Sequence record: OZ346158.1
Reading direction: 5' to 3' (one strand)
Length of the DNA stretch: 64,000 bases
Origin: a phage
This document shows positions 1-64,000 of this stretch, in pieces (within the stretch, counting starts at the first letter, position 1; each line of letters begins with the position of its first letter). A program made the translations under genes and the position numbers. The notes beneath the pieces were generated by a model. It was not told where the DNA came from and searched no databases. It was given only the letters and a program-made list of their open reading frames with translations.

Positions 1-32
1 AGGCTGGTGAGCTGTCAAGAGAGGCAGAAACC

Positions 33-740
33 GTGACAACAATGTCACCTACTCCTAGTGGATTTATCAAGCTTACCAACAGAGAAAGATTCAATGAGGG
101 CAGGGATGTTGAGAAAGACTCAGAGTATCGCTTAAGAGCTTCCAGCACAAAACAGTTAACATCTAAGGCTACCCGTCCTGCAATCCTTAGCGCTGTAAGC
201 GAGGTGAAAGGTGTTGAGAAAGTGAGAGTGTTCTCCAACAACACCGATAAAACTGATGCTAAAGGTATACCTCCTTACAAGTTCCAAGTGGTTGTGTTTG
301 GTGGTGCAACGGAGGACATTTGCCAGGCACTTTACCAAACTATAGCTTGTACGAACAGGACTTATGGTAATATTTTCTACGATGTCACTACATCTGACGG
401 TCAAACTGAAAGAATTTATTACTCCAAGGCAAATACCTACCGCCTAGATGTAAGAATTACCTACTCCGGTGCTGCGCTTTCTACAACCGAAAAAGATGCC
501 ATTGTAGAGGCTCTTTTGCAGGTTGTTAACGGACTGGATGTTGCAGATACGTTGTATAATATCCAATTGGTAGGTGCTGCATCTGCTGCTGTGTCAATAG
601 GTAGATTTAATAGACTGGTAATTCAAGTTAAACCAGTAGGGGCTTCTGATGAAGCTTACACTACAAACGATATTGTTGCGAACATGACCGAGGTGTTTGA
701 CCTCGACGAAAGTAATATAACTTTCCAACAAACTATTTAA
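33..740 (+). CDS. hypothetical virion structural protein (tail/baseplate module)
   Basis: 235-aa ORF, GTG start 8 nt after AGAGAGG RBS; first gene of co-oriented structural block; no recognisable motif. Confidence 0.6.
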   Translation: MTTMSPTPSGFIKLTNRERFNEGRDVEKDSEYRLRASSTKQLTSKATRPAILSAVSEVKGVEKVRVFSNNTDKTDAKGIPPYKFQVVVFGGATEDICQALYQTIACTNRTYGNIFYDVTTSDGQTERIYYSKANTYRLDVRITYSGAALSTTEKDAIVEALLQVVNGLDVADTLYNIQLVGAASAAVSIGRFNRLVIQVKPVGASDEAYTTNDIVANMTEVFDLDESNITFQQTI

Positions 741-751
741 GGCGGCGAGAT

Positions 752-1438
752 ATGGCAGAGATTAAGTCGGATGTTAACCACATCCACACTCTGCCAGATT
801 TTGTTCAGGGAGGTCTTGACTACCTACCTGGAGATTTTCTGGCTGAGAAGGTTAATTTAGTCACATTCTTAACCGTATACCTTAAAAGGTTGGAGGATGT
901 TGATAAGATGCTGGTAGGTTTGGCTGAAGGAAGATTGCTTAACAATGCCAGCGGAAGATACCTTGACGAAGTTGGTAATCAGCTTGGTATTCTTAGGAAT
1001 GGACTTTCAGATGCTGATTTTCGTGCCACACTAATTATTCAGCAGGCTGCAGCATCAAGGGGCGGGACTCGCGAAGATGTCATCTCCACCTTGCGACAAT
1101 TGTTCGGAAGAGACAATTTCGATACGTGGAAAGGAGACAACTTCAGGTTTGACATAAATATTAGAAAAACTTGCTTTGACATATTGCAGTCTATCGATCA
1201 GATCTTAGATATGCTACCATTACCTTGTCATTTGCGTCTTACAGAATCGCAAGGGCAAGCTTTTGGTTTTGAAGGGGACTCTACAGCTCTTGGCTTCGGA
1301 TCAGTGTGGGAAGAAAGCCAATTCGGAGTTGGTGGGCTGGCTACTTTGCTATATGTTCCTGACGTAAGACCTGATTGGGACACCACAACCATTTATTGTG
1401 AAAGTATTACAGTAAACGCAACTAGACAGGAGGGTTAA
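752..1438 (+). CDS. hypothetical structural-module protein
   Basis: 228-aa ORF, tightly packed after previous gene, GGCGGCGAGA RBS-like upstream; stop overlaps next start (ATGA-type coupling). Confidence 0.6.
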   Translation: MAEIKSDVNHIHTLPDFVQGGLDYLPGDFLAEKVNLVTFLTVYLKRLEDVDKMLVGLAEGRLLNNASGRYLDEVGNQLGILRNGLSDADFRATLIIQQAAASRGGTREDVISTLRQLFGRDNFDTWKGDNFRFDINIRKTCFDILQSIDQILDMLPLPCHLRLTESQGQAFGFEGDSTALGFGSVWEESQFGVGGLATLLYVPDVRPDWDTTTIYCESITVNATRQEG

Positions 1439-3510
1439 TGGCAACAGCTGTTTTTAAACCTTACCGTGATTACTCTACAATGGCTGCACAGTTTCATTAC
1501 CGCACAGTTCAGGATACTGCCGTTCCTGGTAGAGATTATGATCATGTTGAGGGCGATGTAACTATCCCAGTTGGGGCAACCAGTATTGAGATCCCAGTGG
1601 AAATTGTTGACAAATTACCCAACAGGTTGCCAAGAAGCTTCTTTATGGAGTTTTCATCAAAATCTCAAGGAGTGATGATTGGAACACAAAGGGCGAAATG
1701 TACAATAGTTTCAGATGAGAATCTTGACAGGATATCTTGGGATACTGTTGAGGAGAGAATGTTTCACCCAAGATATTGGGTTACAACCACTCAGCAGACT
1801 GAAAGTACCTGTATTGTTGCAGATAACAACTGTTGTATTAACCGTTTAGTGTCAAGAACATATGGAGGTATGGCTGGGTGCATTTGGGAAACAGTTGACA
1901 AGTATGACCATTTCGGTATTGGGTTTGATGATCACTATGAGATGAGAAACACCAAGCTTTGGTTCAGAATGTCAATAACCAACGCCAGCAACTTCTCCAC
2001 TCCTGAAAAGATGATTATGACTGTAGACCTTGTTGATGGCACAATCATCTATGTTCCTTTAGCTCAATATGCTGTCAGCATCTCAGAGGATAAAAATGTT
2101 GCAGAAATTCATATTGATTTTGAGGACTGCGTCGGGATGGACCAGAACAACAACATGATGGGTGTTGATCCTCGGCAGGTGAGAAGGATTTTAATACCAC
2201 TTATGCCTAAAGACTGGGTAAGTAATAGCACAGATCCAAGAACGGAAAATGTAGAGTGTGAGTTGCGCCTAGATCTGCTTCAGCCAGACACAGGCTGGAA
2301 AATGATGCAACTTAATAATATCCAGGTGAGAGAGCACGACGTTGGGATCTGCACCGCATATGACGATATGTGGAACGTGTCCCCTTTAAGGGTGTTGAAC
2401 AATATCAAGCGTCTGGGCTATACCGGAACCATAAACCATTATGTTGGTATGAGTCATTATTATGACTACACATGGTCAGGAACCCAATGGTCTATAAACA
2501 GAACAGGAGCGCTAAACGCTGCAGCTTATAAATGGCATGATGATTTTATGTACAATGCCAAACGACATAACTTCGACGTTATGCAATCTGTAAGTTTTGA
2601 GCTTTTCAGCGATGCCTGCCCGTTGGAATGGACCCAAAGAGACTGGAACGATAACTACGCTAAAACAGGGTATACACCTTGTAGCTACCTCCTGTCTCCA
2701 ACCATTGAAGAGGGTATGAATTTCCTTACTGCAGTATTTAAGAATTTTGCATCAGCCGCTATGAGAAACAACCTGCCAGTGATTATGCAGGTTGGTGAAC
2801 CGTGGTGGTGGTACAATACCGATACTCGTAGACCTTGTATTTATGATTACCCTACAAAGCAGGCGTTTTATGATGAGACAGGTGAGTATGCATTAGATAT
2901 TGGGACTATTGACGATCCTAAAACTGGCGGTGTTTACGACAAGTATGTAGCATTTTGTCGTGGTAAGCTTGGCGCTCGTATTGCTGCTATTTCAAAGGCA
3001 ATAAAGGCACACGCTGCATCAGCTCAGATGACAGCTCTGCTGTTTTTCCCAACCATTATGGAAACCGAGCTTACGCAAAAGCTTAACCTTGCTGACCAAT
3101 ATAAAAAGGAAGCAGGTGCTCTTGATTTCTTCTGCACCGAGTGCTACGATTGGGTGATGCAGGGAGGTATTGAAAAGGCAAAAGAGTCTGTAAACATACC
3201 TATCGTTAAGTTAGGTTGGCAACCGTCTGAAATACAATACCTTGCAGGGTTCGTTCCTAGTAAAGAGCTTGCTCCGGTATATGGTTACGACCCAACTAGG
3301 AATTACCAAGAATTTTTATGGAGATGTATTTGCGGAAACATGGCAACTATAGAGTATAGATACCCTGAGGTAAAACAGTATGTGTGGGCATACCCGCAAG
3401 TAATGTCTGACAGCATCACTGTTACCGCTAGAGATTCTACCGTGCTTCATATGGGGCAGGTTGCTCTGAAAGGGTATGTAGAAGATGTTGTCCCGCCAGA
3501 CTTCTCATAA
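1438..3510 (+). CDS. hypothetical large virion protein (690 aa)
   Basis: Long uninterrupted ORF, GGAGGG RBS, translationally coupled to upstream gene; function not recognisable. Confidence 0.65.
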   Translation: MATAVFKPYRDYSTMAAQFHYRTVQDTAVPGRDYDHVEGDVTIPVGATSIEIPVEIVDKLPNRLPRSFFMEFSSKSQGVMIGTQRAKCTIVSDENLDRISWDTVEERMFHPRYWVTTTQQTESTCIVADNNCCINRLVSRTYGGMAGCIWETVDKYDHFGIGFDDHYEMRNTKLWFRMSITNASNFSTPEKMIMTVDLVDGTIIYVPLAQYAVSISEDKNVAEIHIDFEDCVGMDQNNNMMGVDPRQVRRILIPLMPKDWVSNSTDPRTENVECELRLDLLQPDTGWKMMQLNNIQVREHDVGICTAYDDMWNVSPLRVLNNIKRLGYTGTINHYVGMSHYYDYTWSGTQWSINRTGALNAAAYKWHDDFMYNAKRHNFDVMQSVSFELFSDACPLEWTQRDWNDNYAKTGYTPCSYLLSPTIEEGMNFLTAVFKNFASAAMRNNLPVIMQVGEPWWWYNTDTRRPCIYDYPTKQAFYDETGEYALDIGTIDDPKTGGVYDKYVAFCRGKLGARIAAISKAIKAHAASAQMTALLFFPTIMETELTQKLNLADQYKKEAGALDFFCTECYDWVMQGGIEKAKESVNIPIVKLGWQPSEIQYLAGFVPSKELAPVYGYDPTRNYQEFLWRCICGNMATIEYRYPEVKQYVWAYPQVMSDSITVTARDSTVLHMGQVALKGYVEDVVPPDFS

Positions 3511-3522
3511 TCAGGAGATAAA

Positions 3523-4563
3523 ATGTCAAAACCTAGTTTTCCATTAGAGATTTGGGCAGAGGAGGATCAGGTTCTGCCTAACACCCACAGACAGAACAGG
3601 CTACGCCCGATTGATGATTTGTGGAGAAAAGGTTGGGATCTTGGTCAAAAGCCCTCATGTGAAGAACTTAACTATATTTTCAATATGCTCGGAACTTGGG
3701 CAAAATACATTGCTGACGAGCAGATCCCCGCTCAAGAAGGCCGTTATCTGGTACGTGATAATAACTTGAGTGATCTTTTGAACATTCCTGTTGCCCGTAG
3801 AAACCTTGGGATTATTACTAAGGAAGAGGCAGACGCCAGGTATGTAAAAGTTACAGGTGATACAATGACAGGCCCATTGGGTTTGCAACGTATCAACTTT
3901 AAAGCTGCAGAGACAGATAAGGCTTGGATAGAGACAACTATTGGCCCAGATAAGACAACTCTCGACTTTGGGTTAAGTGATAATACTGGTTCGTTTGATG
4001 ATGGTGGTACATCTACGGTAGATGCGTTTCGTTGGAGATTCCAGCCAACTCAGCCGGATATTAATCCAGAGTTCACTTTGATGTACCTTAACGCGATCAC
4101 GGCTAACCGTGCGCTGTTGAAAGTGGTAGGCAATGTTGAAGTTGTCGATAACATGAGGTGCAATAACCTTACTATCAGCAATACAGCAACATTCACCAAC
4201 TGTAATGTGGCTAGTCAGTTGACGGCTGGGTCAGTATATGTTAATGGTGGTGCAAGTTGTGACAGTATGGTTGTAAGAAGCCAGCACTGTGTTGTAGGTA
4301 ACAGAAATGTGGTTCGCTCTGTGAACGGAGTGACGGCTAACGGTAACGGTGATGTAACGATCACTATCCCGCAGACAGGTGTGCAAGACATCAGAATCGG
4401 TGCAAGACTTGTGGACGGCGTTTCTGAATCTCCAATCCGCAACGGCTACGTTGTCACAGGCTGGCATTTCGGTGACAAAAAAGAGATGCGTGGTTCAACC
4501 TACTGGGCAGGACCTTTACAAAAACTTGTAAATGGTCAATGGATCACTGTTAATTATGCATAG
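3523..4563 (+). CDS. tail fibre protein, paralogue A
   Basis: 346 aa; GDTMTGPLGL motif typical of phage tail fibres; homologous along its length to 5575..6621 with near-identical C-terminus YW.G..QKLVNGQWIT(V/I).YA; AGGAGA RBS. Confidence 0.7.
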   Translation: MSKPSFPLEIWAEEDQVLPNTHRQNRLRPIDDLWRKGWDLGQKPSCEELNYIFNMLGTWAKYIADEQIPAQEGRYLVRDNNLSDLLNIPVARRNLGIITKEEADARYVKVTGDTMTGPLGLQRINFKAAETDKAWIETTIGPDKTTLDFGLSDNTGSFDDGGTSTVDAFRWRFQPTQPDINPEFTLMYLNAITANRALLKVVGNVEVVDNMRCNNLTISNTATFTNCNVASQLTAGSVYVNGGASCDSMVVRSQHCVVGNRNVVRSVNGVTANGNGDVTITIPQTGVQDIRIGARLVDGVSESPIRNGYVVTGWHFGDKKEMRGSTYWAGPLQKLVNGQWITVNYA

Positions 4564-4577
4564 ATCGGAGGACTAGC

Positions 4578-5162
4578 ATGAAAATACTTCAAGAGTTTAA
4601 ACTTTACCAACCGGGATCTGGCGAATACCACGCCAACAAGGAAACCAAAGAGCTGACCCCTCAAGAGGTTGAGGACTACACCGCATACACTGGGTATTTT
4701 TTACGTAATGATGATGGCGATTGGTATGTGCAGTCAAGAACATTACGACAAGAAAATCCGGGTTGTATCTTCCTACTTGTTGACGAAAAGGGAATTCTTA
4801 AGACATCTACAGAAGAACCTGATGCCTTATGGCCTGCTCCAGGTCTTCGTGTGGTTATCGCCAAAAAAGAAGAGGTACCAGAAAACATTATGCTTCACCA
4901 CGACGCTTTGCGTTTAGTTGGTGATGAATTTGTCACAGACAATGAATTCTTTGTTCAACAGGCAGAGGGTGTCATAGAGACAGAACTTGCTTGGGCTACT
5001 GCTAGAATTGGTGCCTATCAAGACATGATTGACCTTGAATATGATCTTACTGATGACCAGAAACGTAACATCAGAGATTTGAAAATGTACAGGGTAAAAC
5101 TTCTTGAAATAGATACATCTAAAGCCCCTGACATTTTCTTCCCGGAGCGACCTACCCTCTAA
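4578..5162 (+). CDS. hypothetical protein, possible tail-fibre assembly/chaperone (by position only)
   Basis: 194-aa ORF immediately downstream of tail-fibre gene, GGAGGA RBS; function inferred only from position. Confidence 0.45.
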   Translation: MKILQEFKLYQPGSGEYHANKETKELTPQEVEDYTAYTGYFLRNDDGDWYVQSRTLRQENPGCIFLLVDEKGILKTSTEEPDALWPAPGLRVVIAKKEEVPENIMLHHDALRLVGDEFVTDNEFFVQQAEGVIETELAWATARIGAYQDMIDLEYDLTDDQKRNIRDLKMYRVKLLEIDTSKAPDIFFPERPTL

Positions 5163-5173
5163 GAGGAGGTGTT

Positions 5174-5488
5174 GTGGAGTTGGATTTGGCGGCATTGTAC
5201 GGTATCTGCATGGGTACCGTTGTCCCGATCTGTGTATGGGCTTTCAACCAGTGGCACACCAAATGGAAAGGCATTTCCAAGAGGTTGGATGAACTGGAGA
5301 AAGACCTCATCTTAGTGAAAAACAGTATGGTTACAAAAGATAAACTTGATTCCGTTATCGAGACCCGGTTAAGTAAGCTAGAGGCCGATATTAACGACCT
5401 TAAGCAGGATGTCAGGACAGATGTCTCCGGTATCCGAGCTGATGTACAAAAGATTTTGCACATGCTCGTAGAGCATAGTAAAAGGTAA
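5174..5488 (+). CDS. membrane-anchored coiled-coil protein
   Basis: 104 aa, GTG start after GAGGAGG RBS; N-terminal hydrophobic helix (ALYGICMGTVVPICVWAF) then heptad-like charged region; followed by terminator. Confidence 0.5.
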   Translation: MELDLAALYGICMGTVVPICVWAFNQWHTKWKGISKRLDELEKDLILVKNSMVTKDKLDSVIETRLSKLEADINDLKQDVRTDVSGIRADVQKILHMLVEHSKR

Positions 5489-5497
5489 ACAAAGGTT

Positions 5498-5530
5498 AGA
5501 ACGGAAAGGACTCCGTTCTTGCATTTTGTT
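5498..5530 (+). terminator. rho-independent terminator
   Basis: 8-bp stem AGAACGGA/TCCGTTCT with 6-nt loop followed by TGCATTTTGTT. Confidence 0.6.
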
Positions 5531-5574
5531 CCCTAAAGTGTTAAAATAGTCCTAAGGAATTTTCTCAGGAGAAC

Positions 5575-6621
5575 GTGATGACTAAACCAGTTATCCCTCT
5601 TGATATTTGGGCCAATCAGGATGTTGTGCTTGAAAATACGGGAGAGTTGAATAAGTCTCAACCAAAAAAAGAAGAGAGATTGAAAGGTTGGGATATGACA
5701 CAAAGAGTGGCATGTGAAGTTGTTAACTTTGAACTTCACATGCTTTCTGCGTGGTTAAAGCATTTAACAGAAGATGTTGTCCCGGGATGGGATAATAGAT
5801 TCTTAAGGGTCACTAATAATCTAGCAGACGTTCCAGACAAAGCTGCTGCACGTCAAGTTCTCAATGTATACTCGCCTGAAGAAATGGACGATCTATATAT
5901 TGACAGGTCTGGAGACATAATGACTCAGACTCAAACTTTAGGTCTTCAAAGAATCGAGTTTGCATCTGCGTCAACAGACAATGCGGCAATATATACCACC
6001 ATAACTCCAGACAAGACGACGATGGATTTCTGGATTATGGACAACATCGGTGGTGCTGACGGCACAGACCTTGATGATCCTTCTCACCAAATAGACGGGT
6101 TCCGTTGGAGATTTCAACCTTCTGGTGGGCAGCCTGTGTTTTCGGCTATGAAGCTCAATGCTATAACTGCCAACCGTGCAAGACTGGCTATCCAAGGGAA
6201 TCTTGAATGCAACGATGCAAAAAGTTCCTCTGCAAATGCCAATGCGGTCACGATACCAAGAGCCACTATTAATGGACAACAATCCTGCGGAAGCGCTCAA
6301 ATAGGTGGAAGAGTTGATTGTAACGATGAAACCGTCAGGGGCCAATACGCAACAGTTGGTGGAAGAAACGTGGTCCGCAGGGTAAATGGTAACGGCGCAG
6401 ACAGTAGTGGTAACCTTACTATTCCTATGCCTAGCAGAGGGGTTGATGATGTAAGGATAGCAAACCGTTTCAAAACCACCTACAGAGAGTCAAGAGTCTA
6501 CCCTGGGCATGTGATGTGCTCTGGTAACTACGCTTATAAACACCCTTATCAAGGTGACTACTGGACAGGTGCTATCCAAAAACTTGTAAATGGTCAATGG
6601 ATCACTATATCTTATGCTTAA
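5575..6621 (+). CDS. tail fibre protein, paralogue B
   Basis: 348 aa; SGDIMTQTQTLGL motif; homologous to 3523..4563, C-terminal ~25 aa nearly identical; AGGAGAA RBS. Confidence 0.7.
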   Translation: MMTKPVIPLDIWANQDVVLENTGELNKSQPKKEERLKGWDMTQRVACEVVNFELHMLSAWLKHLTEDVVPGWDNRFLRVTNNLADVPDKAAARQVLNVYSPEEMDDLYIDRSGDIMTQTQTLGLQRIEFASASTDNAAIYTTITPDKTTMDFWIMDNIGGADGTDLDDPSHQIDGFRWRFQPSGGQPVFSAMKLNAITANRARLAIQGNLECNDAKSSSANANAVTIPRATINGQQSCGSAQIGGRVDCNDETVRGQYATVGGRNVVRRVNGNGADSSGNLTIPMPSRGVDDVRIANRFKTTYRESRVYPGHVMCSGNYAYKHPYQGDYWTGAIQKLVNGQWITISYA

Positions 6622-6632
6622 AAAGAGGGTAA

Positions 6633-6899
6633 ATGAAACTAACTCAGTTTTTATGGGGACTGGTTGCGGCATCTGATGACCCTACGAAAGTGTCCCAAAC
6701 TAAGCTATGGTCGAACATAGGCATGGCGGTGATGACTGGGGTGTTTATTCATATGGGGTATAATGATACGCTTCCTGAATGGTATGCGTGGATATACGCG
6801 CCTTCAGTAGCTTGCCCCCAGCTTATTAGCAAATTCATCTCGCTCCGGTGGGGTTGCCAGCACCCTGACCACGTTAAAAACGAAGAGCAAAAAGCTTAA
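6633..6899 (+). CDS. hypothetical small protein
   Basis: 88-aa ORF with GAGGG RBS-like sequence directly after fibre paralogue B. Confidence 0.45.
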   Translation: MKLTQFLWGLVAASDDPTKVSQTKLWSNIGMAVMTGVFIHMGYNDTLPEWYAWIYAPSVACPQLISKFISLRWGCQHPDHVKNEEQKA

Positions 6900-6908
6900 G
6901 GAGAAATC

Positions 6909-8654
6909 ATGGCGCAAGACATGACAAGCTTTGAGCAGGCGGTAGATCAAGTAATTGTTGATTCTGAACGTTTGCACTTGGTTGTCAACGGTAACGCTGT
7001 GGATGAAGTTGTCGTAGAGGATGGGACCACCATCCCTACGGTACGAAAAGCCATGCTTGACAACCTTTATTTTAAAACGCCACCGATCCCTTGGGCGTAT
7101 GGTGCATCCACAACAGTTTTTAACCAGCTGTACGAGTTTAAAGGGGACACAGGCCCTCAGTGGTGGTACGCTCCCGCAGCATCAAAATCTAACCCGGTTA
7201 GAATGCCAGCAGATCCTTCACAATCTCCAAACTGGAGATTATATACCGACTCTGCAGTAATGGCAAAATACTACGCAAAACTTAACAGCCCGAGGTTCGA
7301 AGGTGACCCACGAGTACCTACACCTCCAATGGACGATAAGTCAGAGTCCATAGCAAACACAGAGTTTGTTGTTGACTATGTTGATAGCATATTTAAAGCC
7401 ATGGAGGGGATGAAAGTTACTGTAGGGTCTTTGGTGGTAAAAGGTCTTACAGAACTCGCTAACACTATAGTTGGTGGCACCCTTACCTTACATGGACCTG
7501 TTAATGGGGCAGATTCTACTGCACGCTTTAGGAATCTAATCCTCACGGCAAATACTTCTACACTTACTTTTGCGTGGAGCGATCCTAAGCATGCAGACTG
7601 GAGAAGTACAGAGCTGCAACCTCATGAAGTGTCCACCCACAGGGTTGTAGCTGACACTATAACTTCTGGGAAACCAGTGGCTAATAATAACGATGTGCAT
7701 TTTGATGGTCTGGGTAATAACTTTTTTGACTACGTGTACATTCGTGGTAATGCCATGAAGGCAGCAACCGAACCGACATTGCAGGTCGATGGGACCACCA
7801 GGGTTAAGAACCTTGAGGTGACAGGTACCGTTACAGGGATAACATACTCTGTCGATGGCACCATGATCTACCCTAGCTATATTGAAAGCACGGGTGATGC
7901 ATTGATAAATGGCGATTTGGAGGTTGGCGGGTCTGTAGTTATTCGAGGTACAGCCTCTATCCAAAATATAGCTCTGAATACTCTAAGAGTCAATGAGCGT
8001 GCAACTTTTGAAGGAGAAGGGCTTACAGCCAATAAAGGTACAATTACCGAGCTAACCACCACCACTTTAACTGCAACAACTGCAAACTCTGAAAACTGCA
8101 ACATTACCAGAAACTTGCAGGTAAATGGAGATGTTAGTTTAAACGCCGCAGGGACTGGCACCACCCACCTTCACAACCTTGAAATATCCGGCACAGTGAC
8201 CGGGTGGCTGCCAGACTTCTCTAATGTCAACTTTGTCTGTAATGGCATTAACTCCAGTGGTAAGATAACCACCTCTCAAGAAATTGAGGCGGGTAAAACC
8301 ATTACTGCCCCTACTTTCCACGCAGGAAAGGTAGATTTTGACTTAGAGGAGGTTGACGCGTCCAGTGGGACATGGACACCTAACGGGCAGGCCAGTATGT
8401 ATGTTGTCCACGCTAAAGGGGATTTTACAATAGGTCAGTGGCCTGGGACATCAGCGGAAGATAAACCTTATCCATTCACTGCAGTTATCTATGTCATTCA
8501 GGATGCTGTAGGTCACAACGTGACTTTGCACGATAAGTATGCTATCCTGTCGGCAACACCTGTTATTAACAACAGGGCTAACAGTGTTACCTTGCTGCAA
8601 TTAACGTATTGTGGTGTTGGTGATATTGTAGACGTAGTAATTGCACAACGTTAA
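6909..8654 (+). CDS. tail fibre / tail spike-like protein
   Basis: 581 aa, AAGGAGAAA RBS; Thr/Gly/Asn-rich repetitive beta-type composition typical of fibres; in fibre cluster. Confidence 0.6.
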   Translation: MAQDMTSFEQAVDQVIVDSERLHLVVNGNAVDEVVVEDGTTIPTVRKAMLDNLYFKTPPIPWAYGASTTVFNQLYEFKGDTGPQWWYAPAASKSNPVRMPADPSQSPNWRLYTDSAVMAKYYAKLNSPRFEGDPRVPTPPMDDKSESIANTEFVVDYVDSIFKAMEGMKVTVGSLVVKGLTELANTIVGGTLTLHGPVNGADSTARFRNLILTANTSTLTFAWSDPKHADWRSTELQPHEVSTHRVVADTITSGKPVANNNDVHFDGLGNNFFDYVYIRGNAMKAATEPTLQVDGTTRVKNLEVTGTVTGITYSVDGTMIYPSYIESTGDALINGDLEVGGSVVIRGTASIQNIALNTLRVNERATFEGEGLTANKGTITELTTTTLTATTANSENCNITRNLQVNGDVSLNAAGTGTTHLHNLEISGTVTGWLPDFSNVNFVCNGINSSGKITTSQEIEAGKTITAPTFHAGKVDFDLEEVDASSGTWTPNGQASMYVVHAKGDFTIGQWPGTSAEDKPYPFTAVIYVIQDAVGHNVTLHDKYAILSATPVINNRANSVTLLQLTYCGVGDIVDVVIAQR

Positions 8655-8661
8655 TATATCT

Positions 8662-8690
8662 AACCGCTCCTGACGGGGCGGTTTTCTTAT
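8662..8690 (+). terminator. rho-independent terminator
   Basis: Stem AACCGCTCC/GGGGCGGTT (one G-U pair) with TGAC loop followed by TTCTTAT. Confidence 0.55.
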
Positions 8691-8702
8691 CTGGAGAACA
8701 CA

Positions 8703-11700
8703 ATGCTTCCAATCCCTTTGCTAAAACTTGGTCGTCATTTCCTCGATAAGAGGGGTGGAATTAAGGAACTTGCTGTTCTGTCATACCCAATAGACAACAG
8801 TGATGGTACAAGCAACACAGTATCCTATGTAAATAGCTTGGCTATACTTTTTGATGATGGTCAGCTTAATATTACGGGCTATAACAAGTTCGGGGAGTGT
8901 CGCACTGGGGATCGTAACCCTATAAACTACCCAAGCGAAACAGCCTGGAATGTTGATCATGTGTGGAGAGCAGACCGTGCGTTTGTGATCCGGACTTTTG
9001 ATAACCAGTTTTTCTACATCGGCTGCACTGCAGGTCTTATCGGATCCACTGCGGCAGGCGGTAATGATGTTTGCGTAAACGAGTGGACACCTCTTCCGGA
9101 ACAGATTGTTAAAGGGTTGCACCTTGACACCCACCCAGAGCGCCTTATTGAGGTGATGGGTGGTATTAACAACACTGTCTGGGTTATTGCAGAGGCAGAA
9201 GGCACTGGCATACTTAAACTATATGGATCTGGTAACAACACCTACGGATCTTTGCATGTAGATAAAAATCAGCATGCAACCCCTGTAAAGATTGGTGAGA
9301 CATCGGAAAATCCGGAAACAGGTCCTTGGAAAAACCCAAGCATCAACTGCGAGGTGCATGACAACTCTGTTATTTTCGGTGGTCCTAGAGGCTTCTGGAT
9401 TGCTGGATACGACTTTCTAAGAAATAACAGTAGAAACGACCTTGTTTGGCCTCCTGTGCAGATTACTCGTAACGATTTGAGGGGCATTCCTGCAGATGAA
9501 GAGTGGAAAGGGTTTATGTGCGGTCCTAACGGGGCAATAATTGCCACACAGAGGATGCACAAACCAAATGACCAGCAGCTTGTTAACGTATTCTACGGGC
9601 AAGACGTTTGGGGAGATGACACGTGGCGTTCCTTAAATATCACCTACACCCATGAGGTGATAATGGCTCGTGGATACGGCACAAGTGGCATTTTCTTCAA
9701 TAATGGCACTAAACAGTATCGTGGATTCTCTCGCAACTTGTGTAATGATATTGGTGCACAATCTGCAAACAATAGCCCTAGGGCTAATTTTATCCACTAT
9801 CAGGCTCTTGCTACAGCTAAATATGTTGAGCAACGCCTGCCAGTTAGCTGGACAGAGAGTGTTTATTTCCAAGGCATCCACAGGGAAGGTTTCTTAGGAA
9901 CCTTTACTGTTGTTAATGGCAAACTTTGGTGGTCAGGCATCCCAAGGGGGAGTTTTGCAGGATCTAACAACCTCTTTGGCGGCAGACTTAACAGCCAAGG
10001 GTTCACAGAGATTCCGGAGAATTGGTATAAAAATGTCCCGGTAGATAGCTGGGGTATCGAAGACATCTTTGATGTCAATGGTGTGAGCAATGTTAGCAAC
10101 ATTTACATCGGAGATACTGTCAAGATGAAATTGAAACCTCAGCCGGAGGGTGCTACGTTCATTATTGACAAGATTGAGTTGGTAAATGCTGCAGGCACTG
10201 TTGTTACAGATGCAAACTATCAGTTCTCCACTAACTGGAACCATGGTGGTGCTAACGAAGTTGTGGTCACCCAGTATAACCGTAACATCAACAGACGTGG
10301 TTTGTATTCTATCAAGATCACCTACCATGACAAGCATGGCACTGGAAGAACCTATACGACAAGAACTTTGAACTGGAACACTATAGTTCCTGCGTATCCG
10401 TCCAACGGCAAGTGGCATACCGTTGGTAGAAACAAGCAGTTCCATGTTAACGATACTGTATACTTTGGGCTGAATGGGACCCAGCCTGCAGTAGAAGGGG
10501 ATACATCGTATATGGTCAGACTCCACAGAATGGATGCTGGATCAGTCACTTATGATGTGACCCAAGAGATCTACGATCAAAGACGTGCCACGTATGACAA
10601 TATTGTAAAAACACAAGCCTTGTGGGAGTTCAATCCTAATGGCAAGGGTGGTAAAATGTTGCAGGTTAATGAGCAGAACGGAACGTCGTTGACTGTTCAC
10701 GAACACCCAGACCCTTGGCCTGATCCTGGAAAACCTCACCCGGGAGCTCGTACACTGAAAATTGTCAGCCATGATGCAGGATATTTCGGAATACGCTGGG
10801 AAGCTACAGTAAGATATGTCGACGGGACAACAAACAACATAGGGATTACACTTGGCGGCACTAGTGAAGATAACTCGCTGAAAATTGCCTACACGCCCAG
10901 AGGTATCTCTATTGATAGTATGGATGTTGTTCGCAATGGCTACGGCGATGTGAATGTCAAAGTTACTCTTGGCGAACATCTTGGTGGGGAAAGGATCATC
11001 ATGTATGCCTTTGATCATGATCCACGCACCAATGGAACTTATGCAAATCAGGCATGGAGTTACCTGATAAATGCACCTGAGCCGAATACTAAAGAGTTCT
11101 ACTATGGTATGAAGCGAGATGTGTGCAAGAAAACAGGAACACATGACTGGATTGCTATCTGCGTTAAAGATGAGCGCACAGCTTGGGATGAGCCTGTTAA
11201 CAGATGGTTCATAGGTATTCCTACCAGAAGTGATAAGTATGTCGCAGAATATATTGTATGCATGGGCGGTACCAACCTAAACATGTGTTGGAACGAAGAT
11301 GTAAACAAATACTCTGATTATGACTATATGAGGGATTACTCTTGTAATTTGTGGTTTAACCAAACTACAGGTTACCCTCCAAGACAGGCGAGAGTAAACC
11401 CTGCAATCTTCACAGACACGCAGGTTTTCTTGACAAAACAGGCCAACGAGGTTCAGACCTTCAAGAATAAATACGATCCTAACAAGTGGTTCTACAACTG
11501 TTACGGCGCATTTTTCTGGGGACCTGGTGAGTTACCTGGTGGGGGATCTTGCTTGAATGAGGCAACTTACGCAAGTGACTACATCATGGGGCAGGTCAAG
11601 AAGTATAAGATAATCCCCGGTCCTGAGACTTTGGGCAATGCCGTTGACCCTTATATCATCATGACTGCACTGAGATCAAACATGGATGGGACATCCATGT

Positions 11701-14339
11701 CCATGCAAATTCCGGTAACAAACGGATACAAACGTGTTGTGATGATCATTAAGTGCGACCTGATAGGTAAACAAGTTCTTGCAGAAAACGGGACATCCAC
11801 ACATCCTTTTGAGATCGCTCTGCACTATCAGTTTGCTGACTCACCTTTTGCAGGGGATAAGAGAATATCTGATACAGACGCACAGCGTTGTAAGAAAGTA
11901 TTGTTGGGTGCAGGTTGGTGGTGGTATGAGTTTGATTTAACAGACAAATTCACCGACACGTCTAAAGTTGTAACAGGACTTCGTCTAGACCTTGGCGAGA
12001 ACATGCACAAAGCTGTTTGTGATGGCACCTATGGTGACCCTACAATATACCTAAAATATGTTTCTTTTGAGCATCCGGAAGATGTTGTCTACGGTCCAAA
12101 ACTGAGATTGTTTGGCAGCTGGATTGCAAAAGATAGGGTAGGCATGGGTAAGAAGGTAAGAGGGCTCTTGGTTGATGCAGGAACAGAAGACATGCTGGTT
12201 AATGCAGTGTGGCCTGAATTACCTGGGACTCAGTGGGACAACTCAGCCAAATCTATAAACTGGTTTAACATTCATAGGGCCATGTGGACCACTAACTGCT
12301 ACTTGTGGAGAGAGCTTAACGATCAGGCCTTTGGATTCAGCGATGGTAGAAGGATGGCGATCATTTGCTGGACAACACTGCAAAGATGTTATGACCATGA
12401 CTATGAGATTGGGGGCAGGGCATGGAAAAATATCAGGGATAGAATCATAACCAATTTTGCAGACGACAACGGTGGTGGAGCACATAACTTTGGCACAAGC
12501 CGACTCATCCATTTGAACGGATCCTCAGCCTACAAGAAAGAAGGTTACTCTGGGTCTATGATCGAGTGGGGTCTGGTGAAAGATGCTCGCGTATTGATGG
12601 GCCAGCAACTTGCTGCCGCAATAGGTCCCAGCGCAGTGCAGTCGGTTAAACCAGCGTGGTTCGATATTCCATTGTGGTCACCCGGAACACCGGGAACTGC
12701 TGCAATCAACCCTACCACTGGGGATCTAGAAATCTCCTGGGAGGACTTGAAGCAGGTCGGTGGTTGGGACAAAACAGGGTACCAGGTTCAGTGGTGGAGA
12801 GCTGATGGATCTTTAGCTGCTGATGAGTTTGTTAAGGACAATTTCTACACTATGTCCTCTGCAAAAGCACAGCAATTATTTGGTCAGGCAACTCCGTCAA
12901 CGATCACCATGTCTATGTGCTGTAAAGACAACAGGACTGGAGCTTTGGGGCCAAGGGTTGCTAAAGTTTTCTCAGGTATTAAATGGAATCTACCTGTCCA
13001 AAGTATTTCATGGAAGCAAATAGGTGATAACAAGCTGCTGGTTACCCCTGCCTGTCAGTTCAACGCAACTCTTAACGTTGATCCTGCTGTTGCGGCAAAC
13101 TCAGCTAAAGCTTCTGACTTCTCTGTGTCTAACACTGCTATGGCAGATGTGAGGAAGATTGACACGCTGAACGCCAGAATTACCTGTAAAAACACTTATG
13201 GCACATTCCAGATCATCAACAACTTCACAGATGCTGATTCTAAGGTAGTGAGGACAGCAAGCCAGACTTTGAGTTTAGGAACTCTGGCCTATGCGGCCCT
13301 GATCACTGAACAGTCGGCAACACTCCAAGGAGGTGGTGTAGGCAAGTCCATTACAACACCTGTGTGGAAGCCAAATGAGTGGGTTGTGTTTGATTTGACT
13401 GTGGACTTCTCCAGCGATAATAACTGGACATGGGTAAGGAATTGTTTGTCACAGTTGATGGGCGGTCCAAGCTCCGTTAGTGATAGTCACGACTCTACTG
13501 ACCCGAGTGTGTTCCAGGTAGGTAAAACTCACCCAGAGACTGGAGAAACGTTGCCTGACAGGAAGTATGCTTTGGTTTGCATCTCTTACGGGAAGGCAGA
13601 TGTCACCTTCTCAGGGACACACACTTATAACGGAACCTACAACTTCTCAAGGAAGTATAGTCTCAAAGCAGGGAACATTATAGACGAGGTTGGTGTGCTG
13701 TATAATCCGGGCAACGGCATAGGGATTGTTGGTGGTAAACTGCAGATGCAGGAACCTTCTATTACCCCTTCCAACGTATCCGGGATTAGAAAGACTTGGG
13801 AAAGTAGTAATACCAACATTGCAACAGTGGATGCCACCACAGGACTGGTAACATTTAAAGCTACTGGGAATGTCACCATAAAGTTTGTAGTTACAGATGA
13901 TGCAGGGCGCAAAACGTCTTCAACATCTTTTACTGTCAAACAGATGGCACCACAGTGGAGAATGTGGATAGGTACAGCAACAAACGGGGCATACCCTAAT
14001 CCGGCAGGTACTTCTGGTATGAAGACTTTCTCTACAAGCAAACCGATGGAGTACGGCAGCGGTCCTAAGGTAGGGCAGATGGTGTACTTTGGTGCGTATA
14101 TTCCTGAAATTATAGGGCTTCCGAGAAGTCAGCTTCAGTTGCTGTTTGGGGCTGGTGTTGACGATCTTGCCACTTTCGGGTATAGCGACAACATCGAGGC
14201 TGCAAGGAGTTCAGGATGGGTAGGGTTCAGAATGGAGTCTGGAAAGGAAGGCAGGATTCTAGGGACAGCCTCTATAGGTGTTATGTTCCCTGGTGACCAG
14301 CAGTATCGTCTAGAAGCCTACGCAACCTTTTCTCGTTAA
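8703..14339 (+). CDS. giant virion protein (1878 aa) with C-terminal bacterial Ig-like (Big_2-type) domain; probable host-recognition/tail protein
   Basis: 5.6-kb uninterrupted ORF; Ig-like segment ...VSGIRKTWESSNTNIATVDATTGLVTFKATGNVTIKFVVTDDAGRKTSSTSFTVKQ near C-terminus; last gene of structural block. Confidence 0.7.
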   Translation: MLPIPLLKLGRHFLDKRGGIKELAVLSYPIDNSDGTSNTVSYVNSLAILFDDGQLNITGYNKFGECRTGDRNPINYPSETAWNVDHVWRADRAFVIRTFDNQFFYIGCTAGLIGSTAAGGNDVCVNEWTPLPEQIVKGLHLDTHPERLIEVMGGINNTVWVIAEAEGTGILKLYGSGNNTYGSLHVDKNQHATPVKIGETSENPETGPWKNPSINCEVHDNSVIFGGPRGFWIAGYDFLRNNSRNDLVWPPVQITRNDLRGIPADEEWKGFMCGPNGAIIATQRMHKPNDQQLVNVFYGQDVWGDDTWRSLNITYTHEVIMARGYGTSGIFFNNGTKQYRGFSRNLCNDIGAQSANNSPRANFIHYQALATAKYVEQRLPVSWTESVYFQGIHREGFLGTFTVVNGKLWWSGIPRGSFAGSNNLFGGRLNSQGFTEIPENWYKNVPVDSWGIEDIFDVNGVSNVSNIYIGDTVKMKLKPQPEGATFIIDKIELVNAAGTVVTDANYQFSTNWNHGGANEVVVTQYNRNINRRGLYSIKITYHDKHGTGRTYTTRTLNWNTIVPAYPSNGKWHTVGRNKQFHVNDTVYFGLNGTQPAVEGDTSYMVRLHRMDAGSVTYDVTQEIYDQRRATYDNIVKTQALWEFNPNGKGGKMLQVNEQNGTSLTVHEHPDPWPDPGKPHPGARTLKIVSHDAGYFGIRWEATVRYVDGTTNNIGITLGGTSEDNSLKIAYTPRGISIDSMDVVRNGYGDVNVKVTLGEHLGGERIIMYAFDHDPRTNGTYANQAWSYLINAPEPNTKEFYYGMKRDVCKKTGTHDWIAICVKDERTAWDEPVNRWFIGIPTRSDKYVAEYIVCMGGTNLNMCWNEDVNKYSDYDYMRDYSCNLWFNQTTGYPPRQARVNPAIFTDTQVFLTKQANEVQTFKNKYDPNKWFYNCYGAFFWGPGELPGGGSCLNEATYASDYIMGQVKKYKIIPGPETLGNAVDPYIIMTALRSNMDGTSMSMQIPVTNGYKRVVMIIKCDLIGKQVLAENGTSTHPFEIALHYQFADSPFAGDKRISDTDAQRCKKVLLGAGWWWYEFDLTDKFTDTSKVVTGLRLDLGENMHKAVCDGTYGDPTIYLKYVSFEHPEDVVYGPKLRLFGSWIAKDRVGMGKKVRGLLVDAGTEDMLVNAVWPELPGTQWDNSAKSINWFNIHRAMWTTNCYLWRELNDQAFGFSDGRRMAIICWTTLQRCYDHDYEIGGRAWKNIRDRIITNFADDNGGGAHNFGTSRLIHLNGSSAYKKEGYSGSMIEWGLVKDARVLMGQQLAAAIGPSAVQSVKPAWFDIPLWSPGTPGTAAINPTTGDLEISWEDLKQVGGWDKTGYQVQWWRADGSLAADEFVKDNFYTMSSAKAQQLFGQATPSTITMSMCCKDNRTGALGPRVAKVFSGIKWNLPVQSISWKQIGDNKLLVTPACQFNATLNVDPAVAANSAKASDFSVSNTAMADVRKIDTLNARITCKNTYGTFQIINNFTDADSKVVRTASQTLSLGTLAYAALITEQSATLQGGGVGKSITTPVWKPNEWVVFDLTVDFSSDNNWTWVRNCLSQLMGGPSSVSDSHDSTDPSVFQVGKTHPETGETLPDRKYALVCISYGKADVTFSGTHTYNGTYNFSRKYSLKAGNIIDEVGVLYNPGNGIGIVGGKLQMQEPSITPSNVSGIRKTWESSNTNIATVDATTGLVTFKATGNVTIKFVVTDDAGRKTSSTSFTVKQMAPQWRMWIGTATNGAYPNPAGTSGMKTFSTSKPMEYGSGPKVGQMVYFGAYIPEIIGLPRSQLQLLFGAGVDDLATFGYSDNIEAARSSGWVGFRMESGKEGRILGTASIGVMFPGDQQYRLEAYATFSR

Positions 14340-14351
14340 CAAGGGGGTAAA

Positions 14352-14384
14352 TAAAAAGGGGCCAAACGGCCCCTTTCTTTTTAT
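14352..14384. terminator. bidirectional rho-independent terminator between convergent blocks
   Basis: AGGGGCC-AAAC-GGCCCCT hairpin flanked by A-run upstream and T-run downstream; sits between + gene ending 14339 and - gene ending 14387. Confidence 0.75.
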
Positions 14385-14386
14385 AG

Positions 14387-14587
14387 TTAGTAATACTCCC
14401 AACATGCCCCATCTTCAGACGGCTTGACGCGCTTACCTTTATGGTCAACATAGGTATAGCCACAACCTTCACAAATAACAGGTGCTGCATAGCCTTCCTT
14501 CCACTGATCCTCAGTGATCAATCCTTTCAGATCTCCGCAGTCACGACCAAACAACTCTTCAGAACAGTCTTTACAAAAATCAGCCAT
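14387..14587 (-). CDS. small zinc-ribbon-like protein
   Basis: 66 aa with two CxxC pairs (CKDC ... CEGC). Confidence 0.5.
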   Translation of the reverse strand: MADFCKDCSEELFGRDCGDLKGLITEDQWKEGYAAPVICEGCGYTYVDHKGKRVKPSEDGACWEYY

Positions 14588-14656
14588 CTCTATCAGTCTC
14601 CATATTTAACCAATCTATATTACATATTGCCGAAGAAACAGTATTTCATTTCATCA

Positions 14657-14875
14657 TCACAGATCTCCAACAACTTCCCAAATACCCCAGTGAGCATCTA
14701 TATCCTTGATAAAGTATCTTTCTCCACGGTTTGTCCACACACCTATCCCAACTTTACCATCTATCCCATTGTATACATCTGCCTCATACTCTTTGCCCGG
14801 TGTAAAGTGTACACCCATCATAAGGGCTGTTATTCCATTAGGATTTTTAAATTTAACAAATTTTACTTTGCTCAT
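14657..14875 (-). CDS. hypothetical protein
   Basis: 72-aa ORF co-oriented in - strand block. Confidence 0.45.
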   Translation of the reverse strand: MSKVKFVKFKNPNGITALMMGVHFTPGKEYEADVYNGIDGKVGIGVWTNRGERYFIKDIDAHWGIWEVVGDL

Positions 14876-14876
14876 A

Positions 14877-15206
14877 TTACTTAATCCTTGCAGTTACAGT
14901 AGCGCTATACCCCATGTAGTTATGAGACATAAAGAATGTAAGCCCTTTAAGTTCAGGATTCTTTCTAAGAAATCGTTTCAATTTTCGAATGCAATTAACA
15001 CCATGATCATAGTTTGAGAAATTAAATTTAATACCCTGCTCCATCATAGTGCACACTTCTTCATGGGTATGCCATTGTCTATCGTGGTCACAAAACCAGT
15101 AACCACTACCTTCTTTTTCTTGGATATGCAATCCCCAAAATACTTTATGCATTGGATATTTTGGTTTTCTACCATGATAATGTAGTTTAATATTCACATG
15201 TGCCAT
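14877..15206 (-). CDS. hypothetical protein (His/Cys-rich)
   Basis: Start moved to ATG at 15206 (MAHVNIKL...) because the longer ORF start at 15254 lies inside the -10 box of the upstream promoter. Confidence 0.45.
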   Translation of the reverse strand: MAHVNIKLHYHGRKPKYPMHKVFWGLHIQEKEGSGYWFCDHDRQWHTHEEVCTMMEQGIKFNFSNYDHGVNCIRKLKRFLRKNPELKGLTFFMSHNYMGYSATVTARIK

Positions 15207-15244
15207 TTTTTTTTTTGTTACTCCGTTCTGTATCTGTGATAATG

Positions 15245-15274
15245 AGAATAGCAAACTGGGGTGTGTGCTGTCAA
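15245..15274 (-). promoter_or_regulatory. sigma70-like promoter (TTGACA-18-TATTCT) on - strand
   Basis: Reverse complement reads TTGACAgcacacaccccagtttgcTATTCT just upstream of gene 14877..15206. Confidence 0.4.
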
Positions 15275-15379
15275 CAACATTTTTAAGCGTTTTGGGGAAG
15301 TTTTTTGAAAGGTGGGTGTAATCACAAGAGAGGGTGGAGTTATTGAAGGCACAGGCCTCTTTTGAGGCCTTAAAATCGA

Positions 15380-15760
15380 TTATGACACTTTGACGTAGCG
15401 CTCTGACAGAGCTGGAAAGCCAAAAGCAGTACCTATACTACCGTATGCTACCCACCATTGAAGTTCATCGTGACACCATTTTCCGATCAGGAAGGTGCTG
15501 GGGTAGCGGGTCAGTATTTTGGCATAAGCTTTAGGGTCTGCATCTTCTGGGATAATGATACTTGGAACATCTTTGTTATGGCCACAGCAGCAGTTTAGAG
15601 TTTTCAATCCTGCCGCCCATAGACTCATGATAGGCTTAGCCATGCACTTATCAAGGCACACACGTTTTTTGCCGTCACGGAGCTTTTTAGGCACATCAAC
15701 GATAACATTTTGATGCTTGGCACCTTTCACTTTCCAATTATAGGATCTACACTTGCACAT
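15380..15760 (-). CDS. hypothetical Cys-rich protein
   Basis: 126-aa ORF; several Cys clusters (CKC, CLDKC, CCCGHN) suggest metal binding. Confidence 0.5.
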   Translation of the reverse strand: MCKCRSYNWKVKGAKHQNVIVDVPKKLRDGKKRVCLDKCMAKPIMSLWAAGLKTLNCCCGHNKDVPSIIIPEDADPKAYAKILTRYPSTFLIGKWCHDELQWWVAYGSIGTAFGFPALSERYVKVS

Positions 15761-15790
15761 TTAATCAGTCTCCATCTAGAAAGCAATACT

Positions 15791-15961
15791 TTACTTAAAA
15801 TCTTTGTCACCTATTACGATTGCACGAATCCACTCATTGTGATGTTCAATGGCGGTAAGGTGTAACATAATGCAGTGATTGTCATTACCAAACACGGTGC
15901 GGTAAGCTTTAGCAGCACCATGATATAACTTCCACATCAGGTAATGATATCTTCGCCTCAT
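15791..15961 (-). CDS. hypothetical small protein (56 aa)
   Basis: ORF below the track cutoff; ATGA overlap with stop of upstream gene and GGAGAAAGAG RBS. Confidence 0.35.
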   Translation of the reverse strand: MRRRYHYLMWKLYHGAAKAYRTVFGNDNHCIMLHLTAIEHHNEWIRAIVIGDKDFK

Positions 15962-16437
15962 GGCTCTTTCTCCGGTTCAGGATCTGGGTAATCTTCAATA
16001 ATAAAGGGCCATCCGTTCCGCTTAGCCTCAGACTTGTACTCAATCTCCTTCATTGCAAACTCTAACTGATTTTTAGCCGGAATACATGCCGGAGAATCAT
16101 CAACCCAGATATCTGGGTAGATATCAAACTGCGCCAGGTAGGCTGCCTTCTGAACACCGCCAGTATAAAACACACCAACATCGAGCTCCTTGCGCCAATA
16201 CTCAATGTCCACATTGTCTTGAGTAATGAATCGGAAAGTCACAAGGTATACTGTCCACCCCTCCTTCTTCAGGTCCCTGATCAGGCGGGAGAAGATGAAA
16301 GGGCTCGCATTAAACGTTCCATCAAAGTCAATGGCAATGATGTGCGTGCCGTGGCGAGTCTCATATGGATTGCTTGTGGTAAGATTGCTGTAGTTAAAAG
16401 GGACCTCTTCCCCGCAGTAGCTGTAGTCCATATTCAC
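15958..16437 (-). CDS. HAD-superfamily phosphatase-like protein (nucleotidase/phosphatase)
   Basis: 159 aa; HAD motif I IAIDFDGTF near N-terminus and acidic motif IWVDDSP later. Confidence 0.65.
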   Translation of the reverse strand: MNMDYSYCGEEVPFNYSNLTTSNPYETRHGTHIIAIDFDGTFNASPFIFSRLIRDLKKEGWTVYLVTFRFITQDNVDIEYWRKELDVGVFYTGGVQKAAYLAQFDIYPDIWVDDSPACIPAKNQLEFAMKEIEYKSEAKRNGWPFIIEDYPDPEPEKEP

Positions 16438-16709
16438 ACCTTCTCGTTGATAAATTTACGGGCGGTTTGGTGAGTTGTTTCTGCTGTCTTCAGAATAATA
16501 TTAATTTTATCGTCAAGATCATTCATCTCAGCAGTTAATTCAGGAATCTCTCCGGCATGCATAGTGAAATCATACATAGACATGCCAAGAATCTCATTGA
16601 TTCGGCGGTTGCATTCTGCAGCACGCTGGTTCATTTTCCAAGCTAACACCAGAGCCTCTTGCGTAGCCTCCAGTGCAAAGTCTAATACGTCAGCTTCTTC
16701 TTTCGTCAT
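16434..16709 (-). CDS. hypothetical protein
   Basis: 91-aa ORF, start overlaps upstream stop. Confidence 0.45.
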   Translation of the reverse strand: MTKEEADVLDFALEATQEALVLAWKMNQRAAECNRRINEILGMSMYDFTMHAGEIPELTAEMNDLDDKINIILKTAETTHQTARKFINEKV

Positions 16710-16764
16710 CTCAGTCTCTCTTGTTGTATTGTTGGTAGGTGCATGAACACCTTATATCTCACTT

Positions 16765-17331
16765 TTATTCAAACTGCAATAGTAAGTCCACCACCGCGCT
16801 AGGTCTGTCAACAAATTCCCCAGGTCCACATGCCCACAGAGGGTATCCGTCTACATACCGCCAAATCCAACCTGCAGTGTGTAGCTCAAGCAGGGCAGTA
16901 CCGTCCTTACTGTCAACCACTCTTTCCCACAGTGTTGGGCAGCGAAGCTTGAGAATCGGATCACCTCCCTTATACCCGTCCATATAGATACCCATTGCAA
17001 AGTTCAGCATCATCTTTTTGTGCACTGATCTCTTACTGAGAGTGCTCATCACTTCCTCTTTGTGAATGTTTGTAAGCTTCTCTTTGGCTACCCGCAGATC
17101 GTTGCAACCATTGTTCAGCAGATCTTCCAGACACTTGATCCGAAGGTCGTGAATGTCTTTGTCGTGTACCGTTGGCACAGGGTCGTAGCGGTATAGCACT
17201 GTTGATACAAGGTTGCTCGGGTGTGGGTCTGACAGCAACCCATAACCCCAATACTCTTCTGTATCTGAAAGGACAAGACACCCAATGTCTCTGTCAAGCT
17301 TTCCTGTGTTGTAAGCCACATTGACCGCCAT
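16765..17331 (-). CDS. hypothetical protein
   Basis: 188-aa ORF in co-oriented block. Confidence 0.5.
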   Translation of the reverse strand: MAVNVAYNTGKLDRDIGCLVLSDTEEYWGYGLLSDPHPSNLVSTVLYRYDPVPTVHDKDIHDLRIKCLEDLLNNGCNDLRVAKEKLTNIHKEEVMSTLSKRSVHKKMMLNFAMGIYMDGYKGGDPILKLRCPTLWERVVDSKDGTALLELHTAGWIWRYVDGYPLWACGPGEFVDRPSAVVDLLLQFE

Positions 17332-17333
17332 GA

Positions 17334-17579
17334 CTATAGCTCCACTAACAAAGTGCTTTCAAAGTGCCGTTCATGCAGACCGTTGTAAGGGACCACTTCT
17401 ACAACGCCATCACGGACATATGGGGCCATCATGGTGGTATAATCTCCAAACGGGTTGGTATTGTCACTAACCACAACCACCTTCTGCCCTTCCTTGGCAG
17501 AGTGCCAAATAGATCTGCACTTCATCAGGTGTTCGAGAGCTCCAGGTAAAATTTTGTTACGTTCTTTACGGGTCTTCAT
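17334..17579 (-). CDS. hypothetical protein
   Basis: 81-aa ORF, 4-nt overlap with upstream gene. Confidence 0.45.
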   Translation of the reverse strand: MKTRKERNKILPGALEHLMKCRSIWHSAKEGQKVVVVSDNTNPFGDYTTMMAPYVRDGVVEVVPYNGLHERHFESTLLVEL

Positions 17580-18025
17580 AATAGGTATAGCTCCTTATGA
17601 AAGTAGTCTTTTAATTTCTCACTGAGAAACCTCTTGATACCTTCCTCTAAAGTGTTTTCGATGTAGTCCAGCTTAACTGCTTCGATGGACATATCATAGA
17701 TCGCCAGCTCTAAGCTGTCAAGTCCCATCATAGCATGAACCATAAGATTTTCATCTTCAGATACATTCAGGGGACTTCCTATAACATCTGTAGGGAGGAT
17801 AGTTTCCCAATTATTCTGGGTGGTAGTTCTCCCGCCATCCACTTTACGGCGTAGTTCGAAGGTGTTCTTAGTGTAGAACACTTCATAAGAAACGATACGG
17901 CTGTCGCTCTCATAATAAACGAAGTTCAGGTAGGAGCCTAGCCGCAGTCGGCAAACTTCTACCCCAAACCATTGTTTCTTATAAGAATTCAGGCTAATGC
18001 TGTCGCATTCACGTTTGCTCAACAC
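17576..18025 (-). CDS. hypothetical protein
   Basis: 149-aa ORF co-oriented. Confidence 0.5.
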   Translation of the reverse strand: MLSKRECDSISLNSYKKQWFGVEVCRLRLGSYLNFVYYESDSRIVSYEVFYTKNTFELRRKVDGGRTTTQNNWETILPTDVIGSPLNVSEDENLMVHAMMGLDSLELAIYDMSIEAVKLDYIENTLEEGIKRFLSEKLKDYFHKELYLL

Positions 18026-18041
18026 GGCTCTCTCCTTTTTG

Positions 18042-18275
18042 TTAATCTTCGTAAATCAGGATTTCTGCTTTAGGTTTTCGTGCTTTCAGGTCCAGCTCTA
18101 TCCAGTGCACCATAGCTGTTTCAAGAAAAACAGCTTGGATGCATCCGTCCTCAGCGTGCCCCACCAACATAACAAGATCTTCACCTTCGTCATCTGCATC
18201 ACGAACATACAGAATCTCTCCAGATTCAAAGTCTTTCACAACCTGATTGCTGGATAATTTACGAATTTTTGCCAT
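18042..18275 (-). CDS. hypothetical acidic protein
   Basis: 77-aa ORF. Confidence 0.45.
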   Translation of the reverse strand: MAKIRKLSSNQVVKDFESGEILYVRDADDEGEDLVMLVGHAEDGCIQAVFLETAMVHWIELDLKARKPKAEILIYED

Positions 18276-18276
18276 A

Positions 18277-18540
18277 TCAGAAACCCTCTAAAAAGCTCTT
18301 GTAGAAAATAATTTCAGTGTCCACACCTGTCACGATCTTATCGTTTCGGATCTCATCTGTGAGGTAGGTATCGAAACGTAGTACTTGTGTGGTATTGTCA
18401 CACATCCACTCAGCTGTGACCATTGCGAAAATCTTAGCATCTTCATTATCTGGTGTGAATGTTACCACCTCGCCGCACTTAAACTTTTCGATAGGTTGAG
18501 TGTTAGCTTTCGGTTCTGCGATAGTGATTTTCGTGGTCAT
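18277..18540 (-). CDS. hypothetical protein
   Basis: 87-aa ORF, tight spacing. Confidence 0.45.
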   Translation of the reverse strand: MTTKITIAEPKANTQPIEKFKCGEVVTFTPDNEDAKIFAMVTAEWMCDNTTQVLRFDTYLTDEIRNDKIVTGVDTEIIFYKSFLEGF

Positions 18541-18806
18541 TACTCTTCCTCCATAGTTTCACCAAATACTTCGATACGAGCATCGAGCTCGGTTGCTTTC
18601 AGCTCTCCAACAAAATATTTTAGTTCTTTCTCGTCCAGATCGTAAGCCCACACACAAGAAGAACATGCAGATTTCACAATCAGCAGCGTAGATACACGAC
18701 CTGACTCTGTGATCATGCTCACAATGGTTCCCACAGGGAACGTGTTGATAGCTTTTTTAACTGGGCGTTCAGCTTTAATTACTACCTCTGTTGCCATAAA
18801 TAACAT
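18540..18806 (-). CDS. hypothetical protein
   Basis: 88-aa ORF, overlaps downstream start by 1 nt. Confidence 0.45.
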   Translation of the reverse strand: MLFMATEVVIKAERPVKKAINTFPVGTIVSMITESGRVSTLLIVKSACSSCVWAYDLDEKELKYFVGELKATELDARIEVFGETMEEE

Positions 18807-18812
18807 CCTCTC

Positions 18813-20294
18813 TTACTTAGCGTACTCGATTAATTCCACAGTTTTACCAAAGCTAGGGATATAATTTTTATTATACCCTTCGGTTAGAACCCATAAAGTA
18901 TCGTACTTTTTCCACTTGTTGTCAACAGCCTTTTGTTCAAAGTTATGCTCAAAGTATAGGTCGGTCAGGACGATGACATCTTTTGCATTTGGTATGTTGG
19001 CATCCAGATACTCGAACACGCAAGCAGCTGTTGTTCCCCATGTTGAGTGGACCTCATAGTTGATCATTTCGTCTATGTTGCCGCGAGTGTATACTTTAAC
19101 CTCTCCAACCTCAGTTGACCAACAGAACATTGTAACCTTAAATTCTTTATACAGATTGCACAATCCGGTGATTTCATTGAACATTTTCTTTAAAGTTCTT
19201 TGAGAGATCGAGCCAGAAACGTCTAAAGCCACCACAATATCTATAGTGTTTTCCGGATTACGACCAGGAACAATAACGTGCTGGTTCTTGTTTATAGCTC
19301 CGACTTTTCGCATTGTGCTGGTCAAAGACCCAGATCGGCGACCAGGTTTTCTGTAGGTCAGTTCGGCCTTTCTTTTAGACAACATACGCTGCTTGATGAT
19401 GTCTATATAATTGATTACAGGCTTACCTCTATTCTTGACAAACTCACGAACCGCCTCAGGGCAACGACCTCCGGAAGCTTGCATTGCTGCCTCAAGCATG
19501 TCACCAGAGTCCTGCATGGCCTGATCTTTATCAGATTGGCTGATTACAGGTTGTGGCTGATCATACCCCATAGCCTTTCCAAGATCATCACTGGTGCCAC
19601 CGTTCCCACTCATGTGATCATCGGTTTGTCGCTTATCTCCTTGAGAGTTCTCACCTTTACCGCTCTTACTTTTACCGTTATTCTGATCTCTTTGCTTATC
19701 AAGAACTGCATAGACGTTCTCAGCAATCCATCCATGAAACTTCATGTCGCAGTAGCAGTTAGCTAAGAAGCCAAAAGGCTTGCCTTTCACGAACGTAGTG
19801 CTTTTCCCCTTCGGGAAGAAAACACAAGGAGGCTTGCTAAAGTCAACCACAAGACCTGTGTTGATAACGTGATCACAAGCAATATTGAACAGTTCCGGCT
19901 CAAAGCTTTTACCACGGACCAGGTGATCACAGATAATATGCCCCACCTCATGTGACAGAAGGAAGGCCACCTCTTTCACAGATTTTGGGGAATAGAAAAC
20001 TTCAGCCATCTCAAACTGCTCGTCAGTTAGAGAAGCCTTAAGAATAGCCTTGCGTTCATCAGCCAATCCCATAATGAACTCAGGGCTGTAATAAATGCGT
20101 TTATGGTCGGTTGCCATGGTGGAGCACCATGTGTGGTTTTCTACGAACTGCAACCCTGACAGCAGTGTGCCATAAAACGGCAGCTTTTCAAGGAGATACA
20201 TACGTGCAGCCTGCAACATTCTCAGGGCATCATCTTTCTGTGAGGCAATGATTTCTGAACTTCTGCTATCCATTAAAACTCCAGAAGGGGCCAT
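18813..20294 (-). CDS. VWA-domain protein with N-terminal putative zinc metallopeptidase motif
   Basis: 493 aa; HExxH motif LSHEVGHIICDH in N-terminal half; VWA MIDAS-like motif VVALDVSGSIS in C-terminal half. Confidence 0.75.
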   Translation of the reverse strand: MAPSGVLMDSRSSEIIASQKDDALRMLQAARMYLLEKLPFYGTLLSGLQFVENHTWCSTMATDHKRIYYSPEFIMGLADERKAILKASLTDEQFEMAEVFYSPKSVKEVAFLLSHEVGHIICDHLVRGKSFEPELFNIACDHVINTGLVVDFSKPPCVFFPKGKSTTFVKGKPFGFLANCYCDMKFHGWIAENVYAVLDKQRDQNNGKSKSGKGENSQGDKRQTDDHMSGNGGTSDDLGKAMGYDQPQPVISQSDKDQAMQDSGDMLEAAMQASGGRCPEAVREFVKNRGKPVINYIDIIKQRMLSKRKAELTYRKPGRRSGSLTSTMRKVGAINKNQHVIVPGRNPENTIDIVVALDVSGSISQRTLKKMFNEITGLCNLYKEFKVTMFCWSTEVGEVKVYTRGNIDEMINYEVHSTWGTTAACVFEYLDANIPNAKDVIVLTDLYFEHNFEQKAVDNKWKKYDTLWVLTEGYNKNYIPSFGKTVELIEYAK

Positions 20295-20306
20295 TGGCCC
20301 CTGTCA

Positions 20307-21350
20307 TTATTTAACGTGTTTGAAAATACCTGCCAACTCGGTCATTGTCATGCGGGTGGTCTTCATAAGATCTGTCATAGCTTTCTCCATAATTGGAGAT
20401 ACTACCATAAAGTTTCCTTTAGTGAAACCTTTATTCCAGTCGGTCACCAACAGTGGTTTAAGTCCAGCTCCGAGACGTTCACCAGTTAAAGCACAGCATT
20501 TGCGAATATACGAACTCTTAAATTGGCTGAACGACAGATCAACTTTCATACCTGCATCGTAGAACGTTTGACAATAGAAAGTGTAAGCCTTAGCAATCTC
20601 AACATCATCAGGCAGTGCAGGAACTTCTTCTGCAATCTCCTCTTCGACCTCCTGAGGATCTTTTTCCTCTTCAGAGTTCTGTTCTTCAATTTCTTCTGCC
20701 ACAGTCTCGTTTACGATGTCTGAAATGTGTTTGTTGGCTGCACGATCAGCCATGAAATTTTTAAAGTCCTGCATTGGTGACATATCTTCCTCCTCTTCGT
20801 CAAATAGTGCTAGTTTATCTTCTTCTGTCCCGTATTGCAAGATGAAATCTTCAAAAGTATAATCACCTTTCAATTTCTCCATACGCTCTTCGCTCAGGTG
20901 GAGCATCATCTGCTGGACAATTTTTCGATCAGTTTTGTCTTTAATCAGGATTGCAGTCTTTTTATCTACCAGACAGTCTTTCAGAGCATTGCACCTCAAC
21001 CCTACCACACAACAATTATCAATTGCGTAAGGACCTTCATCATCTATCCGCTCCAGAGATGGGTAGAAAGGATTTCCCAGTCCGTTTTCATCTGTGTGCA
21101 TGTCGAAAGGTATAAGGGTGTAGTCGCATACCCCCTCCCCTAAAAGTTTTTTACCAAATAGGAGGTATTCTTCCCATGACAGGTCGAACTCTATATCTCG
21201 TTTCCGTGCGTTATTCTGTTTGCGTCTATATTTTTTGAGCAAGCGCTCTAACTCTTCTGGTGTATAATATTTTTCAAGATTCATGAGTCGTCTCTCGTGC
21301 TCTGTAAGTGAAGAAATCGTATCAATTGTCTCAACAGATGTCAACATCAA
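20307..21350 (-). CDS. hypothetical protein with acidic central region; weak HNH/His-Me-finger-like N-terminal pattern
   Basis: 347 aa; N-terminal pattern H.D...G...PSLERID...Y..NC.VV...CN..K; long Glu-rich stretch. Confidence 0.5.
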   Translation of the reverse strand: MMLTSVETIDTISSLTEHERRLMNLEKYYTPEELERLLKKYRRKQNNARKRDIEFDLSWEEYLLFGKKLLGEGVCDYTLIPFDMHTDENGLGNPFYPSLERIDDEGPYAIDNCCVVGLRCNALKDCLVDKKTAILIKDKTDRKIVQQMMLHLSEERMEKLKGDYTFEDFILQYGTEEDKLALFDEEEEDMSPMQDFKNFMADRAANKHISDIVNETVAEEIEEQNSEEEKDPQEVEEEIAEEVPALPDDVEIAKAYTFYCQTFYDAGMKVDLSFSQFKSSYIRKCCALTGERLGAGLKPLLVTDWNKGFTKGNFMVVSPIMEKAMTDLMKTTRMTMTELAGIFKHVK

Positions 21351-21356
21351 AAACGT

Positions 21357-21391
21357 GTTGACTTTACTCTAACTCCACAATATAGTGCACC
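21357..21391 (+). promoter_or_regulatory. sigma70-like promoter (TTGACT-17-TATAGT) in divergent intergenic region
   Basis: gTTGACTttactctaactccacaaTATAGTg about 40 nt upstream of gene 21427. Confidence 0.5.
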
Positions 21392-21426
21392 CATTCGAAA
21401 GAAAACTAACATAGGAGCACTTACTT

Positions 21427-22326
21427 ATGGCAAATCTTAACAGTTTTAGTACGCGGTGGAAACAGGACATAACAACCAATCTTTCAGCTGGGGACATCCT
21501 TTCTGCAATTTACGAGGCTTTAGATGATAAAGCTACTTCAAAAGCGGTTTGTACCAACCCACTAATTCCTGTAGTGATGAAGGTTATTGAGCGTAGATTG
21601 GTATCTGGGTCTGATAAGTGGACATATTTAGATAATGAAGGACACACCTATTCCAATGGGTACGTCGATATAAAAGTAGAATACGCGGTATCATACCGCC
21701 GGAGCGGTTCTGTAACTTTCAACTTCTCTGGAGGTTTTCGATCTCTGGCTACCTCACCTTTTGTTTCCTCAGAGGAGAAGTATGAGCTGCCATTTCTTTG
21801 GATGATGGCTAACGCGACAGGAAAAACCCCCGTTAGCATCCGAGTAAAATACAACTACAACGGATCTAGTAAGATCTATGCCGAAAGTGCCTCAGCAAGT
21901 TTTTATTTTGTGATGGGGGATGGAATCCTCAAACATATAAAGATGTGCGATATGCATGATGTTATAAATGAAGTGACTGATAAGAATGTTCTAGTGAAAG
22001 ACCTCAATAATTTTTATACACCTGGAGACTATTACGTCAACCGCCCACTGTGCATCTTTAATGCCGCACACCCTTTAGGTGAGTATTTGATCGCCAATAG
22101 CGATATTGCCAATAACCGCTTCGAGGTAGCAAGAGTACAGAATGAGGTATTGACATCTTGCAAGAGCGGTGATAAGTTTACCGAAGAAGAGATGGGTGTT
22201 TTAGAAATGATGGGATATAAGTGTAGCCTTTGGGTAGATGAGGTGTTTAATGACTGCATCTATGGACAGGATATTTACCCATTAAAGAAGTATACTGATA
22301 CAAGTTTAATTTATGCGGGGATTTGA
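21427..22326 (+). CDS. hypothetical protein
   Basis: 299-aa ORF, AGGAG RBS. Confidence 0.6.
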   Translation: MANLNSFSTRWKQDITTNLSAGDILSAIYEALDDKATSKAVCTNPLIPVVMKVIERRLVSGSDKWTYLDNEGHTYSNGYVDIKVEYAVSYRRSGSVTFNFSGGFRSLATSPFVSSEEKYELPFLWMMANATGKTPVSIRVKYNYNGSSKIYAESASASFYFVMGDGILKHIKMCDMHDVINEVTDKNVLVKDLNNFYTPGDYYVNRPLCIFNAAHPLGEYLIANSDIANNRFEVARVQNEVLTSCKSGDKFTEEEMGVLEMMGYKCSLWVDEVFNDCIYGQDIYPLKKYTDTSLIYAGI

Positions 22327-22328
22327 CT

Positions 22329-22601
22329 ATGATGAAGGCATGTGGTAATGTATATTACGTCGGTGAACATGTTCAGGCAGACAGTGTGTGGAAATCTATT
22401 AAGTCCACCACTGACGATGCCTTTCTGAGTGGACTATGTTTCCCCAACCCTGGAGACATCCTCCCTCACCCTGGAGATTTTGTTGTTAACAAGATGGACG
22501 GTTATACCGTGTGCCTGATGGTTGAAAAAATCTTTTTAGACACTAGACACAATCACCGTCTTGTGTTAAAATTTCAAGAATGTAAAATGACAATTGCCTA
22601 A
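22329..22601 (+). CDS. hypothetical protein
   Basis: ATG at 22329 (MMKACGNVYY...) after GGGGA; start uncertain. Confidence 0.45.
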   Translation: MMKACGNVYYVGEHVQADSVWKSIKSTTDDAFLSGLCFPNPGDILPHPGDFVVNKMDGYTVCLMVEKIFLDTRHNHRLVLKFQECKMTIA

Positions 22602-22614
22602 GGAGGCCTTACCG

Positions 22615-22971
22615 ATGTCTAAAGTTACTTATCGTGCAGCTATTTACTGCAATGAACACCCAATCAATAATGATGGTCACTGTCTTTTTAAAGAAAATCA
22701 GTTGGGCTGTATTGTCCTCCCTGATGAAGGGAAAGGTTATCTGATTGCATTGACAGGGTTTGAGCCTGAAGCTTTGGAAGCCAATCTGGACTACCTGGTA
22801 GAAGAGGGTGCTGCAGACCTGGTTGCCAATGGCCTCCCCATAAACCTTGACGAAGTGGAGCGCTTCATGGGCAATTACCGTGTAGTGCGTGAGTTTACTA
22901 TCGAGGTTGAAACTCCAGAGTGGGGTAGCTCTGAAACTAATGTCGAAGAAAAAGAAGAGGAGGTAGAATAA
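22615..22971 (+). CDS. hypothetical acidic protein
   Basis: ATG preceded by AAGGAGG RBS. Confidence 0.55.
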   Translation: MSKVTYRAAIYCNEHPINNDGHCLFKENQLGCIVLPDEGKGYLIALTGFEPEALEANLDYLVEEGAADLVANGLPINLDEVERFMGNYRVVREFTIEVETPEWGSSETNVEEKEEEVE

Positions 22972-23228
22972 TGAAAGTTCAGATCTTGACTAATGCCGAG
23001 AAGATGTTTATTGAAGATACACCTTTTGAAGCTGGTGAGCTACAGTTCGTTTATTTTGTTGACTTAGATAAGGTGTTCCCTGCACTGAATCTGGGTCTGG
23101 ATGAAGTTCCTCATAAGGTTTTGTGCCAAGTTGTTCGTGCCTTAGCGGCAGATGGGGAGTTCCACACTTTTGAAGATATCCAGACCTACGGGTATCTTGA
23201 ACTACAACGAGAAGAAGAGGTGGACTGA
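22971..23228 (+). CDS. hypothetical acidic protein
   Basis: 85 aa, GAGGAGG RBS, ATGA overlap. Confidence 0.5.
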   Translation: MKVQILTNAEKMFIEDTPFEAGELQFVYFVDLDKVFPALNLGLDEVPHKVLCQVVRALAADGEFHTFEDIQTYGYLELQREEEVD

Positions 23229-23230
23229 TA

Positions 23231-23611
23231 ATGACCCGGTGGAAGACAACGGTTGACCTGCATGATCAGTGGTTAGGACGCATCACTGAAGACGGGAAAC
23301 TAGTAGAGTGGGACAATAAGCATGTTAGCGAGTTGGCAAGTATTGTGGCTGGCAAGTTACGCTCCAAGTTCCCTGAACAACTGGATCCTGATAATTCAAA
23401 GTTCGATCCTGAGTTGGAGGATGTTGTATACTACTTCGATACCGTGGATGACTACGATGCGTGGTTTGCAGCACGGGAGCTTTACCCCCAAGGCTCTGCT
23501 ATGCGCCAGATGGAAGAAGATTATCCTCCGTGCGAGCAATTTAATAGCGCAATGACTTGCCTCTATGATTGGGCAGATAAGAACCTTGTCTGGATTCGGA
23601 CTGCATTCTAG
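23231..23611 (+). CDS. hypothetical protein
   Basis: 126-aa ORF, GAGGTGG RBS-like. Confidence 0.5.
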   Translation: MTRWKTTVDLHDQWLGRITEDGKLVEWDNKHVSELASIVAGKLRSKFPEQLDPDNSKFDPELEDVVYYFDTVDDYDAWFAARELYPQGSAMRQMEEDYPPCEQFNSAMTCLYDWADKNLVWIRTAF

Positions 23612-23614
23612 CGG

Positions 23615-23920
23615 GTGGTGGCAAGGATGCCACTTAAAAGAGTAATAAACATGTTATACCAGAAACACGAACTTTGTGCAGAAAAAGAGTTAAATTTTGA
23701 CAAAGTTATCCACAGATATTGTTATGGGAAAACCGGAAGACAACTAAGAAGGTGCACTCCAGCATTCTTTCACCCCAGCAGGCGGCTAAGTCCTGAAGAA
23801 GCAACAGCAGAAAGGGTTGCATACAACTGGGAAGTTGTGTACGATATTGACAGATCCGATGTGACATCTGTTTTGGAAAACTTTGAAAACACTTACACAC
23901 AAGTAGAGGATTTTTACTAA
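23615..23920 (+). CDS. hypothetical protein
   Basis: 101-aa ORF; GTG start at 23615 or ATG at 23627 (start uncertain). Confidence 0.4.
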   Translation: MVARMPLKRVINMLYQKHELCAEKELNFDKVIHRYCYGKTGRQLRRCTPAFFHPSRRLSPEEATAERVAYNWEVVYDIDRSDVTSVLENFENTYTQVEDFY

Positions 23921-25104
23921 TGTCAAGAAACGTATTTGAAAGTGGTCAAATCACTGTCCGTGAGTTGCCAGCTATCATTCAGTTTGCCCAGCGTCATAAC
24001 CGATCTGTCCTGATTTTAGGACCAATGGGTGTGGGAAAGAGTCAGGTGATGAAGCAGATCGCTGATAATATGTTCGGTGAGCGAGATGACAACCTGGTTG
24101 ACGTGCGGCTGTCAGATAAAGATCCTGCCGACTTATCTGGGCTACCTATCCCTGTAGAAGCTGATGGAACTACACGTACAGTGTTTGCAATTCCAGAATT
24201 TTGGCCTGCAGATCCGAACTGGAGCGGAATTATCTTTCTGGATGAGCTTACTCATGCAGATAACTATCTGCAAAAGGTTGCAATGCAGATTATGCTCGAC
24301 CACAAGTGCGGCACCTATGCATTCCCTAAAGGCTCTGTTTTTGTGGCTGCGGGTAACCGTTCTACAGATGGTGCTGTTCTTTCGGCGCTCGAAGCTCCTC
24401 TGGCTAACCGCTTTATCATTGTAGAGGTTACAAGCAATGCAGAGGTGTTTATTGAGGACTACGCATTCCTCAACGGGGTTCACTCCTCTGTGATTGGGTA
24501 TCTGAAAAGAGTTCCATCAGCTATTGATAATTATGAGGCTATGGCTGAGATTAATTGTCCATCTTTTGCCACACCACGATCTTGGGTTGCTGCATCTGAC
24601 ATCTTGCACGATTTTGACAGCGGTATTATTTCTGACGCTATGGCCCGTGTTCTTCTGCAAGGTGCTATTGGTCACACTGCAGCGGTAGAGATCTGGACCT
24701 ACCACACCAAGAAACGCAACTTACCGGAAATCGGTCGGATTATGGCAGGGGGTTGCAAAGAATACGTAGGTCCTAAACAGCCGGACATCTTGTGGATTCT
24801 TGGATCTGAAGGTTGTATCGCTATTCGTAATATGATGGAAAATGCAAGTATCTCTGACGAAGATCTTGTTAGCTGTGTGGCAAACTTCCTCGATTTCCTT
24901 TGGGAAAATTTCAAGGACGAGAACCGAGATTTTGTATTCTCAGTCTTTATGGCGATGATGAAACCTAATGCCTTAGGAAATGCCTTGCTTATCGGTAAAG
25001 GGCGTGACAAGATTGTTGCTCAGCTGATTAAAGCATACCCAAACCTGATGAAGATTGTAAAAGAGTTTGGTGAAGAGTTTAGCGCCATTTTGGCTAAAGC
25101 TTGA
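23920..25104 (+). CDS. MoxR-like AAA+ ATPase
   Basis: 394 aa; Walker A LILGPMGVGKSQ, Walker B IIFLDELTHAD, sensor region AAGNRST and RF arginine typical of MoxR/CbbQ-type ATPases. Confidence 0.8.
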   Translation: MSRNVFESGQITVRELPAIIQFAQRHNRSVLILGPMGVGKSQVMKQIADNMFGERDDNLVDVRLSDKDPADLSGLPIPVEADGTTRTVFAIPEFWPADPNWSGIIFLDELTHADNYLQKVAMQIMLDHKCGTYAFPKGSVFVAAGNRSTDGAVLSALEAPLANRFIIVEVTSNAEVFIEDYAFLNGVHSSVIGYLKRVPSAIDNYEAMAEINCPSFATPRSWVAASDILHDFDSGIISDAMARVLLQGAIGHTAAVEIWTYHTKKRNLPEIGRIMAGGCKEYVGPKQPDILWILGSEGCIAIRNMMENASISDEDLVSCVANFLDFLWENFKDENRDFVFSVFMAMMKPNALGNALLIGKGRDKIVAQLIKAYPNLMKIVKEFGEEFSAILAKA

Positions 25105-25113
25105 GGAGGTTGT

Positions 25114-25494
25114 ATGGCTAAAGTAGGTAAGCGGGGAAACTACATGGTAGTATTGACCGAAGAGCCGGAGAAGGAGTACGAATGCAGCTCCACTTGCGTG
25201 ATCGATATCCGAGAAAAAGATGTAGATGAAATCTGGTTTGAAATACTAGACGCTTGCGACAGTAGTGATTATTTCTTCATCTATGTCAACGATAAGGCTG
25301 GGTTCTTCCATGACGACGGAGAGTTGCCGTATGAAATCTATGAACTTGTAGAGGCTTGCCATCGTGGAGATGCGGAGTTGTTTGGCCTACGGCTGAAAAG
25401 CGGTAAATTCTTCTATCAAGATGAGTGCATGAATCTTCATAACTTTGTAGAGGGAACTTGCAACGATGGAGAGATTTTGGCACACTACGATTAA
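25114..25494 (+). CDS. hypothetical acidic protein
   Basis: 126 aa, GAGGAGG RBS; followed by terminator. Confidence 0.5.
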   Translation: MAKVGKRGNYMVVLTEEPEKEYECSSTCVIDIREKDVDEIWFEILDACDSSDYFFIYVNDKAGFFHDDGELPYEIYELVEACHRGDAELFGLRLKSGKFFYQDECMNLHNFVEGTCNDGEILAHYD

Positions 25495-25503
25495 TTTCTA
25501 AGA

Positions 25504-25534
25504 CACCCCCGCTTCGGCGGGGATTTTCTATTTG
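25504..25534 (+). terminator. rho-independent terminator
   Basis: CCCCGC-TTCG-GCGGGG hairpin followed by ATTTTCTATTT. Confidence 0.7.
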
Positions 25535-25542
25535 GAGTTATT

Positions 25543-26043
25543 GTGAAAATTAAGATCTTTGCTATTATTTTGAGCGCATTTTTATCGCTGCCTGTTGTTG
25601 CAGCACCAAAACAAAAAGTATATCATACTTGCAAGCCCTCAGATACTAAGGAAAACATTCTGGCATGCAATATCTACAGGGAGGCTAGAGGGGATGGCAC
25701 GATGGGTATGCTGGCATCAGGGTTTGCCACACTAAACAGGAAATCTCACCCCAAATACCCAGACACTATAAGAAAGATTGTCTACCAACCTAACCAGTTT
25801 TCGTGGACAAACCACGGCAAAACTTTTAAGGTGACAGAAAAAGATTCATGGGATCACGCTAAAAGTCTTGCAAAGATGCTTCTAAAGGTCTATAATAACA
25901 ACCATGTTGCATACATGGCTATGGACATAACAGGTGGAGCAACACACTACCATACAACCAAAGTACGACCGAAATGGGCAAAAAAGATGCAGAGGACAGC
26001 TCAATTCGGGAGTCATATCTACTACAAGGAGCGCAATAAATGA
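25543..26043 (+). CDS. secreted cell-wall hydrolase, SleB-like; candidate endolysin
   Basis: 166 aa; N-terminal signal peptide MKIKIFAIILSAFLSLPVVAAP; CNIYREARGDG and HYHTT resemble the SleB/Hydrolase_2 family; GTG start after GGAG. Confidence 0.7.
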   Translation: MKIKIFAIILSAFLSLPVVAAPKQKVYHTCKPSDTKENILACNIYREARGDGTMGMLASGFATLNRKSHPKYPDTIRKIVYQPNQFSWTNHGKTFKVTEKDSWDHAKSLAKMLLKVYNNNHVAYMAMDITGGATHYHTTKVRPKWAKKMQRTAQFGSHIYYKERNK

Positions 26044-28022
26044 TTGTAAACAGTAATGAAACTAAAGCAGTACTAACCGGAAATATGGAGGTCACCAGGG
26101 GCTCAATTTCTCTGAACAAAGAGACTTTTGGGCTAATCATTAAAGGGATTTACGAAGATAAGGTGCTGGCAAGCTGCCGTGAACCAATCTTCAATGCTGT
26201 GGACTCCCATGTTGAGTCTGGACGGGGTGATGTACCGATCATCATTCACTCCCCTACAGACCTTGAACCATACTTCTTTGTGCAGGACGTTGGATTGGGT
26301 ATGTCAGAAGAGATGGTCCGCAACACTTTCATGAACCTCGGGGAGTCAACCAAGCGCAACAGCAACGCCCTGGTAGGTAATAAAGGTGTAGGTTCAAAGG
26401 CCCCGTTCAGCATGGTGGACACTTTCGATGTGATCAGTGTGCACAACGGTGTTGAAAGCACATATCTATTGTTCTTGGATCAGGGTATCCCAAACGTTAC
26501 CAAGATCCGCGAGCGGAAGACTGAAGAGCACAACGGGGTAAAAGTTCAGTTCCATGTTAAGAAAGAGCATGTTCTGAAATATCGCACTGCTATTGCGTCA
26601 TGCCTCCGCTATGCAAAGTTTCCGTTTACCGTTACCGACCCTATGACCAGTAAGATGCTGGAAGGTGACAAGGTTGAGGCGCAGTATCGCTACGAGAAAG
26701 ATGGTTGGAAAATGACTATCCTGAAAGGTTATACCAGCTCTGATGAGAGCCGTGTTGTGATGGGTCACCAACCTTACCGCTCCAAGTTCCTGGAGACATT
26801 GACCGATTACCCTGCAATCTGCGTGGAAATTCCTATTGGGGATTGCAATATTAACCCTGGGCGTGAATGGACCATAGAGGGACATGACGACGGTGGATTC
26901 CAGGATCGCCTGGAGGCCTTTGTCAAAGAAGGTATACGTCTTCGCGGGGCAGAAGTTGTTGCAGAACTGGAGACGGCAAAAACCTCCGCAGAAGCACGTG
27001 AAATGATGAAGAATAGTGGAGTGTTCGGACACATCTTCGGCAAAAACTTTATGTGGAACCGTTGGGAAGAAACAGGGCTTGGCGACTTAGGCGATTGTGA
27101 AATTTTCGCTGGCGGCTTAAATAAAGGCCGCATAGGCTATGCTCGTTACGGAAAGTCGGAGTTCTTACGAGGTGTATACCTTGTATTTAACGACGGAGAC
27201 GGCAAATATAACCGGAATAAGTGTAACTACTTAAGCGAGATCACCGGACGCAACGTTTTCTATTGCCGGAACACGGATCTGGTGAAAGAGTTTAAAGAGG
27301 CGGCACACCATCCGTTCTTTGCAGATACGGTCAAATTGTTATCGGAGCTTCCACGCCGACCTGCGAAGAAAGGTGAAACCAAAACTCGTTACGAGCCAGG
27401 CTACTGGGTTAAGAAGCTTAGAGAGGATGGCTACTTCCATCGTGAGCGCCTCACGAAGGCAGAGTTCAAGAAGATTAAGCATTGCATCCCTTATGAGGGG
27501 GATATCCAACGGGGAAGCTGCTGGCTGGGCCAGATGAGTAACATCTACCAGCAAAATTATGACCGTGTGCGTGCTGCACTCCAGATTCCTGAAGGTGAAG
27601 ATCTGTACCTGGTATCAGAATCTCGTCTGCTTTGGACTGATCCTGATTGCCAGTATGTTACAGAGAAGAATGTGGAACATTTGTTGAAAGAGGATGCTTG
27701 GAAATTCTTACTGACTCGCGCAGCAAATGAAACTTCATATGACAGCCTGTATAGACAATTAGGGAAAATTATCCCCATGCAGGATTTTGGAAATTATCGG
27801 CCACATTTCCACAAGTGGGAAGGTAACACCGCGTGGAAGCACAGTGAGCTAAATCATCGTGCCAAAATCTTAATCGCCAACCGAGTTAAATGCGGGAAGG
27901 CCTATATTGCAAGATTGGAAAAGAAATACCCACTTTTGAAGCATGTAGGCTTGAAATATTGGGACACCCCTGCTATGATTGAATACCGTGAGCTGATTGA
28001 TACAAAGAATAACACCAAATAA
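26040..28022 (+). CDS. GHKL-type (Bergerat-fold) ATPase domain protein, 660 aa
   Basis: N-terminal motifs in order: N-box REPIFNAVDSH, G1 FVQDVGLGMS, G2 GNKGVGSKAPF; no TOPRIM or His-kinase domain apparent. Confidence 0.6.
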   Translation: MIVNSNETKAVLTGNMEVTRGSISLNKETFGLIIKGIYEDKVLASCREPIFNAVDSHVESGRGDVPIIIHSPTDLEPYFFVQDVGLGMSEEMVRNTFMNLGESTKRNSNALVGNKGVGSKAPFSMVDTFDVISVHNGVESTYLLFLDQGIPNVTKIRERKTEEHNGVKVQFHVKKEHVLKYRTAIASCLRYAKFPFTVTDPMTSKMLEGDKVEAQYRYEKDGWKMTILKGYTSSDESRVVMGHQPYRSKFLETLTDYPAICVEIPIGDCNINPGREWTIEGHDDGGFQDRLEAFVKEGIRLRGAEVVAELETAKTSAEAREMMKNSGVFGHIFGKNFMWNRWEETGLGDLGDCEIFAGGLNKGRIGYARYGKSEFLRGVYLVFNDGDGKYNRNKCNYLSEITGRNVFYCRNTDLVKEFKEAAHHPFFADTVKLLSELPRRPAKKGETKTRYEPGYWVKKLREDGYFHRERLTKAEFKKIKHCIPYEGDIQRGSCWLGQMSNIYQQNYDRVRAALQIPEGEDLYLVSESRLLWTDPDCQYVTEKNVEHLLKEDAWKFLLTRAANETSYDSLYRQLGKIIPMQDFGNYRPHFHKWEGNTAWKHSELNHRAKILIANRVKCGKAYIARLEKKYPLLKHVGLKYWDTPAMIEYRELIDTKNNTK

Positions 28023-28032
28023 GGAGACAGTT

Positions 28033-29238
28033 ATGATTTTCATCTACGAACACTTCAAAACTCGTAAAGAAGCACGCGACCGCCGTGCAGAACTTGAGAA
28101 GAAGGGTTTCACATGTGCCATTGAGAAAGGCGACACAACCTGGACACTGGCAGTTGGTGCCCCAGAGTTGTTCGATCCTGACCGTGACAGCGTCTGCTAC
28201 ACCCGTGAGGATTTTGAAACCCGTGAAGAGGCCCGTCTATTTCGATATGGGCTGGAAGATAATGGTAAGTACGCCATGATCTTAGACTTAGGCGAAGGTT
28301 CCGTTAAACGTTGGGGCGTGGTATACCCACTGTGTGTTGTTCACGGTGTGGGGTTCACTGGGGTGGCAATCAAGTCAGAAGAACCTTTAGTAGAAGTCAA
28401 AGACCCGGTGCTGGAGGTGGTGAGCAGTGTGTCTCAGCAACAGACTCGAAGCATCGAGCCTTTAGTAGTTATTTGTGGGGAACTCCTCCAGATCACCTGC
28501 AACGAAGGCATTTTTGAAATTCGCCGCAGCGAAAGTGAGGAAGTTTACCAGAAAGTCTTCGACCATATCTCTGTTCAGGAATATGATGAGGCAATTGGTG
28601 AAATCCTTGTCTGGCTGGAACGCAAGAATGAGTTCACCACACTTGCAGACAACCTGATCATGAAAGATGGTAAGCTCTACTACTACGGTGTAGAGATGCG
28701 ATCCACCATTGCAAAGAAAATTGAGAAAGACTATGCAGACGGAACACTGGATGACCGCTATGTGAAATTCCTCGTTCGCCTGCTACGCAATCCTTCTGCA
28801 AAATCTGTAAACATGCTCTACGATTTTATGCAGGCCAACGATATCCAGATTGCAGAAGATGGTCGAATCATTTGCTACAAAGGGGTTCAGTTTAACGGCA
28901 GCAAGTGGGTGGATTGGCACAGTGGTAAAGTTCCACAATACCAGGGTGCTTTTGTATCCATGCCTCGTAACTTTGTAGAGGATGATCCTGAAGCTGCGTG
29001 CTCCTATGGCTTACACTGCGCCAGCAAGGAGTATGCAAAGAGCTACGGCACTGTAATGACTGTCATGGTTGACCCTGCAGATGTGGTTAGTGTGCCATAC
29101 CAACACAATAGCGCTAAGTGCCGTGCATGCCGCTATGAGATTGTGGTAGCTCCGGAAGCACGCAAGGACGGAGACCCGATTGAATACGTGGTTGACCGAG
29201 ACGGTAACACTATCGACATTCTTTACGAGGAGGCGTAA
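28033..29238 (+). CDS. hypothetical protein
   Basis: ATG at 28033 preceded by AAGGAGA RBS (longer ORF start at 27997 overlaps upstream gene). Confidence 0.55.
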   Translation: MIFIYEHFKTRKEARDRRAELEKKGFTCAIEKGDTTWTLAVGAPELFDPDRDSVCYTREDFETREEARLFRYGLEDNGKYAMILDLGEGSVKRWGVVYPLCVVHGVGFTGVAIKSEEPLVEVKDPVLEVVSSVSQQQTRSIEPLVVICGELLQITCNEGIFEIRRSESEEVYQKVFDHISVQEYDEAIGEILVWLERKNEFTTLADNLIMKDGKLYYYGVEMRSTIAKKIEKDYADGTLDDRYVKFLVRLLRNPSAKSVNMLYDFMQANDIQIAEDGRIICYKGVQFNGSKWVDWHSGKVPQYQGAFVSMPRNFVEDDPEAACSYGLHCASKEYAKSYGTVMTVMVDPADVVSVPYQHNSAKCRACRYEIVVAPEARKDGDPIEYVVDRDGNTIDILYEEA

Positions 29239-30608
29239 TGGAAAAAGGGCAGTATGATGTAGGCACAGATGCTGCCCTTGTTGCAATCATGAGTGGGGAG
29301 AATGTCTTCGTTTCAGGACCCGCAGGTTGTGGGAAGACGTACCTCATCAACATGATCCAGTCAATGTATGGAGACTCTTGCATAACGGTTGCCCCGACAG
29401 GGGTAGCCGCTTTAAACGTTAATGGAGCAACAGCACACCGAACCTTCGATCTTGCAGCAGGTGTGAGCATGGAGTCTGACTGGACTGCAATAAGGGCAAA
29501 AACAGCAAAGCCTTTGAAAAGCAAGGCATTTACCATCCTAATTATCGATGAAATCTCTATGATCCGTGCTGATAAGTTTATAGAGATGGATAGGAAACTC
29601 CGCTTCCTTCGAAAAAATGACAAACCTTTCGGAGGCATACAGGTCATATTGTTTGGCGATTTTTACCAGGCACCTCCTGTTGTCTCTTCTATGGAGAAGG
29701 AGGCCTACTTCAACTTCTACCACACAGACCTATGTTGCTATACCGAATCTTGGAAAGAGCTGGACCTTCACAACATAGCCCTAATAGACCAGTTCCGACA
29801 GGAGTCTATTCGATTTGCCACAATGCTCAACTGTGTTCGTGAGGGTCGTCGCATAAAAGAGGTTGTAGCAGAACTTAATGCTCGCTGTTACAAAGGCGGT
29901 GTACCAACAGACGCTCTCACAATTTGCGCCACCAACAAACAAGCAGAGGAAGTGAACAGAAGGTTCTATGATGCCATCAACGCCCCAGAGAAGGTATACA
30001 CTGGTGAAATGAAGGGTAAGTTTCCCTCCACCCTGCCAGTTGAGCAGGAGATGAAGTTGAAAATTGGCATGAAAGTTATGATAACCGCCAACGATGTTGA
30101 CCCGACGCACAAAGTACCTTATTATGTTAACGGAACACGTGCCACAATTGTTAAATTTAAGAACAAGGCGGTGGTGGTAGAGCTTGAAGATGGAACACAG
30201 GTTGACATAGAGCAGAGGTTGTGGGAAAATAACGAGTATAAGCCATCTCAGAGATACAACATTGCAGAAAGGAAGATGGAGAAGTTTATAGAGAGGGTAG
30301 TGATTGGGTCATACAGGCAACTTCCTCTGAAATCTGGGTATGCCGTAACATCTCATAAAAGTCAAGGACTTACGCTAGATTGTTACAACCTGGACCTTGG
30401 AAAGAACGGAGCTTTCTCTCCTGGGATGACGTATGTTGCTTTGAGTCGGGTTAAGACAATACAAGGAATAAACTTGTTGCGTCCACTAAGAGAAGTTGAC
30501 ATTATTGTTGACCCGCGAGTCGTAGAGTTTTACAATACAACATTCCCTGACTTAGACAAAATTGTCAGGAAAGATTTTGAAACCAGAGCCGAAGAGGGGG
30601 ACGTATGA
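29238..30608 (+). CDS. Dda/Pif1/RecD-like SF1 DNA helicase
   Basis: 456 aa; Walker A SGPAGCGKT; Walker B IIDEISM; C-terminal motif VTSHKSQGLTLD characteristic of RecD/Pif1/Dda helicases. Confidence 0.85.
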   Translation: MEKGQYDVGTDAALVAIMSGENVFVSGPAGCGKTYLINMIQSMYGDSCITVAPTGVAALNVNGATAHRTFDLAAGVSMESDWTAIRAKTAKPLKSKAFTILIIDEISMIRADKFIEMDRKLRFLRKNDKPFGGIQVILFGDFYQAPPVVSSMEKEAYFNFYHTDLCCYTESWKELDLHNIALIDQFRQESIRFATMLNCVREGRRIKEVVAELNARCYKGGVPTDALTICATNKQAEEVNRRFYDAINAPEKVYTGEMKGKFPSTLPVEQEMKLKIGMKVMITANDVDPTHKVPYYVNGTRATIVKFKNKAVVVELEDGTQVDIEQRLWENNEYKPSQRYNIAERKMEKFIERVVIGSYRQLPLKSGYAVTSHKSQGLTLDCYNLDLGKNGAFSPGMTYVALSRVKTIQGINLLRPLREVDIIVDPRVVEFYNTTFPDLDKIVRKDFETRAEEGDV

Positions 30609-30946
30609 GGTTGTGGAGAAATATAGTTAACTACGTGTGTGGCAATCCAACTCCTGAAGAGAAGGATGTTGTGATTCACGATTTTACTAAAAGATCCCGT
30701 GAAAAAGATCTACTGTTAACAAAGGTGACTGATAAAGACCCTGCAGTAGGGGACTGGGCAGGTTTTGCGTTTACATCGGACAAATACACCTTTAACAAAG
30801 GTGACTACCTTGTTGTGGATTTTAACGAAGACATTGAGGGTGCTGAACCTTACTATCAGACCCTTATTGTTGCAGGGTGTGTTGATCTCTCTGCAGGTAT
30901 GCACAGTTTGATTCTTTTTGAGCTTGACTCTGAAGACCTCCAGTAG
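30605..30946 (+). CDS. hypothetical protein
   Basis: 113 aa, 4-nt overlap coupling to helicase gene. Confidence 0.5.
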   Translation: MRLWRNIVNYVCGNPTPEEKDVVIHDFTKRSREKDLLLTKVTDKDPAVGDWAGFAFTSDKYTFNKGDYLVVDFNEDIEGAEPYYQTLIVAGCVDLSAGMHSLILFELDSEDLQ

Positions 30947-31007
30947 TAAGATGTAAGTATAAAGGGGAGGCACTCCTCCCCACAAAAACTAAGGAGAGCA
31001 CCAAACG

Positions 31008-32333
31008 ATGAGTAAAACCAAATTAGAACTTACCTGGATAGGTAAAAACGAGCGCAAAAAGTTAGAGCCGCACATTTTGTTAGAAGATTCTAGCAAGTCT
31101 TACCACAGCCAGAAAGTGACCGAAAACGATATTTTTGATAATAAACTGATTTTTGGAGATAACTTATTAGCATTGAAGGCGCTAGAGCAAGAGTACGCAG
31201 GCAAAGTGAAGTGTGTTTACATAGACCCACCATTCAATACCGGGAGGGCTTTTGAGCACTACGATGATAGCCTGGAGCATTCCATTTGGCTGGGCTTAAT
31301 GAGGGATAGGTTAGAAATAATTCGTAATCTTCTAAGTGATGATGGGGTAATATTCGTTCACTTAGATGATTGCGAAATGGCGTATTTAAAAGTTTTGATG
31401 GACGAGATTTTTGGTCGTGCAAATCAGTTAAATACCATATCGATGACCACAAATTCCCCTTCGGGATTTAAGGCAACGGGAGCCACAGTTTTCTCCACAG
31501 CAAACTTTTTGCTTGTATATGCAAAAGATCGCACCCAGAAACCGCTTAACAAAATCTATATACCTAAAGGGTATGATACCGGATATAACAAATACCTATT
31601 AAACCCGGATGATCATTATAAAAATTGGACGTGGTGCGGTATTGCCGATGCGTTTGCAAAGGCCAATGGCTATAAAGATGCAAAAGAAGCCAAGAAAAAA
31701 CTGCCTGACACATTCGATGATGAATTAGCACAATTTGCAATTGATAATGCAGAACGTGTATTTCAATCTGTTGCAATTGGTGGTGGTGCTAAAATAAAGA
31801 GAAAAGAAACTATAGAGAAGTCAAAGAAAGATAGGGATAAGGTTTATGTACATCCAAATGAGGATGTTGAAGGATTTTATATCGCAAATGGTAGGCAAAT
31901 GGTCTTTTACTCCAACAGGCTTTTGGAAATTGACGGTGATATGCAACCTGCGGAACTAATAACTGATGTTTGGACAGACATTAGTTGGAATGGAATAGCA
32001 AATGAAGGCGGCGTTAGTTTCAAAAATGGGAAAAAACCAGAAGCGCTTTTGAAGCGGATTTTCGAAATGTGTACGCGAGAAGGTGATTTGGTATTGGATT
32101 CATTCGGTGGTTCGGGAACTACTGCCGCTGTAGCTCACAAGATGAAAAGACGTTGGATCTCCATCGAGATTGGTGATCATTGCCATACCCATATTATTCC
32201 GCGCTTGGAAAAAGTGATCGATGGGGAAGATCAAGGTGGTATTTCTAAGTCTGTAAACTGGCAAGGTGGTGGTGGCTTCCGTTATTACAAACTTGCCCCG
32301 ACCTTAATTGCGAAAGATAAGTCTGATCAATAA
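31008..32333 (+). CDS. DNA N6-adenine methyltransferase (beta class)
   Basis: 441 aa; catalytic DPPF motif (CVYIDPPFNTG) upstream of SAM-binding motif DSFGGSGTT, the beta-class order; AAGGAGAG RBS. Confidence 0.8.
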   Translation: MSKTKLELTWIGKNERKKLEPHILLEDSSKSYHSQKVTENDIFDNKLIFGDNLLALKALEQEYAGKVKCVYIDPPFNTGRAFEHYDDSLEHSIWLGLMRDRLEIIRNLLSDDGVIFVHLDDCEMAYLKVLMDEIFGRANQLNTISMTTNSPSGFKATGATVFSTANFLLVYAKDRTQKPLNKIYIPKGYDTGYNKYLLNPDDHYKNWTWCGIADAFAKANGYKDAKEAKKKLPDTFDDELAQFAIDNAERVFQSVAIGGGAKIKRKETIEKSKKDRDKVYVHPNEDVEGFYIANGRQMVFYSNRLLEIDGDMQPAELITDVWTDISWNGIANEGGVSFKNGKKPEALLKRIFEMCTREGDLVLDSFGGSGTTAAVAHKMKRRWISIEIGDHCHTHIIPRLEKVIDGEDQGGISKSVNWQGGGGFRYYKLAPTLIAKDKSDQ

Positions 32334-32346
32334 AGAGTACAATCAA

Positions 32347-32652
32347 ATGATGAAACGTTATAAACCATACACTTTTGAAATCGATTTCGAACTTGACGAT
32401 ATGTTCACTGTAGAAGCTCAGGCAGTTGTCCAGTTGCCAGACCCGGAGTGCCGTGATTCTGATGTTGACTATTACGGATTTAGACAGATCACTGATGTGC
32501 ATGTTTACCACAACGGTGAAGAGGTGGACTTCCACCAACTGCCAAACGATATTCGCCACTCAATTTACAAACGTGCAGCCCGTGAACTAGAGTCCTATCT
32601 GGATGCAGCGACGACAGCAGCTGCATTTGCCGAAGAAGTGGGAGGTTTCTGA
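32347..32652 (+). CDS. hypothetical protein
   Basis: ATG at 32347 (MMKRYKPYTF...) after AAAGAG; start uncertain. Confidence 0.45.
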   Translation: MMKRYKPYTFEIDFELDDMFTVEAQAVVQLPDPECRDSDVDYYGFRQITDVHVYHNGEEVDFHQLPNDIRHSIYKRAARELESYLDAATTAAAFAEEVGGF

Positions 32653-33050
32653 TGATTACAGGTGTGAAGATTCTCCAATACCACTTAACCAAATTGGAAG
32701 ATGCTGAAAAAGAGCTTGCAGAAGTTCTGAATAGTGGATATACTTTGCTATCATGCGCCTGCTCAGACACCTACGTTGTGTGGACACTTATCCGGAAGGA
32801 AGAGCCTGCAGGGATCTTGGTGCCAAACCCTAAGATTATTAGTGAGGTGGATGACTATTCCCAGGACGGCCTGCCAGAAGGCTGGGAAGTATGGGAAGGT
32901 GGTGAAAACCCTGCACCAGGTAAGTGGGTAAAATATAAACTACGTAGTGGTGCACAGTACGCTGACTACTCTGATGACCTAGACTGGAGTCATTCTTCAC
33001 CAGGATCGTCTGCAAGTTCATATGATATCGTTGCTTTTCAGGAAGAATAA
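32652..33050 (+). CDS. hypothetical protein
   Basis: 132 aa, ATGA coupling, GGGAGG RBS. Confidence 0.5.
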   Translation: MITGVKILQYHLTKLEDAEKELAEVLNSGYTLLSCACSDTYVVWTLIRKEEPAGILVPNPKIISEVDDYSQDGLPEGWEVWEGGENPAPGKWVKYKLRSGAQYADYSDDLDWSHSSPGSSASSYDIVAFQEE

Positions 33051-33062
33051 GGAGATAGTGTT

Positions 33063-33545
33063 ATGTCAGATTTTATGTGGAAAGTAGGTTACGCAGCTCC
33101 TGAAATGTGTGAGGCTTGCTTTGTGAAAATAGGCCGCGAGGATATCGACAAAGTGATCCTTAAGTTTCGTGATGTGGCTGTGATCGGCAACCGAGTGCTT
33201 AAGCACTTAAAGAATCTGAAGCTCACCAAAAAGAAATTCTTCGGGCTTTTCGAAGAGAAAGTTGATGCTTGGACCCATTGCATTCAGGAAGCTAAATCTC
33301 ACTACAGTGCTATCGTTACCCCAGAACGGGTAGCCAAGATGGAAGGACTCATCAACAGCACAGAGTTTGAGTGTCTGAAAGCTGCACTCGATAGTTATCC
33401 GAAATGCCTCAAGCACTTGGACAAGTATGTAGAAAAGGATGGGGAAATGTATCTCACCCTGGACGCATATTATGAGATGCAAGAAATTTTAAATTTAGAT
33501 TTGACATTGGTATCCACCGAGTATACAATAGGTATCCGGGTTTAA
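33063..33545 (+). CDS. hypothetical protein
   Basis: 160 aa, AAGGAGA RBS; followed by terminator. Confidence 0.55.
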   Translation: MSDFMWKVGYAAPEMCEACFVKIGREDIDKVILKFRDVAVIGNRVLKHLKNLKLTKKKFFGLFEEKVDAWTHCIQEAKSHYSAIVTPERVAKMEGLINSTEFECLKAALDSYPKCLKHLDKYVEKDGEMYLTLDAYYEMQEILNLDLTLVSTEYTIGIRV

Positions 33546-33551
33546 CACTAG

Positions 33552-33580
33552 GCCCTGCCCGAAAGGGTGGGGCTTTTTGC
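33552..33580 (+). terminator. rho-independent terminator (sequence repeated at 45180)
   Basis: GCCCTGCCC-GAAA-GGGTGGGGC hairpin followed by TTTTTGC; same 22-nt hairpin recurs at 45180. Confidence 0.7.
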
Positions 33581-33596
33581 ATTAGGAGACAGCAAA

Positions 33597-34361
33597 TTGA
33601 AATTTATCTACAAAGAACACTACCACAAAGGTGTTGTGTGGAGCCTATTTGACGGATCTGGTGGTGCAGTCATTGACTGGGCAAAAGCTGGATATCTGTG
33701 CCTGTGCTTTAACGCAGAAGGTGCTGACCACGGCAGTTATGCAGAGGTGATCACCGATCATCCAAATATTCACTATGTAGATTATTGGATTGATCCATGG
33801 TTCCCTCAGGAAACTTTCTGCATGTACCCAGCTCCGGACTTTGTTCTTGCATTTCCTCCGTGCACCCACTTAGCGGTGTCAGGTGCTGCACACTTTAAGA
33901 AGAAGCTGGCTAAGGACCCGTTGATCCAGATTAATGCTGTAAAGGATGCTCGGGTTGCAGAAGAGTTGGGAGAGATTTACGATTGCCCGTGGCATGTAGA
34001 GAATCCTGTGGGTGTTATGTCCACACTGTGGCGCAAACCTGATTACCGTTTTCACCCTTCTGACTATGGCGGGTATTTACCGGAGGATGATGTAAACCCC
34101 TGGTTTCCTGAATTTATAGCTCCACGTGATGCCTATCCAAAAATAACTTGCGGCTGGATAGGTAATGGATTTATAATCCCGGCCACAAAACCTGTCCCGC
34201 AAATAGTTGACGCGGTTAGCGGGTATTCCATGCAACACGCCAAGCTGGGTGGAAAGAGTGCAAGAACGAAGATGATCCGAAGCCTCACACCACGTGGCTG
34301 GGCAAAAGCCGTATTCTTAGCAAACGAGCCTGTAGTAAGGAGCAGAATTAATGGGAAGTAA
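33597..34361 (+). CDS. C5-cytosine methyltransferase-like protein (short; PCT in place of PCQ)
   Basis: TTG start 6 nt after AGGAGA; motif I-like VWSLFDGSGGA, motif IV-like AFPPCTHLAVSGA, motif VI-like WHVENPVG. Confidence 0.5.
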   Translation: MKFIYKEHYHKGVVWSLFDGSGGAVIDWAKAGYLCLCFNAEGADHGSYAEVITDHPNIHYVDYWIDPWFPQETFCMYPAPDFVLAFPPCTHLAVSGAAHFKKKLAKDPLIQINAVKDARVAEELGEIYDCPWHVENPVGVMSTLWRKPDYRFHPSDYGGYLPEDDVNPWFPEFIAPRDAYPKITCGWIGNGFIIPATKPVPQIVDAVSGYSMQHAKLGGKSARTKMIRSLTPRGWAKAVFLANEPVVRSRINGK

Positions 34362-36429
34362 ATTTATGGCATCTGCATACAACCGTTTCGGTGAGCCAAA
34401 CCCGAAAGCAACTAAGTATAAAAGTGGGGGAAGTGTGAAACGAGACTATCGTGATGAAAAAGAGGTTGAAACTGTAGAGACTGTTTTAGAAAATACTAAA
34501 ATTGTCCCTGTTCCACAACAAAATATCGGTCTGATGGCTGCACAATATTTTGGTGTGCGATCAGCATTGTCTCAAGAAGACGGTGTGACAGTTACTGCAA
34601 CATATTTCCCATATTACGACCGCTACGGAAATCTGTCAGGTTTCAAAAAGCGTGACTGGACGATTCCTAAAGAGCAAAGGGGCCATTTCTCAGTTGTTGG
34701 CATAGTAAAGGCTAACTCTCAGATGTTTGGGCAAAAGCTGTGTGCATCTTCCAACAACCGTAAGCAAATTAACGTTTGTGAGGGGGAAGGTGATGTTATT
34801 GCAGCATGGCAGGCTGCATATCAGATACAAGTAAAAGGGATTCTCACCAACGCTAAAGCCCCGGCAAAGGTGAAGCAGTGGGCTAAAGAGGTCCAGGACG
34901 GGATCGATGCAGTTATCAACGGTGGTGATCTGGCAGGAAAACCCTGCCTACCTTTTGTTGGAATTAACTGTGGATGTGCAAACGCAGTAGATACTTTTGC
35001 AAACAATGAGAAGTTTATCCGTAGCTATGGAACAGTTGTGCTGGCAATGGATAACGATGCAGCTAACGAGGTAGAGAAGCAAAAACACGTCATTAAAGGT
35101 GTCGAGGCCACGCACAATATCGCAGCATTTTTGATGGCTGATAACGTTTACCACGTAGAATACCCTGGTGAAGTAAACGACCCTGACGGTGTAAAAGATA
35201 TCCGAGACATGCTGAAGGCTAAAAAGCTGGAAGATATTGTCAACATGTTCCGGCATCCTGTTAAATATGTGCCTGATGCTGTGTCGGATTTAGAAGACTT
35301 CTCTATCGAGTCTTTGCGGAAAAAGACTTCCAACGGGGTAGATATCAGCGCAGAGTTCCCAAAACTGCAAAAAATGCTAAAAGGCTTGCACAAAGGTACA
35401 CTCGTAATGCTTACAGGCCCATCAGGTGGCGGTAAAACAACCGTAGCTAAAAAACTGGAACACTGTATTGCAAGATACCTAATGGACCCGACATGCCCGA
35501 AGGCTGATGACTATGAAGAGGATGATCGTCTATGTATGATCCATCTTGAGGAGGACCCAGAGGAAGCAATTAACTCCTTGTATGCAAACCAGTTAGGGTT
35601 TGATGTTAAAGAGTTTGTTGAAGATCCTAGCCAGTTTTTAACTGATCAAGAACACGCAGAGATTCATCAGTCATGGGCAAAAGCTGGAAAAATCAAAGTG
35701 TTCAAACATTTCGGGTCTATTCCGGTGGATGAGTTGATTACCAAGCTTAAGCAAATGGTTTGCCTGTACCATTGCCGTTATATTGTGCTGGATCACCTGT
35801 CCATGGTAATTTCAGGGCTTAATGTTAAGGATGAGCGAAAAGAACTGGACATGGCTATGACCCAACTGGCTGCGTTTTGTAAGCAGTTTAATGTGTTTAT
35901 CTTGGTGATCGCTCACCTCAAACGTACAGAGATTGTGCCTCCTAAGGACAAGGATGGTAACCCGTTACCTTTCTGGTATCCTGTGCGAAAAGAGAATTTG
36001 CGAGGATCGGCGGGGCTTGAACAGTTGAGTTGGGTAGTCATAGGTGTCGAGGCCGAAGAAATGGTGGATCGTTCTCGTGGACGTGTCCGTCTGGTAGGTC
36101 TTAAAAACCGTCCAGCAAAAACTCTAGGTATTGCTGACACTTTGGTTATGGACCCGCACACAGGTAAGTTCCATGATGCCAGTAATTGGTACTGGGACAA
36201 AGAAATGCAAATGTTTACAGACGGAGAAGGTGGGGAGGTTGTTTGGAGACCTCAGGCTATGTTTGAGGATCAGGAGCATGCAGTTGTAGAAACACCTATG
36301 GGCAAGGTTGTGGCTGATAAGGTTGTAACACCCACTGTCAAGCCTATTGACACGCAGGAAGACCTCCAATACGATGATCCATCCTCTGATCCGGTCCCTG
36401 GTTTTGAGGATGATGAAACACCTTTTTAA
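34351..36429 (+). CDS. primase-helicase (T7 gp4-like)
   Basis: 692 aa; TOPRIM-like CEGEGDVIAAWQA; helicase Walker A LTGPSGGGKTT and Walker B YIVLDHLSMV, with IAHLKR downstream. Confidence 0.8.
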   Translation: MGSKFMASAYNRFGEPNPKATKYKSGGSVKRDYRDEKEVETVETVLENTKIVPVPQQNIGLMAAQYFGVRSALSQEDGVTVTATYFPYYDRYGNLSGFKKRDWTIPKEQRGHFSVVGIVKANSQMFGQKLCASSNNRKQINVCEGEGDVIAAWQAAYQIQVKGILTNAKAPAKVKQWAKEVQDGIDAVINGGDLAGKPCLPFVGINCGCANAVDTFANNEKFIRSYGTVVLAMDNDAANEVEKQKHVIKGVEATHNIAAFLMADNVYHVEYPGEVNDPDGVKDIRDMLKAKKLEDIVNMFRHPVKYVPDAVSDLEDFSIESLRKKTSNGVDISAEFPKLQKMLKGLHKGTLVMLTGPSGGGKTTVAKKLEHCIARYLMDPTCPKADDYEEDDRLCMIHLEEDPEEAINSLYANQLGFDVKEFVEDPSQFLTDQEHAEIHQSWAKAGKIKVFKHFGSIPVDELITKLKQMVCLYHCRYIVLDHLSMVISGLNVKDERKELDMAMTQLAAFCKQFNVFILVIAHLKRTEIVPPKDKDGNPLPFWYPVRKENLRGSAGLEQLSWVVIGVEAEEMVDRSRGRVRLVGLKNRPAKTLGIADTLVMDPHTGKFHDASNWYWDKEMQMFTDGEGGEVVWRPQAMFEDQEHAVVETPMGKVVADKVVTPTVKPIDTQEDLQYDDPSSDPVPGFEDDETPF

Positions 36430-36443
36430 TGTTTAACAAAGAG

Positions 36444-36475
36444 TGGGAGGGGTAGTACAACCGCCTCCCCTTTAA
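36444..36475 (+). terminator. possible rho-independent terminator
   Basis: GGGAGGGG ... CCTCCCC hairpin followed by short TTT; weak. Confidence 0.35.
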
Positions 36476-36487
36476 GGAGAACTGTAT

Positions 36488-38911
36488 ATGAGCATGTGGT
36501 CGTTCGACTTTGAGTCATCCGGTTTGCTGGAAGATCCAGATCTTTATTATCACTGCGGCCTGTTTAAAGAGCTGAATAAGAACCGTTTTATGCTGTTCCT
36601 TCCTCTAAATGACCGCACACACTACTCCGAAGAGGATATAGAGAAGGCTAAGAACTTTATTCTGGCAAAGAAAACTCTTCATAAAGATTTTGAAGTTCGC
36701 ATAGCAGATTTTTCGGAGTTGGAAGGTTGGCTTACAGGCAATTCCGACTGGTCACCAACAGCTTTGAACTGCCATAACTGCTACAGTTATGACTTTATGC
36801 TGATGGAAAGATTATCCGGTATTCATTTTGATATGTTCCGTGATCCTAAATGCATGGGGACTATCAACGACCACCAGGTTAACCTGTTTGATACGTTGGC
36901 TATGAGCCGAATCTTGTGGCCTGATCGCCCTTTACCAAAAGGTTGTCCGGACGCTGTATTCAACCCGGTTACTAAGAAAATGCAACCTGTTGGTCCTCAC
37001 GGCCTTATGGCATGGGGCTACGCCCTTGGTAACCAGAAAGTTCAAATTGATGACTGGCGCGATCTTCCGCTGTGGAAATATGTGGATCGTGTGTTCGAGG
37101 ACGTTATCATCCAGGAGTTGCTCTGGAAAGAGTTGGTAGCGGAATCAAAAGGTGTATTCTACGGCAAATCTGACATGCAGAACTTTATGTATGACCCTGC
37201 CAAAGAGAAGCCTAAAGGATTCAAGAAGATTACCTGGAAGAATGCATTACGCCGAGGCATGCTGCAGCATTTCCTGATGGAGCTGCAGGCTCGACAGGGT
37301 GTGTATTTCGACATAGATGGGGCTATTGCTTTACGTGACCGCTGCGATGCGTGGATGAAAGAGATCGCTGATCGTGTTGAACCACAACTTCCTTTAAAAG
37401 AGTTATCAATGTCTCAGCGGCCTAAGTTCCCTGAAAAGCCGTTTAACCAGGATGGGACAATCTCCAATAATGGTTGGAAATGGTTAAAAGATAAGCTTGG
37501 CTATCCTGTAGACATGAGCGCTTTAGAATTCAAAGCCCCGCCTAAGCGAGCATTTACCTCCACAGGAGATGTCAGCAAGATGGGGATAAAATGGTGCGAA
37601 GAGATGGGCTGCAAAGACCCCGACAAGATGGCTGATTTCTTGAGAGGTTATATTAAGGGCACCTCCACACCACAACCTTTACCTAAAGAGCTGATGGATC
37701 AGGCAATAAGTGATCTGCAGCAGAAGCGAATGCCTGACTGCAAGATACCTATGAAAATCAGCAATCAGGACGACATTAAGCGATACCTGATCAGTGCTGG
37801 TTGGCTTCCGACAATGTGGAGAACTAAGGATGTAACTAAGGACAGCAAGAAGAAAGCTCTACCTGATGCAGATGTTGATGCACGAGTATATGCATACATG
37901 GACGAGCTTTTAGAGTCAGAGTATTGTGACCTAATTATCAACTTCTGGAACAAAACTGATGCTAAGTTTCAGACAACAGTGCACAAGTTCCGAAGCTTTC
38001 CTAACTCCGAAAGGATTAAAAAGGAAGTGTTCGGGAAAATACGCAGAAAAGCCAGGGCACTTATTACTTCTCCGCAACTGAAAGATACGTTTGGACACCT
38101 ATGTCCGAATCTTGAAAAATTGAACGGAGAGATGGCTAAAGATATCGTCTTGTGGTTATCATTGCGAAACCGCAGATCGGTCCTTGATCCAATCAAGGAG
38201 GATAAGGTTGATACTGGTCTTCTTAATCACCCACGTTTGAAGATTGACCATAAGCTTCCTGCTAAAAGCTCTGGATTAACAAACACTTCCCGACAGAAAC
38301 ACAGTATTTGTGCAAACATGCCTAAACCATCTCCTAAAGTGGTTATGGGTAAAGAGATGCGTAGCTTGTGGGGTGTTCCTCCTGGATACTTTGAGATCGG
38401 TATTGACGGGTCCAACTTAGAGCAGCTTATCGGGGCTTGGGGTGCCTTTGAGTTCGACAACGGCTTGTACTATGATGTTGTAAGTAACGGGGACGCACAC
38501 CAAAACAATGCTGAGGCATATACAAAAGTAGCAGGCAGAGAGGTGTCTCGTAACGACGGTAAACCTATCACGTATGGGGTTATGTACGGGGCACAAAAAG
38601 ATAAAGTTGCAGATATGCTGGATATCTCCCCAGAGTTGGGGCAAAGGGTGATCGATGCACTTTGGGATGCCAACCCCGGTCTTAAGGGGCGCAAAGAGGA
38701 TCTGGAGAAATTCTGGGAAGCAACGGGTAAGAAGTTTATCTACTCTTTTGATGGTCATGCCATCTGGACCCGATCTAAACACTCTTTACTTAATGCATAC
38801 CAACAGAATGGTGGTGCATCGCTGTGTGACTTGGTTGGGATACTTATGCACCACCAAATGGTGAAGCGTGGGTGGTACGATGAAGGTGTTCGTCGTATTA
38901 TTTATTACCAT
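36488..38911 (+). CDS. DNA polymerase family A, exon 1 (3'-5' exo and most of pol domain)
   Basis: Exo I-like FDFESSG; motif A-like YFEIGIDGSNLEQLIGA; motif B-like RNDGKPITYGVMYGAQKDKVAD; reading frame ends ...IIYYH, then K and stop, i.e. just before the expected motif C HDE. Confidence 0.8.
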
Positions 38912-39753
38912 AAATAACATTGTGGCTTCGTGCAGTGATGCACGTCGAAAACCTCTTTAATTGACGGGAAGGCTAAGTTGACTTTTACACCTAAACATGG
39001 TAAAAGCTCAATATGCTAATCCGCAGCGAAGACTAAAGGGGTGTAGTTAAAATGGCTAGATCAGTTGATTATCACGGATATACCGTGTTTGATGATGGAA
39101 CAATACCTTTATCGAAACGTGATCATACAACAATGTTCTGTTTTGATAATGGTCGAGGTTACCTTTGCGTAACCATGTTCATCGAGGGGAAGCAGTGCAC
39201 AAAAGGTGTCCACCACTTGGTTGCTGAATGCTTTGTATCAAACCCTGATCCTGAAAGGCTCACATGGGTGAACCATAAGGACGGAAACAAATACAACAAT
39301 GCATACTGGAACCTTGAATGGACCACCCCTGGTGGAAATATCAAACACGCTTATGATAATGACCTCAGAGTAAGGCCAGTCGGTGAGTATAATGCCAACG
39401 CTGTACTGACCGAGGATGAGGTAACGGAGATTTGCGAACTGTTACAAAGTGGTTTACGACAATGCGAGATTAGGGATCTTGGGTATCCTTATGAGACGGT
39501 CAGAGCCATAAAGCAAAGAAGACAGTGGAAACATATCTCTAAAAACTACACCTGGTAGTAACGTTCAGAGACTATCGAAAGCATAGCGCCAACATAAATT
39601 GGTGCGAAGAAGCGAGTAGAGTAGGCCAGCAAGTGCGGTCGAAATGGGAGGTGCCTTGGTAACAAGGTAGTGAGATAGTCCGATCCATACAGGAAACTGT
39701 ATGGCTGTGCACGTAATGGTGCGGGGTAGCTTAACGACCTACCTGAACTATTG
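38912..39753 (+). ncRNA. putative group I self-splicing intron interrupting the DNA polymerase gene
   Basis: 5' exon ends in U, intron ends in G; P1 possible between exon CCAU+AA and UUGUGG at 38920..38925 (U-G wobble at splice site); P2-like hairpin CGTGCA-GTGA-TGCACG; P7-like AGACUA (39568) / UAGUC (39676); P9-like hairpin CCATACAG-GAAA-CTGTATGG; contains HNH ORF. Confidence 0.7.
39052..39558 (+). CDS. HNH homing endonuclease (intron-encoded)
   Basis: 168 aa; HNH motif HHLVAECF...VNHKDGNKYNNAYWNLEW; lies inside the putative intron. Confidence 0.8.
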   Translation: MARSVDYHGYTVFDDGTIPLSKRDHTTMFCFDNGRGYLCVTMFIEGKQCTKGVHHLVAECFVSNPDPERLTWVNHKDGNKYNNAYWNLEWTTPGGNIKHAYDNDLRVRPVGEYNANAVLTEDEVTEICELLQSGLRQCEIRDLGYPYETVRAIKQRRQWKHISKNYTW

Positions 39754-40107
39754 GATGAGTACCAACTTCAGGTCCCTGACACACCTAAGTATAAGACTGT
39801 GTACACCTTCGACACAATTGAAGAATTGGAAGCATTTAAGGCAGAGCAGGAGGCCAAACTTCATGTGTTCGACGGTCATAAGTACAAAAAGGCACGCAAG
39901 GATGAAAACGGAAACGAAGTGGTTGACAGAGACGGAAACACGGTGTACGATCCTATCCTGAACGATGACGGAAAGCTTGAACTTATCTGGAGCCCTGTGG
40001 GTGAAATGGTGGTGCATTGCTTCTGGCAAGCTTCTAAAATGATGGGCGTTCCATTCCAGATCACAGGTGAATACTTGTGCGGTCGTAACTGGGGTGATTG
40101 TCACTAA
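39754..40107 (+). CDS. DNA polymerase family A, exon 2 (motif C and C-terminus)
   Basis: Begins DEYQLQVPD, so the spliced junction reads YYH|DEYQLQV (motif C HDE); ends ...GRNWGDCH resembling Pol I-family C-termini; no convincing independent start/RBS. Confidence 0.7.
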   Translation, partial: DEYQLQVPDTPKYKTVYTFDTIEELEAFKAEQEAKLHVFDGHKYKKARKDENGNEVVDRDGNTVYDPILNDDGKLELIWSPVGEMVVHCFWQASKMMGVPFQITGEYLCGRNWGDCH

Positions 40108-40156
40108 TGTAAACTATCAGCACAGGGAGGTGCTGTTGAGCAAAGAGGAGACTTTT

Positions 40157-40441
40157 ATGGTAGTAGAGCCAACAAAAACATTTACATCCATGACCATTCC
40201 TGTTATTATGCAGGTGGAGTGTGTTCAGGTATCTCAAGTGTGGCCTGGCACCAAAATCCCAACAGGGCCTGATTTCTTTCAGGTTGGGAAAGTGTACAAT
40301 GTCTGGAAGGCACCAGATTGTTACCCTTTCATTAAAGATGACCGTGGGATGCTGTGGTATCTTGGAAATGACTTGACACTGCACCTTGGGAATGCTATTA
40401 TTGCAGTATTCAGACTTAACAAGAAGGAGACCGATCAATGA
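40157..40441 (+). CDS. hypothetical protein
   Basis: ATG 6 nt after AAGAGGAG RBS. Confidence 0.5.
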   Translation: MVVEPTKTFTSMTIPVIMQVECVQVSQVWPGTKIPTGPDFFQVGKVYNVWKAPDCYPFIKDDRGMLWYLGNDLTLHLGNAIIAVFRLNKKETDQ

Positions 40442-40665
40442 CGACTTTGGTTAAAGCTACCTTTGTAGAAGAAAAGATGACAGACCTGTCATTCTTTAAA
40501 GAAGGAAAGACCTACGAGGTTTATTACGATAAAGCTCGTGCAAACAAAATGATTAAAGACGAGGAAGGGGTTGCCTGGTATATCTCTCACCTGGCAAACG
40601 GTGAGTATCATATCTACGGAACCACTTTGCTTGCCAAGTTTGTAGTTGTTGAAGAGGACCTATGA
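40438..40665 (+). CDS. hypothetical protein
   Basis: 75 aa, ATGA coupling. Confidence 0.5.
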   Translation: MTTLVKATFVEEKMTDLSFFKEGKTYEVYYDKARANKMIKDEEGVAWYISHLANGEYHIYGTTLLAKFVVVEEDL

Positions 40666-40856
40666 AAGTAAAGTATCTTGCTGAAGGTATGAATAGGTAT
40701 TTTACCCTTGGTGAAGAATATTGGCCCTTTACAAACAACGGTGATGTCTACGTGAAAGATAATTTCGGCACGCCGTGGTTTCTGCACTCTAATGGGCTGG
40801 GATACTCCATTTACTGCGGTGCAGTGAACAACACAACTCTTGCAGAGTTCGTTTAG
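40662..40856 (+). CDS. hypothetical protein
   Basis: 64 aa, coupled; shares an aromatic/Gly pattern with neighbouring small proteins. Confidence 0.45.
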   Translation: MKVKYLAEGMNRYFTLGEEYWPFTNNGDVYVKDNFGTPWFLHSNGLGYSIYCGAVNNTTLAEFV

Positions 40857-40866
40857 AGGAGGTAGG

Positions 40867-41238
40867 ATGTTAGTAAAAGGTACCCATACAGTCAAACAAC
40901 GTATTGAAGTTGAGATTGATGATTGTGAGCTGAAGCATATTTTACGGTCATGCTCCAACGTTTTGCTCCTTAGTATTCTCCAGGAGCGAGCGGAGAACGA
41001 GTTCTTAAATGCACTGGCAGGCCGCCCTGGTGATTTCTGTGTGCGTAAGCGTGGTGACAACAAGTCATGGCTGTGGGAGATAGACGCAGAATGGGATTAC
41101 CATAAAAATGAGGGTATAGATGAACCTATTCGTGAATTGACGGACAACGAGGTTCAGATGTACAATGAAGTTTGTCAGTGGGCAAAAAGTCAACAAACTT
41201 ATCTTGATCCTTGGTGGATGATCGAAAATAGTCGTTGA
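40867..41238 (+). CDS. hypothetical protein
   Basis: ATG after GAGGAGG RBS. Confidence 0.5.
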   Translation: MLVKGTHTVKQRIEVEIDDCELKHILRSCSNVLLLSILQERAENEFLNALAGRPGDFCVRKRGDNKSWLWEIDAEWDYHKNEGIDEPIRELTDNEVQMYNEVCQWAKSQQTYLDPWWMIENSR

Positions 41239-41314
41239 CAGGAAGTAAGATTAGATATAAGATGCTTCACACAAACAGAGCGTTGATTGTTTAACACTTA
41301 AGGAGACCGCTAAG

Positions 41315-41569
41315 ATGAAAATTACTCTGAAGCCAGAATGCGTTGAAAATGACCGAGCTTTTAAAGATTGCACAATCGGTGCAATTTATGAAGCAGAGTT
41401 TTGTGAGAACCCTTTGGTAAAAGCCCTTCTGGAAGAAGGGGCCCCTTTATCACAAGAAGAGATCGATGAGCTGGAAAACTCAGCACAGTGCCTTACCTTT
41501 AAAGATGATGAAGGAGACTCTGTCTGGTGCACTGTTAATGAAGTCGTTTTTGTAAAACCTGAACATTAA
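41315..41569 (+). CDS. hypothetical acidic protein
   Basis: 84 aa, AAGGAGA RBS. Confidence 0.5.
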   Translation: MKITLKPECVENDRAFKDCTIGAIYEAEFCENPLVKALLEEGAPLSQEEIDELENSAQCLTFKDDEGDSVWCTVNEVVFVKPEH

Positions 41570-41632
41570 TACTTGACAACAGCGATAGGACCTAATACAA
41601 TGGTCCTATCAAAACGAAAGGGGACCACAACA

Positions 41633-41905
41633 ATGACCAAACAATACCAACGAATTAAAGCCAAGGTTAAGCCAGACTATCTGGAGAAGGACTCTGCTTT
41701 TCGGGACTGCACAGCTGACAAAGTTTACACAGGGGCCGTCCTGCTGAACGATGAACTTGAAGTAGATATTCTTGGTAAAGAGGCCACTATTAAGGACGAC
41801 CAAGGCGATTATGTTTGCTGCACCACACGTGAGCTAGAAATCTTAGAATACTTCGGTGAAATCTTCACCTCTCTTGATGATTACTTAGATGATGAGGAAG
41901 CGTGA
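41633..41905 (+). CDS. hypothetical protein (paralogue-like of 41315..41569)
   Basis: ATG after AAAGGGGA; shares motif K.D.AF(K/R)DCT with preceding gene; TTGACA-17-TACAAT promoter and leader hairpin upstream. Confidence 0.5.
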   Translation: MTKQYQRIKAKVKPDYLEKDSAFRDCTADKVYTGAVLLNDELEVDILGKEATIKDDQGDYVCCTTRELEILEYFGEIFTSLDDYLDDEEA

Positions 41906-42294
41906 TGAAAAATATTTGGGATATCGATATCTTTGAAGCCTCTAAGCTTGATGGTGCTGATGGAGTGATTATGGTGTCTGATGGCAAGGCAACACTAACT
42001 TCTGGGGATATCATCTATGCCTTGGACGAGCTGGCGCTTCTGAAATCTACCGGTAACACTTTAGAGGAGCGTCTTCAAGGCTTCGCCTTCAAAGAAGGCA
42101 CAAATACCGCCATGATGTGCACCACACGGACAGTTCAAGTTGGTAACGGTGTCTATATGATCATTGCTGTGTGTCCTAAATTCAGCAACGTCAACAAAGA
42201 TGATGCTGACGCTGTCAACGATGTGGTTGTTCTCTTCGTGGGTGACGCTATGGCAGATCTGATGAATGCAGGAGAAGCAGCAAATGAAGACTGA
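41902..42294 (+). CDS. hypothetical protein
   Basis: 130 aa, coupled start. Confidence 0.5.
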   Translation: MMKNIWDIDIFEASKLDGADGVIMVSDGKATLTSGDIIYALDELALLKSTGNTLEERLQGFAFKEGTNTAMMCTTRTVQVGNGVYMIIAVCPKFSNVNKDDADAVNDVVVLFVGDAMADLMNAGEAANED

Positions 42295-42586
42295 AAACAT
42301 CACCCCCGCAGGGTTCTTAAAAGTATACCGTGAACTGCTATATACTACAGAGGACAGTGTTCTAGAGTATCCAGAATATCTTTTGCTGTATAAGTATCTG
42401 CAGGAGGCTGGTGAAAATCTGCCAGTTAGTGCAGAAGGTGGTCCGAACTGGATATACAGCGCATGGAGAAAGGTTGACATTCTCCCCGACCCAGGTAAAG
42501 ATATGGTAGTTTGGCAGCTTATTAACAACATCGGGATTCCAATCTTTGATGAAGCTGTTAAAATCTATTTTGAACTTGACGATTAA
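42284..42586 (+). CDS. hypothetical protein
   Basis: ATG 6 nt after AGGAGAAG. Confidence 0.45.
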   Translation: MKTENITPAGFLKVYRELLYTTEDSVLEYPEYLLLYKYLQEAGENLPVSAEGGPNWIYSAWRKVDILPDPGKDMVVWQLINNIGIPIFDEAVKIYFELDD

Positions 42587-42603
42587 TATCAGGAGACCTT
42601 AAG

Positions 42604-42849
42604 ATGACTGAAGTAGTTGCTCGCGCAGGACAGAAAGTACGTTGTGTTGAAGTAGGTTTTGGTGGCAAAGGGTGTCAAAACTTGACTCAAGGTAAGGAAT
42701 ACGCTGTTATTTCTGGTGGTGGCGACGAAAGTATTGTGTTCGAGGGCCACATCCTGGATGCTGAAAACTTTGAAATCTTTGACGACGATGGGGATCCGAT
42801 CACCTGCCTGCTGGACGGGAATTGGGGAACTTTCGAAGTGATTGGCTAA
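42604..42849 (+). CDS. hypothetical protein
   Basis: 81 aa, AGGAGA RBS. Confidence 0.5.
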   Translation: MTEVVARAGQKVRCVEVGFGGKGCQNLTQGKEYAVISGGGDESIVFEGHILDAENFEIFDDDGDPITCLLDGNWGTFEVIG

Positions 42850-42932
42850 CAAATACCTATTGTAATTTACAGAAGGGGATGCTAAAATAGTGTCTCCTTC
42901 TATGTTGTTCAAATAAAATCGGAGATTCCATA

Positions 42933-43298
42933 ATGGAACAAATGAACGATCAAGCGTCGGTTGCGATGAACGAGCAAGAACAACCTCAAGAATTTTTCTT
43001 AGGGTTAAGTAAAGATCAAGTGTCTCTTTTGCTAGTGCTTTCTTCTTTCATGGGAAGACTTCAGGAGCTCACACAACAACCGGAGGCTGAACAATTATTT
43101 CAGGCTCTGCGTGAAGAAGAAAAATATCGTCGTTTGGACTATGCCTTAGGTTGGGTAGCTCAACAACGAGATATGCTGATGGCCCTCTCTGGGACCACAA
43201 GTTTTGCAATGGGCCTGTTGGCTCAAGTTCAGGACAAATTAATTCAAGCAGGGTTTGCACACACGGCAAACACTAACGAAGAACAAGGAGACAAATAA
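42933..43298 (+). CDS. hypothetical protein
   Basis: 121 aa, GGAGA RBS. Confidence 0.5.
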   Translation: MEQMNDQASVAMNEQEQPQEFFLGLSKDQVSLLLVLSSFMGRLQELTQQPEAEQLFQALREEEKYRRLDYALGWVAQQRDMLMALSGTTSFAMGLLAQVQDKLIQAGFAHTANTNEEQGDK

Positions 43299-44569
43299 TG
43301 AGCGTTATTCAACAATTCGCTAACCCGATGAATCCGCGTGAAACTGTTTTACTGGCTCACGGCATGATTAAACGCGTCAGCATCAAGCCTATCAAAGGTG
43401 CTGATCCTACAACAGGTATTAAAACCACTGTGTGGCAAGGTAAGAAAATTGAGTCCAGCCACACCATCTCTTTACTGATTTCTGAACTGGATTCCTCTGA
43501 TAACCTGCTTCAAGGTGGTGAAGAAGTCTGGATCAGCATGGGTGATAAACTGCTTAAACCGGGTCATCAAGACTCTGTCTCTGTTAAGATTGATGACAAG
43601 TGGGAAACCGTAACGCCAGGATGGATCGTAAATATCCCTTTGAAGGCAAACGAGCATAACGGTAAGACCTACTACAAGGGCTCACTGGCTAAGATGGTTA
43701 AGCTGGGTGCAGGGGAGGCTCCAGCAGCGACTCAGCAGCAAAAACAGCAACAAGGTGCACAATCACAAGGCCAGAAGCAGAAACCTCAGCAGAATGCCAA
43801 TCAGGACGTTTTACGCATCTATGGCGATGTGACTCAGATTGTTGGCAACGTGGTTACTGTTAATGACCACAAGATTGGCGAAGGTGCTATGGTTGTCACT
43901 GATGAGCAGCTTAAAGACCTGGTGGTAGGTGGTCGTGTTGCAGCCATTGTTGACAAAGACACCGGAAACATTATCAGTGGTTTCAAAGCCTACCCACCTA
44001 AGGCAGAGAACGGCACTCAAGGCTCTGGTGGCAAGCGTAAATCCTCTTACGACCCTATTGGTGTGGAGACGGGACATAGCATCAATGCGTTGCAAATCAT
44101 CCTGGATCGCGGGTTTAAGGTAGACGACCCACTAGGTGTGGCTAAAACACTGCACGTAGTCACCATTGAGCTTAAGAAAGAGTATGCTCAAGCCACCAAC
44201 CGAACTGAAGATGAAGTAGGTGCCAGTGTCGGTAATGCGGTGTTGAACGCTTGTCGCCGTATTGACAAGAAAACGAAAGTTGATGATTTTGCAGCGGCAA
44301 TTACTGCAGAAGCAAAAGATGTCTTGACTAATCTGGCTGAGCCGTTGTACGATTGGATCAAGAACGGTGCTGGGTCCACTGACCATCAAGAACCTCAAGC
44401 TGCCAAACAGGAAGCTGCTTCACAGCAAAATACTGTAGACGCTCCTCCTGTAAATGACGAGGAAGATGACCCAATGGATCAGAATCCAGCACAGTATGAC
44501 TTCTGTGATGACATACCTTTCGCTCCGGTGGGTTTGCAATATGGCAAAAGTAGAATCCACGCATTGTAA
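43298..44569 (+). CDS. putative ssDNA-binding protein with SSB-like acidic tail
   Basis: 423 aa; Gln-rich linker; ...YDFCDDIPF near C-terminus matches the E. coli SSB tail DFDDDIPF, but is followed by 16 extra residues; in replication block. Confidence 0.5.
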
Positions 44570-45164
44570 GAGGTGCATCAAGTGTGGAGAGGTGAAAAAC
44601 CTCTCCGAGTTCTACAAACATCCAAAGATGTCTGACGGTCATCTTAATAAGTGCAAAGAGTGTTGCAAGAAGGCCAGCAGGGAGGCTGACCAATTTTCCC
44701 ACGACTCTTCAGAAAAAGGTGTGATCCGCGTGTTGTACAAGACTCAAAAGTGCAACAGTAAGAAGAGAGGTCACCCACCTCCGACTTACACCAAAAAAGA
44801 GTTTAAGGAGTGGCTATACCTAAACGGTTACAAAGAGTTGTATGATCAATGGGTAGCCAGCGGATACGACAAAAGGAAAAAGCCTTCTTGTGACAGGATA
44901 GATGATTTCAAAGGGTACTCTTTTGATAATATCCGTTTAACGACTTGGGGAGAAAATAAAGACAAGCAGACAGAGGATATTCTGTTACATAGAAGCACCA
45001 GCGGTAGACGGTGCAAAAATGTAAGGAGGTTGGACATGAATGGTAACGTTCTTAAAGAATGGGTATCCCACAATTCTTGCCGAAGAGAAACAGGGATATG
45101 TGTTGATTACTACATTCATGAAAAAATTCCAGCTCCCGATGGATACCTCTATGAATACTTCTAA
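44541..45164 (+). CDS. zinc-finger protein, possible free-standing homing endonuclease-like
   Basis: Start at ATG 44541 overlapping end of SSB-like gene; N-terminal CKRC...[13 protein letters not shown]...CKEC zinc-finger pattern seen in phage endonuclease-type proteins. Confidence 0.45.
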
Positions 45165-45179
45165 CATCTAGTTAACATA

Positions 45180-45209
45180 GCCCTGCCCGAAAGGGTGGGG
45201 CATTTTTGT
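45180..45209 (+). terminator. rho-independent terminator (copy of 33552 hairpin)
   Basis: GCCCTGCCC-GAAA-GGGTGGGGC followed by ATTTTTG. Confidence 0.7.
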
Positions 45210-45226
45210 ATAAGGAGATCTGAAAA

Positions 45227-45643
45227 ATGACATTAGAAGATATCATTGTTAAGCCTGAGAACTATGACCAATACAACCTGTCAACTCAATCTGTAGACCT
45301 TGGATGCGCCACGGTCAGTGCGTGGCTGGTTAACGGAAAAGAGCTGGATAAATGCTTAGAAGCTCACATGTCTATTAACAAGTTTCTGGATGAAAATACT
45401 CACTGGCTTGAGGGTGCAGGCGTATATGCTTCATGGTTGGAGAGTATGGGATTCGACTACCAATCTGAAGAGGGGTGGTGGAGCTATTTAGCTATCTGCC
45501 CAGAGACGCTGCAATGCTTCATGAAATATTCTGAAGATTTAGAGTATCGCGCTGTGGTTGACAGTGCTATTGCCCGTTATAGCCGTAAACCTTTTTCCCA
45601 CGACATTAAAACTGTGGAAGAGTTTGTTGAAGTTTTCTGTTGA
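45227..45643 (+). CDS. hypothetical protein
   Basis: 138 aa, AAGGAGA RBS. Confidence 0.55.
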   Translation: MTLEDIIVKPENYDQYNLSTQSVDLGCATVSAWLVNGKELDKCLEAHMSINKFLDENTHWLEGAGVYASWLESMGFDYQSEEGWWSYLAICPETLQCFMKYSEDLEYRAVVDSAIARYSRKPFSHDIKTVEEFVEVFC

Positions 45644-45738
45644 CACAGGTTGAAAGGTGTGCAATTATAACTTCATAGACGGGAGGACGTGATGAACGAA
45701 GAAAACTGGGATGTATAACTAACAGGAGGCCACTGCCC

Positions 45739-45936
45739 ATGATTTATCGAATCCGTGTAAGAGAAGATGCACCAGGCTGTTACTTTGACTGGCGTGGGTG
45801 GTGGTTTCTCCACCCGATGGATGGACTCACAGATAGAATGCTGGATGCTGCCCTTTATACAGATACCGACATAGAATATAATCTCTATCTGAAGGACGGT
45901 ATAGATAACGGTCTATTTGAAGCAATTCCTGTGTAA
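45739..45936 (+). CDS. hypothetical protein
   Basis: 65 aa, AGGAGG RBS. Confidence 0.5.
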   Translation: MIYRIRVREDAPGCYFDWRGWWFLHPMDGLTDRMLDAALYTDTDIEYNLYLKDGIDNGLFEAIPV

Positions 45937-46004
45937 GAGACTGTGATAGCCATGTTTTATGATCTTCCTGTAGCACCACCACCTGTTGAACCCGGAGAAC
46001 TAAG

Positions 46005-46430
46005 ATGATCTATGAAATGCCAAAACTGATTCGTGATGATGCCCAAAACGCTCACACCATTATTATGGGCAAACGTATGGATATTATTTGTCATAAAGAT
46101 TTCTGGGAAGGAAGTTACTTCACAGAGTATTTTGGTAAACTGGACAATGGTCTGCTGATCCAGTTCTACACCGATGCGGAAAACAACATTCACTGGGAGT
46201 TCGAAACTGAAGATATCCATAAACTTTTCACCTTCCTCGGTATTAAGGTCGAGGCCAAGTTTGAAGAAGGTGAGTGCGACGATTGTGGATTCTATGAGGT
46301 AACAGATTTCTACCTTCCAAGTGGTAAAAATCTCTACTACGAAAGCCACTTCGGCAACTCAAATATGCCACAGGGTTGGGATGAGTTTTTGGAAATTGCA
46401 GAAGAGGAGCTGGAATACCGTGATTATTGA
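46005..46430 (+). CDS. hypothetical protein
   Basis: 141 aa, GGAGAA RBS-like. Confidence 0.5.
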   Translation: MIYEMPKLIRDDAQNAHTIIMGKRMDIICHKDFWEGSYFTEYFGKLDNGLLIQFYTDAENNIHWEFETEDIHKLFTFLGIKVEAKFEEGECDDCGFYEVTDFYLPSGKNLYYESHFGNSNMPQGWDEFLEIAEEELEYRDY

Positions 46431-46878
46431 TACTGTAAAGGGAGATCTAATCTCCATTTTCAAGAAAGGGTCAGGCCACATGATCCACGGTTGTAACTGC
46501 TTTCACACAATGGGTGCAGGTATAGCGAAAGATATTGCCCGTGAGTTCCCTCAAGCACTGGCAGCCGACAAAGAGACTGCTTATGGTAATCTAGACAAGC
46601 TGGGTATGTTTTCTTGTTGGGAGCATTTTGCCAAGGCCAGGGTCGTATATGGAATCAACCTGTATACCCAGTTCTACCCAGGGCCCAATGCTGAATACTT
46701 CTCAATCATGAAAGGTTTTGAGCGAGTCAACGAGGTATTCAAAGGTATGTCATTGCCGTTCTACATTCCTAAAATCGGATGCGGTATTGGAGGTCTAAAG
46801 TGGAAACATGTAGAAGATGTAATTAATCTTGCAACCACAGATATTGATGTGGTTGTAGTAGAGTACAAAAAGTGTTGA
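46420..46878 (+). CDS. macro-domain protein (Poa1p-like ADP-ribose-processing)
   Basis: GTG start after GAGGAG; motifs VKGDLISIF, IHGCNCFHTMGAGIAKDIAREFP and PKIGCGIGGLKW match the Macro_2/Poa1p pattern. Confidence 0.7.
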   Translation: MIIDTVKGDLISIFKKGSGHMIHGCNCFHTMGAGIAKDIAREFPQALAADKETAYGNLDKLGMFSCWEHFAKARVVYGINLYTQFYPGPNAEYFSIMKGFERVNEVFKGMSLPFYIPKIGCGIGGLKWKHVEDVINLATTDIDVVVVEYKKC

Positions 46879-47129
46879 CGACCATCTTCTGAGGTGATAT
46901 AGTTTCCACAACAACTAAGAGAGGAGAGCACTGTGGAGACTAAAATCTTAATTCTTGCTGTGGTAGATACAACCGAAGGAGCTATATTCGAATCTGCAGG
47001 AGGGTATTTCTACCTACCATACGGAAAAAGAACTTCCGAGCCAAGTAAAGATTCAATCCTCAAAGTGTTCCCGTGTGCTTTCTGGCTGGAGATTTTGGTA
47101 TAAGATTGCAGATGATTTGGGAGAGAATT

Positions 47130-47324
47130 ATGAGAAACAAGAAAGAACTTTACTCTGGTGAGTGGATCAACGATCAACAGGTGGGAGAGGTAACCTGCTT
47201 CCGATGTTTTACCAGGTACAATCTTAAAACTGCACCAAAAAGTGTTCCAAAGACTGATGGTTATTATATAAAAGAACCTCATTGCCCAAAATGTAAATGC
47301 CGATTGTACTGGAGCAATCTGTAA
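47130..47324 (+). CDS. small zinc-ribbon protein
   Basis: ATG after GGGAGAG; CFRCF ... CPKCKC cysteine pairs. Confidence 0.45.
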   Translation: MRNKKELYSGEWINDQQVGEVTCFRCFTRYNLKTAPKSVPKTDGYYIKEPHCPKCKCRLYWSNL

Positions 47325-47387
47325 GAGGTTGACATCTGAAAACTGCAGTGTATAATATACGCATAAACTAACAGAGAGCGATGTATT

Positions 47388-47579
47388 ATGGTAATTTTTA
47401 ACCGAGATGGTATCATAGTTAGACAGCACCCGTTCCTTGAATACTATCAAATTGAGCAATGGTGCTACGGGGATTGCAGTCACTCCTATGGGCAAAGTTG
47501 GGGATACCGTACAGTTTTTGAATCCACAGACCTTGACAAAGTAAGACAGAAAGTTTTAGAACTTATTAACAACAAGTGA
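47388..47579 (+). CDS. hypothetical protein
   Basis: 63-aa ORF. Confidence 0.4.
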   Translation: MVIFNRDGIIVRQHPFLEYYQIEQWCYGDCSHSYGQSWGYRTVFESTDLDKVRQKVLELINNK

Positions 47580-47586
47580 GTATGAT

Positions 47587-47919
47587 ATGGTAACATTAGA
47601 AAGACGTAAAGCTATTGCCGCCACACTGGCAGACATCTTTTGGGATTGTAATTTAAAATCTACCCGAAATTGTGGCGCATCTGTAGATGTATTATTCCCA
47701 CGGCCTACTATTGTTGCAATGGGCAACCTTCTTGATGTGGTATATGGAGCATGGGACAAGGAAGGTGGATTCTATATCTGGCAACCTGACTACGGGACTT
47801 GGAAAGAGGTTAGTGGTTCTACGGACTTCACTCCTGCAGTGGCTAAAATGGATGGCTGGAAAATCTATGTCGGTAACGACATGGAACTGAAAGGCGAAAT
47901 TGTTTACTGGTTACCTTAA
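47587..47919 (+). CDS. hypothetical protein
   Basis: 110-aa ORF. Confidence 0.45.
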   Translation: MVTLERRKAIAATLADIFWDCNLKSTRNCGASVDVLFPRPTIVAMGNLLDVVYGAWDKEGGFYIWQPDYGTWKEVSGSTDFTPAVAKMDGWKIYVGNDMELKGEIVYWLP

Positions 47920-47939
47920 GAAAGTGCAGGAGATAAAGT

Positions 47940-48185
47940 ATGAACAAAGGGTGGACATTTGTAGACGGCGTTGAAAACATGCCTCTAGGAAAGTATATTG
48001 TAGCCATGGCAGATGAGAATGGCAAGGTTGATTTCGGAGCTTGCGAGATTGTTCTTGCAGGATCTGGTGACCATGTGCACAAAACTGGGATAATTAACGG
48101 TCATTTCTACTTTGATTACAACCCTGTTGTGGCGTATATGGCTATGCCAGAGTTAGAGCTCCCAAAGGAGGGTGCAGATGTTTAA
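47940..48185 (+). CDS. hypothetical protein
   Basis: 81 aa, GGAGA RBS. Confidence 0.5.
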   Translation: MNKGWTFVDGVENMPLGKYIVAMADENGKVDFGACEIVLAGSGDHVHKTGIINGHFYFDYNPVVAYMAMPELELPKEGADV

Positions 48186-48375
48186 GCTTAAATCTGCATG
48201 GAACATCGCTGTGGGGGATGAGATCCGCATCCCAGGTGGAAAGACCATTATGAAGATATCACGTATCGAGTATGAAGGTGATCGTGTATTTCATATCTTT
48301 GCAGAAGATGGTCGAGAAATTTATATACAGGCAGGCTCTCACATCTATATCAGTAAGAAAGGGGACGACAAATGA
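48172..48375 (+). CDS. hypothetical protein
   Basis: 67 aa, AGGAGGG RBS, overlaps upstream end. Confidence 0.45.
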   Translation: MQMFKLKSAWNIAVGDEIRIPGGKTIMKISRIEYEGDRVFHIFAEDGREIYIQAGSHIYISKKGDDK

Positions 48376-48704
48376 CAGAGATCATCGTTTCAACTGCAGG
48401 GTATGTATTCCTGACAATCATTGCGTTGGCTATTCTGGTGGCGGTGTATGGATTTGTTATCCTGCCTATTCTTGAGACATTTAGCTTGTGTCGGTGTTGG
48501 AGAAAAGCTTACGGACCACAACCGTGGAAAGACTGGTTTCATTTGGTGCGTATAGCGTTCTCTTATGCCTATGATCACTCCAGCAGTGCATGCGTAACCG
48601 GGTACCATGCCTACAACTGGAACTGGGAAGGGCTTGGGAGATGGACTGTTACAAAAACTATACCCTTACGGTTGTATAAAGGAAAGAACACACTGGGAGC
48701 CTGA
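48372..48704 (+). CDS. hypothetical membrane protein
   Basis: 110 aa, N-terminal hydrophobic helix; last gene before repeat-rich non-coding region. Confidence 0.5.
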   Translation: MTEIIVSTAGYVFLTIIALAILVAVYGFVILPILETFSLCRCWRKAYGPQPWKDWFHLVRIAFSYAYDHSSSACVTGYHAYNWNWEGLGRWTVTKTIPLRLYKGKNTLGA

Positions 48705-48739
48705 TATTTTAAGTTATCAGATTGCCAGAGATCAGGAGG

Positions 48740-49200
48740 ATTTCTAAAATGGATTTCCTCCTTTTGATATTTTACCTACCAGGATATTTTAAAATCCTTA
48801 GAAAATCAGAAAATGGATCGAAAACTAAAATGGATTTTTCAGAGCAGGCACGACGAGATGAACCACTCATCCTATCGTCTGCACCATATTCCAGACCACC
48901 ATTACAGATTTCCCGCACATGCTCACATCCTTCTACTAGAACTTCCCCCACTTACCCTTGACCTTTTATAGTAATAATCCAACCACTACCTTGAAGTTGT
49001 GGCGCAGCTTTCCAAGTACTCGATCTGTTTTTCGTTTCAAAGATTTAATTTTCTGAAAATTTTTCTCGATAAATTTCTCAGTACTCGATCTGTTTTTCGT
49101 TTTCTGAATCGGATTTTCTGGAAATCGTTCCGGCTCTCGACCTGAAATTTTTGGGGACGAAATCGATTTTTCGTTTTCAGAAATGGATTTTTAAAATTTC
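48740..49200. repeat. iteron-like direct repeats in non-coding region
   Basis: AGTACTCGATCTGTTTTTCGTTT at 49015 and 49080 (65-bp spacing), related CGATTTTTCGTTTTCAG at 49163; several AAAATGGAT copies between 48745 and 49190. Confidence 0.6.
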
Positions 49201-49310
49201 TATATGGGAATATTTTAGTGGATACTATTTTATAGGAAATTGTTACGGAGGGTAATTAGCGTGCTAATTAAATTTATTAAATGCGAGGAGTTCTCATTTA
49301 GAATTTTGAA

Positions 49311-49515
49311 TGATAATCATTCTCGTTTGCAGAATAACGGGCAGGCCCGGTGATTGTCTCCCGGCCCCTACTGCCCCGGCTTGTTATTATAGTAACACAC
49401 AGGACAAAGAAAGCAAGAAGTTTTTGCATAAATTTTTAGACGATAATGATAATCGTTCTCATTTCATGCAGCGCCCATCCCCGGTGGTTGTCTCCCCCGT
49501 CACCGGTGCCTGCCG
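49311..49515. repeat. imperfect direct repeat pair (about 55 bp) containing CCGGTG(A/G)TTGTCTCCC
   Basis: ATAATCATTCTCGTTTGCAG...CCCGGTGATTGTCTCCC at 49311 and ATAATGATAATCGTTCTCATTTCATGCAG...CCGGTGGTTGTCTCCCCC at 49444. Confidence 0.6.
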
Positions 49516-49706
49516 TCCTTTCAATAGGTATATTTTGCCACCTGGCGGGGCCGCTGTCAACACTTTTCAAAAAAAAAATTCTAACCTGATGCGCTGACCG
49601 CTGCAACCTGGCAGGGCCTAACTGACCAGGTAGGAGAGAATGAAGGCTTGCAAACCTGGTGGGCCTATGCTATAGGATAGGTAACAATTGAAGAGGAGGT
49701 ACAAAA

Positions 49707-49883
49707 ATGGAAGGTAATATGATCCCCCTGGAAAATGTAGCTATTAATGACGCTGAGGCTATCGCCCTGGTTGAAAAGGCTATGGCGGGAGCGTTGGAAC
49801 ATAAAGAAGAGTACGAAAAAATGGTGGTTAACCTGGCAGGGGCGGCGGCTGGAGAATTCTACCCAAAAAATAATTTTAACTAA
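49707..49883 (+). CDS. hypothetical small protein (58 aa)
   Basis: Below track cutoff; strong RBS AAGAGGAGG 7 nt upstream of ATG. Confidence 0.5.
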   Translation: MEGNMIPLENVAINDAEAIALVEKAMAGALEHKEEYEKMVVNLAGAAAGEFYPKNNFN

Positions 49884-49968
49884 TGGTTGACAGCTCGGAC
49901 AGTTCTTGTTATTCTTATCCTCGCAAGGTGAACAACACCACACCAATTAACAGAGAGGATAAAAAATC

Positions 49969-50166
49969 ATGAACGCCTACGGAATTAAAGTACGTCGCAA
50001 CACTCGCCAGGTGGTCACCAATCAAGTGATTTGCCGGGTGGATGTAACCATCAACAACGGGCAAGGCCTTTATAAATTTCGTCGCGGTCATAGCTATACC
50101 CTGCAACAGCTTAACCGTTGCGCCCTGACAAAAGGTCAGATCAACCACTGGTTTAATAAAAAATAA
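49969..50166 (+). CDS. hypothetical basic protein
   Basis: 65 aa, RBS GAGAGGATAAAAAATCATG. Confidence 0.55.
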   Translation: MNAYGIKVRRNTRQVVTNQVICRVDVTINNGQGLYKFRRGHSYTLQQLNRCALTKGQINHWFNKK

Positions 50167-50229
50167 TGTTGACATAGGGTCTGACACAAAATACACTGAA
50201 ATCACAAAAGACACTAAGAGGATAAAATC

Positions 50230-50628
50230 ATGAAAACCACTACCTTTAATTTTGATAATGCGGACTTTTCTTTTTCTGATGTCAAGAACTGCCGCCGTGA
50301 TCGTGGATTTTACAAGGCTTATAATCTGGTGGGCCTGGACGATGACAATAATTTGCACGAAGTAGCTGAGATCCGGTATTATGCCGCCGCCAGTGGTAAC
50401 ACTCACTACTGCGTGTTTTGGATTCACGACAACAAGAACAATAAGTACGGTTATACTGGCGGCAAGGCGAGCGGTCACGGTTACGATAAAGCTAACGCAG
50501 CACTTGAGAGCGCATTAAATGCTATGGGGATCACTGCCGACGGCTGGATCTACGAAGAAGAGTTTTTGTCGGCACTTGCTGACCACCTGGGCTATAAAAA
50601 GCACATTGTGACATGCGCCCACGAATAA
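50230..50628 (+). CDS. hypothetical protein
   Basis: 132 aa, RBS AAGAGGATAAAATCATG; promoter-like TTGACA-17-TACACT at 50169. Confidence 0.55.
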   Translation: MKTTTFNFDNADFSFSDVKNCRRDRGFYKAYNLVGLDDDNNLHEVAEIRYYAAASGNTHYCVFWIHDNKNNKYGYTGGKASGHGYDKANAALESALNAMGITADGWIYEEEFLSALADHLGYKKHIVTCAHE

Positions 50629-50711
50629 AAATCATTGACACGCTGCAAAATTTAAGTAAACTAGACACAAAAGGCGGGAATGTTTCCCGCCAGCACAAAG
50701 GAAAAAAGATC

Positions 50712-51107
50712 ATGAATAAGAACGTACGCCGCATCATGAACGAACTGGCAAACGATGAAAAAATTATTGACATGCATTTAGTCAACATTTGCCGCCGTTG
50801 TGTAACATATAACAACCGCGCCGCAAAAGCGCGTGAGATGAACGCAAAAGGCACCTTAAAGCCCTTTCAGGTGGTTGTAAAATCTATAACCAGTGCAGCA
50901 GGCCAGGCGCATGACCACAACAACGGGAGCACTAATATTGATCCGTCTTACGTAATGAAACGGATCCGGACTTGCAAGAATAAAGAGCAGGTGTATAATG
51001 TCATAGACTGGTTGGATTCTATGGGCGATGTGGTTTACAATAGGTTTTCTGCAGCTATCGAGATCCAGCTTGACAGGTTGGACGGTAAAGTACTGAAAAC
51101 TTACTAA
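50712..51107 (+). CDS. hypothetical protein
   Basis: ATG after AAAGGAAAAAAG; upstream TTGACA-16-TAAACT and leader hairpin GGCGGGAA-TGTT-TCCCGCC. Confidence 0.5.
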   Translation: MNKNVRRIMNELANDEKIIDMHLVNICRRCVTYNNRAAKAREMNAKGTLKPFQVVVKSITSAAGQAHDHNNGSTNIDPSYVMKRIRTCKNKEQVYNVIDWLDSMGDVVYNRFSAAIEIQLDRLDGKVLKTY

Positions 51108-51155
51108 GATTATTTTTAGATGGCCTTGACTTCAGGGCCATCAATAAAGTAAACT
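51105..51155 (+). repeat. 51-bp intergenic element, copy 1 (hairpin ATGGCC-TTGACTTCAG-GGCCAT)
   Basis: TAAGATTATTTTTAGATGGCCTTGACTTCAGGGCCATCAATAAAGTAAACT starting at the stop codon; identical copy at 51736, diverged copy at 55475. Confidence 0.8.
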
Positions 51156-51187
51156 AATCCCAGTTAAGCGAAAAAGGAGGCTTGAAG

Positions 51188-51307
51188 ATGAGCACTACAC
51201 GCCAACACACAAAGGTAACGATTATCGTTTGCATCATTGGTTACATCCTGGCGCAAATGTTGATGGGTAGCGCCAATGATTTCGCAAAATTTTTCTTAGA
51301 CTTTTAA
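51188..51307 (+). CDS. small membrane peptide (39 aa)
   Basis: AAAAAGGAGG RBS; hydrophobic core VTIIVCIIGYILAQMLM. Confidence 0.4.
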   Translation: MSTTRQHTKVTIIVCIIGYILAQMLMGSANDFAKFFLDF

Positions 51308-51335
51308 TTGACAAGCTAACTTAAATCAGTATAAT
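51308..51335 (+). promoter_or_regulatory. sigma70-like promoter TTGACA-16-TATAAT
   Basis: Consensus -35 and -10 hexamers, then leader hairpin and RBS for gene 51388. Confidence 0.6.
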
Positions 51336-51387
51336 ACTAAGCACATAAACGGGAAAACTTCCCAGAACACCAAAAGGAGAAAACATT

Positions 51388-51738
51388 ATGAATACTTCCA
51401 TCACTATGACCGCCGAAGAAAAAGCCCTGCAGATCGCCGCTCTGAAAAAACAGATTGCAGAACTTGAAGACAAGATCGACAATTTTGAAATCGACGAAGA
51501 CAAGTACGACGATAAATATGATGAATGGTTAGACGAGATCTACGGCGAAATTATGATCGGAAACATTTCTTTTCTTCCGTCGCGTATCCTCAAGGAGCTA
51601 GATCCTATCGCTTACCGCTGCGGATTTAGCGACTACATCGACAGCCTGGATATTGAGGACGATGAAGAATACCAGGAATTACAGACAGAGTTAGAAGAAG
51701 CAAAAGAAGAGCTTGCAGAACTGGAAGAAAACGAGTAA
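51388..51738 (+). CDS. highly acidic coiled-coil protein (candidate DNA mimic)
   Basis: 116 aa dominated by D/E (e.g. DIEDDEEYQELQTELEEAKEELAELEENE); AAAAGGAGAAAA RBS; own promoter. Confidence 0.6.
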   Translation: MNTSITMTAEEKALQIAALKKQIAELEDKIDNFEIDEDKYDDKYDEWLDEIYGEIMIGNISFLPSRILKELDPIAYRCGFSDYIDSLDIEDDEEYQELQTELEEAKEELAELEENE

Positions 51739-51786
51739 GATTATTTTTAGATGGCCTTGACTTCAGGGCCATCAATAAAGTAAACT
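51736..51786 (+). repeat. 51-bp intergenic element, copy 2
   Basis: Identical to 51105..51155; begins at stop codon of 51388..51738. Confidence 0.8.
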
Positions 51787-51827
51787 TTATACTGTTAACA
51801 CTGAACTAATGCATAGGAGTTAAAACC

Positions 51828-52073
51828 ATGGCAGCACTAATCACCAAATATTATGCCCCTACCAACACCAAAAGCGCCCGTATCATGGTAAAAGGCTTCG
51901 GACGTAAAAAGGTGTACACCTGGGATTATGCCTTAGACACGGAAGACAACTACACCAACGCGATGACCGATTTTATTAATGATCTGAACACGCGGATCTT
52001 GACAAATTATAAAATTACCGATATTGCCTATATAGGGGAAGGCGGGATCTGTTTTGTCGGTATCGTCAAATAA
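51828..52073 (+). CDS. hypothetical protein
   Basis: 81 aa, RBS GGAGTTAAAACCATG. Confidence 0.5.
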   Translation: MAALITKYYAPTNTKSARIMVKGFGRKKVYTWDYALDTEDNYTNAMTDFINDLNTRILTNYKITDIAYIGEGGICFVGIVK

Positions 52074-52148
52074 GCTGTTTTTTCGGTGGTCCTGGTAGCA
52101 GGGCCATCTATAAAGATAGTTTATCAATACAATGAAAGGAGAAAGTAC

Positions 52149-52502
52149 ATGATCAGCGGGGCAAGTTTTATTATTGGCGCTATTGCTACGGCTTTAATTG
52201 TAAACAAGATCCAATCTAAAAACGAAAAAGATAGCAACGCCCTTACAGAATACCCGTTTTGGGTATTCAACGACAATGAAGACTATATTATCAAGTACAA
52301 GAATGAGAAGGGCGACCAGGTAACACCTCGACCGATCCCGGCTTACAAGATGCAAGAAACACTATACCGCCTAAAGGCTGGAGGCGCAAAAATCGTAGAC
52401 TTTTGGGGATACGATCACACAGATCAGGAAGTTATAAAGCGCCGTATCCGGGCTATTCAGGCCAATATTGAAGTTAGCAAGGGGGGAATATATGAAGATT
52501 AA
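52149..52502 (+). CDS. membrane-anchored hypothetical protein
   Basis: ATG after AAAGGAGAAAG; N-terminal hydrophobic helix. Confidence 0.5.
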   Translation: MISGASFIIGAIATALIVNKIQSKNEKDSNALTEYPFWVFNDNEDYIIKYKNEKGDQVTPRPIPAYKMQETLYRLKAGGAKIVDFWGYDHTDQEVIKRRIRAIQANIEVSKGGIYED

Positions 52503-52689
52503 TTTTGAGAAGATTGTAAAGCGATCTCATGCTTCCGAAGAGCTGCCGGAACGCCGCCAGCGCAACAATAAACTGAATAAGCCAAAAAGATTTGGGAAGA
52601 TCTGGCGGAATCATTATGATCGCAAATTACCGGGCCTGCTTTTGGAACGTGAACGACAGGCGGAACGATACCGCCACAAAGGCAAATAA
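52492..52689 (+). CDS. small basic protein
   Basis: ATG after GGGGGGAA; Arg/Lys-rich 65 aa. Confidence 0.4.
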   Translation: MKINFEKIVKRSHASEELPERRQRNNKLNKPKRFGKIWRNHYDRKLPGLLLERERQAERYRHKGK

Positions 52690-52697
52690 CAACCAAC

Positions 52698-52727
52698 GCC
52701 CCGCCATTGTGCGGGGCTTTTTATTTC
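52698..52727 (+). terminator. rho-independent terminator
   Basis: GCCCCGC-CATTGT-GCGGGGC followed by TTTTTATTT. Confidence 0.75.
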
Positions 52728-52871
52728 TATCCTACAAATAGCGCCCCTGGTTGGCCCTGTAAGCGCCAAAAAGGCCCCACCTATGCAATCGCCCCCCCTT
52801 TAACCTGAAAACATCGCTTAGGGCCGTTTTATGGCGTTAAAAATATCATTGACAGTGATTTTATTTAAAGC

Positions 52872-52899
52872 TTGACATCTTAAACAGGTTAGCTATACT
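52872..52899 (+). promoter_or_regulatory. sigma70-like promoter TTGACA-16-TATACT
   Basis: cTTGACAtcttaaacaggttagcTATACT upstream of gene 52932. Confidence 0.55.
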
Positions 52900-52931
52900 A
52901 ACCACATCAAAGAGAGAAAGGAGTAAACGCC

Positions 52932-53192
52932 ATGCGTAAATTAAAAAATTTTGATAAAGTTGATGTTGTCCTGAATAATTTTTACTACTGCAACAACAAG
53001 GCCATTTGGTGGCGTGATAGTTCCACCGATAAAGTCAAGGCGCGCTTTCTCCAGGGGCACTGGCAAGGCCGCCCAGTGATTAAAATCATGGGGCAATTGG
53101 TAGCGTTTAAAAATTGCCGCCGTGTTGATGACGTTGAAGAGATCTTGAATATTTTACGCCACAATAATTTAAAAAATAGTGTTGACAAGTAA
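52932..53192 (+). CDS. hypothetical protein
   Basis: 86 aa, AAAGGAG RBS. Confidence 0.5.
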   Translation: MRKLKNFDKVDVVLNNFYYCNNKAIWWRDSSTDKVKARFLQGHWQGRPVIKIMGQLVAFKNCRRVDDVEEILNILRHNNLKNSVDK

Positions 53193-53209
53193 ATCTCAAT
53201 AAGTATACT
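53182..53209 (+). promoter_or_regulatory. sigma70-like promoter TTGACA-16-TATACT
   Basis: gTTGACAagtaaatctcaataagTATACT, followed by leader hairpin GCGGGAA-GTTT-TCCCGC and RBS. Confidence 0.55.
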
Positions 53210-53266
53210 TAAGCACACAGGCGGGAAGTTTTCCCGCCACTAACAAAGAAAATAGGAGAAAATATC

Positions 53267-53890
53267 ATGACCACCGTTAACATTACCACAGGTTGCAATT
53301 TATCTTTCGACGTGCTGACCGACGAACAAAAAGAAAAAGCTATTGAAATGGTCCGCGAAAGAGAAGAACACAGCGGAGAGGATTTTTTCGCAGAAAGTGT
53401 AATTGAATATTATAAAGAACAAGTTTTTCCAGAGTACGGCCTTGAAGATACCGATGTACATTGGTCCGGCTTTTGGTGTCAAGGCGATGGCGCGTCAATT
53501 AATGCTGAAAATGTAGACTTAGAGAAATTCTTGCGTAAAGTCAAGGCCCTGACCAAGTTCCGATCAATTCGTCACTTGTTCGGCACAATGCACGATGGCG
53601 AACTATCAGCCAGTGTTGAACGCGACAAGTACAGCCATTACAGCCATGAAAACACTGTAAGCGGATATATTGATACTACCTGGCTAGATCTGACCGCAAA
53701 ACAAGAAAATAAAGTAGAAGATCTGGAAGAGCTGATCACCGAGACGGTACGGGAGCTATCCCGCAAGGTTTATGTAGACCTGGAGGAGGCCTATCTTGAA
53801 CAGTTTACTACCGAAAACCTGATCGGCCTTATTGAAGCCAATGATTGGCGGTTTGATGTGGATGAATATGGAGAAATGAGTTTTTCATAA
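53267..53890 (+). CDS. hypothetical acidic protein (207 aa)
   Basis: AATAGGAGAAAA RBS; acidic composition; own promoter. Confidence 0.55.
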   Translation: MTTVNITTGCNLSFDVLTDEQKEKAIEMVREREEHSGEDFFAESVIEYYKEQVFPEYGLEDTDVHWSGFWCQGDGASINAENVDLEKFLRKVKALTKFRSIRHLFGTMHDGELSASVERDKYSHYSHENTVSGYIDTTWLDLTAKQENKVEDLEELITETVRELSRKVYVDLEEAYLEQFTTENLIGLIEANDWRFDVDEYGEMSFS

Positions 53891-53898
53891 ATAAAGTG

Positions 53899-53926
53899 TT
53901 GCAATAATCTAAAAACCTGCTATATT
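53899..53926 (+). promoter_or_regulatory. sigma70-like promoter TTGCAA-16-TATATT
   Basis: gTTGCAAtaatctaaaaacctgcTATATT upstream of gene 53982. Confidence 0.5.
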
Positions 53927-53981
53927 AAAACTTAAGGGGGAGAGATGACTTGCCCCCACACAAAACAAAGAGGAAAACATC

Positions 53982-54362
53982 ATGAAAAACACTACTAAAG
54001 CTATTGACACCGTTATGTTTAACCTGGTTACATTCCGTGAAGATATGAAAGATCTTCCACGTGAAACAGTGTGCGACCATATCGAAAACTATCGCAAACT
54101 AATCAAAGAGTTGCCTTTAAAACGTGACCAGTACGCGGCTAACGCTATGCTTAACGCCATGATCAAGAAAATGATTCAGTGCGATTTGACTTTAGCTTAT
54201 GATTATGCAGGTGGTCGTTTTGCAGTATACAATCAGCCCGTGCCTGGTATGAGCACCACAGAAGAATTGCACGCGTTAAATCTAAAACAAGACGTATGGG
54301 ATAACATGCCCCGCGTGGTGGTGTGGGCAGAAAGCGGAAAGATTTACGGCGATAATTTTTAA
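53982..54362 (+). CDS. hypothetical protein
   Basis: 126 aa, AAAGAGGAAAACATCATG RBS. Confidence 0.55.
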   Translation: MKNTTKAIDTVMFNLVTFREDMKDLPRETVCDHIENYRKLIKELPLKRDQYAANAMLNAMIKKMIQCDLTLAYDYAGGRFAVYNQPVPGMSTTEELHALNLKQDVWDNMPRVVVWAESGKIYGDNF

Positions 54363-54372
54363 TCAGGTAACA

Positions 54373-54398
54373 GGCGGCATATTTGCCGCCTTATTGTT
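54373..54398 (+). terminator. rho-independent terminator
   Basis: GGCGGC-ATATTT-GCCGCC followed by TTATTGTT. Confidence 0.6.
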
Positions 54399-54426
54399 AA
54401 ACAGAACTGCAAAAGAGGTACATAGA

Positions 54427-54798
54427 ATGGAATTTATTATTTTGGCTGTAGTAGTTGCCTTGTTCAACGCCTGGATCGCTGGCAAGATAGGTAGATCCGC
54501 TTTTCTATGGTTTGTTATATCTATTTTCCTGGGAGTGGTTGCAACTATTGTATTGGTTATCCTTGCAATTGTTGACAAGGGGAATAATAGAAAGGGTAAA
54601 GTATTTTCAGACCTGTACGACGCTCAAACGTTTGTCAACGCCTATTATAGTGATCTTCCAGTCTCCCTACGTTGCAGCCTTGCACAACAGGTTTTCGATG
54701 AAGCTAAAACCAGAGATCACGCCCATGAGATTTGTTTAACTGAGGCGGATCGCCTATTTGAGAGGAATAGAAAATATGTGGACCAGCCGTTTAAATAA
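54427..54798 (+). CDS. inner-membrane protein (two predicted TM helices)
   Basis: ATG after AAAAGAGG; N-terminal hydrophobic segments IILAVVVALFNAWIAG and FLWFVISIFLGVVATIVLVILAIV. Confidence 0.55.
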   Translation: MEFIILAVVVALFNAWIAGKIGRSAFLWFVISIFLGVVATIVLVILAIVDKGNNRKGKVFSDLYDAQTFVNAYYSDLPVSLRCSLAQQVFDEAKTRDHAHEICLTEADRLFERNRKYVDQPFK

Positions 54799-54908
54799 TG
54801 CCACGTTAATTAACCCCTTTAGTGAAGATTTGAAGCCAGCCGCCTGGCGGGATGGATTCAATAACGAAAGCTTTATTTTCAGGCCTGATCTTAAGGAATT
54901 TTATAACA

Positions 54909-55136
54909 ATGGATCGAACAACGACAGAGATAATTTTTCTTGTAATGTGCGTGGTGATAATACTCCTGGGGGCCATTGCAAACCACGTCACTGCTAACAG
55001 GAGGAAAGGGGAGACGATGACACCCAAGGATAAGCCCCGTACCGATAAGGCGCGCCGTGTTATGGTATGGCTTGAGATCATCGCCCTTGAAATATTGTTA
55101 GGCGTAGGGATGTATTTTATCGCTGTAAGTAATTGA
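54909..55136 (+). CDS. possible small membrane protein (start and frame uncertain)
   Basis: ATG after AAGGA; two hydrophobic helices; competes with overlapping ORF 54776..54997. Confidence 0.3.
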   Translation: MDRTTTEIIFLVMCVVIILLGAIANHVTANRRKGETMTPKDKPRTDKARRVMVWLEIIALEILLGVGMYFIAVSN

Positions 55137-55276
55137 TAACGGCCCCGATCCCTGGGGCCTAACTTTTCAAATTTTTTTCTCCCTGAGTGTTGCAATCCGA
55201 TCCAGAATATGGATAATAACAATCAACGGGGAGACACTCCCCACCGCATAGACAAAGTTCCAAAAGGAGAAACAAA

Positions 55277-55477
55277 ATGAGCAACAATATCCGCGTTATT
55301 AACTTCAAAAAAGAAGAAAAAATTGCCGTGCTGATTGACGGTCAAGAAATCTTTAAAGGTGATTATGAAGATCATCAAACGGCGATTAGTATCACTCGCG
55401 TGATTGGTTACCATAATTTTTACCCTCAAGGCGCTGAGGCAGCAGTAAAACGAATTAAAGAGATTGTAGGCCTGTAA
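55277..55477 (+). CDS. hypothetical protein
   Basis: 66 aa, AAAAGGAGAAACAAAATG RBS. Confidence 0.5.
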   Translation: MSNNIRVINFKKEEKIAVLIDGQEIFKGDYEDHQTAISITRVIGYHNFYPQGAEAAVKRIKEIVGL

Positions 55478-55525
55478 AATTTATTTTTAGATGGCCTTGA
55501 CTCCAGGGCCATCAATAAAGTAAAT
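55475..55525 (+). repeat. 51-bp intergenic element, copy 3 (diverged)
   Basis: TAAAATTTATTTTTAGATGGCCTTGACTCCAGGGCCATCAATAAAGTAAATT. Confidence 0.75.
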
Positions 55526-55568
55526 TTAAACCCTGTTAAAATAATCAGTGCAAAAAGGAGTAATGATC

Positions 55569-55868
55569 ATGTTTATCCAGGCTAATAATCTTTATTTCTT
55601 TGATGGTCAGATCGTAGACGGCGTGGAGGTGGAAATCACCGGGTGCCCTGGCGGTCAGGTTATGACTTTTCGGAATAATGCCTTTGATGATTCTCATATC
55701 GTTATGAGAATGGAAGTTAGTAAGCTGGATGACAAGAAAACACTCATTGATTATTCCGTGAAAGATCATCCAGACTACCACATGATCTATGGTGATTTGT
55801 GCATTGTTGACCGTGACAAGGTGGGCGGCATTGTGATCGCTATTGTGAACGATGTTTTCTCAAACTAA
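55569..55868 (+). CDS. hypothetical protein
   Basis: ATG 8 nt after AAAAAGGAG. Confidence 0.5.
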   Translation: MFIQANNLYFFDGQIVDGVEVEITGCPGGQVMTFRNNAFDDSHIVMRMEVSKLDDKKTLIDYSVKDHPDYHMIYGDLCIVDRDKVGGIVIAIVNDVFSN

Positions 55869-55885
55869 TTTCAGCAGGTGATTTT

Positions 55886-56236
55886 ATGAAAGTAAAACTA
55901 TATTACCTTAATGAGCTTAACCCCCTTGCCCAGGTCCGCGCCATGGCTAATACCTTGATTTGTGAGAAATCTGTATATTGTGTTGAGCTTAACTCCATGC
56001 GTGAACGTCTCAAAGGTGGTTACTTTGACATCCATGCTGCAATCAACGGCCTGAATATGGAATTTATCCGCTTACGTAACAGCCGCCAGAATCTGGGAAG
56101 AATGGAACAAGATCCGGCCCACCTTCGTAAGCTGGTTATTGAAAATCATCTAATGTTTAATGCCGATGGTGATTATTACCATTTTCACCGTAAACGCTGG
56201 TACCGTAGCGGCAATATAGGAAAGAATGCAAAATAA
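55886..56236 (+). CDS. hypothetical protein
   Basis: 116-aa ORF, weak RBS. Confidence 0.45.
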   Translation: MKVKLYYLNELNPLAQVRAMANTLICEKSVYCVELNSMRERLKGGYFDIHAAINGLNMEFIRLRNSRQNLGRMEQDPAHLRKLVIENHLMFNADGDYYHFHRKRWYRSGNIGKNAK

Positions 56237-56270
56237 GGCCCCTGGCAGGGCCTGCAGCGATATAATCACA

Positions 56271-56305
56271 TAAAGGCTATGCGGTTGCATAGCCTTTATT
56301 ATTTT
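56271..56305 (+). terminator. rho-independent terminator
   Basis: AAAGGCTATGC-GGTT-GCATAGCCTTT followed by ATTATTTT. Confidence 0.7.
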
Positions 56306-56444
56306 GGCGTTACAGCGGCCCCCAAGGCGCTTAAAAAAATTTTTAAAGAAGTACTTGCATCAAGTCCTACAATATGGATAATAAAGGGTGTCGGGGGGGC
56401 GGTGAGGCCTCCAATCATTAACCGGATAGATAGGAGTTAAAACC

Positions 56445-56729
56445 ATGGCTATTGTTACCGTTGGCGATGTAGTAGAAATGGAAGCCAAATACTTAAAAGC
56501 TGGTATGCATATCATACGGAATGATCAAGAATTGTTATTAACCATGGTTGAATATAATCCCGGTCAGGATTATCCAAGCATTGACTACTTTTTCCAGTAT
56601 GTTGATGAAGAATTAAAAGAGGATGAGGCTTATCAGGGTGAATTTTGTAATTTCTTTTGCCCTGATGAGGTTGTAAAAGTTATCTATCAACCTGGCGTAC
56701 CTTTCCCGCTGCACGCTATCAACAAATAA
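56445..56729 (+). CDS. hypothetical protein
   Basis: 94 aa, TAGGAGTTAAAACCATG RBS. Confidence 0.5.
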   Translation: MAIVTVGDVVEMEAKYLKAGMHIIRNDQELLLTMVEYNPGQDYPSIDYFFQYVDEELKEDEAYQGEFCNFFCPDEVVKVIYQPGVPFPLHAINK

Positions 56730-56784
56730 ACCTGGCGGGGCCGAAAAGGCCCCCAATTATGAAAATAAAGAGAGGCAAATCATC

Positions 56785-57018
56785 ATGATGGAACAAATTA
56801 AACGCGCCGAGGCTATTAATGGCAACGTGATCTATTTTGTCAGCAAAAACGAAAAAGGCGTACCCTATGCGGCGGTAATAGTACAGCCTGACGGCGATTA
56901 TTGGTGTACTGTGTACGGCGCTTATTCTTTTGGGCGTCCAGTGCATGATAAAATTTTGAAAGTAGCGAACCCTACCGGGAAAAATATCACAGCAGAAAAA
57001 TTTTTTGAAAATAGTTGA
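56785..57018 (+). CDS. hypothetical protein
   Basis: 77 aa, AGAGAGG RBS. Confidence 0.5.
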   Translation: MMEQIKRAEAINGNVIYFVSKNEKGVPYAAVIVQPDGDYWCTVYGAYSFGRPVHDKILKVANPTGKNITAEKFFENS

Positions 57019-57089
57019 CATGACCATATAAGACTGTAGTATATAAATCAAAGGGGCAAGCCCCACCAACCACAAAGAGGATAAAAATC

Positions 57090-57269
57090 ATGGCTATTAT
57101 TGCAAAGACTGAGATCGTAGGCTTGGATTCTATTCTCCTCGCATATGAGGAAGCTATAGAAATGTATGTGGTTTCCTATGGTGAGTATATCCGTGAATAT
57201 AAATCTATTGATCTGGCTTTTGAATGTTATATTCGCCAGGTTAATAAAGCGTACGATGATTATCGTTAA
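57090..57269 (+). CDS. hypothetical small protein (59 aa)
   Basis: Below track cutoff; AAAGAGGATAAAAATCATG RBS; TTGACA promoter at 57015. Confidence 0.45.
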   Translation: MAIIAKTEIVGLDSILLAYEEAIEMYVVSYGEYIREYKSIDLAFECYIRQVNKAYDDYR

Positions 57270-57359
57270 AATAGTTTGAAAACAAACAACCATCTTACAA
57301 AGCATAATACATAAGGCGGTGGAATGGTCCGCCACCTGGAACAAGAAGAGGAAAACAAA

Positions 57360-57464
57360 ATGAAACAGAAATTAATTGATGCGGTGATCCTGGTTATTGC
57401 CCTGGGTATTGGCCTGATTGCAACCATGGCTAATGTGATCTTGTCTTCCAACGGTATCGGGTGA
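57360..57464 (+). CDS. possible small membrane peptide (34 aa)
   Basis: AGAAGAGGAAAACAAAATG RBS; hydrophobic core AVILVIALGIGLIATMA. Confidence 0.35.
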   Translation: MKQKLIDAVILVIALGIGLIATMANVILSSNGIG

Positions 57465-57779
57465 GGTTGGCAAATGATCACTAACAAAACAGGCAAGCGG
57501 AATTTTTACTCAACTTACAGATCGGCAAGCCTGAGATCTGGTATTGCACTAAAACACCACGTGACGAAATGAAAGACTTCACCGCCACGCTGCAACGGGT
57601 AAAGATATCCATCACGCAGAAAAAGGCCTTGATAGTGGTGGAAGGTGAGATCCCTCAAACCGTTGTTATAGTTGAGCGTACAGCATAGTTTAATTTATAC
57701 CGATACCCGAAAATTAACCAACAAAGCATAAACAGGCGGTTACCGCCGCCTTAAACGTAGCAGAAAGAGGATAGACACA

Positions 57780-58064
57780 ATGAAAAAGATGATCGCAGTG
57801 GTTGCCCTGGTTGTTGGACTTAATGCGCCTGTAATGGCTAAAGAGCTGGCAAAAGAGGTTAATCTAACGGATATTCATGCCGTCAATCGAATCGGGGTTA
57901 CTTATCGCTTATGCCTTGCCGCTAAAACTTTTAAGGACGGCACGACAGAGTACTACGGATTCGAAGGTGTCCGGTGCGGTGAACTTGCTCGCGACCTTAA
58001 GGAAGATCCAGACCTGGAGGATCTGCCCATCACCGTAAACGGGAAAACTTACGTAAACCGTTAA
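57780..58064 (+). CDS. secreted/periplasmic small protein
   Basis: 94 aa; signal peptide MKKMIAVVALVVGLNAPVMA; AGAAAGAGGATAG RBS. Confidence 0.55.
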   Translation: MKKMIAVVALVVGLNAPVMAKELAKEVNLTDIHAVNRIGVTYRLCLAAKTFKDGTTEYYGFEGVRCGELARDLKEDPDLEDLPITVNGKTYVNR

Positions 58065-58212
58065 CCATGATAAAGATAATCATCACCTTGGCATCGTGGC
58101 GGGATCGCTGGCGCTCTTTCTCCTTATGGTTAGGTATGTGCTGATCGGTATTGTCCTGGTAGTCAGTGATCTATTGGAAACGGTTGGCACCTTGTTTTAA
58201 AGAGCGGTAAAA

Positions 58213-58404
58213 ATGAATATCGAACAAGTTAGAAAGGTATTGGCGGTACTGCGTTATCATAATCATAGAAAGGTCATAGACGATCCTGATTATGTCGATT
58301 CAAGCCTGGAAGGGGATACACTACAAGCCATAAGTAACATGCAAGAATTGCTAAAGCGCATGACAGAGAAAAACCGACCGGACTACATAGGCGAAAAAAT
58401 ATAA
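58213..58404 (+). CDS. hypothetical protein
   Basis: 63-aa ORF, weak RBS. Confidence 0.4.
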   Translation: MNIEQVRKVLAVLRYHNHRKVIDDPDYVDSSLEGDTLQAISNMQELLKRMTEKNRPDYIGEKI

Positions 58405-58467
58405 TCCTTATAAACTACAAAACAGGGCTTGCAATGGTCCTGTTTTTTGTTATACTTGTTTCACGGC

Positions 58468-58505
58468 AGGCGCCTGGCGACGGGGGAGACAATCACCGGG
58501 TGTGC
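58468..58505 (-). repeat. inverted copy of the 49.35/49.48-kb CCGGTGATTGTCTCCC element
   Basis: GGGGGAGACAATCACCGGG on + strand is the reverse complement of the motif at 49346 and 49479; flanks GCCTGCCGT also shared. Confidence 0.6.
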
Positions 58506-58615
58506 CTGCTATATAAAAACTATAAAAACCGTTGACATCTGCCAGGTGGTGGGGTAGCATTTATCTCGAAGGGGGCAAAAGCGCCCACACAACAACCGGA
58601 AGAGAGGAAAACGCC

Positions 58616-58888
58616 ATGTTAAGCTGGATTAACCAAGAAGTTGAATCACGTTTCAATGCTATTTGGGATCTCATCGAAAAAGAGGACGGAACATCAAGCC
58701 CTTATCTCAATAATCTTGAATTCCATTTCGTGGAAGCGATGAACGCAGAACATGATCACGAAGGTGGTGCGGATGAATTCGCTAAAGGATATGGCTTCAA
58801 CAATGCCAACGAAATGATCGAGGCGGTTGTACTCCAGGCTGAGGAAGATTATCAATTAAAAACGCTTGAATTCTGCCGCCGTAAGTAA
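58616..58888 (+). CDS. hypothetical protein
   Basis: ATG after GAAGAGAGGAAAA; TTGACA promoter-like at 58531. Confidence 0.5.
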   Translation: MLSWINQEVESRFNAIWDLIEKEDGTSSPYLNNLEFHFVEAMNAEHDHEGGADEFAKGYGFNNANEMIEAVVLQAEEDYQLKTLEFCRRK

Positions 58889-58950
58889 TAAGATAATGAC
58901 ACGGGCCAAAAGGCCCACTAAACAAAAACCACATAAAGAGGAAAAACATC

Positions 58951-59214
58951 ATGAAACGTCTTGATCAGCTCAAATTAGTTCAATATATGGCTTATCGTGT
59001 TCTTGAAGTCCAGAAAGGTAGCAAAAAAGAGGTTTGCGAGAAAGCTTATAAGATCTTCACTCGCAAAAAAGATGATTGGATGTTACGCCAGACCAAAAAA
59101 GCCGATATCTTGGGGTACCTGGAAGAAGAGATCCGGCTTGAAGAGCAAGAAGAGATCCGCCGCAGTGAGGCAGATTATCAGGCAGCTTGGGAAAACTGGA
59201 TGAATAACAAATAA
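58951..59214 (+). CDS. hypothetical charged protein
   Basis: 87 aa, AAAGAGGAAAAACATCATG RBS. Confidence 0.5.
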   Translation: MKRLDQLKLVQYMAYRVLEVQKGSKKEVCEKAYKIFTRKKDDWMLRQTKKADILGYLEEEIRLEEQEEIRRSEADYQAAWENWMNNK

Positions 59215-59280
59215 TACAACAAGTTACATGGTCAGGGGCAATAAAGCCCCTTGATCACATAAAAATTATGCCATCCTTGG

Positions 59281-59309
59281 TTGACAGGGATCGGCAGTTT
59301 TGCTATATT
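59281..59309 (+). promoter_or_regulatory. sigma70-like promoter TTGACA-17-TATATT
   Basis: TTGACAgggatcggcagttttgcTATATT upstream of gene 59359. Confidence 0.55.
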
Positions 59310-59358
59310 CTTTTTTGAAGGGAAGTTGTAAGAAAATTAACTAAGAGGTAAAAACACC

Positions 59359-59778
59359 ATGAACATTAAATCTAATAATCCGGCATATAGCTTTGATAAC
59401 GCTTTTTGTCACGGTCCGGCGGCGAAAGGATTCGAAATCGATGGTAAACTAGTTATTGTCAATGTTGACGGGGAAGAGGTTGCAGTATATCCGGTGGCAG
59501 ACGTTAAAAGCCGTCTACAATGCCGCATCGATGTTACCGCCTACCAGCTTGATCCGGTCCGGGTAGTTGCCCTGGTCCTGGAAGAAGAAATTAAAGCAAT
59601 GCACCACAGCAACAAGTTTATTGGTGACGCTCAAGATAATATGAAGGTGTGCCGCCATAAAGTTAATGAAGTGCTTAAAGAATATGGCTTTAAAGATCTG
59701 ATGATCAAACGTGAGGAAAAATTCCGCTACCGTAACGACCTGGCAAATCGGATTTTTGAAATATACGAATCATTATAA
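59359..59778 (+). CDS. hypothetical protein
   Basis: 139 aa, CTAAGAGGTAAAAACACCATG RBS; followed by terminator. Confidence 0.55.
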   Translation: MNIKSNNPAYSFDNAFCHGPAAKGFEIDGKLVIVNVDGEEVAVYPVADVKSRLQCRIDVTAYQLDPVRVVALVLEEEIKAMHHSNKFIGDAQDNMKVCRHKVNEVLKEYGFKDLMIKREEKFRYRNDLANRIFEIYESL

Positions 59779-59796
59779 TTTCTTAACTGAATTATC

Positions 59797-59826
59797 AAGG
59801 GGCTTAAAGGCCCCTTTCTTTTTGTC
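59797..59826 (+). terminator. rho-independent terminator ending the + strand small-gene array
   Basis: AGGGGC-TTAAAG-GCCCCT followed by TTCTTTTTG. Confidence 0.75.
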
Positions 59827-60591
59827 TGCTCTTCTCCTACCATAAACGGCCCTACCTGGCAAGTGGAATAATTGACTAGCCATCAATCCCACATACTGTA
59901 CAAATATACATGGAAAATAACTATTGCATAATTTTTCATTGTGTGGTAGCAAGTCCATTTTTACCCGTTTTCTCTCCCAAAAGTGCACGTAATGCCGCTA
60001 TTGCACAAATTTTAACCTGATGCACATCTCCAATATCTTGTCAACAACTAAAAATCTTTATAAGTCATACACTTACACAGCATCGAAAGCGTGTTCTACG
60101 CGAAAAATCGAGTATAACTATAGCCGCCAGATCTCAGAATTCACGTACGCACGCCATTCTATAGCCTGCAAAGTATTTATTCCAACCACAGAATAACGGA
60201 ATAGTCAATACCTGCATAAAATAATTATTCGTGTAAACTGCATAACATAAATCAGCTCAGGTGTCAACATTTTTCGTAAACAGTCCGAAATTATCACGAT
60301 GAGTTATCATAAACAGAGAAATCTTTAGTCGTCTAATGTTTACTGTACATTACTATACTGACTGGAATCATTAGATGACTAATACAATAGAACAAATTAA
60401 TAATGTAATTATTTTACCTGTAACAATAAGGCAACTATGCAAACGAATGGCATGGCGCGACGGAGTCGCGACATAATATAAAAGCAGTAACCATCACCCC
60501 CGTGATAGTTTGTCTGCAAACTATTAATCAGATCATAGTTGCCTTGTATTTAGTTAATCATGACATAACAAGCAAGGCAACTATAGATATA
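59827..60591. other. AT-rich non-coding region with multiple hairpins/inverted repeats
   Basis: No credible ORF; hairpins ATAGTTTG-TCTG-CAAACTAT (60506), ATAGTTGCCTTG...CAAGGCAACTAT (60538/60580, third copy of AAGGCAACTAT at 60424), TAGTCGTCTAATG...CATTAGATGACTA (60326/60376). Confidence 0.5.
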
Positions 60592-60849
60592 CTAAACCAT
60601 AGCTTCAAAAGGAGTCATGAACGAATAAACGGCATCATCATCTGCTTCAGGGAATGCTCCCAAAGACTTCATATCTGAACCCTTGACAAATACAAGGTTT
60701 TGATCAAAGGCTTCTTGGGGGTCAATCCGATACATATTTCGTAGAATATCGCTTACCTCCTCATCAAGAGGTGAGTATGCTGTGCACGTTTTTCCGATCA
60801 AGCTTTGAGAATCAGGGTATCCACCTGAAGTTTTAAAATAAACAATCAT
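60592..60849 (-). CDS. hypothetical protein
   Basis: 85-aa ORF, last gene of - strand block. Confidence 0.45.
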   Translation of the reverse strand: MIVYFKTSGGYPDSQSLIGKTCTAYSPLDEEVSDILRNMYRIDPQEAFDQNLVFVKGSDMKSLGAFPEADDDAVYSFMTPFEAMV

Positions 60850-60940
60850 ATAGTATCACCTCTGGTAAGAGATTGGGATTCCTTTCCCACAAATAATTAC
60901 AAATCTTCCTTATCGAGGAAGTATGCTAATCCAAGCAGGA

Positions 60941-61210
60941 TTATTCCTCTACAATCTCATACACATCAGGAGTTACAATCAATTCTTCTCCGTTACCCGG
61001 TGCAACAAACACCACCAAACCTTCAGGTGTGTGCTTTTTAGCCATCTCGATAACATCTTCTCGCAGAGCTGGCTCCATCAGATCAAAACCTTCACCCAGG
61101 GCATCACGAACCACCTTCATATAGTCCACTGGTTGTGCTTCAACAATCATGCCTTCAACCAGTCCACAGTTTTTGTCTGCCAGCTCAGTTTTGAATAATT
61201 TAATTTTCAT
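60941..61210 (-). CDS. hypothetical acidic protein
   Basis: 89 aa, GAGGAGA RBS on - strand. Confidence 0.5.
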   Translation of the reverse strand: MKIKLFKTELADKNCGLVEGMIVEAQPVDYMKVVRDALGEGFDLMEPALREDVIEMAKKHTPEGLVVFVAPGNGEELIVTPDVYEIVEE

Positions 61211-61236
61211 TTAGAGGTCTCCTCAATTATTTGATA

Positions 61237-61338
61237 TTAATAGCCGTAACCTAACACATTAACTACAACTGCGATTGCAAACATAATTTCAAAGCATGCA
61301 ATCTCTACATTTGGGACTAATTTCTTAATCACACCCAT
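61237..61338 (-). CDS. possible small membrane peptide (33 aa)
   Basis: Below track cutoff; GAGGTG RBS-like; hydrophobic. Confidence 0.3.
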   Translation of the reverse strand: MGVIKKLVPNVEIACFEIMFAIAVVVNVLGYGY

Positions 61339-61347
61339 TGTAGCACC

Positions 61348-61665
61348 TCATTTTCCAAAGTCAATCTTTACTTTGCCTTTCCCCTTACCTTTCTTTCCAC
61401 CGCATTTAGCCAGCTGACGTGCTGCAACATCTACCATACGGTCAGTTGCCTCGTAAGCATCACTACCTTTAGCCTTGGCAATAACTTCTTTTCCAGAATT
61501 GTCAAAAATGAACGCCATAACTTCCTGGTGATCATTTTCAACTTTTACACTCACACGTGCATAGTTGGCAGAGGGGTGCAAACGCTCCAGTTTAGACATT
61601 TTGTTGGAAATGAAAGACACCATACCTTCAGTGATTTCTACGTTGCCAGTGATTTCAATTTGCAT
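61348..61665 (-). CDS. hpf: ribosome hibernation promoting factor / RaiA family (Ribosomal_S30AE) homologue
   Basis: 105 aa; N-terminus MQIEITGNVEITEGMVSFISNKMSKLERL...VKVEN aligns by eye with E. coli HPF MQLNITGNNVEITEALREFVTAKFAKLEQ...LKVEK; ARQLAK near C-terminus; own - strand promoter TTGACA-17-TATCAT (61713..61741) preceded by a terminator hairpin. Confidence 0.8.
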   Translation of the reverse strand: MQIEITGNVEITEGMVSFISNKMSKLERLHPSANYARVSVKVENDHQEVMAFIFDNSGKEVIAKAKGSDAYEATDRMVDVAARQLAKCGGKKGKGKGKVKIDFGK

Positions 61666-61712
61666 AACGTGTTCCTTTTAAAGAAGAGGGAACCAAACCC
61701 TCTTTGAAAACA

Positions 61713-61741
61713 ATGATACTAAATCTGAAGCGTTGTGTCAA
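61713..61741 (-). promoter_or_regulatory. sigma70-like promoter TTGACA-17-TATCAT driving the HPF homologue
   Basis: Reverse complement reads TTGACAcaacgcttcagatttagTATCAT about 45 nt upstream of HPF start; terminator-like hairpin AGAGGGAACCAAACCCTCT lies just upstream at 61684..61702. Confidence 0.55.
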
Positions 61742-61747
61742 CAGTTT

Positions 61748-62038
61748 TTACAGATTGTTGTCGATAGTTTTTAAAATATCCACAGCAAGATCTGCCATTT
61801 TTCGAACATACTCTGCAAACTCAACAGGATCCTTGATCAAAGAATTCACAGGGTCGTACCCTAGAGCGTTCAAAATGGCTGCAGCATCTACAACCTTCTC
61901 ATCATTTGCGAAGATCTCTCCATCAAACTTGTAGGTCCATTTTGAGTCAATCTTGGCAGGGAAGGATTGGTCAACGCTTGTTACACCATCCTTTTTAAAC
62001 GCTCCGGTGTTATCAGTGTCCAGAACTAAATCCATCAT
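61748..62038 (-). CDS. hypothetical protein
   Basis: 96-aa ORF. Confidence 0.5.
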   Translation of the reverse strand: MMDLVLDTDNTGAFKKDGVTSVDQSFPAKIDSKWTYKFDGEIFANDEKVVDAAAILNALGYDPVNSLIKDPVEFAEYVRKMADLAVDILKTIDNNL

Positions 62039-62055
62039 GTTAGTACCCCACTGTT

Positions 62056-62454
62056 TCAGTTTAGCTTTTCTTCAACAACCCCATAGCTCGGGACAGAGTC
62101 AAGAGCTTTCTGGTTTAAAAGTGGTGTAGCAGAATCTGCAAACGGTGTCCAAGTTTTTGTTCTGGCATTCCAGTAATGCTTCACTCTGGAATCTGGATGC
62201 ACTATAACAAAAACTTTTTCACTTGTCAACACATTAATTTCTTCTACACCCTTGCTGATAATTTCTCCGTCATAGCCCCCAGTCTGGTATCCTTCGTACC
62301 AGGTTCTTGCATAGGCATAGCCAGCTTGCCAGCATGCAGCCTCCTCCGAGGTGGAGACTACGTAGAAGTCTTTCTCAAATTCTGGAATACGCCCTTGCTT
62401 TATGCTCCAAGCTCCGCGAATTTTCATTGTAACTTTGAACAGTTTATTTTTCAC
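62056..62454 (-). CDS. hypothetical protein
   Basis: 132-aa ORF. Confidence 0.5.
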   Translation of the reverse strand: MKNKLFKVTMKIRGAWSIKQGRIPEFEKDFYVVSTSEEAACWQAGYAYARTWYEGYQTGGYDGEIISKGVEEINVLTSEKVFVIVHPDSRVKHYWNARTKTWTPFADSATPLLNQKALDSVPSYGVVEEKLN

Positions 62455-62466
62455 AACGGTTACCCA

Positions 62467-62721
62467 TCACAGCTCTACAATATTTGCATCTGACCCTACC
62501 CCAAAGGCATAATAGGACTCTTCCCCGAAATAATATTCAGGTGCACCAGCGGTGATCAGGTCTGCTCCTAAGATAAACACTACGTTGTGGCCTACATAAC
62601 TGTGATGTTGCCGAACAGGATCATCCCACGGCAACCCTTCAAAGTATACCGCAGGAACGACCTTTCCCTTCAGGAAGGATTGTCCCAAGTAGACGTTAGA
62701 ATCAAGAATTTTAACCTTCAT
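62467..62721 (-). CDS. hypothetical protein (tandem paralogue 1)
   Basis: 84 aa; MKVKILDSNVYLGQ...GADLITAGAPEYYFGEE similar to the adjacent gene. Confidence 0.5.
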   Translation of the reverse strand: MKVKILDSNVYLGQSFLKGKVVPAVYFEGLPWDDPVRQHHSYVGHNVVFILGADLITAGAPEYYFGEESYYAFGVGSDANIVEL

Positions 62722-62938
62722 GATTGTCCTCCACTATCTCTACATCCTCACCTAGGGCAAAGTTGTAGGTCCACTGACTGTCAAAGCATTCCTGAGATGC
62801 ACCAGCGGCAATAAGATCTGCCCCTTTTATTTTTAAAAGGTCGGGGTAATCTTCGTTAGGGACAGCAGTAAACACTTTCCCCACTAAGGGCTCCTGACCA
62901 ATATAGAAGCTCGAATCTAAAACTTTAACTTTCATCAA
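62711..62938 (-). CDS. hypothetical protein (tandem paralogue 2)
   Basis: 75 aa; MMKVKVLDSSFYIGQ...GADLIAAGASQECF similar to 62467..62721. Confidence 0.5.
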   Translation of the reverse strand: MMKVKVLDSSFYIGQEPLVGKVFTAVPNEDYPDLLKIKGADLIAAGASQECFDSQWTYNFALGEDVEIVEDNHEG

Positions 62939-63222
62939 CGGTCTCCATCAGGTGGTTGTGGGACGTAAACACTGTTACGAATATCGTCCGCAGTATAGTA
63001 ATAAGTGTCTCCAACCCTATCTCTGGCTGCAATGTACTCTGCTATACCAATAAGTGCCATTGATTTGGTGGCGTATCTTCCCCACTCGTTAGCTCCCCAG
63101 TAGAATTTAGACCAGTAAGGAATAAGACCGAACAAATATACCTTTTGACGAACTTCCCAGTAAGTGCCTTTTCCGACAAGTTTAAACTCGACTTCACTAC
63201 TGTTAATCTTTTTCATTATCAA
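62935..63222 (-). CDS. hypothetical protein
   Basis: 95-aa ORF, coupled. Confidence 0.5.
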   Translation of the reverse strand: MIMKKINSSEVEFKLVGKGTYWEVRQKVYLFGLIPYWSKFYWGANEWGRYATKSMALIGIAEYIAARDRVGDTYYYTADDIRNSVYVPQPPDGDR

Positions 63223-63515
63223 TCTCCCTCTACCGTGGTAGGATTGTCAGTAAGAAATTGAGCATTGGCTGGAGGCACGCCTGACATTTTCCACACAACC
63301 ATAAGTTTGTAACCAGGCACTCTATTAAGTGCAGATCGAGTAGAGTTTGTGCACGTATACTTTCGCTTTCCAAACCCGTTCTCCATCATAATCCAGTACC
63401 CAGTATCTTTGTCACCAGGTATCGGTAGACCACCTTCATCAACCCACTGAATGGACCACGGCACGATGGCTACAGCTTTATATTTAAACTTTTTAAACCA
63501 CTCAAAAAGTTTCAT
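63219..63515 (-). CDS. hypothetical protein
   Basis: 98-aa ORF, coupled. Confidence 0.5.
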   Translation of the reverse strand: MKLFEWFKKFKYKAVAIVPWSIQWVDEGGLPIPGDKDTGYWIMMENGFGKRKYTCTNSTRSALNRVPGYKLMVVWKMSGVPPANAQFLTDNPTTVEGD

Positions 63516-63610
63516 AATTCAGCCTCGCATAGACATAATCACTATAAACAGGCAAACAATGAATCCGAATGCCACGCCACCCATAAACGTTAATATTGAT
63601 GCAATCATAG

Positions 63611-63796
63611 TCAATCAGCCTCGCTTGGCAACTCTTCTACCTTAACATGCCGAAAAGTGTTACCGTAATGGTTGATCCATGACATCAGCTCGCTTTCTTG
63701 CTCTTCCTCTGGGATGAACTCTCGAATGCTGACAAGTTTTAAGAAAACCCAATCACAATCTGCACCCATTCTACCAGACAGGCAATAGTGCTTCAT
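63611..63796 (-). CDS. hypothetical protein
   Basis: 61-aa ORF. Confidence 0.4.
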   Translation of the reverse strand: MKHYCLSGRMGADCDWVFLKLVSIREFIPEEEQESELMSWINHYGNTFRHVKVEELPSEAD

Positions 63797-64000
63797 AAAA
63801 CCCTCCCGCCTGGTTTAGAATATTGCTTCTTCCATTGCGCCTGAGAGCAACAAAGAGGTGATCTGGCTAACATTCATCTCAGACTCTACTTCCTCCCCTT
63901 TGAAAGGTTCGCGGCAGAATAGGACTGTTTCAGGACTTTTACTTCGAACAATATAATACAAATCATTCAATGTGTTGTAGTAATAAGTGTTAAAACGTAA

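Follow-up and report, generated by a model that had tools for sequence, protein, structure and literature searches.

Introduction

Several known control regions resemble the locus described here. Iteron origins (lambda ori with the O protein, plasmid oriV with Rep, T4 oriE with RepEB) act in cis and carry direct repeats beside an AT-rich, easily melted segment. Their repeats diverge in sequence between lineages at a fixed copy number and layout, and classically form contiguous ~20-bp units. In transcription-activated origins, such as the T7 primary origin (promoters 1.1A/1.1B plus an AT-rich region) and T4 oriF/oriG (promoter plus unwinding element), a promoter leads into an AT-rich segment of low stability. 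Known pac sites, as in P1 and SPP1 (pacL/pacR), are cis-essential arrays of short repeats on bent DNA. Enterobacterial Fur boxes follow the 19-bp consensus GATAATGATAATCATTATC or the 9-1-9 palindrome AATGAgAATcATTctCATT. The latter is the published Xanthomonas Fur box and the basis of the 18-position palindrome scoring used here.

The closest architectural relative is Repeat Region 3 of T5 (AY587007, 9194–10409), a siphovirus of the Demerecviridae. This untranslated region of ~1 kb has AATGAGAATCATT-type palindromes followed by iterons, and lies ~8% from the genome end, with small early genes on one side and the remaining genome on the other. It is located inside the 10-kb terminal repeat and has paired DnaA boxes and a nick site. 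It was proposed as an 'injection stop signal', its function itself being unproven, and it is thought not to be an origin, since electron microscopy put the T5 origins near the middle of the genome.

The rV5-like phages, myoviruses unrelated to T5, are widely used in biocontrol and phage therapy. In the published work on Vequintavirinae we found no origin, terminus, pac or other cis-acting site assigned. The 'non-coding' box of the rV5 paper, a 2.6-kb gap at 104,013–106,618, is a different locus from ours. Here we describe a conserved non-coding DNA element of an rV5-like phage, which is required intact in cis and is probably bound by protein. Its best single reading, and a tentative one, is that of a replication origin of these phages.

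Results and discussion

Genome context and coding status

The window, that is, the whole 64-kb stretch of DNA analysed (record OZ346158.1), belongs to a Vequintavirus (rV5-like E. coli phage). No tRNAs were found in it. The region of interest (Table 1) is 99.8% identical to phage Bas54/MaxBurger. Its borders are the stop codon of the upstream gene (48372–48704) and the first small early gene (49707–49883). Upstream were recognized a T7 gp4-like primase-helicase (34351–36429) and a DNA polymerase (36488–38917), and downstream a small-gene array with sigma-70-like promoters. The initial annotation had placed the locus at the boundary between the replication block and the early-gene array. This is roughly right, with ~9.8 kb of small ORFs lying between the replication genes and the region.

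The absence of a credible ORF, also claimed initially, was borne out for the whole region, where coding tests were negative. Protein coding was ruled out by the ORF annotation, which is inconsistent between records; by 1-nt, frame-shifting indels, which break rV5 ORF199 in a nine-genome vequintavirus alignment; by a flat codon-position profile; and by the length of the ORF starting at the Fur-box ATG, which varied from 6 to 194 aa in other genera. The substitutions showed no codon periodicity, being distributed over the codon positions as 11/14/11, 5/3/7 and 11/6/10, without the third-position excess of a neighbouring real gene (18/11/45). The tblastn matches to ORF198 (E-values down to 7e-11, composition correction off) represented conserved DNA and not an open frame.

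Organization of the region

Table 1 Features of the control region, with positions in the 64-kb window.
Feature	Position	Strand	Details
Whole ORF-free conserved control region	48705–49706		1,002 bp; delimited by ORF list, nine-genome alignment and layout in other genera
Three GATATTTT repeats	48703–48790	+	Starts at 48703, 48766 and 48783
Terminator-like hairpin, putatively closing the upstream operon	48734–48773	+	AGGAGGA...TCCTCCT, then TTTTGATATTTT; RNA fold z = -1.47, weak
Near-invariant phased A-tract block	48740–48845		AAAATGGATTT motifs at 48746 and 48827
Variable spacer	48846–49005		C-rich on + strand, GC skew -0.2 to -0.29; little conservation, even among vequintaviruses
Iteron 1	49006–49052	+	CTCGATC core at 49019–49025; core invariant among vequintaviruses
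Short core-only copies	49067–49073; 49136–49142		CTCGATA; CTCGACC
Iteron 2, reference copy	49071–49117	+	CTCGATC core at 49084–49090; second half TCTGAATCGGATTTT
Iteron 3, degenerate copy	49145–49191	+	Core ATCGATT; second half TCAGAAATGGATTTT; extends into the Tn-seq block in which 0/11 TA sites were hit
AT-rich segment, candidate DNA-unwinding element beside the iterons	49182–49281		24% GC; second least stable 100 bp in 64 kb
Two Fur-box-like palindromes, 29 bp apart	49280–49327		Weak, 49280–49298, 4/18 mismatches; strong, 49309–49327, AATGATAATCATTCTCGTT, 1 mismatch
Unit most conserved across genera	49328–49395		GAAT-aaC-GGGCA...CGGTGATTGTCTCC, then -10-like TGTTATTAT
Weak leftward promoter-like site	49386–49416	-	TTGCTT-19-TATAAT; fails scan criteria, read by eye
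Third Fur-box-like site	49442–49463		GATAATGATAATCGTTCTC; 49442–49460 with 2 mismatches to the classical 19-bp E. coli Fur box, 0 expected by chance
Leftward sigma-70 promoter-like site	49532–49560	-	TTGACA-17-CAAAAT, upstream TG; points to Fur boxes and iterons

The left part of the region opens with GATATTTT repeats, of which the window has 12 (3.65 expected), three of them at this locus. In every genus, two to four GATATTT copies in the same orientation directly followed the upstream stop codon. The stem of the hairpin that overlaps these repeats changed in relatives only to G-U pairs on the + strand (nine-genome alignment). In the A-tract block, positions 48740–48839 are the third least stable 100 bp of the window and positions 48800–48824 are 100% invariant. 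The initial annotation had reported multiple motifs in the region. The motif AAAATGGATTT is indeed present, and similar sequences occur at 49160 (minus strand) and 49180, but its count alone is not significant: six copies at ≤1 mismatch were found vs 3.3 expected, and 14 of 100 shuffles reached six. Four of the six matches in the window fall within one 450-bp stretch of the region. The copies in the region belong to a 16-nt family, TTTCWRAAWYGGATTT, unvarying among the nine vequintaviruses.

The direct repeat noted initially is real. The 23-mer AGTACTCGATCTGTTTTTCGTTT occurs exactly at 49015–49037 and 49080–49102, 65 bp apart and nowhere else in the 64 kb, and a third, related copy (74% identical) lies 74 bp beyond the second. 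None of 100 shuffles gave any match to it at ≤3 mismatches. The repeat extends to a 47-nt unit with three copies, spaced by 65 and 74 bp; the first and third are 74% identical to the middle one.

The right part contains the AT-rich segment, the Fur-box array and the promoters. These elements, and the likeness to T5 Repeat Region 3, were absent from the initial annotation. The palindromes at 49309 and 49445 each have 1/18 mismatches to the 9-1-9 pattern, of which 1.8 matches were expected per 64 kb at a 4-mismatch cut-off. Judged by these matches, they are candidate Fur sites. Unlike enterobacterial Fur boxes, they occur as arrays in a lytic phage, at a constant 29 bp and not clearly over a promoter; this spacing was strictly conserved across genera. 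The GATAATGATAATCGTTCTC site opens a second, diverged copy of the box plus CCCGGTGrTTGTCTCCC unit. The most conserved unit, 49328–49395, gave distant blastn matches with Klebsiella, Salmonella, Cronobacter and Pectobacterium phages and with Phapecoctavirus, and was also present in the T5-like phage chee24. At the place of the weak leftward promoter-like site of the window, 11 of 16 relatives had a good leftward sigma-70 promoter, its hexamers conserved and its spacer varying freely. A search for a host-derived promoter gave no match among 5,426 E. coli genomes. Strict DnaA boxes, IHF cores and Fis sites were not found in 48600–49750, and GATC was not enriched there.

Conservation across phages

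The same order of modules was found in eight lineages of Vequintavirinae and Stephanstirmvirinae: GATATTT repeats, A-tract block, three iterons, AT-rich stretch of low stability, Fur-box palindromes 29 bp apart and, in most lineages, a leftward sigma-70 promoter. Other genera had a further conserved GC-rich element of ~90 nt with a terminator-like end. Within the genus, positions 49050–49600 were 84–100% invariant, generally above the flanking coding DNA, except for one 25-nt block at 64%.

The iteron trio was found in Vequintavirus, Mydovirus, Seunavirus, Certrevirus (two phages), ABPH49, an IMG/VR contig and Justusliebigvirus. In eight lineages the three iterons lie beside the Fur-box array, and their two spacings sum to ~141 bp (range 133–145 bp). 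Pectobacterium phage POP18 (spacings 76 and 52) and ukendt fitted the pattern less cleanly. The iteron sequence itself varied by lineage, with CTCGATCG, ACTTGAGRGG and TTATTTAAAGTTTTT types. Such divergence in sequence, with the sum of spacings kept, would be expected if the site co-evolves with the protein that binds it.

Essentiality

The published HIDEN-SEQ transposon data of Bas54/MaxBurger cover the region. In 49151–49255, corresponding to bas54_0101 and called 'Essential', none of the 11 TA sites was hit. Insertions were found at 5 of 15 TA sites in 49310–49584, with ~13 reads vs ~200 in neighbours, and at 1 of 3 in 48999–49145. In the genes on both flanks 86–100% of the TA sites were hit. 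The flanking genes are thus freely disrupted, and polar effects cannot explain the insertion gap. Together with the exclusion of coding, this shows that bas54_0101 and bas54_0102, published as 'essential hypothetical proteins' of Bas54, are cis-acting DNA. The AT-rich segment lies within or next to bas54_0101. A second non-coding region of Bas54, a convergent intergenic stretch of ~2.5 kb at 92.8–95.3 kb of MaxBurger, was also without insertions.

Two presumed proteins are thereby replaced by an essential DNA element whose internal structure is defined, and which is a concrete target for origin mapping. For phage engineering, insertions must avoid the region and minimal genomes must keep it.

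Possible functions

If the region is a replication origin, a phage-encoded protein would bind the three ~47-nt iterons (CTCGATC core plus AAAnGGATTT-type second half), which together span ~140 bp, and probably also the related motifs upstream, so that the phased A-tract DNA would be bent or wrapped in the complex. This complex would destabilise the adjoining 24%-GC segment. Transcription by host RNA polymerase from the leftward sigma-70 promoters, which lie to the right, would run into this segment and either activate initiation or prime it, in the manner of T4 oriF/oriG or the T7 primary origin, and the T7-like primase-helicase and DNA polymerase of the phage would load there and start replication. 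The Fur-box palindromes, placed between promoter and AT-rich DNA, may bind a host factor, presumably Fur, and modulate the transcription step.

Several features are those of an origin: three direct repeats as candidate initiator sites, an adjacent AT-rich segment and the requirement in cis seen in the published Tn-seq. The gp4-like primase-helicase has an acidic, T7-like C-terminal tail with a terminal Phe and no extra DNA-binding domain, and such a T7-like replisome fits a transcription-primed initiation. The likeness to known origins is partial. Unlike the contiguous units of classical iteron origins, the iterons are 65–78 bp apart, and the region has neither DnaA or IHF sites nor a recognizable initiator gene nearby. 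The upstream neighbours in five genera lacked DNA-binding domains and were not conserved between genera; they gave no informative Pfam or PHROG matches, one being a NADAR protein and the remainder of no assigned function. Unlike in the T7 and T4 transcription-activated origins, the promoters are of the host sigma-70 type, and the region has iterons and Fur-box palindromes in addition. The T7 origin, moreover, is not strictly essential, unlike the region. Phages with T7-type replisomes are often able to use secondary origins, so that one would not readily expect an origin to be strictly essential. Against an origin speak also the skew analysis of the rV5 authors, which showed no shift beyond that explained by transcription direction, the lack of DnaA boxes, IHF cores and GATC enrichment, the weakness of the window's counterpart of the conserved leftward promoter, the second insertion-free region of Bas54, which could be the origin instead, and the status of T5 Repeat Region 3 as a presumed non-origin.

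The initial annotation had read the repeats as iterons of an origin, a packaging site or a genome terminus. Its iteron reading is upheld as far as a functional non-coding element is concerned, conserved across two subfamilies and cis-essential by the published Tn-seq; the terminus is contradicted by relatives with published termini. In KPP-1, a 514-bp terminal repeat lies at 116,316–116,829 and the iterons at 125,317–125,465; in BME3, a 342-bp terminal repeat lies at the record junction and the region at 11.4–12.4 kb. The region is thus not a genome end in these two relatives, their terminal repeats mapping 8–12 kb from it. This also makes a packaging site unlikely. A pac site, bound at its repeats by the small terminase and starting headful packaging, would agree with the cis-essentiality, with the repeat arrays on bent DNA as in P1 and SPP1, with the GATC in the iterons of several genera, as in P1 pac, and with the reports of vequintaviruses as circularly permuted, headful packagers. 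Known pac sites lie in or beside the small-terminase gene; in the MaxBurger record, which starts at the terminase operon, the region is ~81 kb from that operon. GATC is not enriched in the window copy, and a better candidate is the second insertion-free intergenic region, which is placed like the region holding the terminal repeat in KPP-1. The KPP-1 terminal-repeat region had no DNA or protein similarity to the window, so the equivalence of the two 'second' non-coding regions rests on position only. On balance, we regard a pac site as very improbable. There is a better, still low, probability of a transcriptional and host-factor hub, which would end the upstream operon and contain promoters under Fur control, pointing either way, that serve early transcription or make an essential short RNA. 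In another version, replicating phage DNA with its array of Fur boxes would titrate host Fur and so derepress iron uptake for the iron-dependent ribonucleotide reductase of the phage. The strong Fur-box matches and their conserved spacing, the promoter-like sites on both strands, the terminator-like hairpin after the upstream gene, the high conservation of the box-to-promoter unit and the ~90-nt element of other genera all point in this direction. Set against this, the downstream genes are dispensable, making an essential promoter for them unlikely, and the insertion-free block covers iteron 3 and the AT-rich segment and leaves out the promoters. For a structured ncRNA gene, there was no Rfam match, RNAalifold gave -0.99 kcal/mol without compensatory pairs for the box-to-promoter unit, which showed no conserved structure, and the fold z-scores (-0.8 to -1.5) were not significant. 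Fur titration leaves the three co-evolving iterons and the cis-essentiality in rich medium unexplained. A conserved hairpin around GGTGATTGTCTCC, whose stems had seemed to covary by eye, was rejected, RNAalifold having found no supported structure.

The likeness to T5 Repeat Region 3 suggests a further and serious alternative, control of DNA transfer, to which we give a low probability. The genome end beside the early-gene array would enter first, and transfer would pause at Fur-like palindromes and iterons bound by host or phage factors. The other ~92% would enter after early protein synthesis, perhaps pulled by RNA polymerase from the leftward promoters, and these conserved promoters do face the DNA that would enter last. 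T5 and the T5-like chee24 have arrays of the same AATGAGAATCATT-type palindrome beside TGTGCAAATCCGAC iterons, within a 1.2-kb untranslated region at 7.6–8.5% of the genome; we found seven copies of this iteron, nine being annotated in the record. Ukendt and chee24 share an identical 30-nt string, GAAATGCAAATGATAATGATTCGCATTTAA, the longest stretch of identity with T5-like regions, and the 'box + GAGAAT + GC-rich' unit is also common to chee24. In the relatives with mapped ends, the distance between region and terminal repeat is 8.3–8.6 kb (~6% of the genome) in KPP-1 and ~11.5–12.5 kb (~8%) in BME3. Only small early genes lie in between, and Fur-like boxes precede the iterons inward from that end, the same order as in T5. 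The terminal repeats of KPP-1 and BME3 also contain Fur-like boxes. These repeats are short, unlike the long one that includes the T5 region, and the T5 iterons differ in sequence and number (9 copies). The circular permutation and headful packaging reported for vequintaviruses imply no fixed entering end, and the early genes are transcribed toward the end, opposite to T5 and T7. T5-like regions have about eight DnaA or DnaA-like boxes, vs no strict ones here. T5's own stop signal was never mapped to its repeats, and two-step DNA transfer would be without precedent in myoviruses, to our knowledge never having been reported for one.

In a wider form, Vequintavirinae and Stephanstirmvirinae may share the genome logic of T5, with the host-takeover genes in the terminal 6–8% bounded by a barrier of Fur palindromes and iterons that controls staged entry or activation. 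We think this rather unlikely. If true, the 'injection stop' region of T5 would belong to a broader class of cis-elements shared by horizontal transfer, and the Fur-box arrays of phages would function in docking or sensing and not be a coincidence. A testable idea arising from the link to T5 is that lytic phages make use of host Fur boxes in arrays. The same link offers a second, genetically tractable system for the repeat-region question, open since the 1960s–80s; for Bas54, Cas13a-selectable transposon libraries exist.

Occurrence in metagenomes

Scanning IMG/VR with a long pattern gave no matches, and a short box pattern recovered mostly unrelated contigs. The metagenome scan yielded 24 loci, 13 of which had the box together with the conserved unit.

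Non-coding status and genomic context

The 1.1 kb around the region (48705–49706) matched 122 phage records, which with few exceptions were rV5-like Vequintavirus, and Escherichia phage MaxBurger (Bas54 of the BASEL collection) was 99.8% identical over 48200–50100. Upstream, the plus strand carried rIIA/rIIB, a Dda-like helicase, two DNA methyltransferases, a primase-helicase and a DNA polymerase, small ORFs filling the ~9.8 kb between the polymerase and 48704. Downstream, a small-gene array started at 49707, with sigma-70-type promoters at many of its genes. Sixteen GenBank records titled “Campylobacter phage” (MG065635, MG065658, MG065661, MG065646 and others) also matched this E. coli rV5-like region, with 90.6–99.3% identity among the matches listed. 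Their host label is probably wrong, e.g., through contaminating coliphages.

The initial annotation saw no credible ORF here, and this was borne out by inconsistent annotation, frame-breaking indels and a flat codon-position profile. The annotated ORFs differed in every GenBank record, and rV5 ORF199 was disrupted by 1-nt indels. Among nine vequintaviruses, substitutions were spread evenly over the codon positions of the three MaxBurger “genes” (11/14/11, 5/3/7 and 11/6/10), compared with 18/11/45 in a real neighboring gene. An ORF beginning inside a Fur box ranged from 6 to 194 aa across other genera. Protein coding was ruled out on these grounds; judging by the sequence comparisons, the Bas54 ORFs at 48999–49145, 49151–49255 and 49310–49597 are not genes, so the Bas54 tally of “essential genes of unknown function” would be slightly too high.

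Transposon insertions in Bas54

Bas54 was analyzed by transposon-insertion sequencing in a 2025 preprint. Its gene table was placed on the window, and the TA-site counts agreed exactly. Mean reads were ~13 in bas54_0102 versus ~200 in adjoining genes. Because insertions were tolerated on both sides and the “genes” are non-coding, the region is essential as DNA, or possibly as unstructured RNA. At least the iteron-to-Fur-box core (about 49000–49600) is very probably cis-essential, the whole region looking like an assembly site for a protein-DNA complex. The preprint makes no comment on the bas54_0100–0102 locus, and points out a second insertion-free intergenic region, from bas54_0134 to bas54_0135.

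Coordinates of features in the window and in compared loci (L-numbers)
Feature	Location	Observation
T7 gp4-like primase-helicase	34351–36429 (+)	
DNA polymerase	36488–38917 (+)	
bas54_0099, upstream gene	48372–48704	18/21 TA sites hit; non-essential
bas54_0100, iterons	48999–49145	1/3 TA sites hit; not classified
bas54_0101, iteron 3 and AT-rich DNA	49151–49255	0/11 TA sites hit; “Essential”
bas54_0102, Fur boxes and GC-rich part	49310–49584	5/15 TA sites hit; “Strong fitness defect”
bas54_0103–0109	from 49707	86–100% of TA sites hit; dispensable
~90-nt GC-rich element	L003 2700–2790; L004 2690–2780; L005 2685–2775; L006 2650–2740	
~90-nt GC-rich element	L166 (BME3) about 11.65 kb (−)	
Inserted small gene	L004 2827–3018 (−); L003 about 2850–3090 (−)	
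Fur-like boxes in terminal repeats	L161 (KPP-1) 2414–2432; L166 (BME3) 53–71, 248–266	
T5 palindrome D	L133 (AY587007) 1031–1050	perfect LexA box (CTGTATAAATATACAG)
T5 palindromes E–J and direct repeat C	L133 1170–1340	Fur-box-like, 0–3 mismatches
Second ORF-poor region	59779–60591	plus- and minus-strand genes converge on it
LexA-box-like CTGTACAAATATACAT	59896–59911	in second ORF-poor region

Iterons, palindromes and a shared architecture

The repeat reported initially, two copies 65 bp apart with a third related copy, was recovered as an exact 23-mer, present twice, absent elsewhere in the 64 kb and with a chance expectation of none. It forms the core of a 47-nt unit with three copies (49006, 49071 and 49145). 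The multiple AAAATGGATTT motifs were also present, although their count by itself was not significant; they are members of a 16-nt family that also makes up the second half of every iteron. Among the least stable 100-bp segments of the whole window, 49182–49281 ranked second and 48740–48839 third. The motif (A/C)ACCTGGCRGGG(CC) occurred four times (49539–49616, 49654 and 49830), with some copies within promoter-like spacers. Vequintaviruses varied at 49606 by a 14-nt indel (CCTGGCGGGGCCAG), and had larger deletions at 49620–49675.

A distant search found the DNA at 49268–49418 conserved in Klebsiella, Salmonella, Cronobacter, Enterobacter and Pectobacterium phages and in Phapecoctavirus. All corresponding loci inspected were ORF-poor over ~1 kb, with modules in one common order: (i) two to four GATATTT repeats immediately 3' of the upstream stop codon; (ii) phased A-tracts with AAATGG(A/T)TTT-type motifs; (iii) a variable spacer; (iv) three long iterons; (v) an AT-rich stretch; (vi) two to five palindromes with the consensus AATGAGAATCATTCTCATT, mostly spaced by 29 bp; (vii) a conserved unit, GAAT..GGCA..CGGTG(A/T)TTGTCTC; and (viii) promoter-like elements. 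The iteron trio spanned ~141 bp throughout eight phages or contigs (spacings of 65 and 74 bp in the window, 74 and 67 in Seu621, 76 and 67 in KE23, 78 and 63 in both CR8 and F5M1E, 76 and 69 in an IMG/VR contig, 68 and 65 in ABPH49, 75 and 67 in BME3). Pectobacterium phage POP18 (76, 52) and ukendt fitted less cleanly. Despite the constant geometry, the iteron sequences split into at least three unrelated families, as would be expected if the site co-evolved with a binding protein encoded by the phage. Within Vequintavirus, conservation at 48800–48845 and 49050–49600 generally exceeded that of the flanking genes, whereas 48850–49000 varied freely.

In contrast to the iterons, the palindromes hardly varied between phages. 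The window site at 49442 had two mismatches to the 19-bp E. coli Fur consensus, and the palindrome consensus was the same as the published Xanthomonas Fur box, pointing to a host factor as the predicted binder. KPP-1 and BME3 also had similar palindromes inside their short terminal repeats, so that in these phages both kinds of non-coding hub bear Fur-like boxes.

In other genera, the Fur boxes had on their right side a GC-rich element of ~90 nt (CTACCGGCGATCCACCTTCC...GCCCCGCCTTTWCGCCGTGGGGTGGCG) whose end resembled a terminator. This element, absent from the window and without match in Rfam, may be an unrecognized small RNA. The right half of the region held an inserted small minus-strand gene in Mydovirus, Seunavirus and Phapecoctavirus, lacking in the window.

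Similarity to T5 Repeat Region 3

The T5-like phage chee24 was among the loci from the first IMG/VR scan with a short Fur-box pattern. The match (8.9–9.8 kb, left terminal repeat) is the untranslated “Repeat Region 3”, thought to contain T5's injection stop signal. T5 and chee24 had arrays of the same palindrome as our region, annotated in T5 as palindromes E–J and direct repeat C, with iterons (TGTGCAAATCCGAC) directly after the array. Likewise, chee24 had a “box + GAGAAT + GC-rich” unit, and a 30-nt string was identical between it and ukendt. Inward from the nearest end, both groups presented early genes, Fur-like palindromes and then iterons, at 6–8.5% of the genome. A T5 review lists DnaA boxes, mentioning neither the LexA box nor Fur. 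Specialists are likely to be surprised by the architecture that the region shares with T5 and by its conserved arrays of Fur boxes.

Possible functions

Our literature search found no paper describing the region; the initial annotation had offered an origin, a packaging site or a genome terminus. Published descriptions of rV5 and its near relatives report circular permutation or headful packaging. Sequencing-defined short terminal repeats are known for the Mydovirus KPP-1 (514 bp, 116,316–116,829) and the Justusliebigvirus BME3 (342 bp, annotated at the record junction). The iteron/Fur-box region lies elsewhere (125,170–125,465 in KPP-1, 11.4–12.4 kb in BME3), ~6% and ~8% from one genome end with only small early genes intervening, so the region is not the terminus in these relatives. 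With the MaxBurger terminase operon 81 kb away as well, a pac site is a very unlikely, minor option.

We tentatively favor a putative replication origin, given three iterons adjoining an easily melted segment, a promoter directed at that segment, a T7-type replisome without a dedicated initiator domain, and essentiality at a position away from the termini. Its weak points are that no initiator candidate was found, that a second essential non-coding region exists, and that the closest analogue, in T5, is believed not to be an origin. By that analogy, the main rival is a function shared with Repeat Region 3, possibly staged DNA entry; it agrees well with the geometry, but neither the permutation reported for vequintavirus genomes nor the early transcription direction fits it, and we consider it unlikely. 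A transcriptional, small-RNA or Fur-titration hub would account for the conserved box-promoter unit, yet it leaves the iterons and the insertion-free AT-rich block unexplained and seems similarly improbable.

A second non-coding region

The “non-coding” box of the rV5 paper is a different locus (a 2.6-kb gap at 104,013–106,618), and an annotation guide refers to rV5 “wastelands” without explaining them. The second ORF-poor region of the window contains its least stable 100 bp (60316–60415), and is the counterpart of the first 820 bp of the insertion-free ~2.5-kb Bas54 region (bas54_0134/bas54_0135). The region is a candidate site of packaging or of a genome terminus. Window and MaxBurger diverge past 60595; the remainder of the MaxBurger region has GATATTTG repeats, Fur-like boxes and TGTAAAC repeats.

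Follow-up and report, generated by a model that had tools for sequence, protein, structure and literature searches.

The element studied here stands twice in direct orientation and once, about 9 kb away, in inverted orientation in a 64,000-nt stretch of phage DNA (the window), and this arrangement raises the question of whether it marks regulatory sites, recombination sites or the boundaries of a cassette. The source phage of the window is an rV5-like coliphage (Vequintavirus). An nhmmer profile made from 34 unique element instances matched the window at three places, 49320-49404 (+, copy 1, E=1e-19), 49456-49534 (+, copy 2, E=2e-12) and 58441-58526 (-, copy 3, E=2e-19), and the complete 137.6-kb genome of C12, the closest relative, also gave exactly three matches. 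The core GGTGRTTGTCTCCC was matched exactly at 49349-49362 (+), 49483-49496 (+) and 58484-58497 (-). When up to two mismatches were allowed, four matches were found in the window against 0.56 expected, a number reached by none of 100 shuffles; the fourth, at 55229-55242, is a near-palindrome arising by chance. Comparison of the window with itself placed the element pairs as its two longest inverted repeats (49462-49504 / 58476-58518, 43 nt, 77% complementary; 49334-49362 / 58484-58512, 29 nt, 86%). Core, inverted-repeat and profile searches thus agree with the two direct and one inverted copies proposed by the sequence-only reading. Its ~35-nt consensus holds for copies 2 and 3, but copy 1 is alike only over the 5' ~29 nt. 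The starts that it gave for the direct repeats, ATAATCATTCTCG… and ATAATGATAATCGTTCTCAT…, were confirmed and are Fur-box-like palindromes. Its placing of the element 5' of a small-gene array was partly right, as small plus-strand ORFs run on both sides of 49.3 kb. The core is non-palindromic, with no dyad symmetry, and the A/C-rich part of the element, GAGACAAWCACC, is invariant.

The features at and around the three copies, with strands given as those of the predicted transcripts, are the following.

49006 to 49191, plus strand: a tandem of three GATC-containing repeats, each 65-74 nt long (repeat family D2/D6), directly 3' of the predicted antisense transcripts and in the same non-coding hub.
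49309 to 49327, no strand: Fur-box-like palindrome beside copy 1, AATGATAATCATTCTCGTT, with the 7-1-7 form TGATAAT-C-ATTCTCG (consensus of PMC11353095).
49320 to 49404, minus strand: copy 1 (nhmmer, sequence), core 49349-49362; predicted gene-antisense transcript leader with a start at ~49382, AAGCCGGGGCAGUAGGGGCCGGGAGACAAUCACCGGGCCUGCCCGUUAUUCUG….
49389 to 49416, minus strand: predicted promoter of copy 1, read from the sequence; -35 TTGCTT (49416..49411), 16-nt spacer, extended -10 TGt-TACTAT (49394..49389).
49442 to 49463, no strand: Fur-box-like palindrome beside copy 2, GATAATGATAATCGTTCTC (consensus match).
49456 to 49534, minus strand: copy 2 (nhmmer, sequence), core 49483-49496; inside a predicted transcript starting at ~49525.
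49532 to 49560, minus strand: promoter of copy 2 (consensus scan, 10/12); TTGACA, 17-nt spacer, CAAAAT with TG.
58419 to 58456, plus strand: terminator/promoter composite at copy 3 (consensus scan); hairpin 58419-58446, whose loop holds the -35 TTGCAA (58429-58434), then the extended -10 TGt-TATACT (58451-58456).
58441 to 58526, plus strand: copy 3 (nhmmer, sequence, fold), core 58484-58497; predicted gene-sense 5' leader with its start at A58463, ACGGCAGGCGCCUGGCGACGGGGGAGACAAUCACCGGGUGUGCCUGCUAUAU….
58532 to 58560, plus strand: second promoter, 3' of copy 3 (consensus scan); TTGACA, 17-nt spacer, TAGCAT, before the next gene (ATG 58617).

For the best promoter upstream of the element the mean score was 9.31 on the complementary strand, whereas the motif-sense strand gave 6.19 and randomly chosen genome positions gave 6.27 (sd 1.67). 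A score of at least 9.5 was reached by 17 of the 34 scored instances but by only 3.2% of random positions. In all scored instances from the rV5-like group the end of the -10 box lies 25-29 nt from the core; copy 2 is outside the 34, and its -10 is ~35 nt from the core. Association with a promoter at a fixed spacing is therefore a property of one strand. The strand implied by the sequence-only reading is probably the wrong one, and the complement would be the transcribed, functional strand. Judged from the DNA sequence, the element is likely to be a transcribed leader on this complementary strand; that each copy forms the conserved G-rich initial transcribed region (~+8 to +45, within the first ~50 bases transcribed) of a host sigma-70 early promoter is a reading we hold with about even confidence.

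The three promoters differ in quality. The copy 1 promoter is the weakest, since it falls under the threshold of the consensus scan and was not called. It matches consensus at 3/6 positions of the -35 and 4/6 of the -10 and is rescued only by the TG; C12 has the same sequence, scored there as TTGCTT/16/TACTAT with TG, 26 nt from the core. An A/T-rich tract stands 5' of the copy 2 promoter, as in this phage's other early promoters, and the sequence leading up to it resembles that of the promoters listed for rV5. At copy 3 the scan found TTGCAA-16-TATACT (+TG), and this hairpin-plus-promoter build was seen in all genera examined. The second promoter at copy 3 is the counterpart of rV5 P168, 108112..108157 (rV5 Table S4).

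The layout is kept among related phages. In eight genomes from at least five lineages, one or two antisense copies stand at the start of an early block and one sense copy at its end, 9-11.6 kb apart, and in this general sense the bracketing suggested from the sequence alone was upheld. The paired layout is not universal, because Salmonella phage PVP-SE1 shows the upstream copy alone in the 14 kb examined. Genes inside the block have diverged past nucleotide recognition between genera, and nucleotide alignment between them is still possible over only a few stretches, the element regions included. The copy 3 type was found in 172 phage records, and copy 3 itself in ~120 Vequintavirus records.

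The motif, which is undescribed, is common to rV5-like coliphages and unrelated freshwater phages. Contigs of the latter group from freshwater metagenomes carry 18 unique copies, several per ~45-kb contig and each before a gene. In 16 of the 18 a perfect TATAAT ends 19-20 nt before GGGGGAGACAA. The -10-to-core distance in this group is 21-22 nt, and none of these copies has a promoter on the motif-sense strand. Most stand 3' of a terminator hairpin, and at one locus promoter, element and terminator follow in this order, so that an RNA of ~95 nt is predicted. The only protein common to the window and the freshwater loci was an HNH (homing) endonuclease, in a comparison that covered part of the freshwater genomes. 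The element has no host homologue: a genome scan for a host copy gave only 39 scattered chance matches, and 5,426 complete E. coli genomes gave no match.

The element is also without coding potential. Any reading frame is shifted by G-run indels (5, 6, 11 G), and in other genera G/C-run indels and stop codons interrupt it. ARAGORN found no tRNA or tmRNA in the window and Rfam 15 gave no match there at gathering score; in E-value mode, all copies and related loci produced only chance-level matches far under the gathering score. Copy 3 folds at -25.1 kcal/mol (z about -3), and fold energies averaged -17.3 kcal/mol for the complementary strand and -14.9 for the motif-sense strand, with a mean z of only -1.0. 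In a 13-bp 5' hairpin, 81% of cells pair across 14 copy-3-type alleles, and G-U pairs occupy 32 of 181 cells; these would be C-A mismatches on the opposite strand. RNAalifold found almost no conserved secondary structure on either strand (0 to -2.3 kcal/mol), flank pairing was significant in just 11 of 40 instances, and covariation in the best-aligned set did not exceed that of shuffles (52 of 500 reached the observed score), with only one compensatory change.

In the cassette that we propose, a promoter, often with an extended -10, would set the start on the A of a CA dinucleotide, 7 nt past the -10, and the leader that comes next would read …ACCUGRGRAC(N)GGGGGAGACAAWCACCGG…. The leader portion of this promoter-leader unit includes GAGACAAUCACC, and of the first 45 nt of the predicted RNAs 18-19 are G (copy 1 G19/C14). 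At copy 3 the cassette would point in the gene direction, joined to the hairpin that terminates the gene before it; behind it come the second promoter and the final few early genes. The tandem cassettes of copies 1 and 2 would fire against the genes, outward from where the 9-kb early block begins, and their antisense transcripts would enter the palindromes of Fur-box type and a non-coding gap rich in repeats. Neither a terminator or gene 3' of these two copies nor a conserved ORF downstream was found.

We infer that the promoters at the three copies fire and that the leader has its effect either as an RNA or, during transcription, on the host polymerase. A regulatory role in the general sense had already been suggested and stands, each copy being coupled to a promoter. 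Our best guess is that the leader would alter transcript fate, as a promoter-proximal pause or processivity switch or by protection of the 5' end. The antisense pair would then yield a non-coding RNA and, where the block begins, a boundary to transcription, and Fur on the adjoining boxes may make this arrangement iron-responsive. The leader would depend on a host factor and not on a protein of the phage, because the motif-sharing phages have only a homing endonuclease in common over the part of the freshwater genomes compared. This RNA and host-factor mechanism is put forward tentatively.

Lambda nutL/nutR and HK022 putL/putR are likewise short and conserved and lie near the beginning of early transcripts. 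Lambdoid antitermination leaders form an inverted pair, and the early transcripts diverge from the edges of the central region. HK022 put acts on the host polymerase without a phage protein, and such independence would be in keeping with how little protein content is common to the two phage groups here. Unlike nut, the element has no conserved boxB hairpin and no boxA nearby (CGCUCUUA or the rrn form UGCUCUUUAACAA within 1 mismatch, 49000-49800 and 58300-58800, both strands), and the two covarying stem-loops of put were not found in it (alifold 0 to -2.3 kcal/mol; shuffles 52/500). The leftward transcripts here are moreover predicted to be antisense to genes, whereas those of lambdoid leaders run into an operon. 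Coliphages 186 and P2 have face-to-face promoter switches. The leftward promoter of copy 2 (49560-49532) likewise faces rightward transcription and a possible Fur-box promoter ~60 bp off, with the element in the overlap, but the rightward promoter here has no statistical support, and no lysis/lysogeny decision is to be expected because this phage is strictly lytic.

Several observations speak against the leader reading: the weak promoter of copy 1, the lack of a conserved RNA structure, the missing terminator and gene behind the antisense copies, and the single copy seen in PVP-SE1. In addition, a sequence conserved at a fixed distance from the start suits a DNA operator equally well. The core and the AATAGCGGGCA block would then be bound at ~+20 to +55 by a protein of phage or host origin, and this protein would block or regulate these three promoters alone, for instance to silence them once the early phase is over. 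Conservation of primary sequence with RNA structure unsupported, the fixed distance to the -10 box and the presence of only three sites per genome are all consistent with such binding. We nevertheless consider an operator unlikely. The core also occurs in the freshwater phages, which share only the homing endonuclease with the window, so the binder would need to be a conserved host protein. The core also lacks dyad symmetry, the -10-to-core distance differs between the groups (25-29 against 21-22 nt), and the G-U pairs favour one strand.

Compared with a transcribed leader, a cassette boundary or recombination site, where segments would be exchanged or inverted by a site-specific recombinase or exchanged by homologous recombination between dispersed copies, is improbable. 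The inverted copies do enclose a 9-11.6 kb block with gene turnover between genera, and copy 3 has many alleles, of 76-97% identity, within otherwise ~94% identical genomes. At 58406-58445, on the edge of copy 3, the window and C12 cease to be homologous, one terminator having replaced another there. The PeSL (promoter-early stem-loop) cassettes of T4-like phages, short composite terminator/early-promoter motifs repeated between genes in small-ORFan early regions (PMC2839356, PMC4122927), are of a like general build (PMC4122927). Cassettes of this type are also marked by many dispersed copies at which close relatives differ by insertions, deletions or replacements. Copy 3 and the freshwater copies resemble them in joining a terminator hairpin to a sigma-70 promoter, as does copy 3 in having one recombination junction at its edge. 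In contrast to PeSL cassettes, the most conserved part here is the ~35-nt transcribed segment 3' of the start and not the hairpin or promoter, copies 1 and 2 have a promoter without a hairpin and point against the genes, rV5-like genomes hold three copies only, and PeSL sequences have no relationship to the element. A role as a homologous-recombination junction, like that of the T4 cassettes, is possible and is drawn from the single breakpoint documented.

The sequence-only reading had allowed for recombination sites, but site-specific recombination or inversion was not supported. No inversion was seen, because the flanks keep a constant relative orientation among the relatives listed. The ten largest ORFs of the block had no recombinase Pfam match and fell only into PHROG families of unknown function. 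Three copies per genome are too few for a shuffling system, and recombination would leave the strict promoter spacing and the invariant core unexplained. The freshwater copies each stand directly behind a promoter, which indicates a gene-expression context and not recombination. We take the element to be a regulatory cassette and not a site-specific recombination site. An invertible segment of the Gin/Hin/Cin type, whose inverted geometry is present, was rejected on the same single orientation among the relatives listed and the lack of a recombinase in the ten block ORFs.

Equally improbable is a component of a replication origin. The origins of T7 and T4 consist of a promoter and an AT-rich segment. 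Here G-rich transcripts would form R-loops or primers, and the AT-rich palindrome arrays together with the GATC-rich and tandem repeats would serve as iterons and unwinding region. Two tandem promoters would indeed fire into a gene-free, AT-rich, repeat-rich and GATC-rich region, with G-rich predicted RNAs, and in other genera arrays of palindromes flank the upstream copy; such a role requires neither structure nor coding. However, the freshwater copies, several per ~45-kb contig and each before a gene, are too many and in the wrong context, and copy 3 precedes ordinary genes. GC skew shows only the change in gene orientation, as also in the rV5 paper, and R-loops would leave the invariant A/C-rich GAGACAAWCACC unexplained.

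Fur-repressed small RNAs on the motif-sense strand, which would carry GGUGAUUGUCUCCC, use the GATAAT hexamers of the palindromes as -10 and, at copy 3, end at hairpin 58419-58446 read in reverse, are very unlikely: the box at 49442-49460 fits the Fur consensus, TTGCAT-18-GATAAT can be read 5' of copy 2 and on the minus strand UUUUGU follows the copy 3 hairpin, but promoter scores there are at random level (6.19 vs 6.27), with none overlapping the palindromes on this strand better than random, copy 3 has no box in Vequintavirus, the freshwater copies have their perfect TATAAT on the other strand and no promoter on this one, and the G-U pairs turn into mismatches.

The palindromes near copies 1 and 2 are flanking features, distinct from the element. 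They fit the 19-bp E. coli Fur consensus at 17/19 and 15/19 positions; the match of 49442-49460 to GATAATGATAATCATTATC is the one at 17/19, with 0 expected (0 in 100 shuffles). The 7-1-7 form TGATAATnATTATCA is fitted at 13/15 positions, and a search with it picked out 49311 and 49447, both with a single mismatch. Related genera have arrays of 3-4 such palindromes at 29-bp spacing flanking the upstream copy, and Fur binds extended arrays of boxes (PMC11353095). By contrast, the consensus half-site of the palindrome family, TGAGAAT, has G where Fur-family boxes carry T, and the phage boxes lie 3' of the predicted starts and not over the -10/-35. On their sequence the palindromes are putative Fur sites, although a phage protein could bind them instead. 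As for the tandem repeats in the same hub, related TCGATC…TTTTTCGTTTT repeats are present in the CR3 gap.

The sequence-only reading had described a repeat element with two direct copies and one inverted copy, and this element proved to be real. Exact matches to its 14-nt core were found at 49349 (+), 49483 (+) and 58484-58497 (-), and shuffles of the window never gave the observed count. When the window was compared with itself, the copy 2/copy 3 and copy 1/copy 3 pairs ranked as its two longest inverted repeats. A search profile built from 34 unique instances returned exactly three matches for the window and again three for the complete 137.6-kb genome of C12, the closest relative, with the rest not above noise. 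Together these results indicate a real element in three copies, confined to two intergenic gaps:

Copy 1: 49320-49404, motif-sense strand +
Copy 2: 49456-49534, motif-sense strand +
Copy 3: 58441-58526, motif-sense strand -

Copies 2 and 3 represent one subtype with about 45 nt in common; what copy 1 has in common with them is limited to the 5' ~29 nt. The region belongs to the early part of the genome and is dense in small + strand ORFs; the ten largest ORFs between the repeats all fall in PHROG families of unknown function. For two pieces of 1.2-1.4 kb around the element, about 120 matching records were found, all from rV5-like coliphages (Vequintavirus) and 90-99% identical.

Copy 3 itself is present in about 120 Vequintavirus records (76-97% identity). 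A copy-3-type query taken from a Certrevirus-like contig matched 172 records, which include phages of Cronobacter, Pectobacterium, Salmonella, Klebsiella and Enterobacter and also 142-154 kb Escherichia phages. Eight further genomes were fetched: A142 (Vequintavirus), B15 (Phapecoctavirus), J-01, CR3, P7_Pc, POP17 (Certrevirus), KP2025 and A73. In all eight, a run of small genes 9-11.6 kb long begins with one or two copies in the 'direct' orientation and closes with an inverted one, so the bracketing noticed in the window is kept among related genomes. PVP-SE1 (Seunavirus) had the upstream copy alone in the 14 kb examined. Between genera the block has no DNA-level alignment, and alignable DNA is limited to a few stretches, the element regions among them; this indicates purifying selection on a non-coding element. 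At the G-run before GAGACAA (58478-58482 in the window), where the window has 5 G, Gotham, EdH4 and V18 have 6 and slur12 (locus L295) has 11; this variation among close relatives may be homopolymer slippage or a sequencing artefact.

In the reverse-complement orientation, a promoter was found before almost every instance of the element. Its -35 hexamer is TTGACT, TTGCAA, TTGCTT or TTGATC, the spacer is 16-18 nt, and the -10 hexamer usually carries an extended TG (TGtTATTCT, TGtTATACT or TGtTATTAT). Seven nucleotides with CA at their end come after the -10. GAGACAAUCACC is a segment of the predicted leader. The best upstream promoter scored 9.31 on average on the complement; the motif-sense strand, at 6.19, was no better than random genome positions (6.27, sd 1.67), and half of the scored instances lay above a score met by just 3% of random positions. 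The distance from -10 to core was 25-29 nt throughout the scored rV5-like instances. The promoters of the three copies are:

Copy 1: TTGCTT-16-TGtTACTAT, weaker than those of copies 2 and 3
Copy 2: - strand, TTGACA-17-CAAAAT, called by consensus scan
Copy 3: + strand, TTGCAA-16-TATACT, called by consensus scan

At copy 2 the core lies ~35 nt from the -10, farther than in the 34 scored instances. A -10 of the same TGTTATTCT type was accepted by the rV5 authors for promoter P195A, and the rV5 promoter P168 is the promoter directly downstream of copy 3. On these sequence grounds, the best-supported reading is that the element would be the conserved leader of a promoter cassette, on the strand opposite to that first read, with one gene-sense copy ahead of the final early genes and an antisense pair where the block begins. 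Our first idea, that motif-sense small RNAs started from GATAAT hexamers (Fur-box promoters), was dropped because promoter scores there were random.

RNAalifold gave no consensus structure on either strand across two subfamilies; the mean fold z-score was -1.0 for the transcribed and -0.5 for the motif-sense strand. Pairing of the 5' end with the segment after the core was significant in 11 of 40 instances, mainly E. coli Vequintavirus alleles (z ~ -3). Among 14 aligned copy-3-type alleles, 81% of the cells of a 13-bp hairpin pair, well above slid controls; covariation in these alleles was not above shuffles (52/500), with one double change. G-U pairs occupy 32 of the 181 cells of this hairpin and are mismatches on the opposite strand, in agreement with the strand chosen from the promoters. 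We conclude that selection acts mainly on primary sequence and that the 5' hairpin, found in some lineages, is not a defining feature.

No tRNA or tmRNA was found at the element and no Rfam family matched it. boxA and nut were absent near the copies, and ops, sigma-54, IHF, DnaA-box, Ter and Chi consensus sequences, compared by eye, gave no convincing match. A coding role was rejected: a 95-aa ATG ORF (49310-49597, +) runs in frame through copies 1 and 2, but other genera have stops and frame-shifting indels there. As this frame is not conserved, the hypothetical proteins annotated over element sites in several database records are probably spurious. A scan of the genomes of 185,579 species (GTDB) found no counterpart on bacterial chromosomes, only 39 scattered chance matches, the sole enterobacterial one lying inside a coding region; in 5,426 complete E. 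coli genomes the element had no match at all. None of the papers searched has the motif strings, and literature searches found no small-RNA or transcriptome study of rV5-like phages.

A metagenome scan with an 18-mer of the element identified freshwater contigs of 42-47 kb with several copies apiece (the two best-covered have 6 and 7 exact matches); four further copies lie on a 215-kb contig. The 18 unique freshwater copies are regularly built: a terminator hairpin, TTTCATTTATAAT, 7 nt, then AAUACCUGARAAC-GGGGGAGACAAWCACCGG. A perfect TATAAT ends 19-20 nt before the G-run in 16 of these 18. Most precede an ORFan gene, with a further promoter-like stretch between. At one locus per genome the terminator of a convergent gene follows ~40 nt after the element; such a locus would yield a ~95-nt RNA. 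The motif common to rV5-like and freshwater phages spans ~32 nt, ACCUG-RGRAC-(N)-GGGGAGACAAWCACCGG. In the ~27 kb of a 42-kb genome and the fragments compared, an HNH homing endonuclease was the only protein common to the window and the freshwater phages, and ORFs of the freshwater outgroup contig gave no matches in a PHROGs search. In the window the endonuclease is a 168-aa ORF (39052-39558, +), 37-49% identical to ORFs on the freshwater contigs and directly after an 809-aa ORF that, judged by inspection, resembles a DNA polymerase. The collection had first been scanned with a 16-mer, which was swamped by a chance match in a prophage capsid gene on ~100 near-identical contigs; adding one base cleared these. 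The exact 16-mer, CCGGTGATTGTCTCCC, lies inside an apparent major-capsid gene of a widespread enterobacterial prophage (…LPVIVSQYVGDQLVLVNAPDIYLADDGG…; ~100 prophage contigs, IMG/VR loci L003-L121), most likely by chance amplified through redundancy. The prophage 16-mer would show perfect complementarity to the predicted leader RNA.

We favour a leader that would act on or through host transcription and RNA machinery, inferring this from its presence in unrelated phages which, the endonuclease aside, have no proteins in common, and from its fixed short distance to the start site. The leader could be a pause or processivity signal or could protect the 5' end, and the antisense pair could serve as a boundary RNA. 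Our full proposal is possible but doubtful: a promoter-proximal leader or short non-coding RNA of a class not described before, which acts via a component conserved in hosts (RNA polymerase or a general RNA-binding factor), was acquired or kept independently by unrelated lineages, and includes a Fur-wired iron gating of antisense RNA. The independent lineages would be the rV5-like Vequintavirinae and Phapecoctavirus of enterobacteria, the ~45-kb freshwater phages and the 215-kb contig. In the rV5-like phages, Fur-box-like operator arrays tied to the element would let host iron status gate the antisense RNA at the head of the early block. None of the models accounts for the invariance of GAGACAAWCACC in particular.

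At least 170 phage genomes carry this non-coding element, which is better conserved than the genes around it, fixed in place behind early promoters and recurrent in unrelated phages. rV5-like phages are common in therapy and biocontrol, and their early region consists nearly entirely of genes of unknown function; we know of no study of its control. If the predictions hold, they offer three transcripts, two of them antisense, open to mapping and mutation, with starts predicted near 58463 (+), 49525 (-) and 49382 (-). Binding of host Fur to the adjoining boxes, if it occurs, would provide a rare example of host iron status being read by a strictly lytic phage.

A 19-bp palindrome adjoins each of copies 1 and 2, on what is the downstream side in the predicted RNA. 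The palindrome beside copy 2 shares 17 of 19 positions with the E. coli Fur box; by chance, 0 such matches are expected. In other genera, 3-4 Fur-box-like palindromes with 29-bp spacing and the consensus AATGAGAATCATTCTCATT adjoin the upstream copy. Such arrays were found at these fetched loci:

L176 (B15): 4589-4694
L178 (CR3): 1851-1965
Also L130, L177, L180 and L129

At one central position their consensus half-site, TGAGAAT, departs from the TGATAAT of the Fur family. The palindromes are candidate binding sites, whether of Fur or of a phage protein. Further Fur-box-like palindromes are scattered in a 2.2-kb gene-free region of PVP-SE1 (L179 3050-5290). Alternatively, the element could itself be a DNA operator. 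After the gene-sense copy, Phapecoctavirus-like phages have a palindrome, TTGATAG-N7-CTATCAA, which the window lacks and which resembles another kind of operator:

L176: 14490-14520
L129: ~11975-12000
L126: ~790-815
L181: ~13485-13510

Beyond the palindromes lie tandem GATC-containing repeats. In the window these are three repeats of 65-74 nt (49006-49191) with TCGATC…TTTTTCGTTTT, just left of copy 1, and the corresponding gap of CR3 (L178 1640-1810) has related GGTCTCGATCG…CGTATTCTC repeats. Their GATC clustering and iteration appear origin-like, and an origin primer is a second alternative to the leader. Neither a - strand terminator nor a conserved ORF was found after the antisense copies and their promoters; given the repeats, the antisense cassettes would thus fire into a gene-free, repeat-rich hub. 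A ~110-nt non-coding sequence (…ACCGGCGATCNACCTTCC…GTTAGCCCCGCCTTTNCGCCGTGGGGTGGCG…) is conserved between two subfamilies, in B15 (L176 ~4815-4930) and CR3 (L178 ~2090-2200). It has its own strong antisense promoter (TTGACA-17-TATACT in B15), does not occur in the window and matches no Rfam family.

The last alternative, a recombination site, had also been suggested from the sequence and was not borne out as a site of inversion: the flanks of the block have the same relative orientation in every relative among the matches listed, and thus give no sign of inversion. Between the window and C12, alignment runs to 58406 and resumes from 58445 with a different terminator hairpin between, so that one recombination junction coincides with the element. 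Among otherwise similar genomes, copy 3 also occurs in many alleles. This junction and these alleles resemble the PeSL cassettes of T4, which act as crossover points (PMC4122927), but a single case does not make a pattern.

Homology to Gotham (L001 3824-4496) ends at 60595 of the window, and the annotated 459-bp terminal repeat of Gotham has no counterpart in the window; the terminal region thus differs between close relatives. For these reasons the idea of a T5-like first-entering segment was dropped. Inside the early block, a 51-nt repeat family (51105-51155, 51736-51786, 52071-52121 and 55476-55526; two copies identical) has a hairpin (GATGGCC…GGCCATC) enclosing TTGACT, with TAAACT 18 nt later, and appears to be another type of repeated promoter cassette. 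Octamers resembling the Chi site of E. coli (GCTGGTGG) occur at 49648-49655 (CCTGGTGG) and 58541-58550 (CAGGTGGTGG), each within the spacer of a + strand promoter flanking the elements.

Follow-up and report, generated by a model that had tools for sequence, protein, structure and literature searches.

The stretch of DNA analysed here (the window, 64,000 nucleotides of phage OZ346158.1) belongs to a Vequintavirus, an rV5-like coliphage (host E. coli) with 98.3% identity to JohannBauhin/Bas53, and has 209 related phage records. Downstream of the replication genes and on the same strand lies an array of small genes orthologous to bas53_0101-0130 and to rV5 genes 195A-164, which include two that bear on its function:

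49600-59830, + strand: small-gene array, about 30 genes, all on the + strand, encoding 29-207 aa (mean ~92 aa)
51388-51738, + strand: g06, 116-aa acidic protein; orthologue bas54_0108 (by coordinate mapping)
52492-52689, + strand: g09, basic protein of 65 aa, homologue of T7 gp1.1

A preliminary description had counted about 25 genes and had judged the interval GC-richer than its surroundings; its GC content is in fact slightly lower (0.4246 inside versus 0.4396 elsewhere), and, of the acidic, membrane and secreted products that it mentioned, acidic, membrane and signal-peptide-like ones are present. PHROG matches were obtained for 29 of the 31 ORF segments, every one of them of 'unknown function'. 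The sole Pfam match was that of g09 to PF08200 (2.3e-10, 41.2 bits, cut-off 21), and g11 yielded a confident predicted model that matched no known fold. The sole experimental hint of a role in host takeover or anti-defence comes from the g06 orthologue bas54_0108, which was depleted in a transposon screen with the E. coli clinical isolate CFE303 and is conditionally required on that strain (10.1101/2025.11.20.689424). Gene content differs among 11 relatives, making the region hyperplastic and ORFan-rich.

The array is dense in predicted promoters. Sigma70 sites matching the consensus at 10 or more of 12 positions numbered 11 on the + strand and none on the - strand between 49600 and 59830, against 1.82 ± 1.35 (maximum 6) in 300 dinucleotide shuffles, and 9 of the 11 sit just upstream of genes. 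The 22 nt preceding the -35 box are 77% AT (12 promoters), compared with 57.5% for the region. The four promoters quoted previously were recovered, the one at 51308 with 12/12 matches and those at 52872, 53182 and 59281 with 11/12; the idea that many short ORFs have their own promoter holds for ~15-16 genes, roughly half of the array, which have a promoter-like site, the others appearing to be co-transcribed. A comparable promoter density extends upstream to ~40 kb, there without leader hairpins, which are also missing from four sites of the array belonging to the rV5 set P195A, P195, P186 and P164:

49887-49915, + strand: promoter-like site of g02
50169-50197, + strand: promoter-like site of g03
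52872-52899, + strand: promoter-like site of g10, TTGACA-16-TATACT
59281-59309, + strand: promoter-like site of g30

Nine array promoters and four terminators correspond to rV5 entries P164-P195A and t164-t184 in Table S4 of Kropinski 2013 (PMC3606486), and Buttimer 2020 (PMC7344957) places promoters of the same family (AAAA-N3-TGTTGAC type) mainly in the short-ORF 'likely early' region of Certrevirus. Term searches of both papers returned no description of a leader hairpin, its fixed position, a 51-nt cassette structure or cassette-mediated indels. Since the near-consensus promoters carry AT-rich upstream tracts, early expression of the array can reasonably be deduced and is plausible on sequence grounds; the match of g09 to the T7 early protein gp1.1 is compatible with it. 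For no Vequintavirus did the literature searched offer mapped transcript ends (5' or 3'), expression timing or transcript half-lives.

Other promoters of the array head a shared cassette (type A), which typically consists of an AT-rich tract, a sigma70 promoter, a G-run/C-run hairpin ~10 nt past the -10, an A-rich, G/U-poor, unstructured spacer of ~24 nt, a strong RBS and ATG(AAA). Seven such cassettes and a similar one are followed below by four hairpins identified in the sequence without a good promoter; the latter and the four promoters without hairpin are the exceptions to the pattern.

50635-50711, + strand: g04 (rV5 P194), TTGACA-16-TAAACT, 10-nt gap, GGCGGGAA-tgt-TTCCCGCC at 50673-50691, A/C-rich spacer, RBS
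51308-51387, + strand: g06 (rV5 P192), TTGACA-16-TATAAT, 15-nt gap, GGGAA-aac-TTCCC at 51351-51363, RBS
53182-53266, + strand: g11, TTGACA-16-TATACT, 10-nt gap, GGCGGGAA-gtt-TTCCCGCC at 53220-53238, spacer, RBS
53899-53981, + strand: g12, TTGCAA-16-TATATT, 9-nt gap, hairpin at 53936-53957
55190-55276, + strand: g16, TTGCAA-16-GATAAT, 10-nt gap, GGGGAG-aca-CTCCCC at 55228-55242
56355-56444, + strand: g19 (type A-like), TTGCAT-16-GATAAT (weak -35), G-run hairpin at 56395-56412
57015-57089, + strand: g21 (rV5 P174), TTGACA-16-TAGTAT, 10-nt gap, GGGGC-aa-GCCCC at 57053-57064
58532-58615, + strand: g28 (rV5 P168), TTGACA-17-TAGCAT, hairpin at 58573-58586
56737-56753, + strand: G-run/C-run hairpin, g19/g20 intergenic
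57314-57337, + strand: G-run/C-run hairpin, g22
57734-57751, + strand: G-run/C-run hairpin, g24
58903-58916, + strand: G-run/C-run hairpin, g29

The shared leader architecture proposed in the preliminary description is real, non-random and conserved: its four hairpins (50673-50691, 53220-53238, 51351-51363 and 57734-57751) were found, an AAAGAGGAAAA-type RBS with ATGAAA recurs in repeat families D3, D7 and D8, and the hairpin-to-ATG spacer is made of A 56%, C 18%, G 17% and T 9%. The folding energies of 22 leaders sum to -207.7 kcal/mol, against -144.0 ± 10.3 kcal/mol for shuffled sequences (z = -6.2, 0/200 shuffles); this strong enrichment is the opposite of the result that the preliminary description had named as refuting it. 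When the analysis was anchored on promoters, taking the 32 nt from 5 nt past the -10 with no pre-selection of hairpins, the energy was -6.0 kcal/mol in OZ346158.1 and -10.3 to -13.6 in relatives, versus -0.7 to -6.1 kcal/mol for flanking controls and shuffles. Individually, the g04 hairpin (-14.6 kcal/mol, z -3.8) and that of g11 (z -4.8; loop GTT or AAC among orthologues) belong to leaders 71% alike across 56 nt; the g19 leader has 'aatatgGATAAT' in common with that of g16, its fold z not being significant. The g22 leader reads TTGACA-17-CATAAT in SophiaRose versus a 21-nt spacer in OZ346158.1.

A survey of 71 non-redundant promoter, hairpin and RBS instances showed how regular the cassette is. 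The gap between -10 and hairpin is 10 nt in 33/71 instances and 9-11 nt in 52/71, the hairpin is of the G-first GGG...CCC type in 69/71, with 33 different arms, and the spacer has A 59%, C 21%, G 10% and T 10%. As a rho-independent terminator the type A hairpin was rejected, the spacer having only 10% T and no 3' U tract. Orthologues keep the pairing through G.U and compensatory changes, including in g12 one double change from GGGGGC/GCCCCC to GGCGGGC/GCCCGCC in one relative (L009). The stereotyped form of the cassette occurs in 157 phage records, in several copies per genome, and among the matches listed these are only rV5/phi92/phAPEC8-type phages of ~131-161 kb; it recurs, more stereotyped, in Stephanstirmvirinae. 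The 104 kb of Bas53 hold 11 promoter, hairpin and RBS composites, 6 of them inside the array. The repeated elements are thus fixed in position and common to a second subfamily, their structure being conserved while their sequence varies.

Such palindromes, which lie at about +5 to +25, might be DNA operators to which a phage repressor binds, shutting off early transcription. Their position is typical for a roadblock, two perfect-palindrome families dominate (GGCGGGAA-N3-TTCCCGCC and GGGCGGCA-N4-TGCCGCYC), and an unbiased count at the type A stem edges (G.U 14 versus A.C 9) is compatible with either strand, the G-first polarity being the same on both palindrome strands. Nevertheless, we consider this very improbable: the 33 arms often occur several per genome, the stems vary with pairing kept, G.U included, operator half-sites would lack a spacer, since the loops measure 3-5 nt, and PHROG and Pfam searches of the array genes identified no candidate regulator.

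A second, longer hairpin class (type C) consists of four copies of a 51-nt cassette directly after stop codons, able to form a ~21-bp interrupted helix; these coexist with six canonical intrinsic terminators (type D).

51105-51155, + strand: type C copy 1, from the g04 stop codon onwards; long interrupted hairpin, TTGACT in loop region; z -4.5
51736-51786, + strand: type C copy 2, after g06; 100% identity to copy 1
52071-52121, + strand: diverged type C copy, after g07; 69% identity; structure retained and longer; -28.2 kcal/mol, z -7.5
55476-55526, + strand: type C copy 4, after g16; 90% identity; z -5.8
52698-52726, + strand: type D, GCCCCGC-cattgt-GCGGGGC followed by TTTTTATTT, after g09
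54372-54391, + strand: type D, hairpin and 3' U tract
55141-55159, + strand: type D, hairpin and 3' U tract
56270-56299, + strand: type D, hairpin and 3' U tract
58419-58446, + strand: type D, hairpin and 3' U tract
59797-59816, + strand: type D, hairpin and 3' U tract

The type D set, which divides the array into units, includes rV5 t184, t181, t177 and t164, the last being the terminator previously noticed at 59797. Type C is built of a 10-bp upper stem, a 2x3 internal loop and a 7-13-bp lower stem. Covariation is evident: 96% of cells pair, against 36-57% with the partner slid, and at four of the pairs the changes are compensatory (0/500 shuffles). The sense strand is indicated because 100% pairing of the upper helix requires G.U, and the diverged copy retains the fold while the -35-like TTGACT is absent from it. 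Searches against Rfam and other models gave no match, and type C was discarded as a rho-independent terminator, having on both strands a U run 5' and an A run 3'. Its ~20 bp, internal loop and intercistronic location agree with the helix of an RNase III site of the T7 early type.

These hairpins resemble the stem-loops of the promoter-early stem-loop (PeSL) cassettes known from T4-like phages (Arbiol 2010, PMC2839356; Comeau 2014, PMC4122927). As PeSLs were first interpreted, and as in the Murica annotation, which labels the type C element 'terminator', they would be only attenuators or terminators that isolate cassettes from upstream transcription and would do nothing for the 5' ends of the mRNAs that carry them. 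PeSL stem-loops did reduce read-through in lacZ fusions, the hairpins at 56737 and 58903 lie just past stop codons without a promoter, and six true terminators occur in the array. However, the type A hairpin is downstream of its own -10 and, therefore, an attenuator there would act on its own transcript; an insulator does not need the fixed placing 9-11 nt past that -10, and neither the T-poor, A-rich tract behind type A nor the inverted order of U and A runs in type C suits a terminator. An exclusively attenuating role seems rather unlikely to us.

Indel junctions between close relatives fall inside the repeated elements. Crossover between type C copies accounts for the lack of g07 in one relative (L011) and of g05-g06 in another (L014), and g30 was deleted in relatives via a hybrid of the 59797 terminator hairpin and the following one:

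59234-59251, + strand: hairpin AGGGGC-aataaa-GCCCCT, recombining with the 59797 hairpin in relatives

An insertion has placed a 219-nt gene in the g28/g29 gap, its flanks sharing 28 nt of leader and RBS, and the g21/g22 gap holds extra genes in relatives, the g22 hairpin leader then differing (SophiaRose, rV5_ev158). In Stephanstirmvirinae, g20, g21 and g30 are single-gene patches with 85-93% nucleotide identity whose limits are the RBS and the stop codon. The g18 deletion is a counter-example, with almost no homology at its junction, and selection for intact ORFs alone would equally leave intergenic breakpoints. Since Vequintaviruses recombine readily during co-infection and two type C copies of one genome are 100% identical, the elements might be selfish or neutral recombination scars spread by gene conversion, with junctions mapping within them and hairpins as a side effect of no regulatory role. 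We give this very little credence: the distances to the -10 and the start codon are fixed, the spacer is G/U-poor, changes in the diverged type C copy are compensatory and the elements are kept up across two subfamilies, all of which speaks for selection on structure and placement.

The preliminary description mentioned neither a PeSL resemblance nor the 51-nt hairpin class nor a recombination role. PeSLs and the Vequintavirus cassettes share a repeated sigma70-like promoter (predicted here), an AT-rich upstream tract, a polyG/polyC stem-loop and an end at the RBS/ATG; both are concentrated in hyperplastic ORFan regions, with indel junctions of close relatives in the cassettes, and one PeSL subclass has its stem-loop downstream of the -10, as type A does. 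The stem-loop is nearly fixed ~10 nt past the -10 in the Vequintavirus cassettes, whereas PeSLs spread it over five positions, and the Vequintavirus array has a second, longer hairpin class (type C). Promoter, attenuator and mini-circle activities of PeSLs were shown experimentally, while the Vequintavirus cassettes are described here from their sequence. We regard them as analogues, not homologues, because the host genome is of the Vequintavirinae, not T4-like, and the listed matches to the stereotyped form are confined to rV5/phi92/phAPEC8-type phages; between such different phage lineages no sequence relationship is to be expected.

The T7 early region reportedly (Dunn & Studier, 1983) combines host-type promoters and intercistronic RNase III hairpins with gene 1.1 and the early terminator TE. 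Host RNA polymerase promoters, post-stop-codon hairpins with an internal loop (type C, ~21 bp), the gp1.1 homologue g09 and the strong closing terminator at 59797 recall this arrangement; the many internal promoters differ from the left-end cluster of T7, and the RNase III link is predicted from helix form. The ompA 5' UTR and the T7 phi10 leader are 5'-terminal stem-loop mRNA stabilisers. Type A likewise combines a GC hairpin, close to the predicted 5' end, with a translation initiation region downstream that is open and A-rich. If the transcript starts at the seventh nucleotide after the -10 (the predicted start), the 10-nt gap leaves ~4 unpaired 5' nt and, unlike in those stabilisers, protection would be marginal; according to work of the Belasco laboratory, a 5' tail of ~4 nt is reportedly at the margin of blocking RNase E/RppH access.

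We think it probable that the array is a plastic ORFan region of Vequintavirus made of PeSL-like early expression and shuffling cassettes used by the host sigma70 RNA polymerase, which would read them as semi-autonomous units. The type A hairpin, beginning at about +5 of the transcript, would provide a structured mRNA 5' end, which would slow decay that depends on this end, and would shield the open ribosome site from upstream sequence; on read-through transcripts it may stabilise the RNA between cistrons or attenuate weakly. By analogy with T7 early RNase III sites, the type C helix might be an intercistronic processing or stabilising signal. These stabilising, insulating and processing roles are those we infer for the hairpins. 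A more speculative scenario, which we hold to be unlikely, would make the cassettes more than passive stretches of homology: an integron-like, lineage-wide exchange system through which Vequintavirinae and Stephanstirmvirinae would trade ORFans ready for expression and which would coordinate their early expression or shut-off. A phage factor would recognise it, either a regulator that binds RNA or a recombination or nuclease protein specific for such structures. In the PeSL-like interpretation that we favour, the 18-51 nt of homology in the repeated signals may, as proposed for the T4-like PeSLs, let genes enter and leave with their expression signals intact, so that these signals would serve as seams for gene swaps between related phages.

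The array of small genes at 49600-59830 on the + strand (here called g01-g30) showed 98.3% identity to Escherichia phage JohannBauhin (Bas53; Vequintavirus, rV5-like), and the interval matched 209 phage records. Its Bas53 equivalent contains 30 annotated CDS, all on one strand and all 'hypothetical' except one 'putative holin'. The array sits at the distal end of an extended + strand block, which opens with rIIA/B, helicase, methyltransferases, primase and DNA polymerase, and in which ~55 small genes come after the replication genes; a terminator closes it, followed by a 2.4-kb stretch poor in ORFs. By eye, the preliminary description had judged this interval GC-richer than the rest of the window. 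Its GC content is in fact slightly lower (0.4246 versus 0.4396 elsewhere in the window) which, together with a GC3 resembling that of the large genes, ruled out a compositional island. Searches of the whole window detected neither tRNAs nor known RNA families. Among the matching records, 23 GenBank entries named 'Campylobacter phage' with C. jejuni as host (e.g., MG065655, MG065659) correspond to this E. coli rV5-type sequence, with ~94% identity among the matches listed; these labels look doubtful, via contamination or mislabelling.

The acidic and membrane proteins expected among the products were present, along with one signal-peptide-like protein.

Predicted products of the array
g01, g06, g11, g17, g19, g21, g28: acidic, pI 4.1-4.5
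g05, g08, g13, g15, g22, g25: membrane proteins
g24 only: signal-peptide-like protein

Searches of the array products gave no assignable function except for g09, a homologue of T7 gp1.1. The largest product, the acidic g11 (53267-53890; 207 aa), was modelled confidently by AlphaFold (pLDDT 87) and matched no fold in the PDB; its homologues also occur on ~350-kb contigs; g12 as a query against IMG/VR retrieved 5 loci only. Two genes differ from their Bas53 counterparts in ways that may represent pseudogenes or sequencing errors:

57474-57688: apparent frameshifts splitting g23 into ORFs of 32 and 39 aa
58067-58200: apparent frameshift truncating the start of g25

Every promoter and hairpin quoted in the preliminary description was recovered where it had been placed. 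Using the criterion TTGACA-N16-18-TATAAT with at least 10/12 matches, we detected 11 + strand sites in the interval, against 1.82 ± 1.35 in 300 shuffles (maximum 6), and none on its - strand. Nine of the 11 lie directly upstream of genes and are the rV5 promoters P164, P168, P174, P185, P186, P192, P194, P195 and P195A published in 2013; the rV5 terminators t164, t177, t181 and t184 likewise have counterparts in the array (PMC3606486). The dense promoters are thus genuine, though previously recorded. With weaker sites included, ~15-16 of the 30 genes are preceded by a promoter-like site of their own. Since the literature searched, transcriptomes included, contained no transcript mapping for these phage genera, we infer both timing and start sites. 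Consensus sigma70 promoters with AT-rich upstream tracts suggest that the unmodified host polymerase recognises them and hence that expression is probably early, and the gp1.1 homologue would fit an early module. N4-type hairpin promoters were dismissed: no phage RNA polymerase is annotated in the Bas53 stretches examined, and CB7, a related phage, reportedly encodes none (PMC7344957).

The structured intergenic elements of the array are of three distinguishable kinds: a promoter-hairpin-RBS leader (type A), a 51-nt repeat cassette (type C) and canonical terminators (type D), of which there are six.

Type A leaders in the array (+ strand)
g04, g06, g11, g12, g16, g19, g21, g28: type A
g20, g22, g24, g29: decayed forms

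Type A begins with an upstream tract of 77% AT (57.5% regionally) and the -35 and -10 boxes. After a further 9-10 nt (15 nt in g06) comes a short GGG...CCC hairpin, and an A-rich spacer then leads to the RBS and ATG; the RBS/start motif that had been noticed, AAGAGGAAAACATCATGAAA, indeed recurs among array genes. The leader hairpins held up against shuffled sequence, with a summed MFE for 22 leaders of -207.7 versus -144.0 ± 10.3 kcal/mol (z -6.2; 0/200 shuffles as low). When promoters alone served as the starting point and hairpins were not pre-selected, the 32 nt from 5 nt past the -10 folded at -6.0 kcal/mol and the next 32 nt at -1.0, compared with -3.9 for an upstream control and -2.4 for shuffles; promoters at 40-49.6 kb had no such downstream structure in this test. 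In the 104 kb of Bas53 scanned, 6 of 11 composites (promoter, ~10-nt gap, G-first hairpin and RBS) were inside the array. Outside the array, isolated copies of this layout occur at:

30964-30981, + strand: GGGGAGG-cact-CCTCCCC
61704, - strand: AAGAGGG-tttggtt-CCCTCTT

The same layout occurs, in more stereotyped form, in Stephanstirmvirinae (muut, Schickermooser) and two IMG/VR contigs: an A-rich upstream tract, TTGACA-16/17-TAnnAT, gtatcacRTAG, a hairpin (GGGCGGCA-atRg-TGCCGCYC or GGCGGGAAA-tgg-TTTCCCGCC), then an A/C-rich spacer leading to the RBS. Matches to this stereotyped cassette came from 157 phage records; genomes of Justusliebigvirus and Phapecoctavirus carry it in multiple copies, some Vequintavirus in a single one. 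Across 71 non-redundant type A instances, the gap between -10 and hairpin measured 10 nt in 33 cases and 9-11 nt in 52, 69 hairpins were G-first with 33 different arms, the hairpin ended a median of 24 nt before the ATG, and the spacer contained 59% A, 21% C, 10% G and 10% T. Orthologous hairpins keep their pairing while the sequence changes (GGGGGC/GCCCCC to GGCGGGC/GCCCGCC; A-U to G.U to G-C; loop GTT to AAC or the reverse); the MAFFT alignment of paralogous ones was out of register. A palindrome that is G-first on one strand is G-first on the other too, so this polarity cannot tell the strand. Comparing G.U with A.C, the sense strand was more stable in 47/61 cases, a set ascertained with G.U allowed, and the unbiased count was 14 versus 9. 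Antisense terminators were rejected, a T run being present on the - strand at g04 only.

The four type C copies begin at stop codons; two are identical, one has 90% and one 69% identity. In their predicted fold (z -4.5 to -7.5), a 2x3 internal loop separates a 10-bp GC helix from a U:A helix of 7-13 bp. Across 20 distinct copies drawn from this genome and its relatives, 96% of cells were paired, versus 36-57% after sliding the partner, and four pairs (21 cells) changed in a compensatory manner (0/500 shuffles). Full pairing of the upper helix requires G.U, equivalent to A.C mismatches on the opposite strand; together with the covariation, this speaks for an RNA structure of the sense strand. 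In the diverged copy, the fold is retained and the TTGACT that makes the others promoter-like is lost; therefore, the conserved property seems to be the fold, not a promoter. Neither strand of type C carries a 3' U tract; its label 'terminator' in the Murica record (L005, NC_041871; 3736-3780 and 7123-7167) therefore does not agree with the canonical rule.

We favour an RNA-level role for the hairpins because their placement is fixed relative to the -10 and the start codon with many different stems, and because pairing depends on G.U (clearly in type C, suggestively in g12) and U tracts are absent. That the type A palindromes are instead DNA operators appears improbable. At the RNA level, type A would provide a structured 5' end with a deliberately open ribosome site, and type C might act in intercistronic processing or stabilisation. 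The 5' tail predicted for type A, ~4 nt long, would be borderline for protecting the 5' end. For the type C helix and for the overall layout, the closest parallel is the T7 early region.

In a transposon screen of the related phage Bas54, 146/227 genes were reported dispensable, and bas54_0108, by coordinate mapping the g06 orthologue, was depleted on clinical isolate CFE303 (10.1101/2025.11.20.689424). Within the array, this depletion is the only experimental evidence for accessory or anti-defence functions.

Other elements lie in or next to the array:

49006-49191: upstream border; three direct repeats of a 47-nt unit with AGTACTCGATCTGTTTTTCGTTT core, 65-74 nt spacing
49347-49362, + strand: CCGGTGATTGTCTCCC element, repeat region just 5' of the array
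49481-49496, + strand: CCGGTGATTGTCTCCC element, same region
58484-58499, - strand: CCGGTGATTGTCTCCC element, inverted, inside the array under the 29-aa 'g27' ORF
59830-62300: 2.4 kb, ORF-poor and AT-richer, between convergent gene blocks; rV5's 'non-coding' box

The ~55-nt element with this invariant core reaches three copies in none of 100 shuffles. A promoter-like scan site precedes the copies at 58484 and 49481 in matching orientation, and only TTGCTT-19-TATAAT, spotted by eye, the third. The element, whose consensus folds weakly (-8.5 kcal/mol), may represent either a protein-binding site or a family of small RNAs. The 59830-62300 region gave no tRNA or Rfam hit and has near-consensus sigma70 sites on the - strand at 62229, 61741 and 61364. 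Its ~2-kb Bas54 equivalent received no transposon insertions (10.1101/2025.11.20.689424), which suggests an essential function.

Gene content of the array varies among 11 Vequintavirus relatives, with junctions of gain and loss within repeated elements. Phage 241Ecol014PP lacks g07 and carries there a hybrid of the type C copies at 51736 and 52071; an IMG/VR contig lacking g05-g06 has a hybrid of those at 51105 and 51736. Three phages lack g30, among them JeffSchatz, with a clear hybrid of the hairpin at 59234 and the terminator hairpin at 59797; the SYGMH1 junction is similar. An inserted 219-nt gene between g28 and g29 has 28 nt of shared leader/RBS on its flanks. Different extra genes occupy the g21-g22 interval in three phages, and SophiaRose and rV5_ev158 combine one with a different hairpin leader on g22. 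Loss of g24 involved exchange between similar RBS/start sequences, and the g18 deletion shows hardly any homology at its junction. In Stephanstirmvirinae, g20, g21 and g30 appear as single-gene patches (85-93% nucleotide identity) limited by RBS and stop codon. Enrichment of intergenic junctions would also be expected from selection for intact genes alone; the hybrid-element junctions are stronger evidence than intergenic position.

The closest described system is the promoter-early stem-loop (PeSL) cassettes of T4-like phages (PMC2839356, PMC4122927). The array cassettes share all testable sequence-level defining features of PeSLs except lineage; promoter strength, attenuation and mini-circles are features of PeSL activity. 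The array is thus best filed as a real, orderly architecture, partly annotated before, and as a further case of PeSL-like cassettes. If true, the PeSL idea would reach past T4-like phages, without revealing a new kind of system. Phages of the rV5-like and phi92/phAPEC8-like groups find wide use as candidates for therapy and biocontrol, and unknown small ORFs make up about half of their genes. Standardised promoter-hairpin-RBS cassettes would give a rule predicting their early transcription units and ready-made strong expression parts, and cassette seams would account for the exchange of accessory (possibly anti-defence) genes between the two phage subfamilies.
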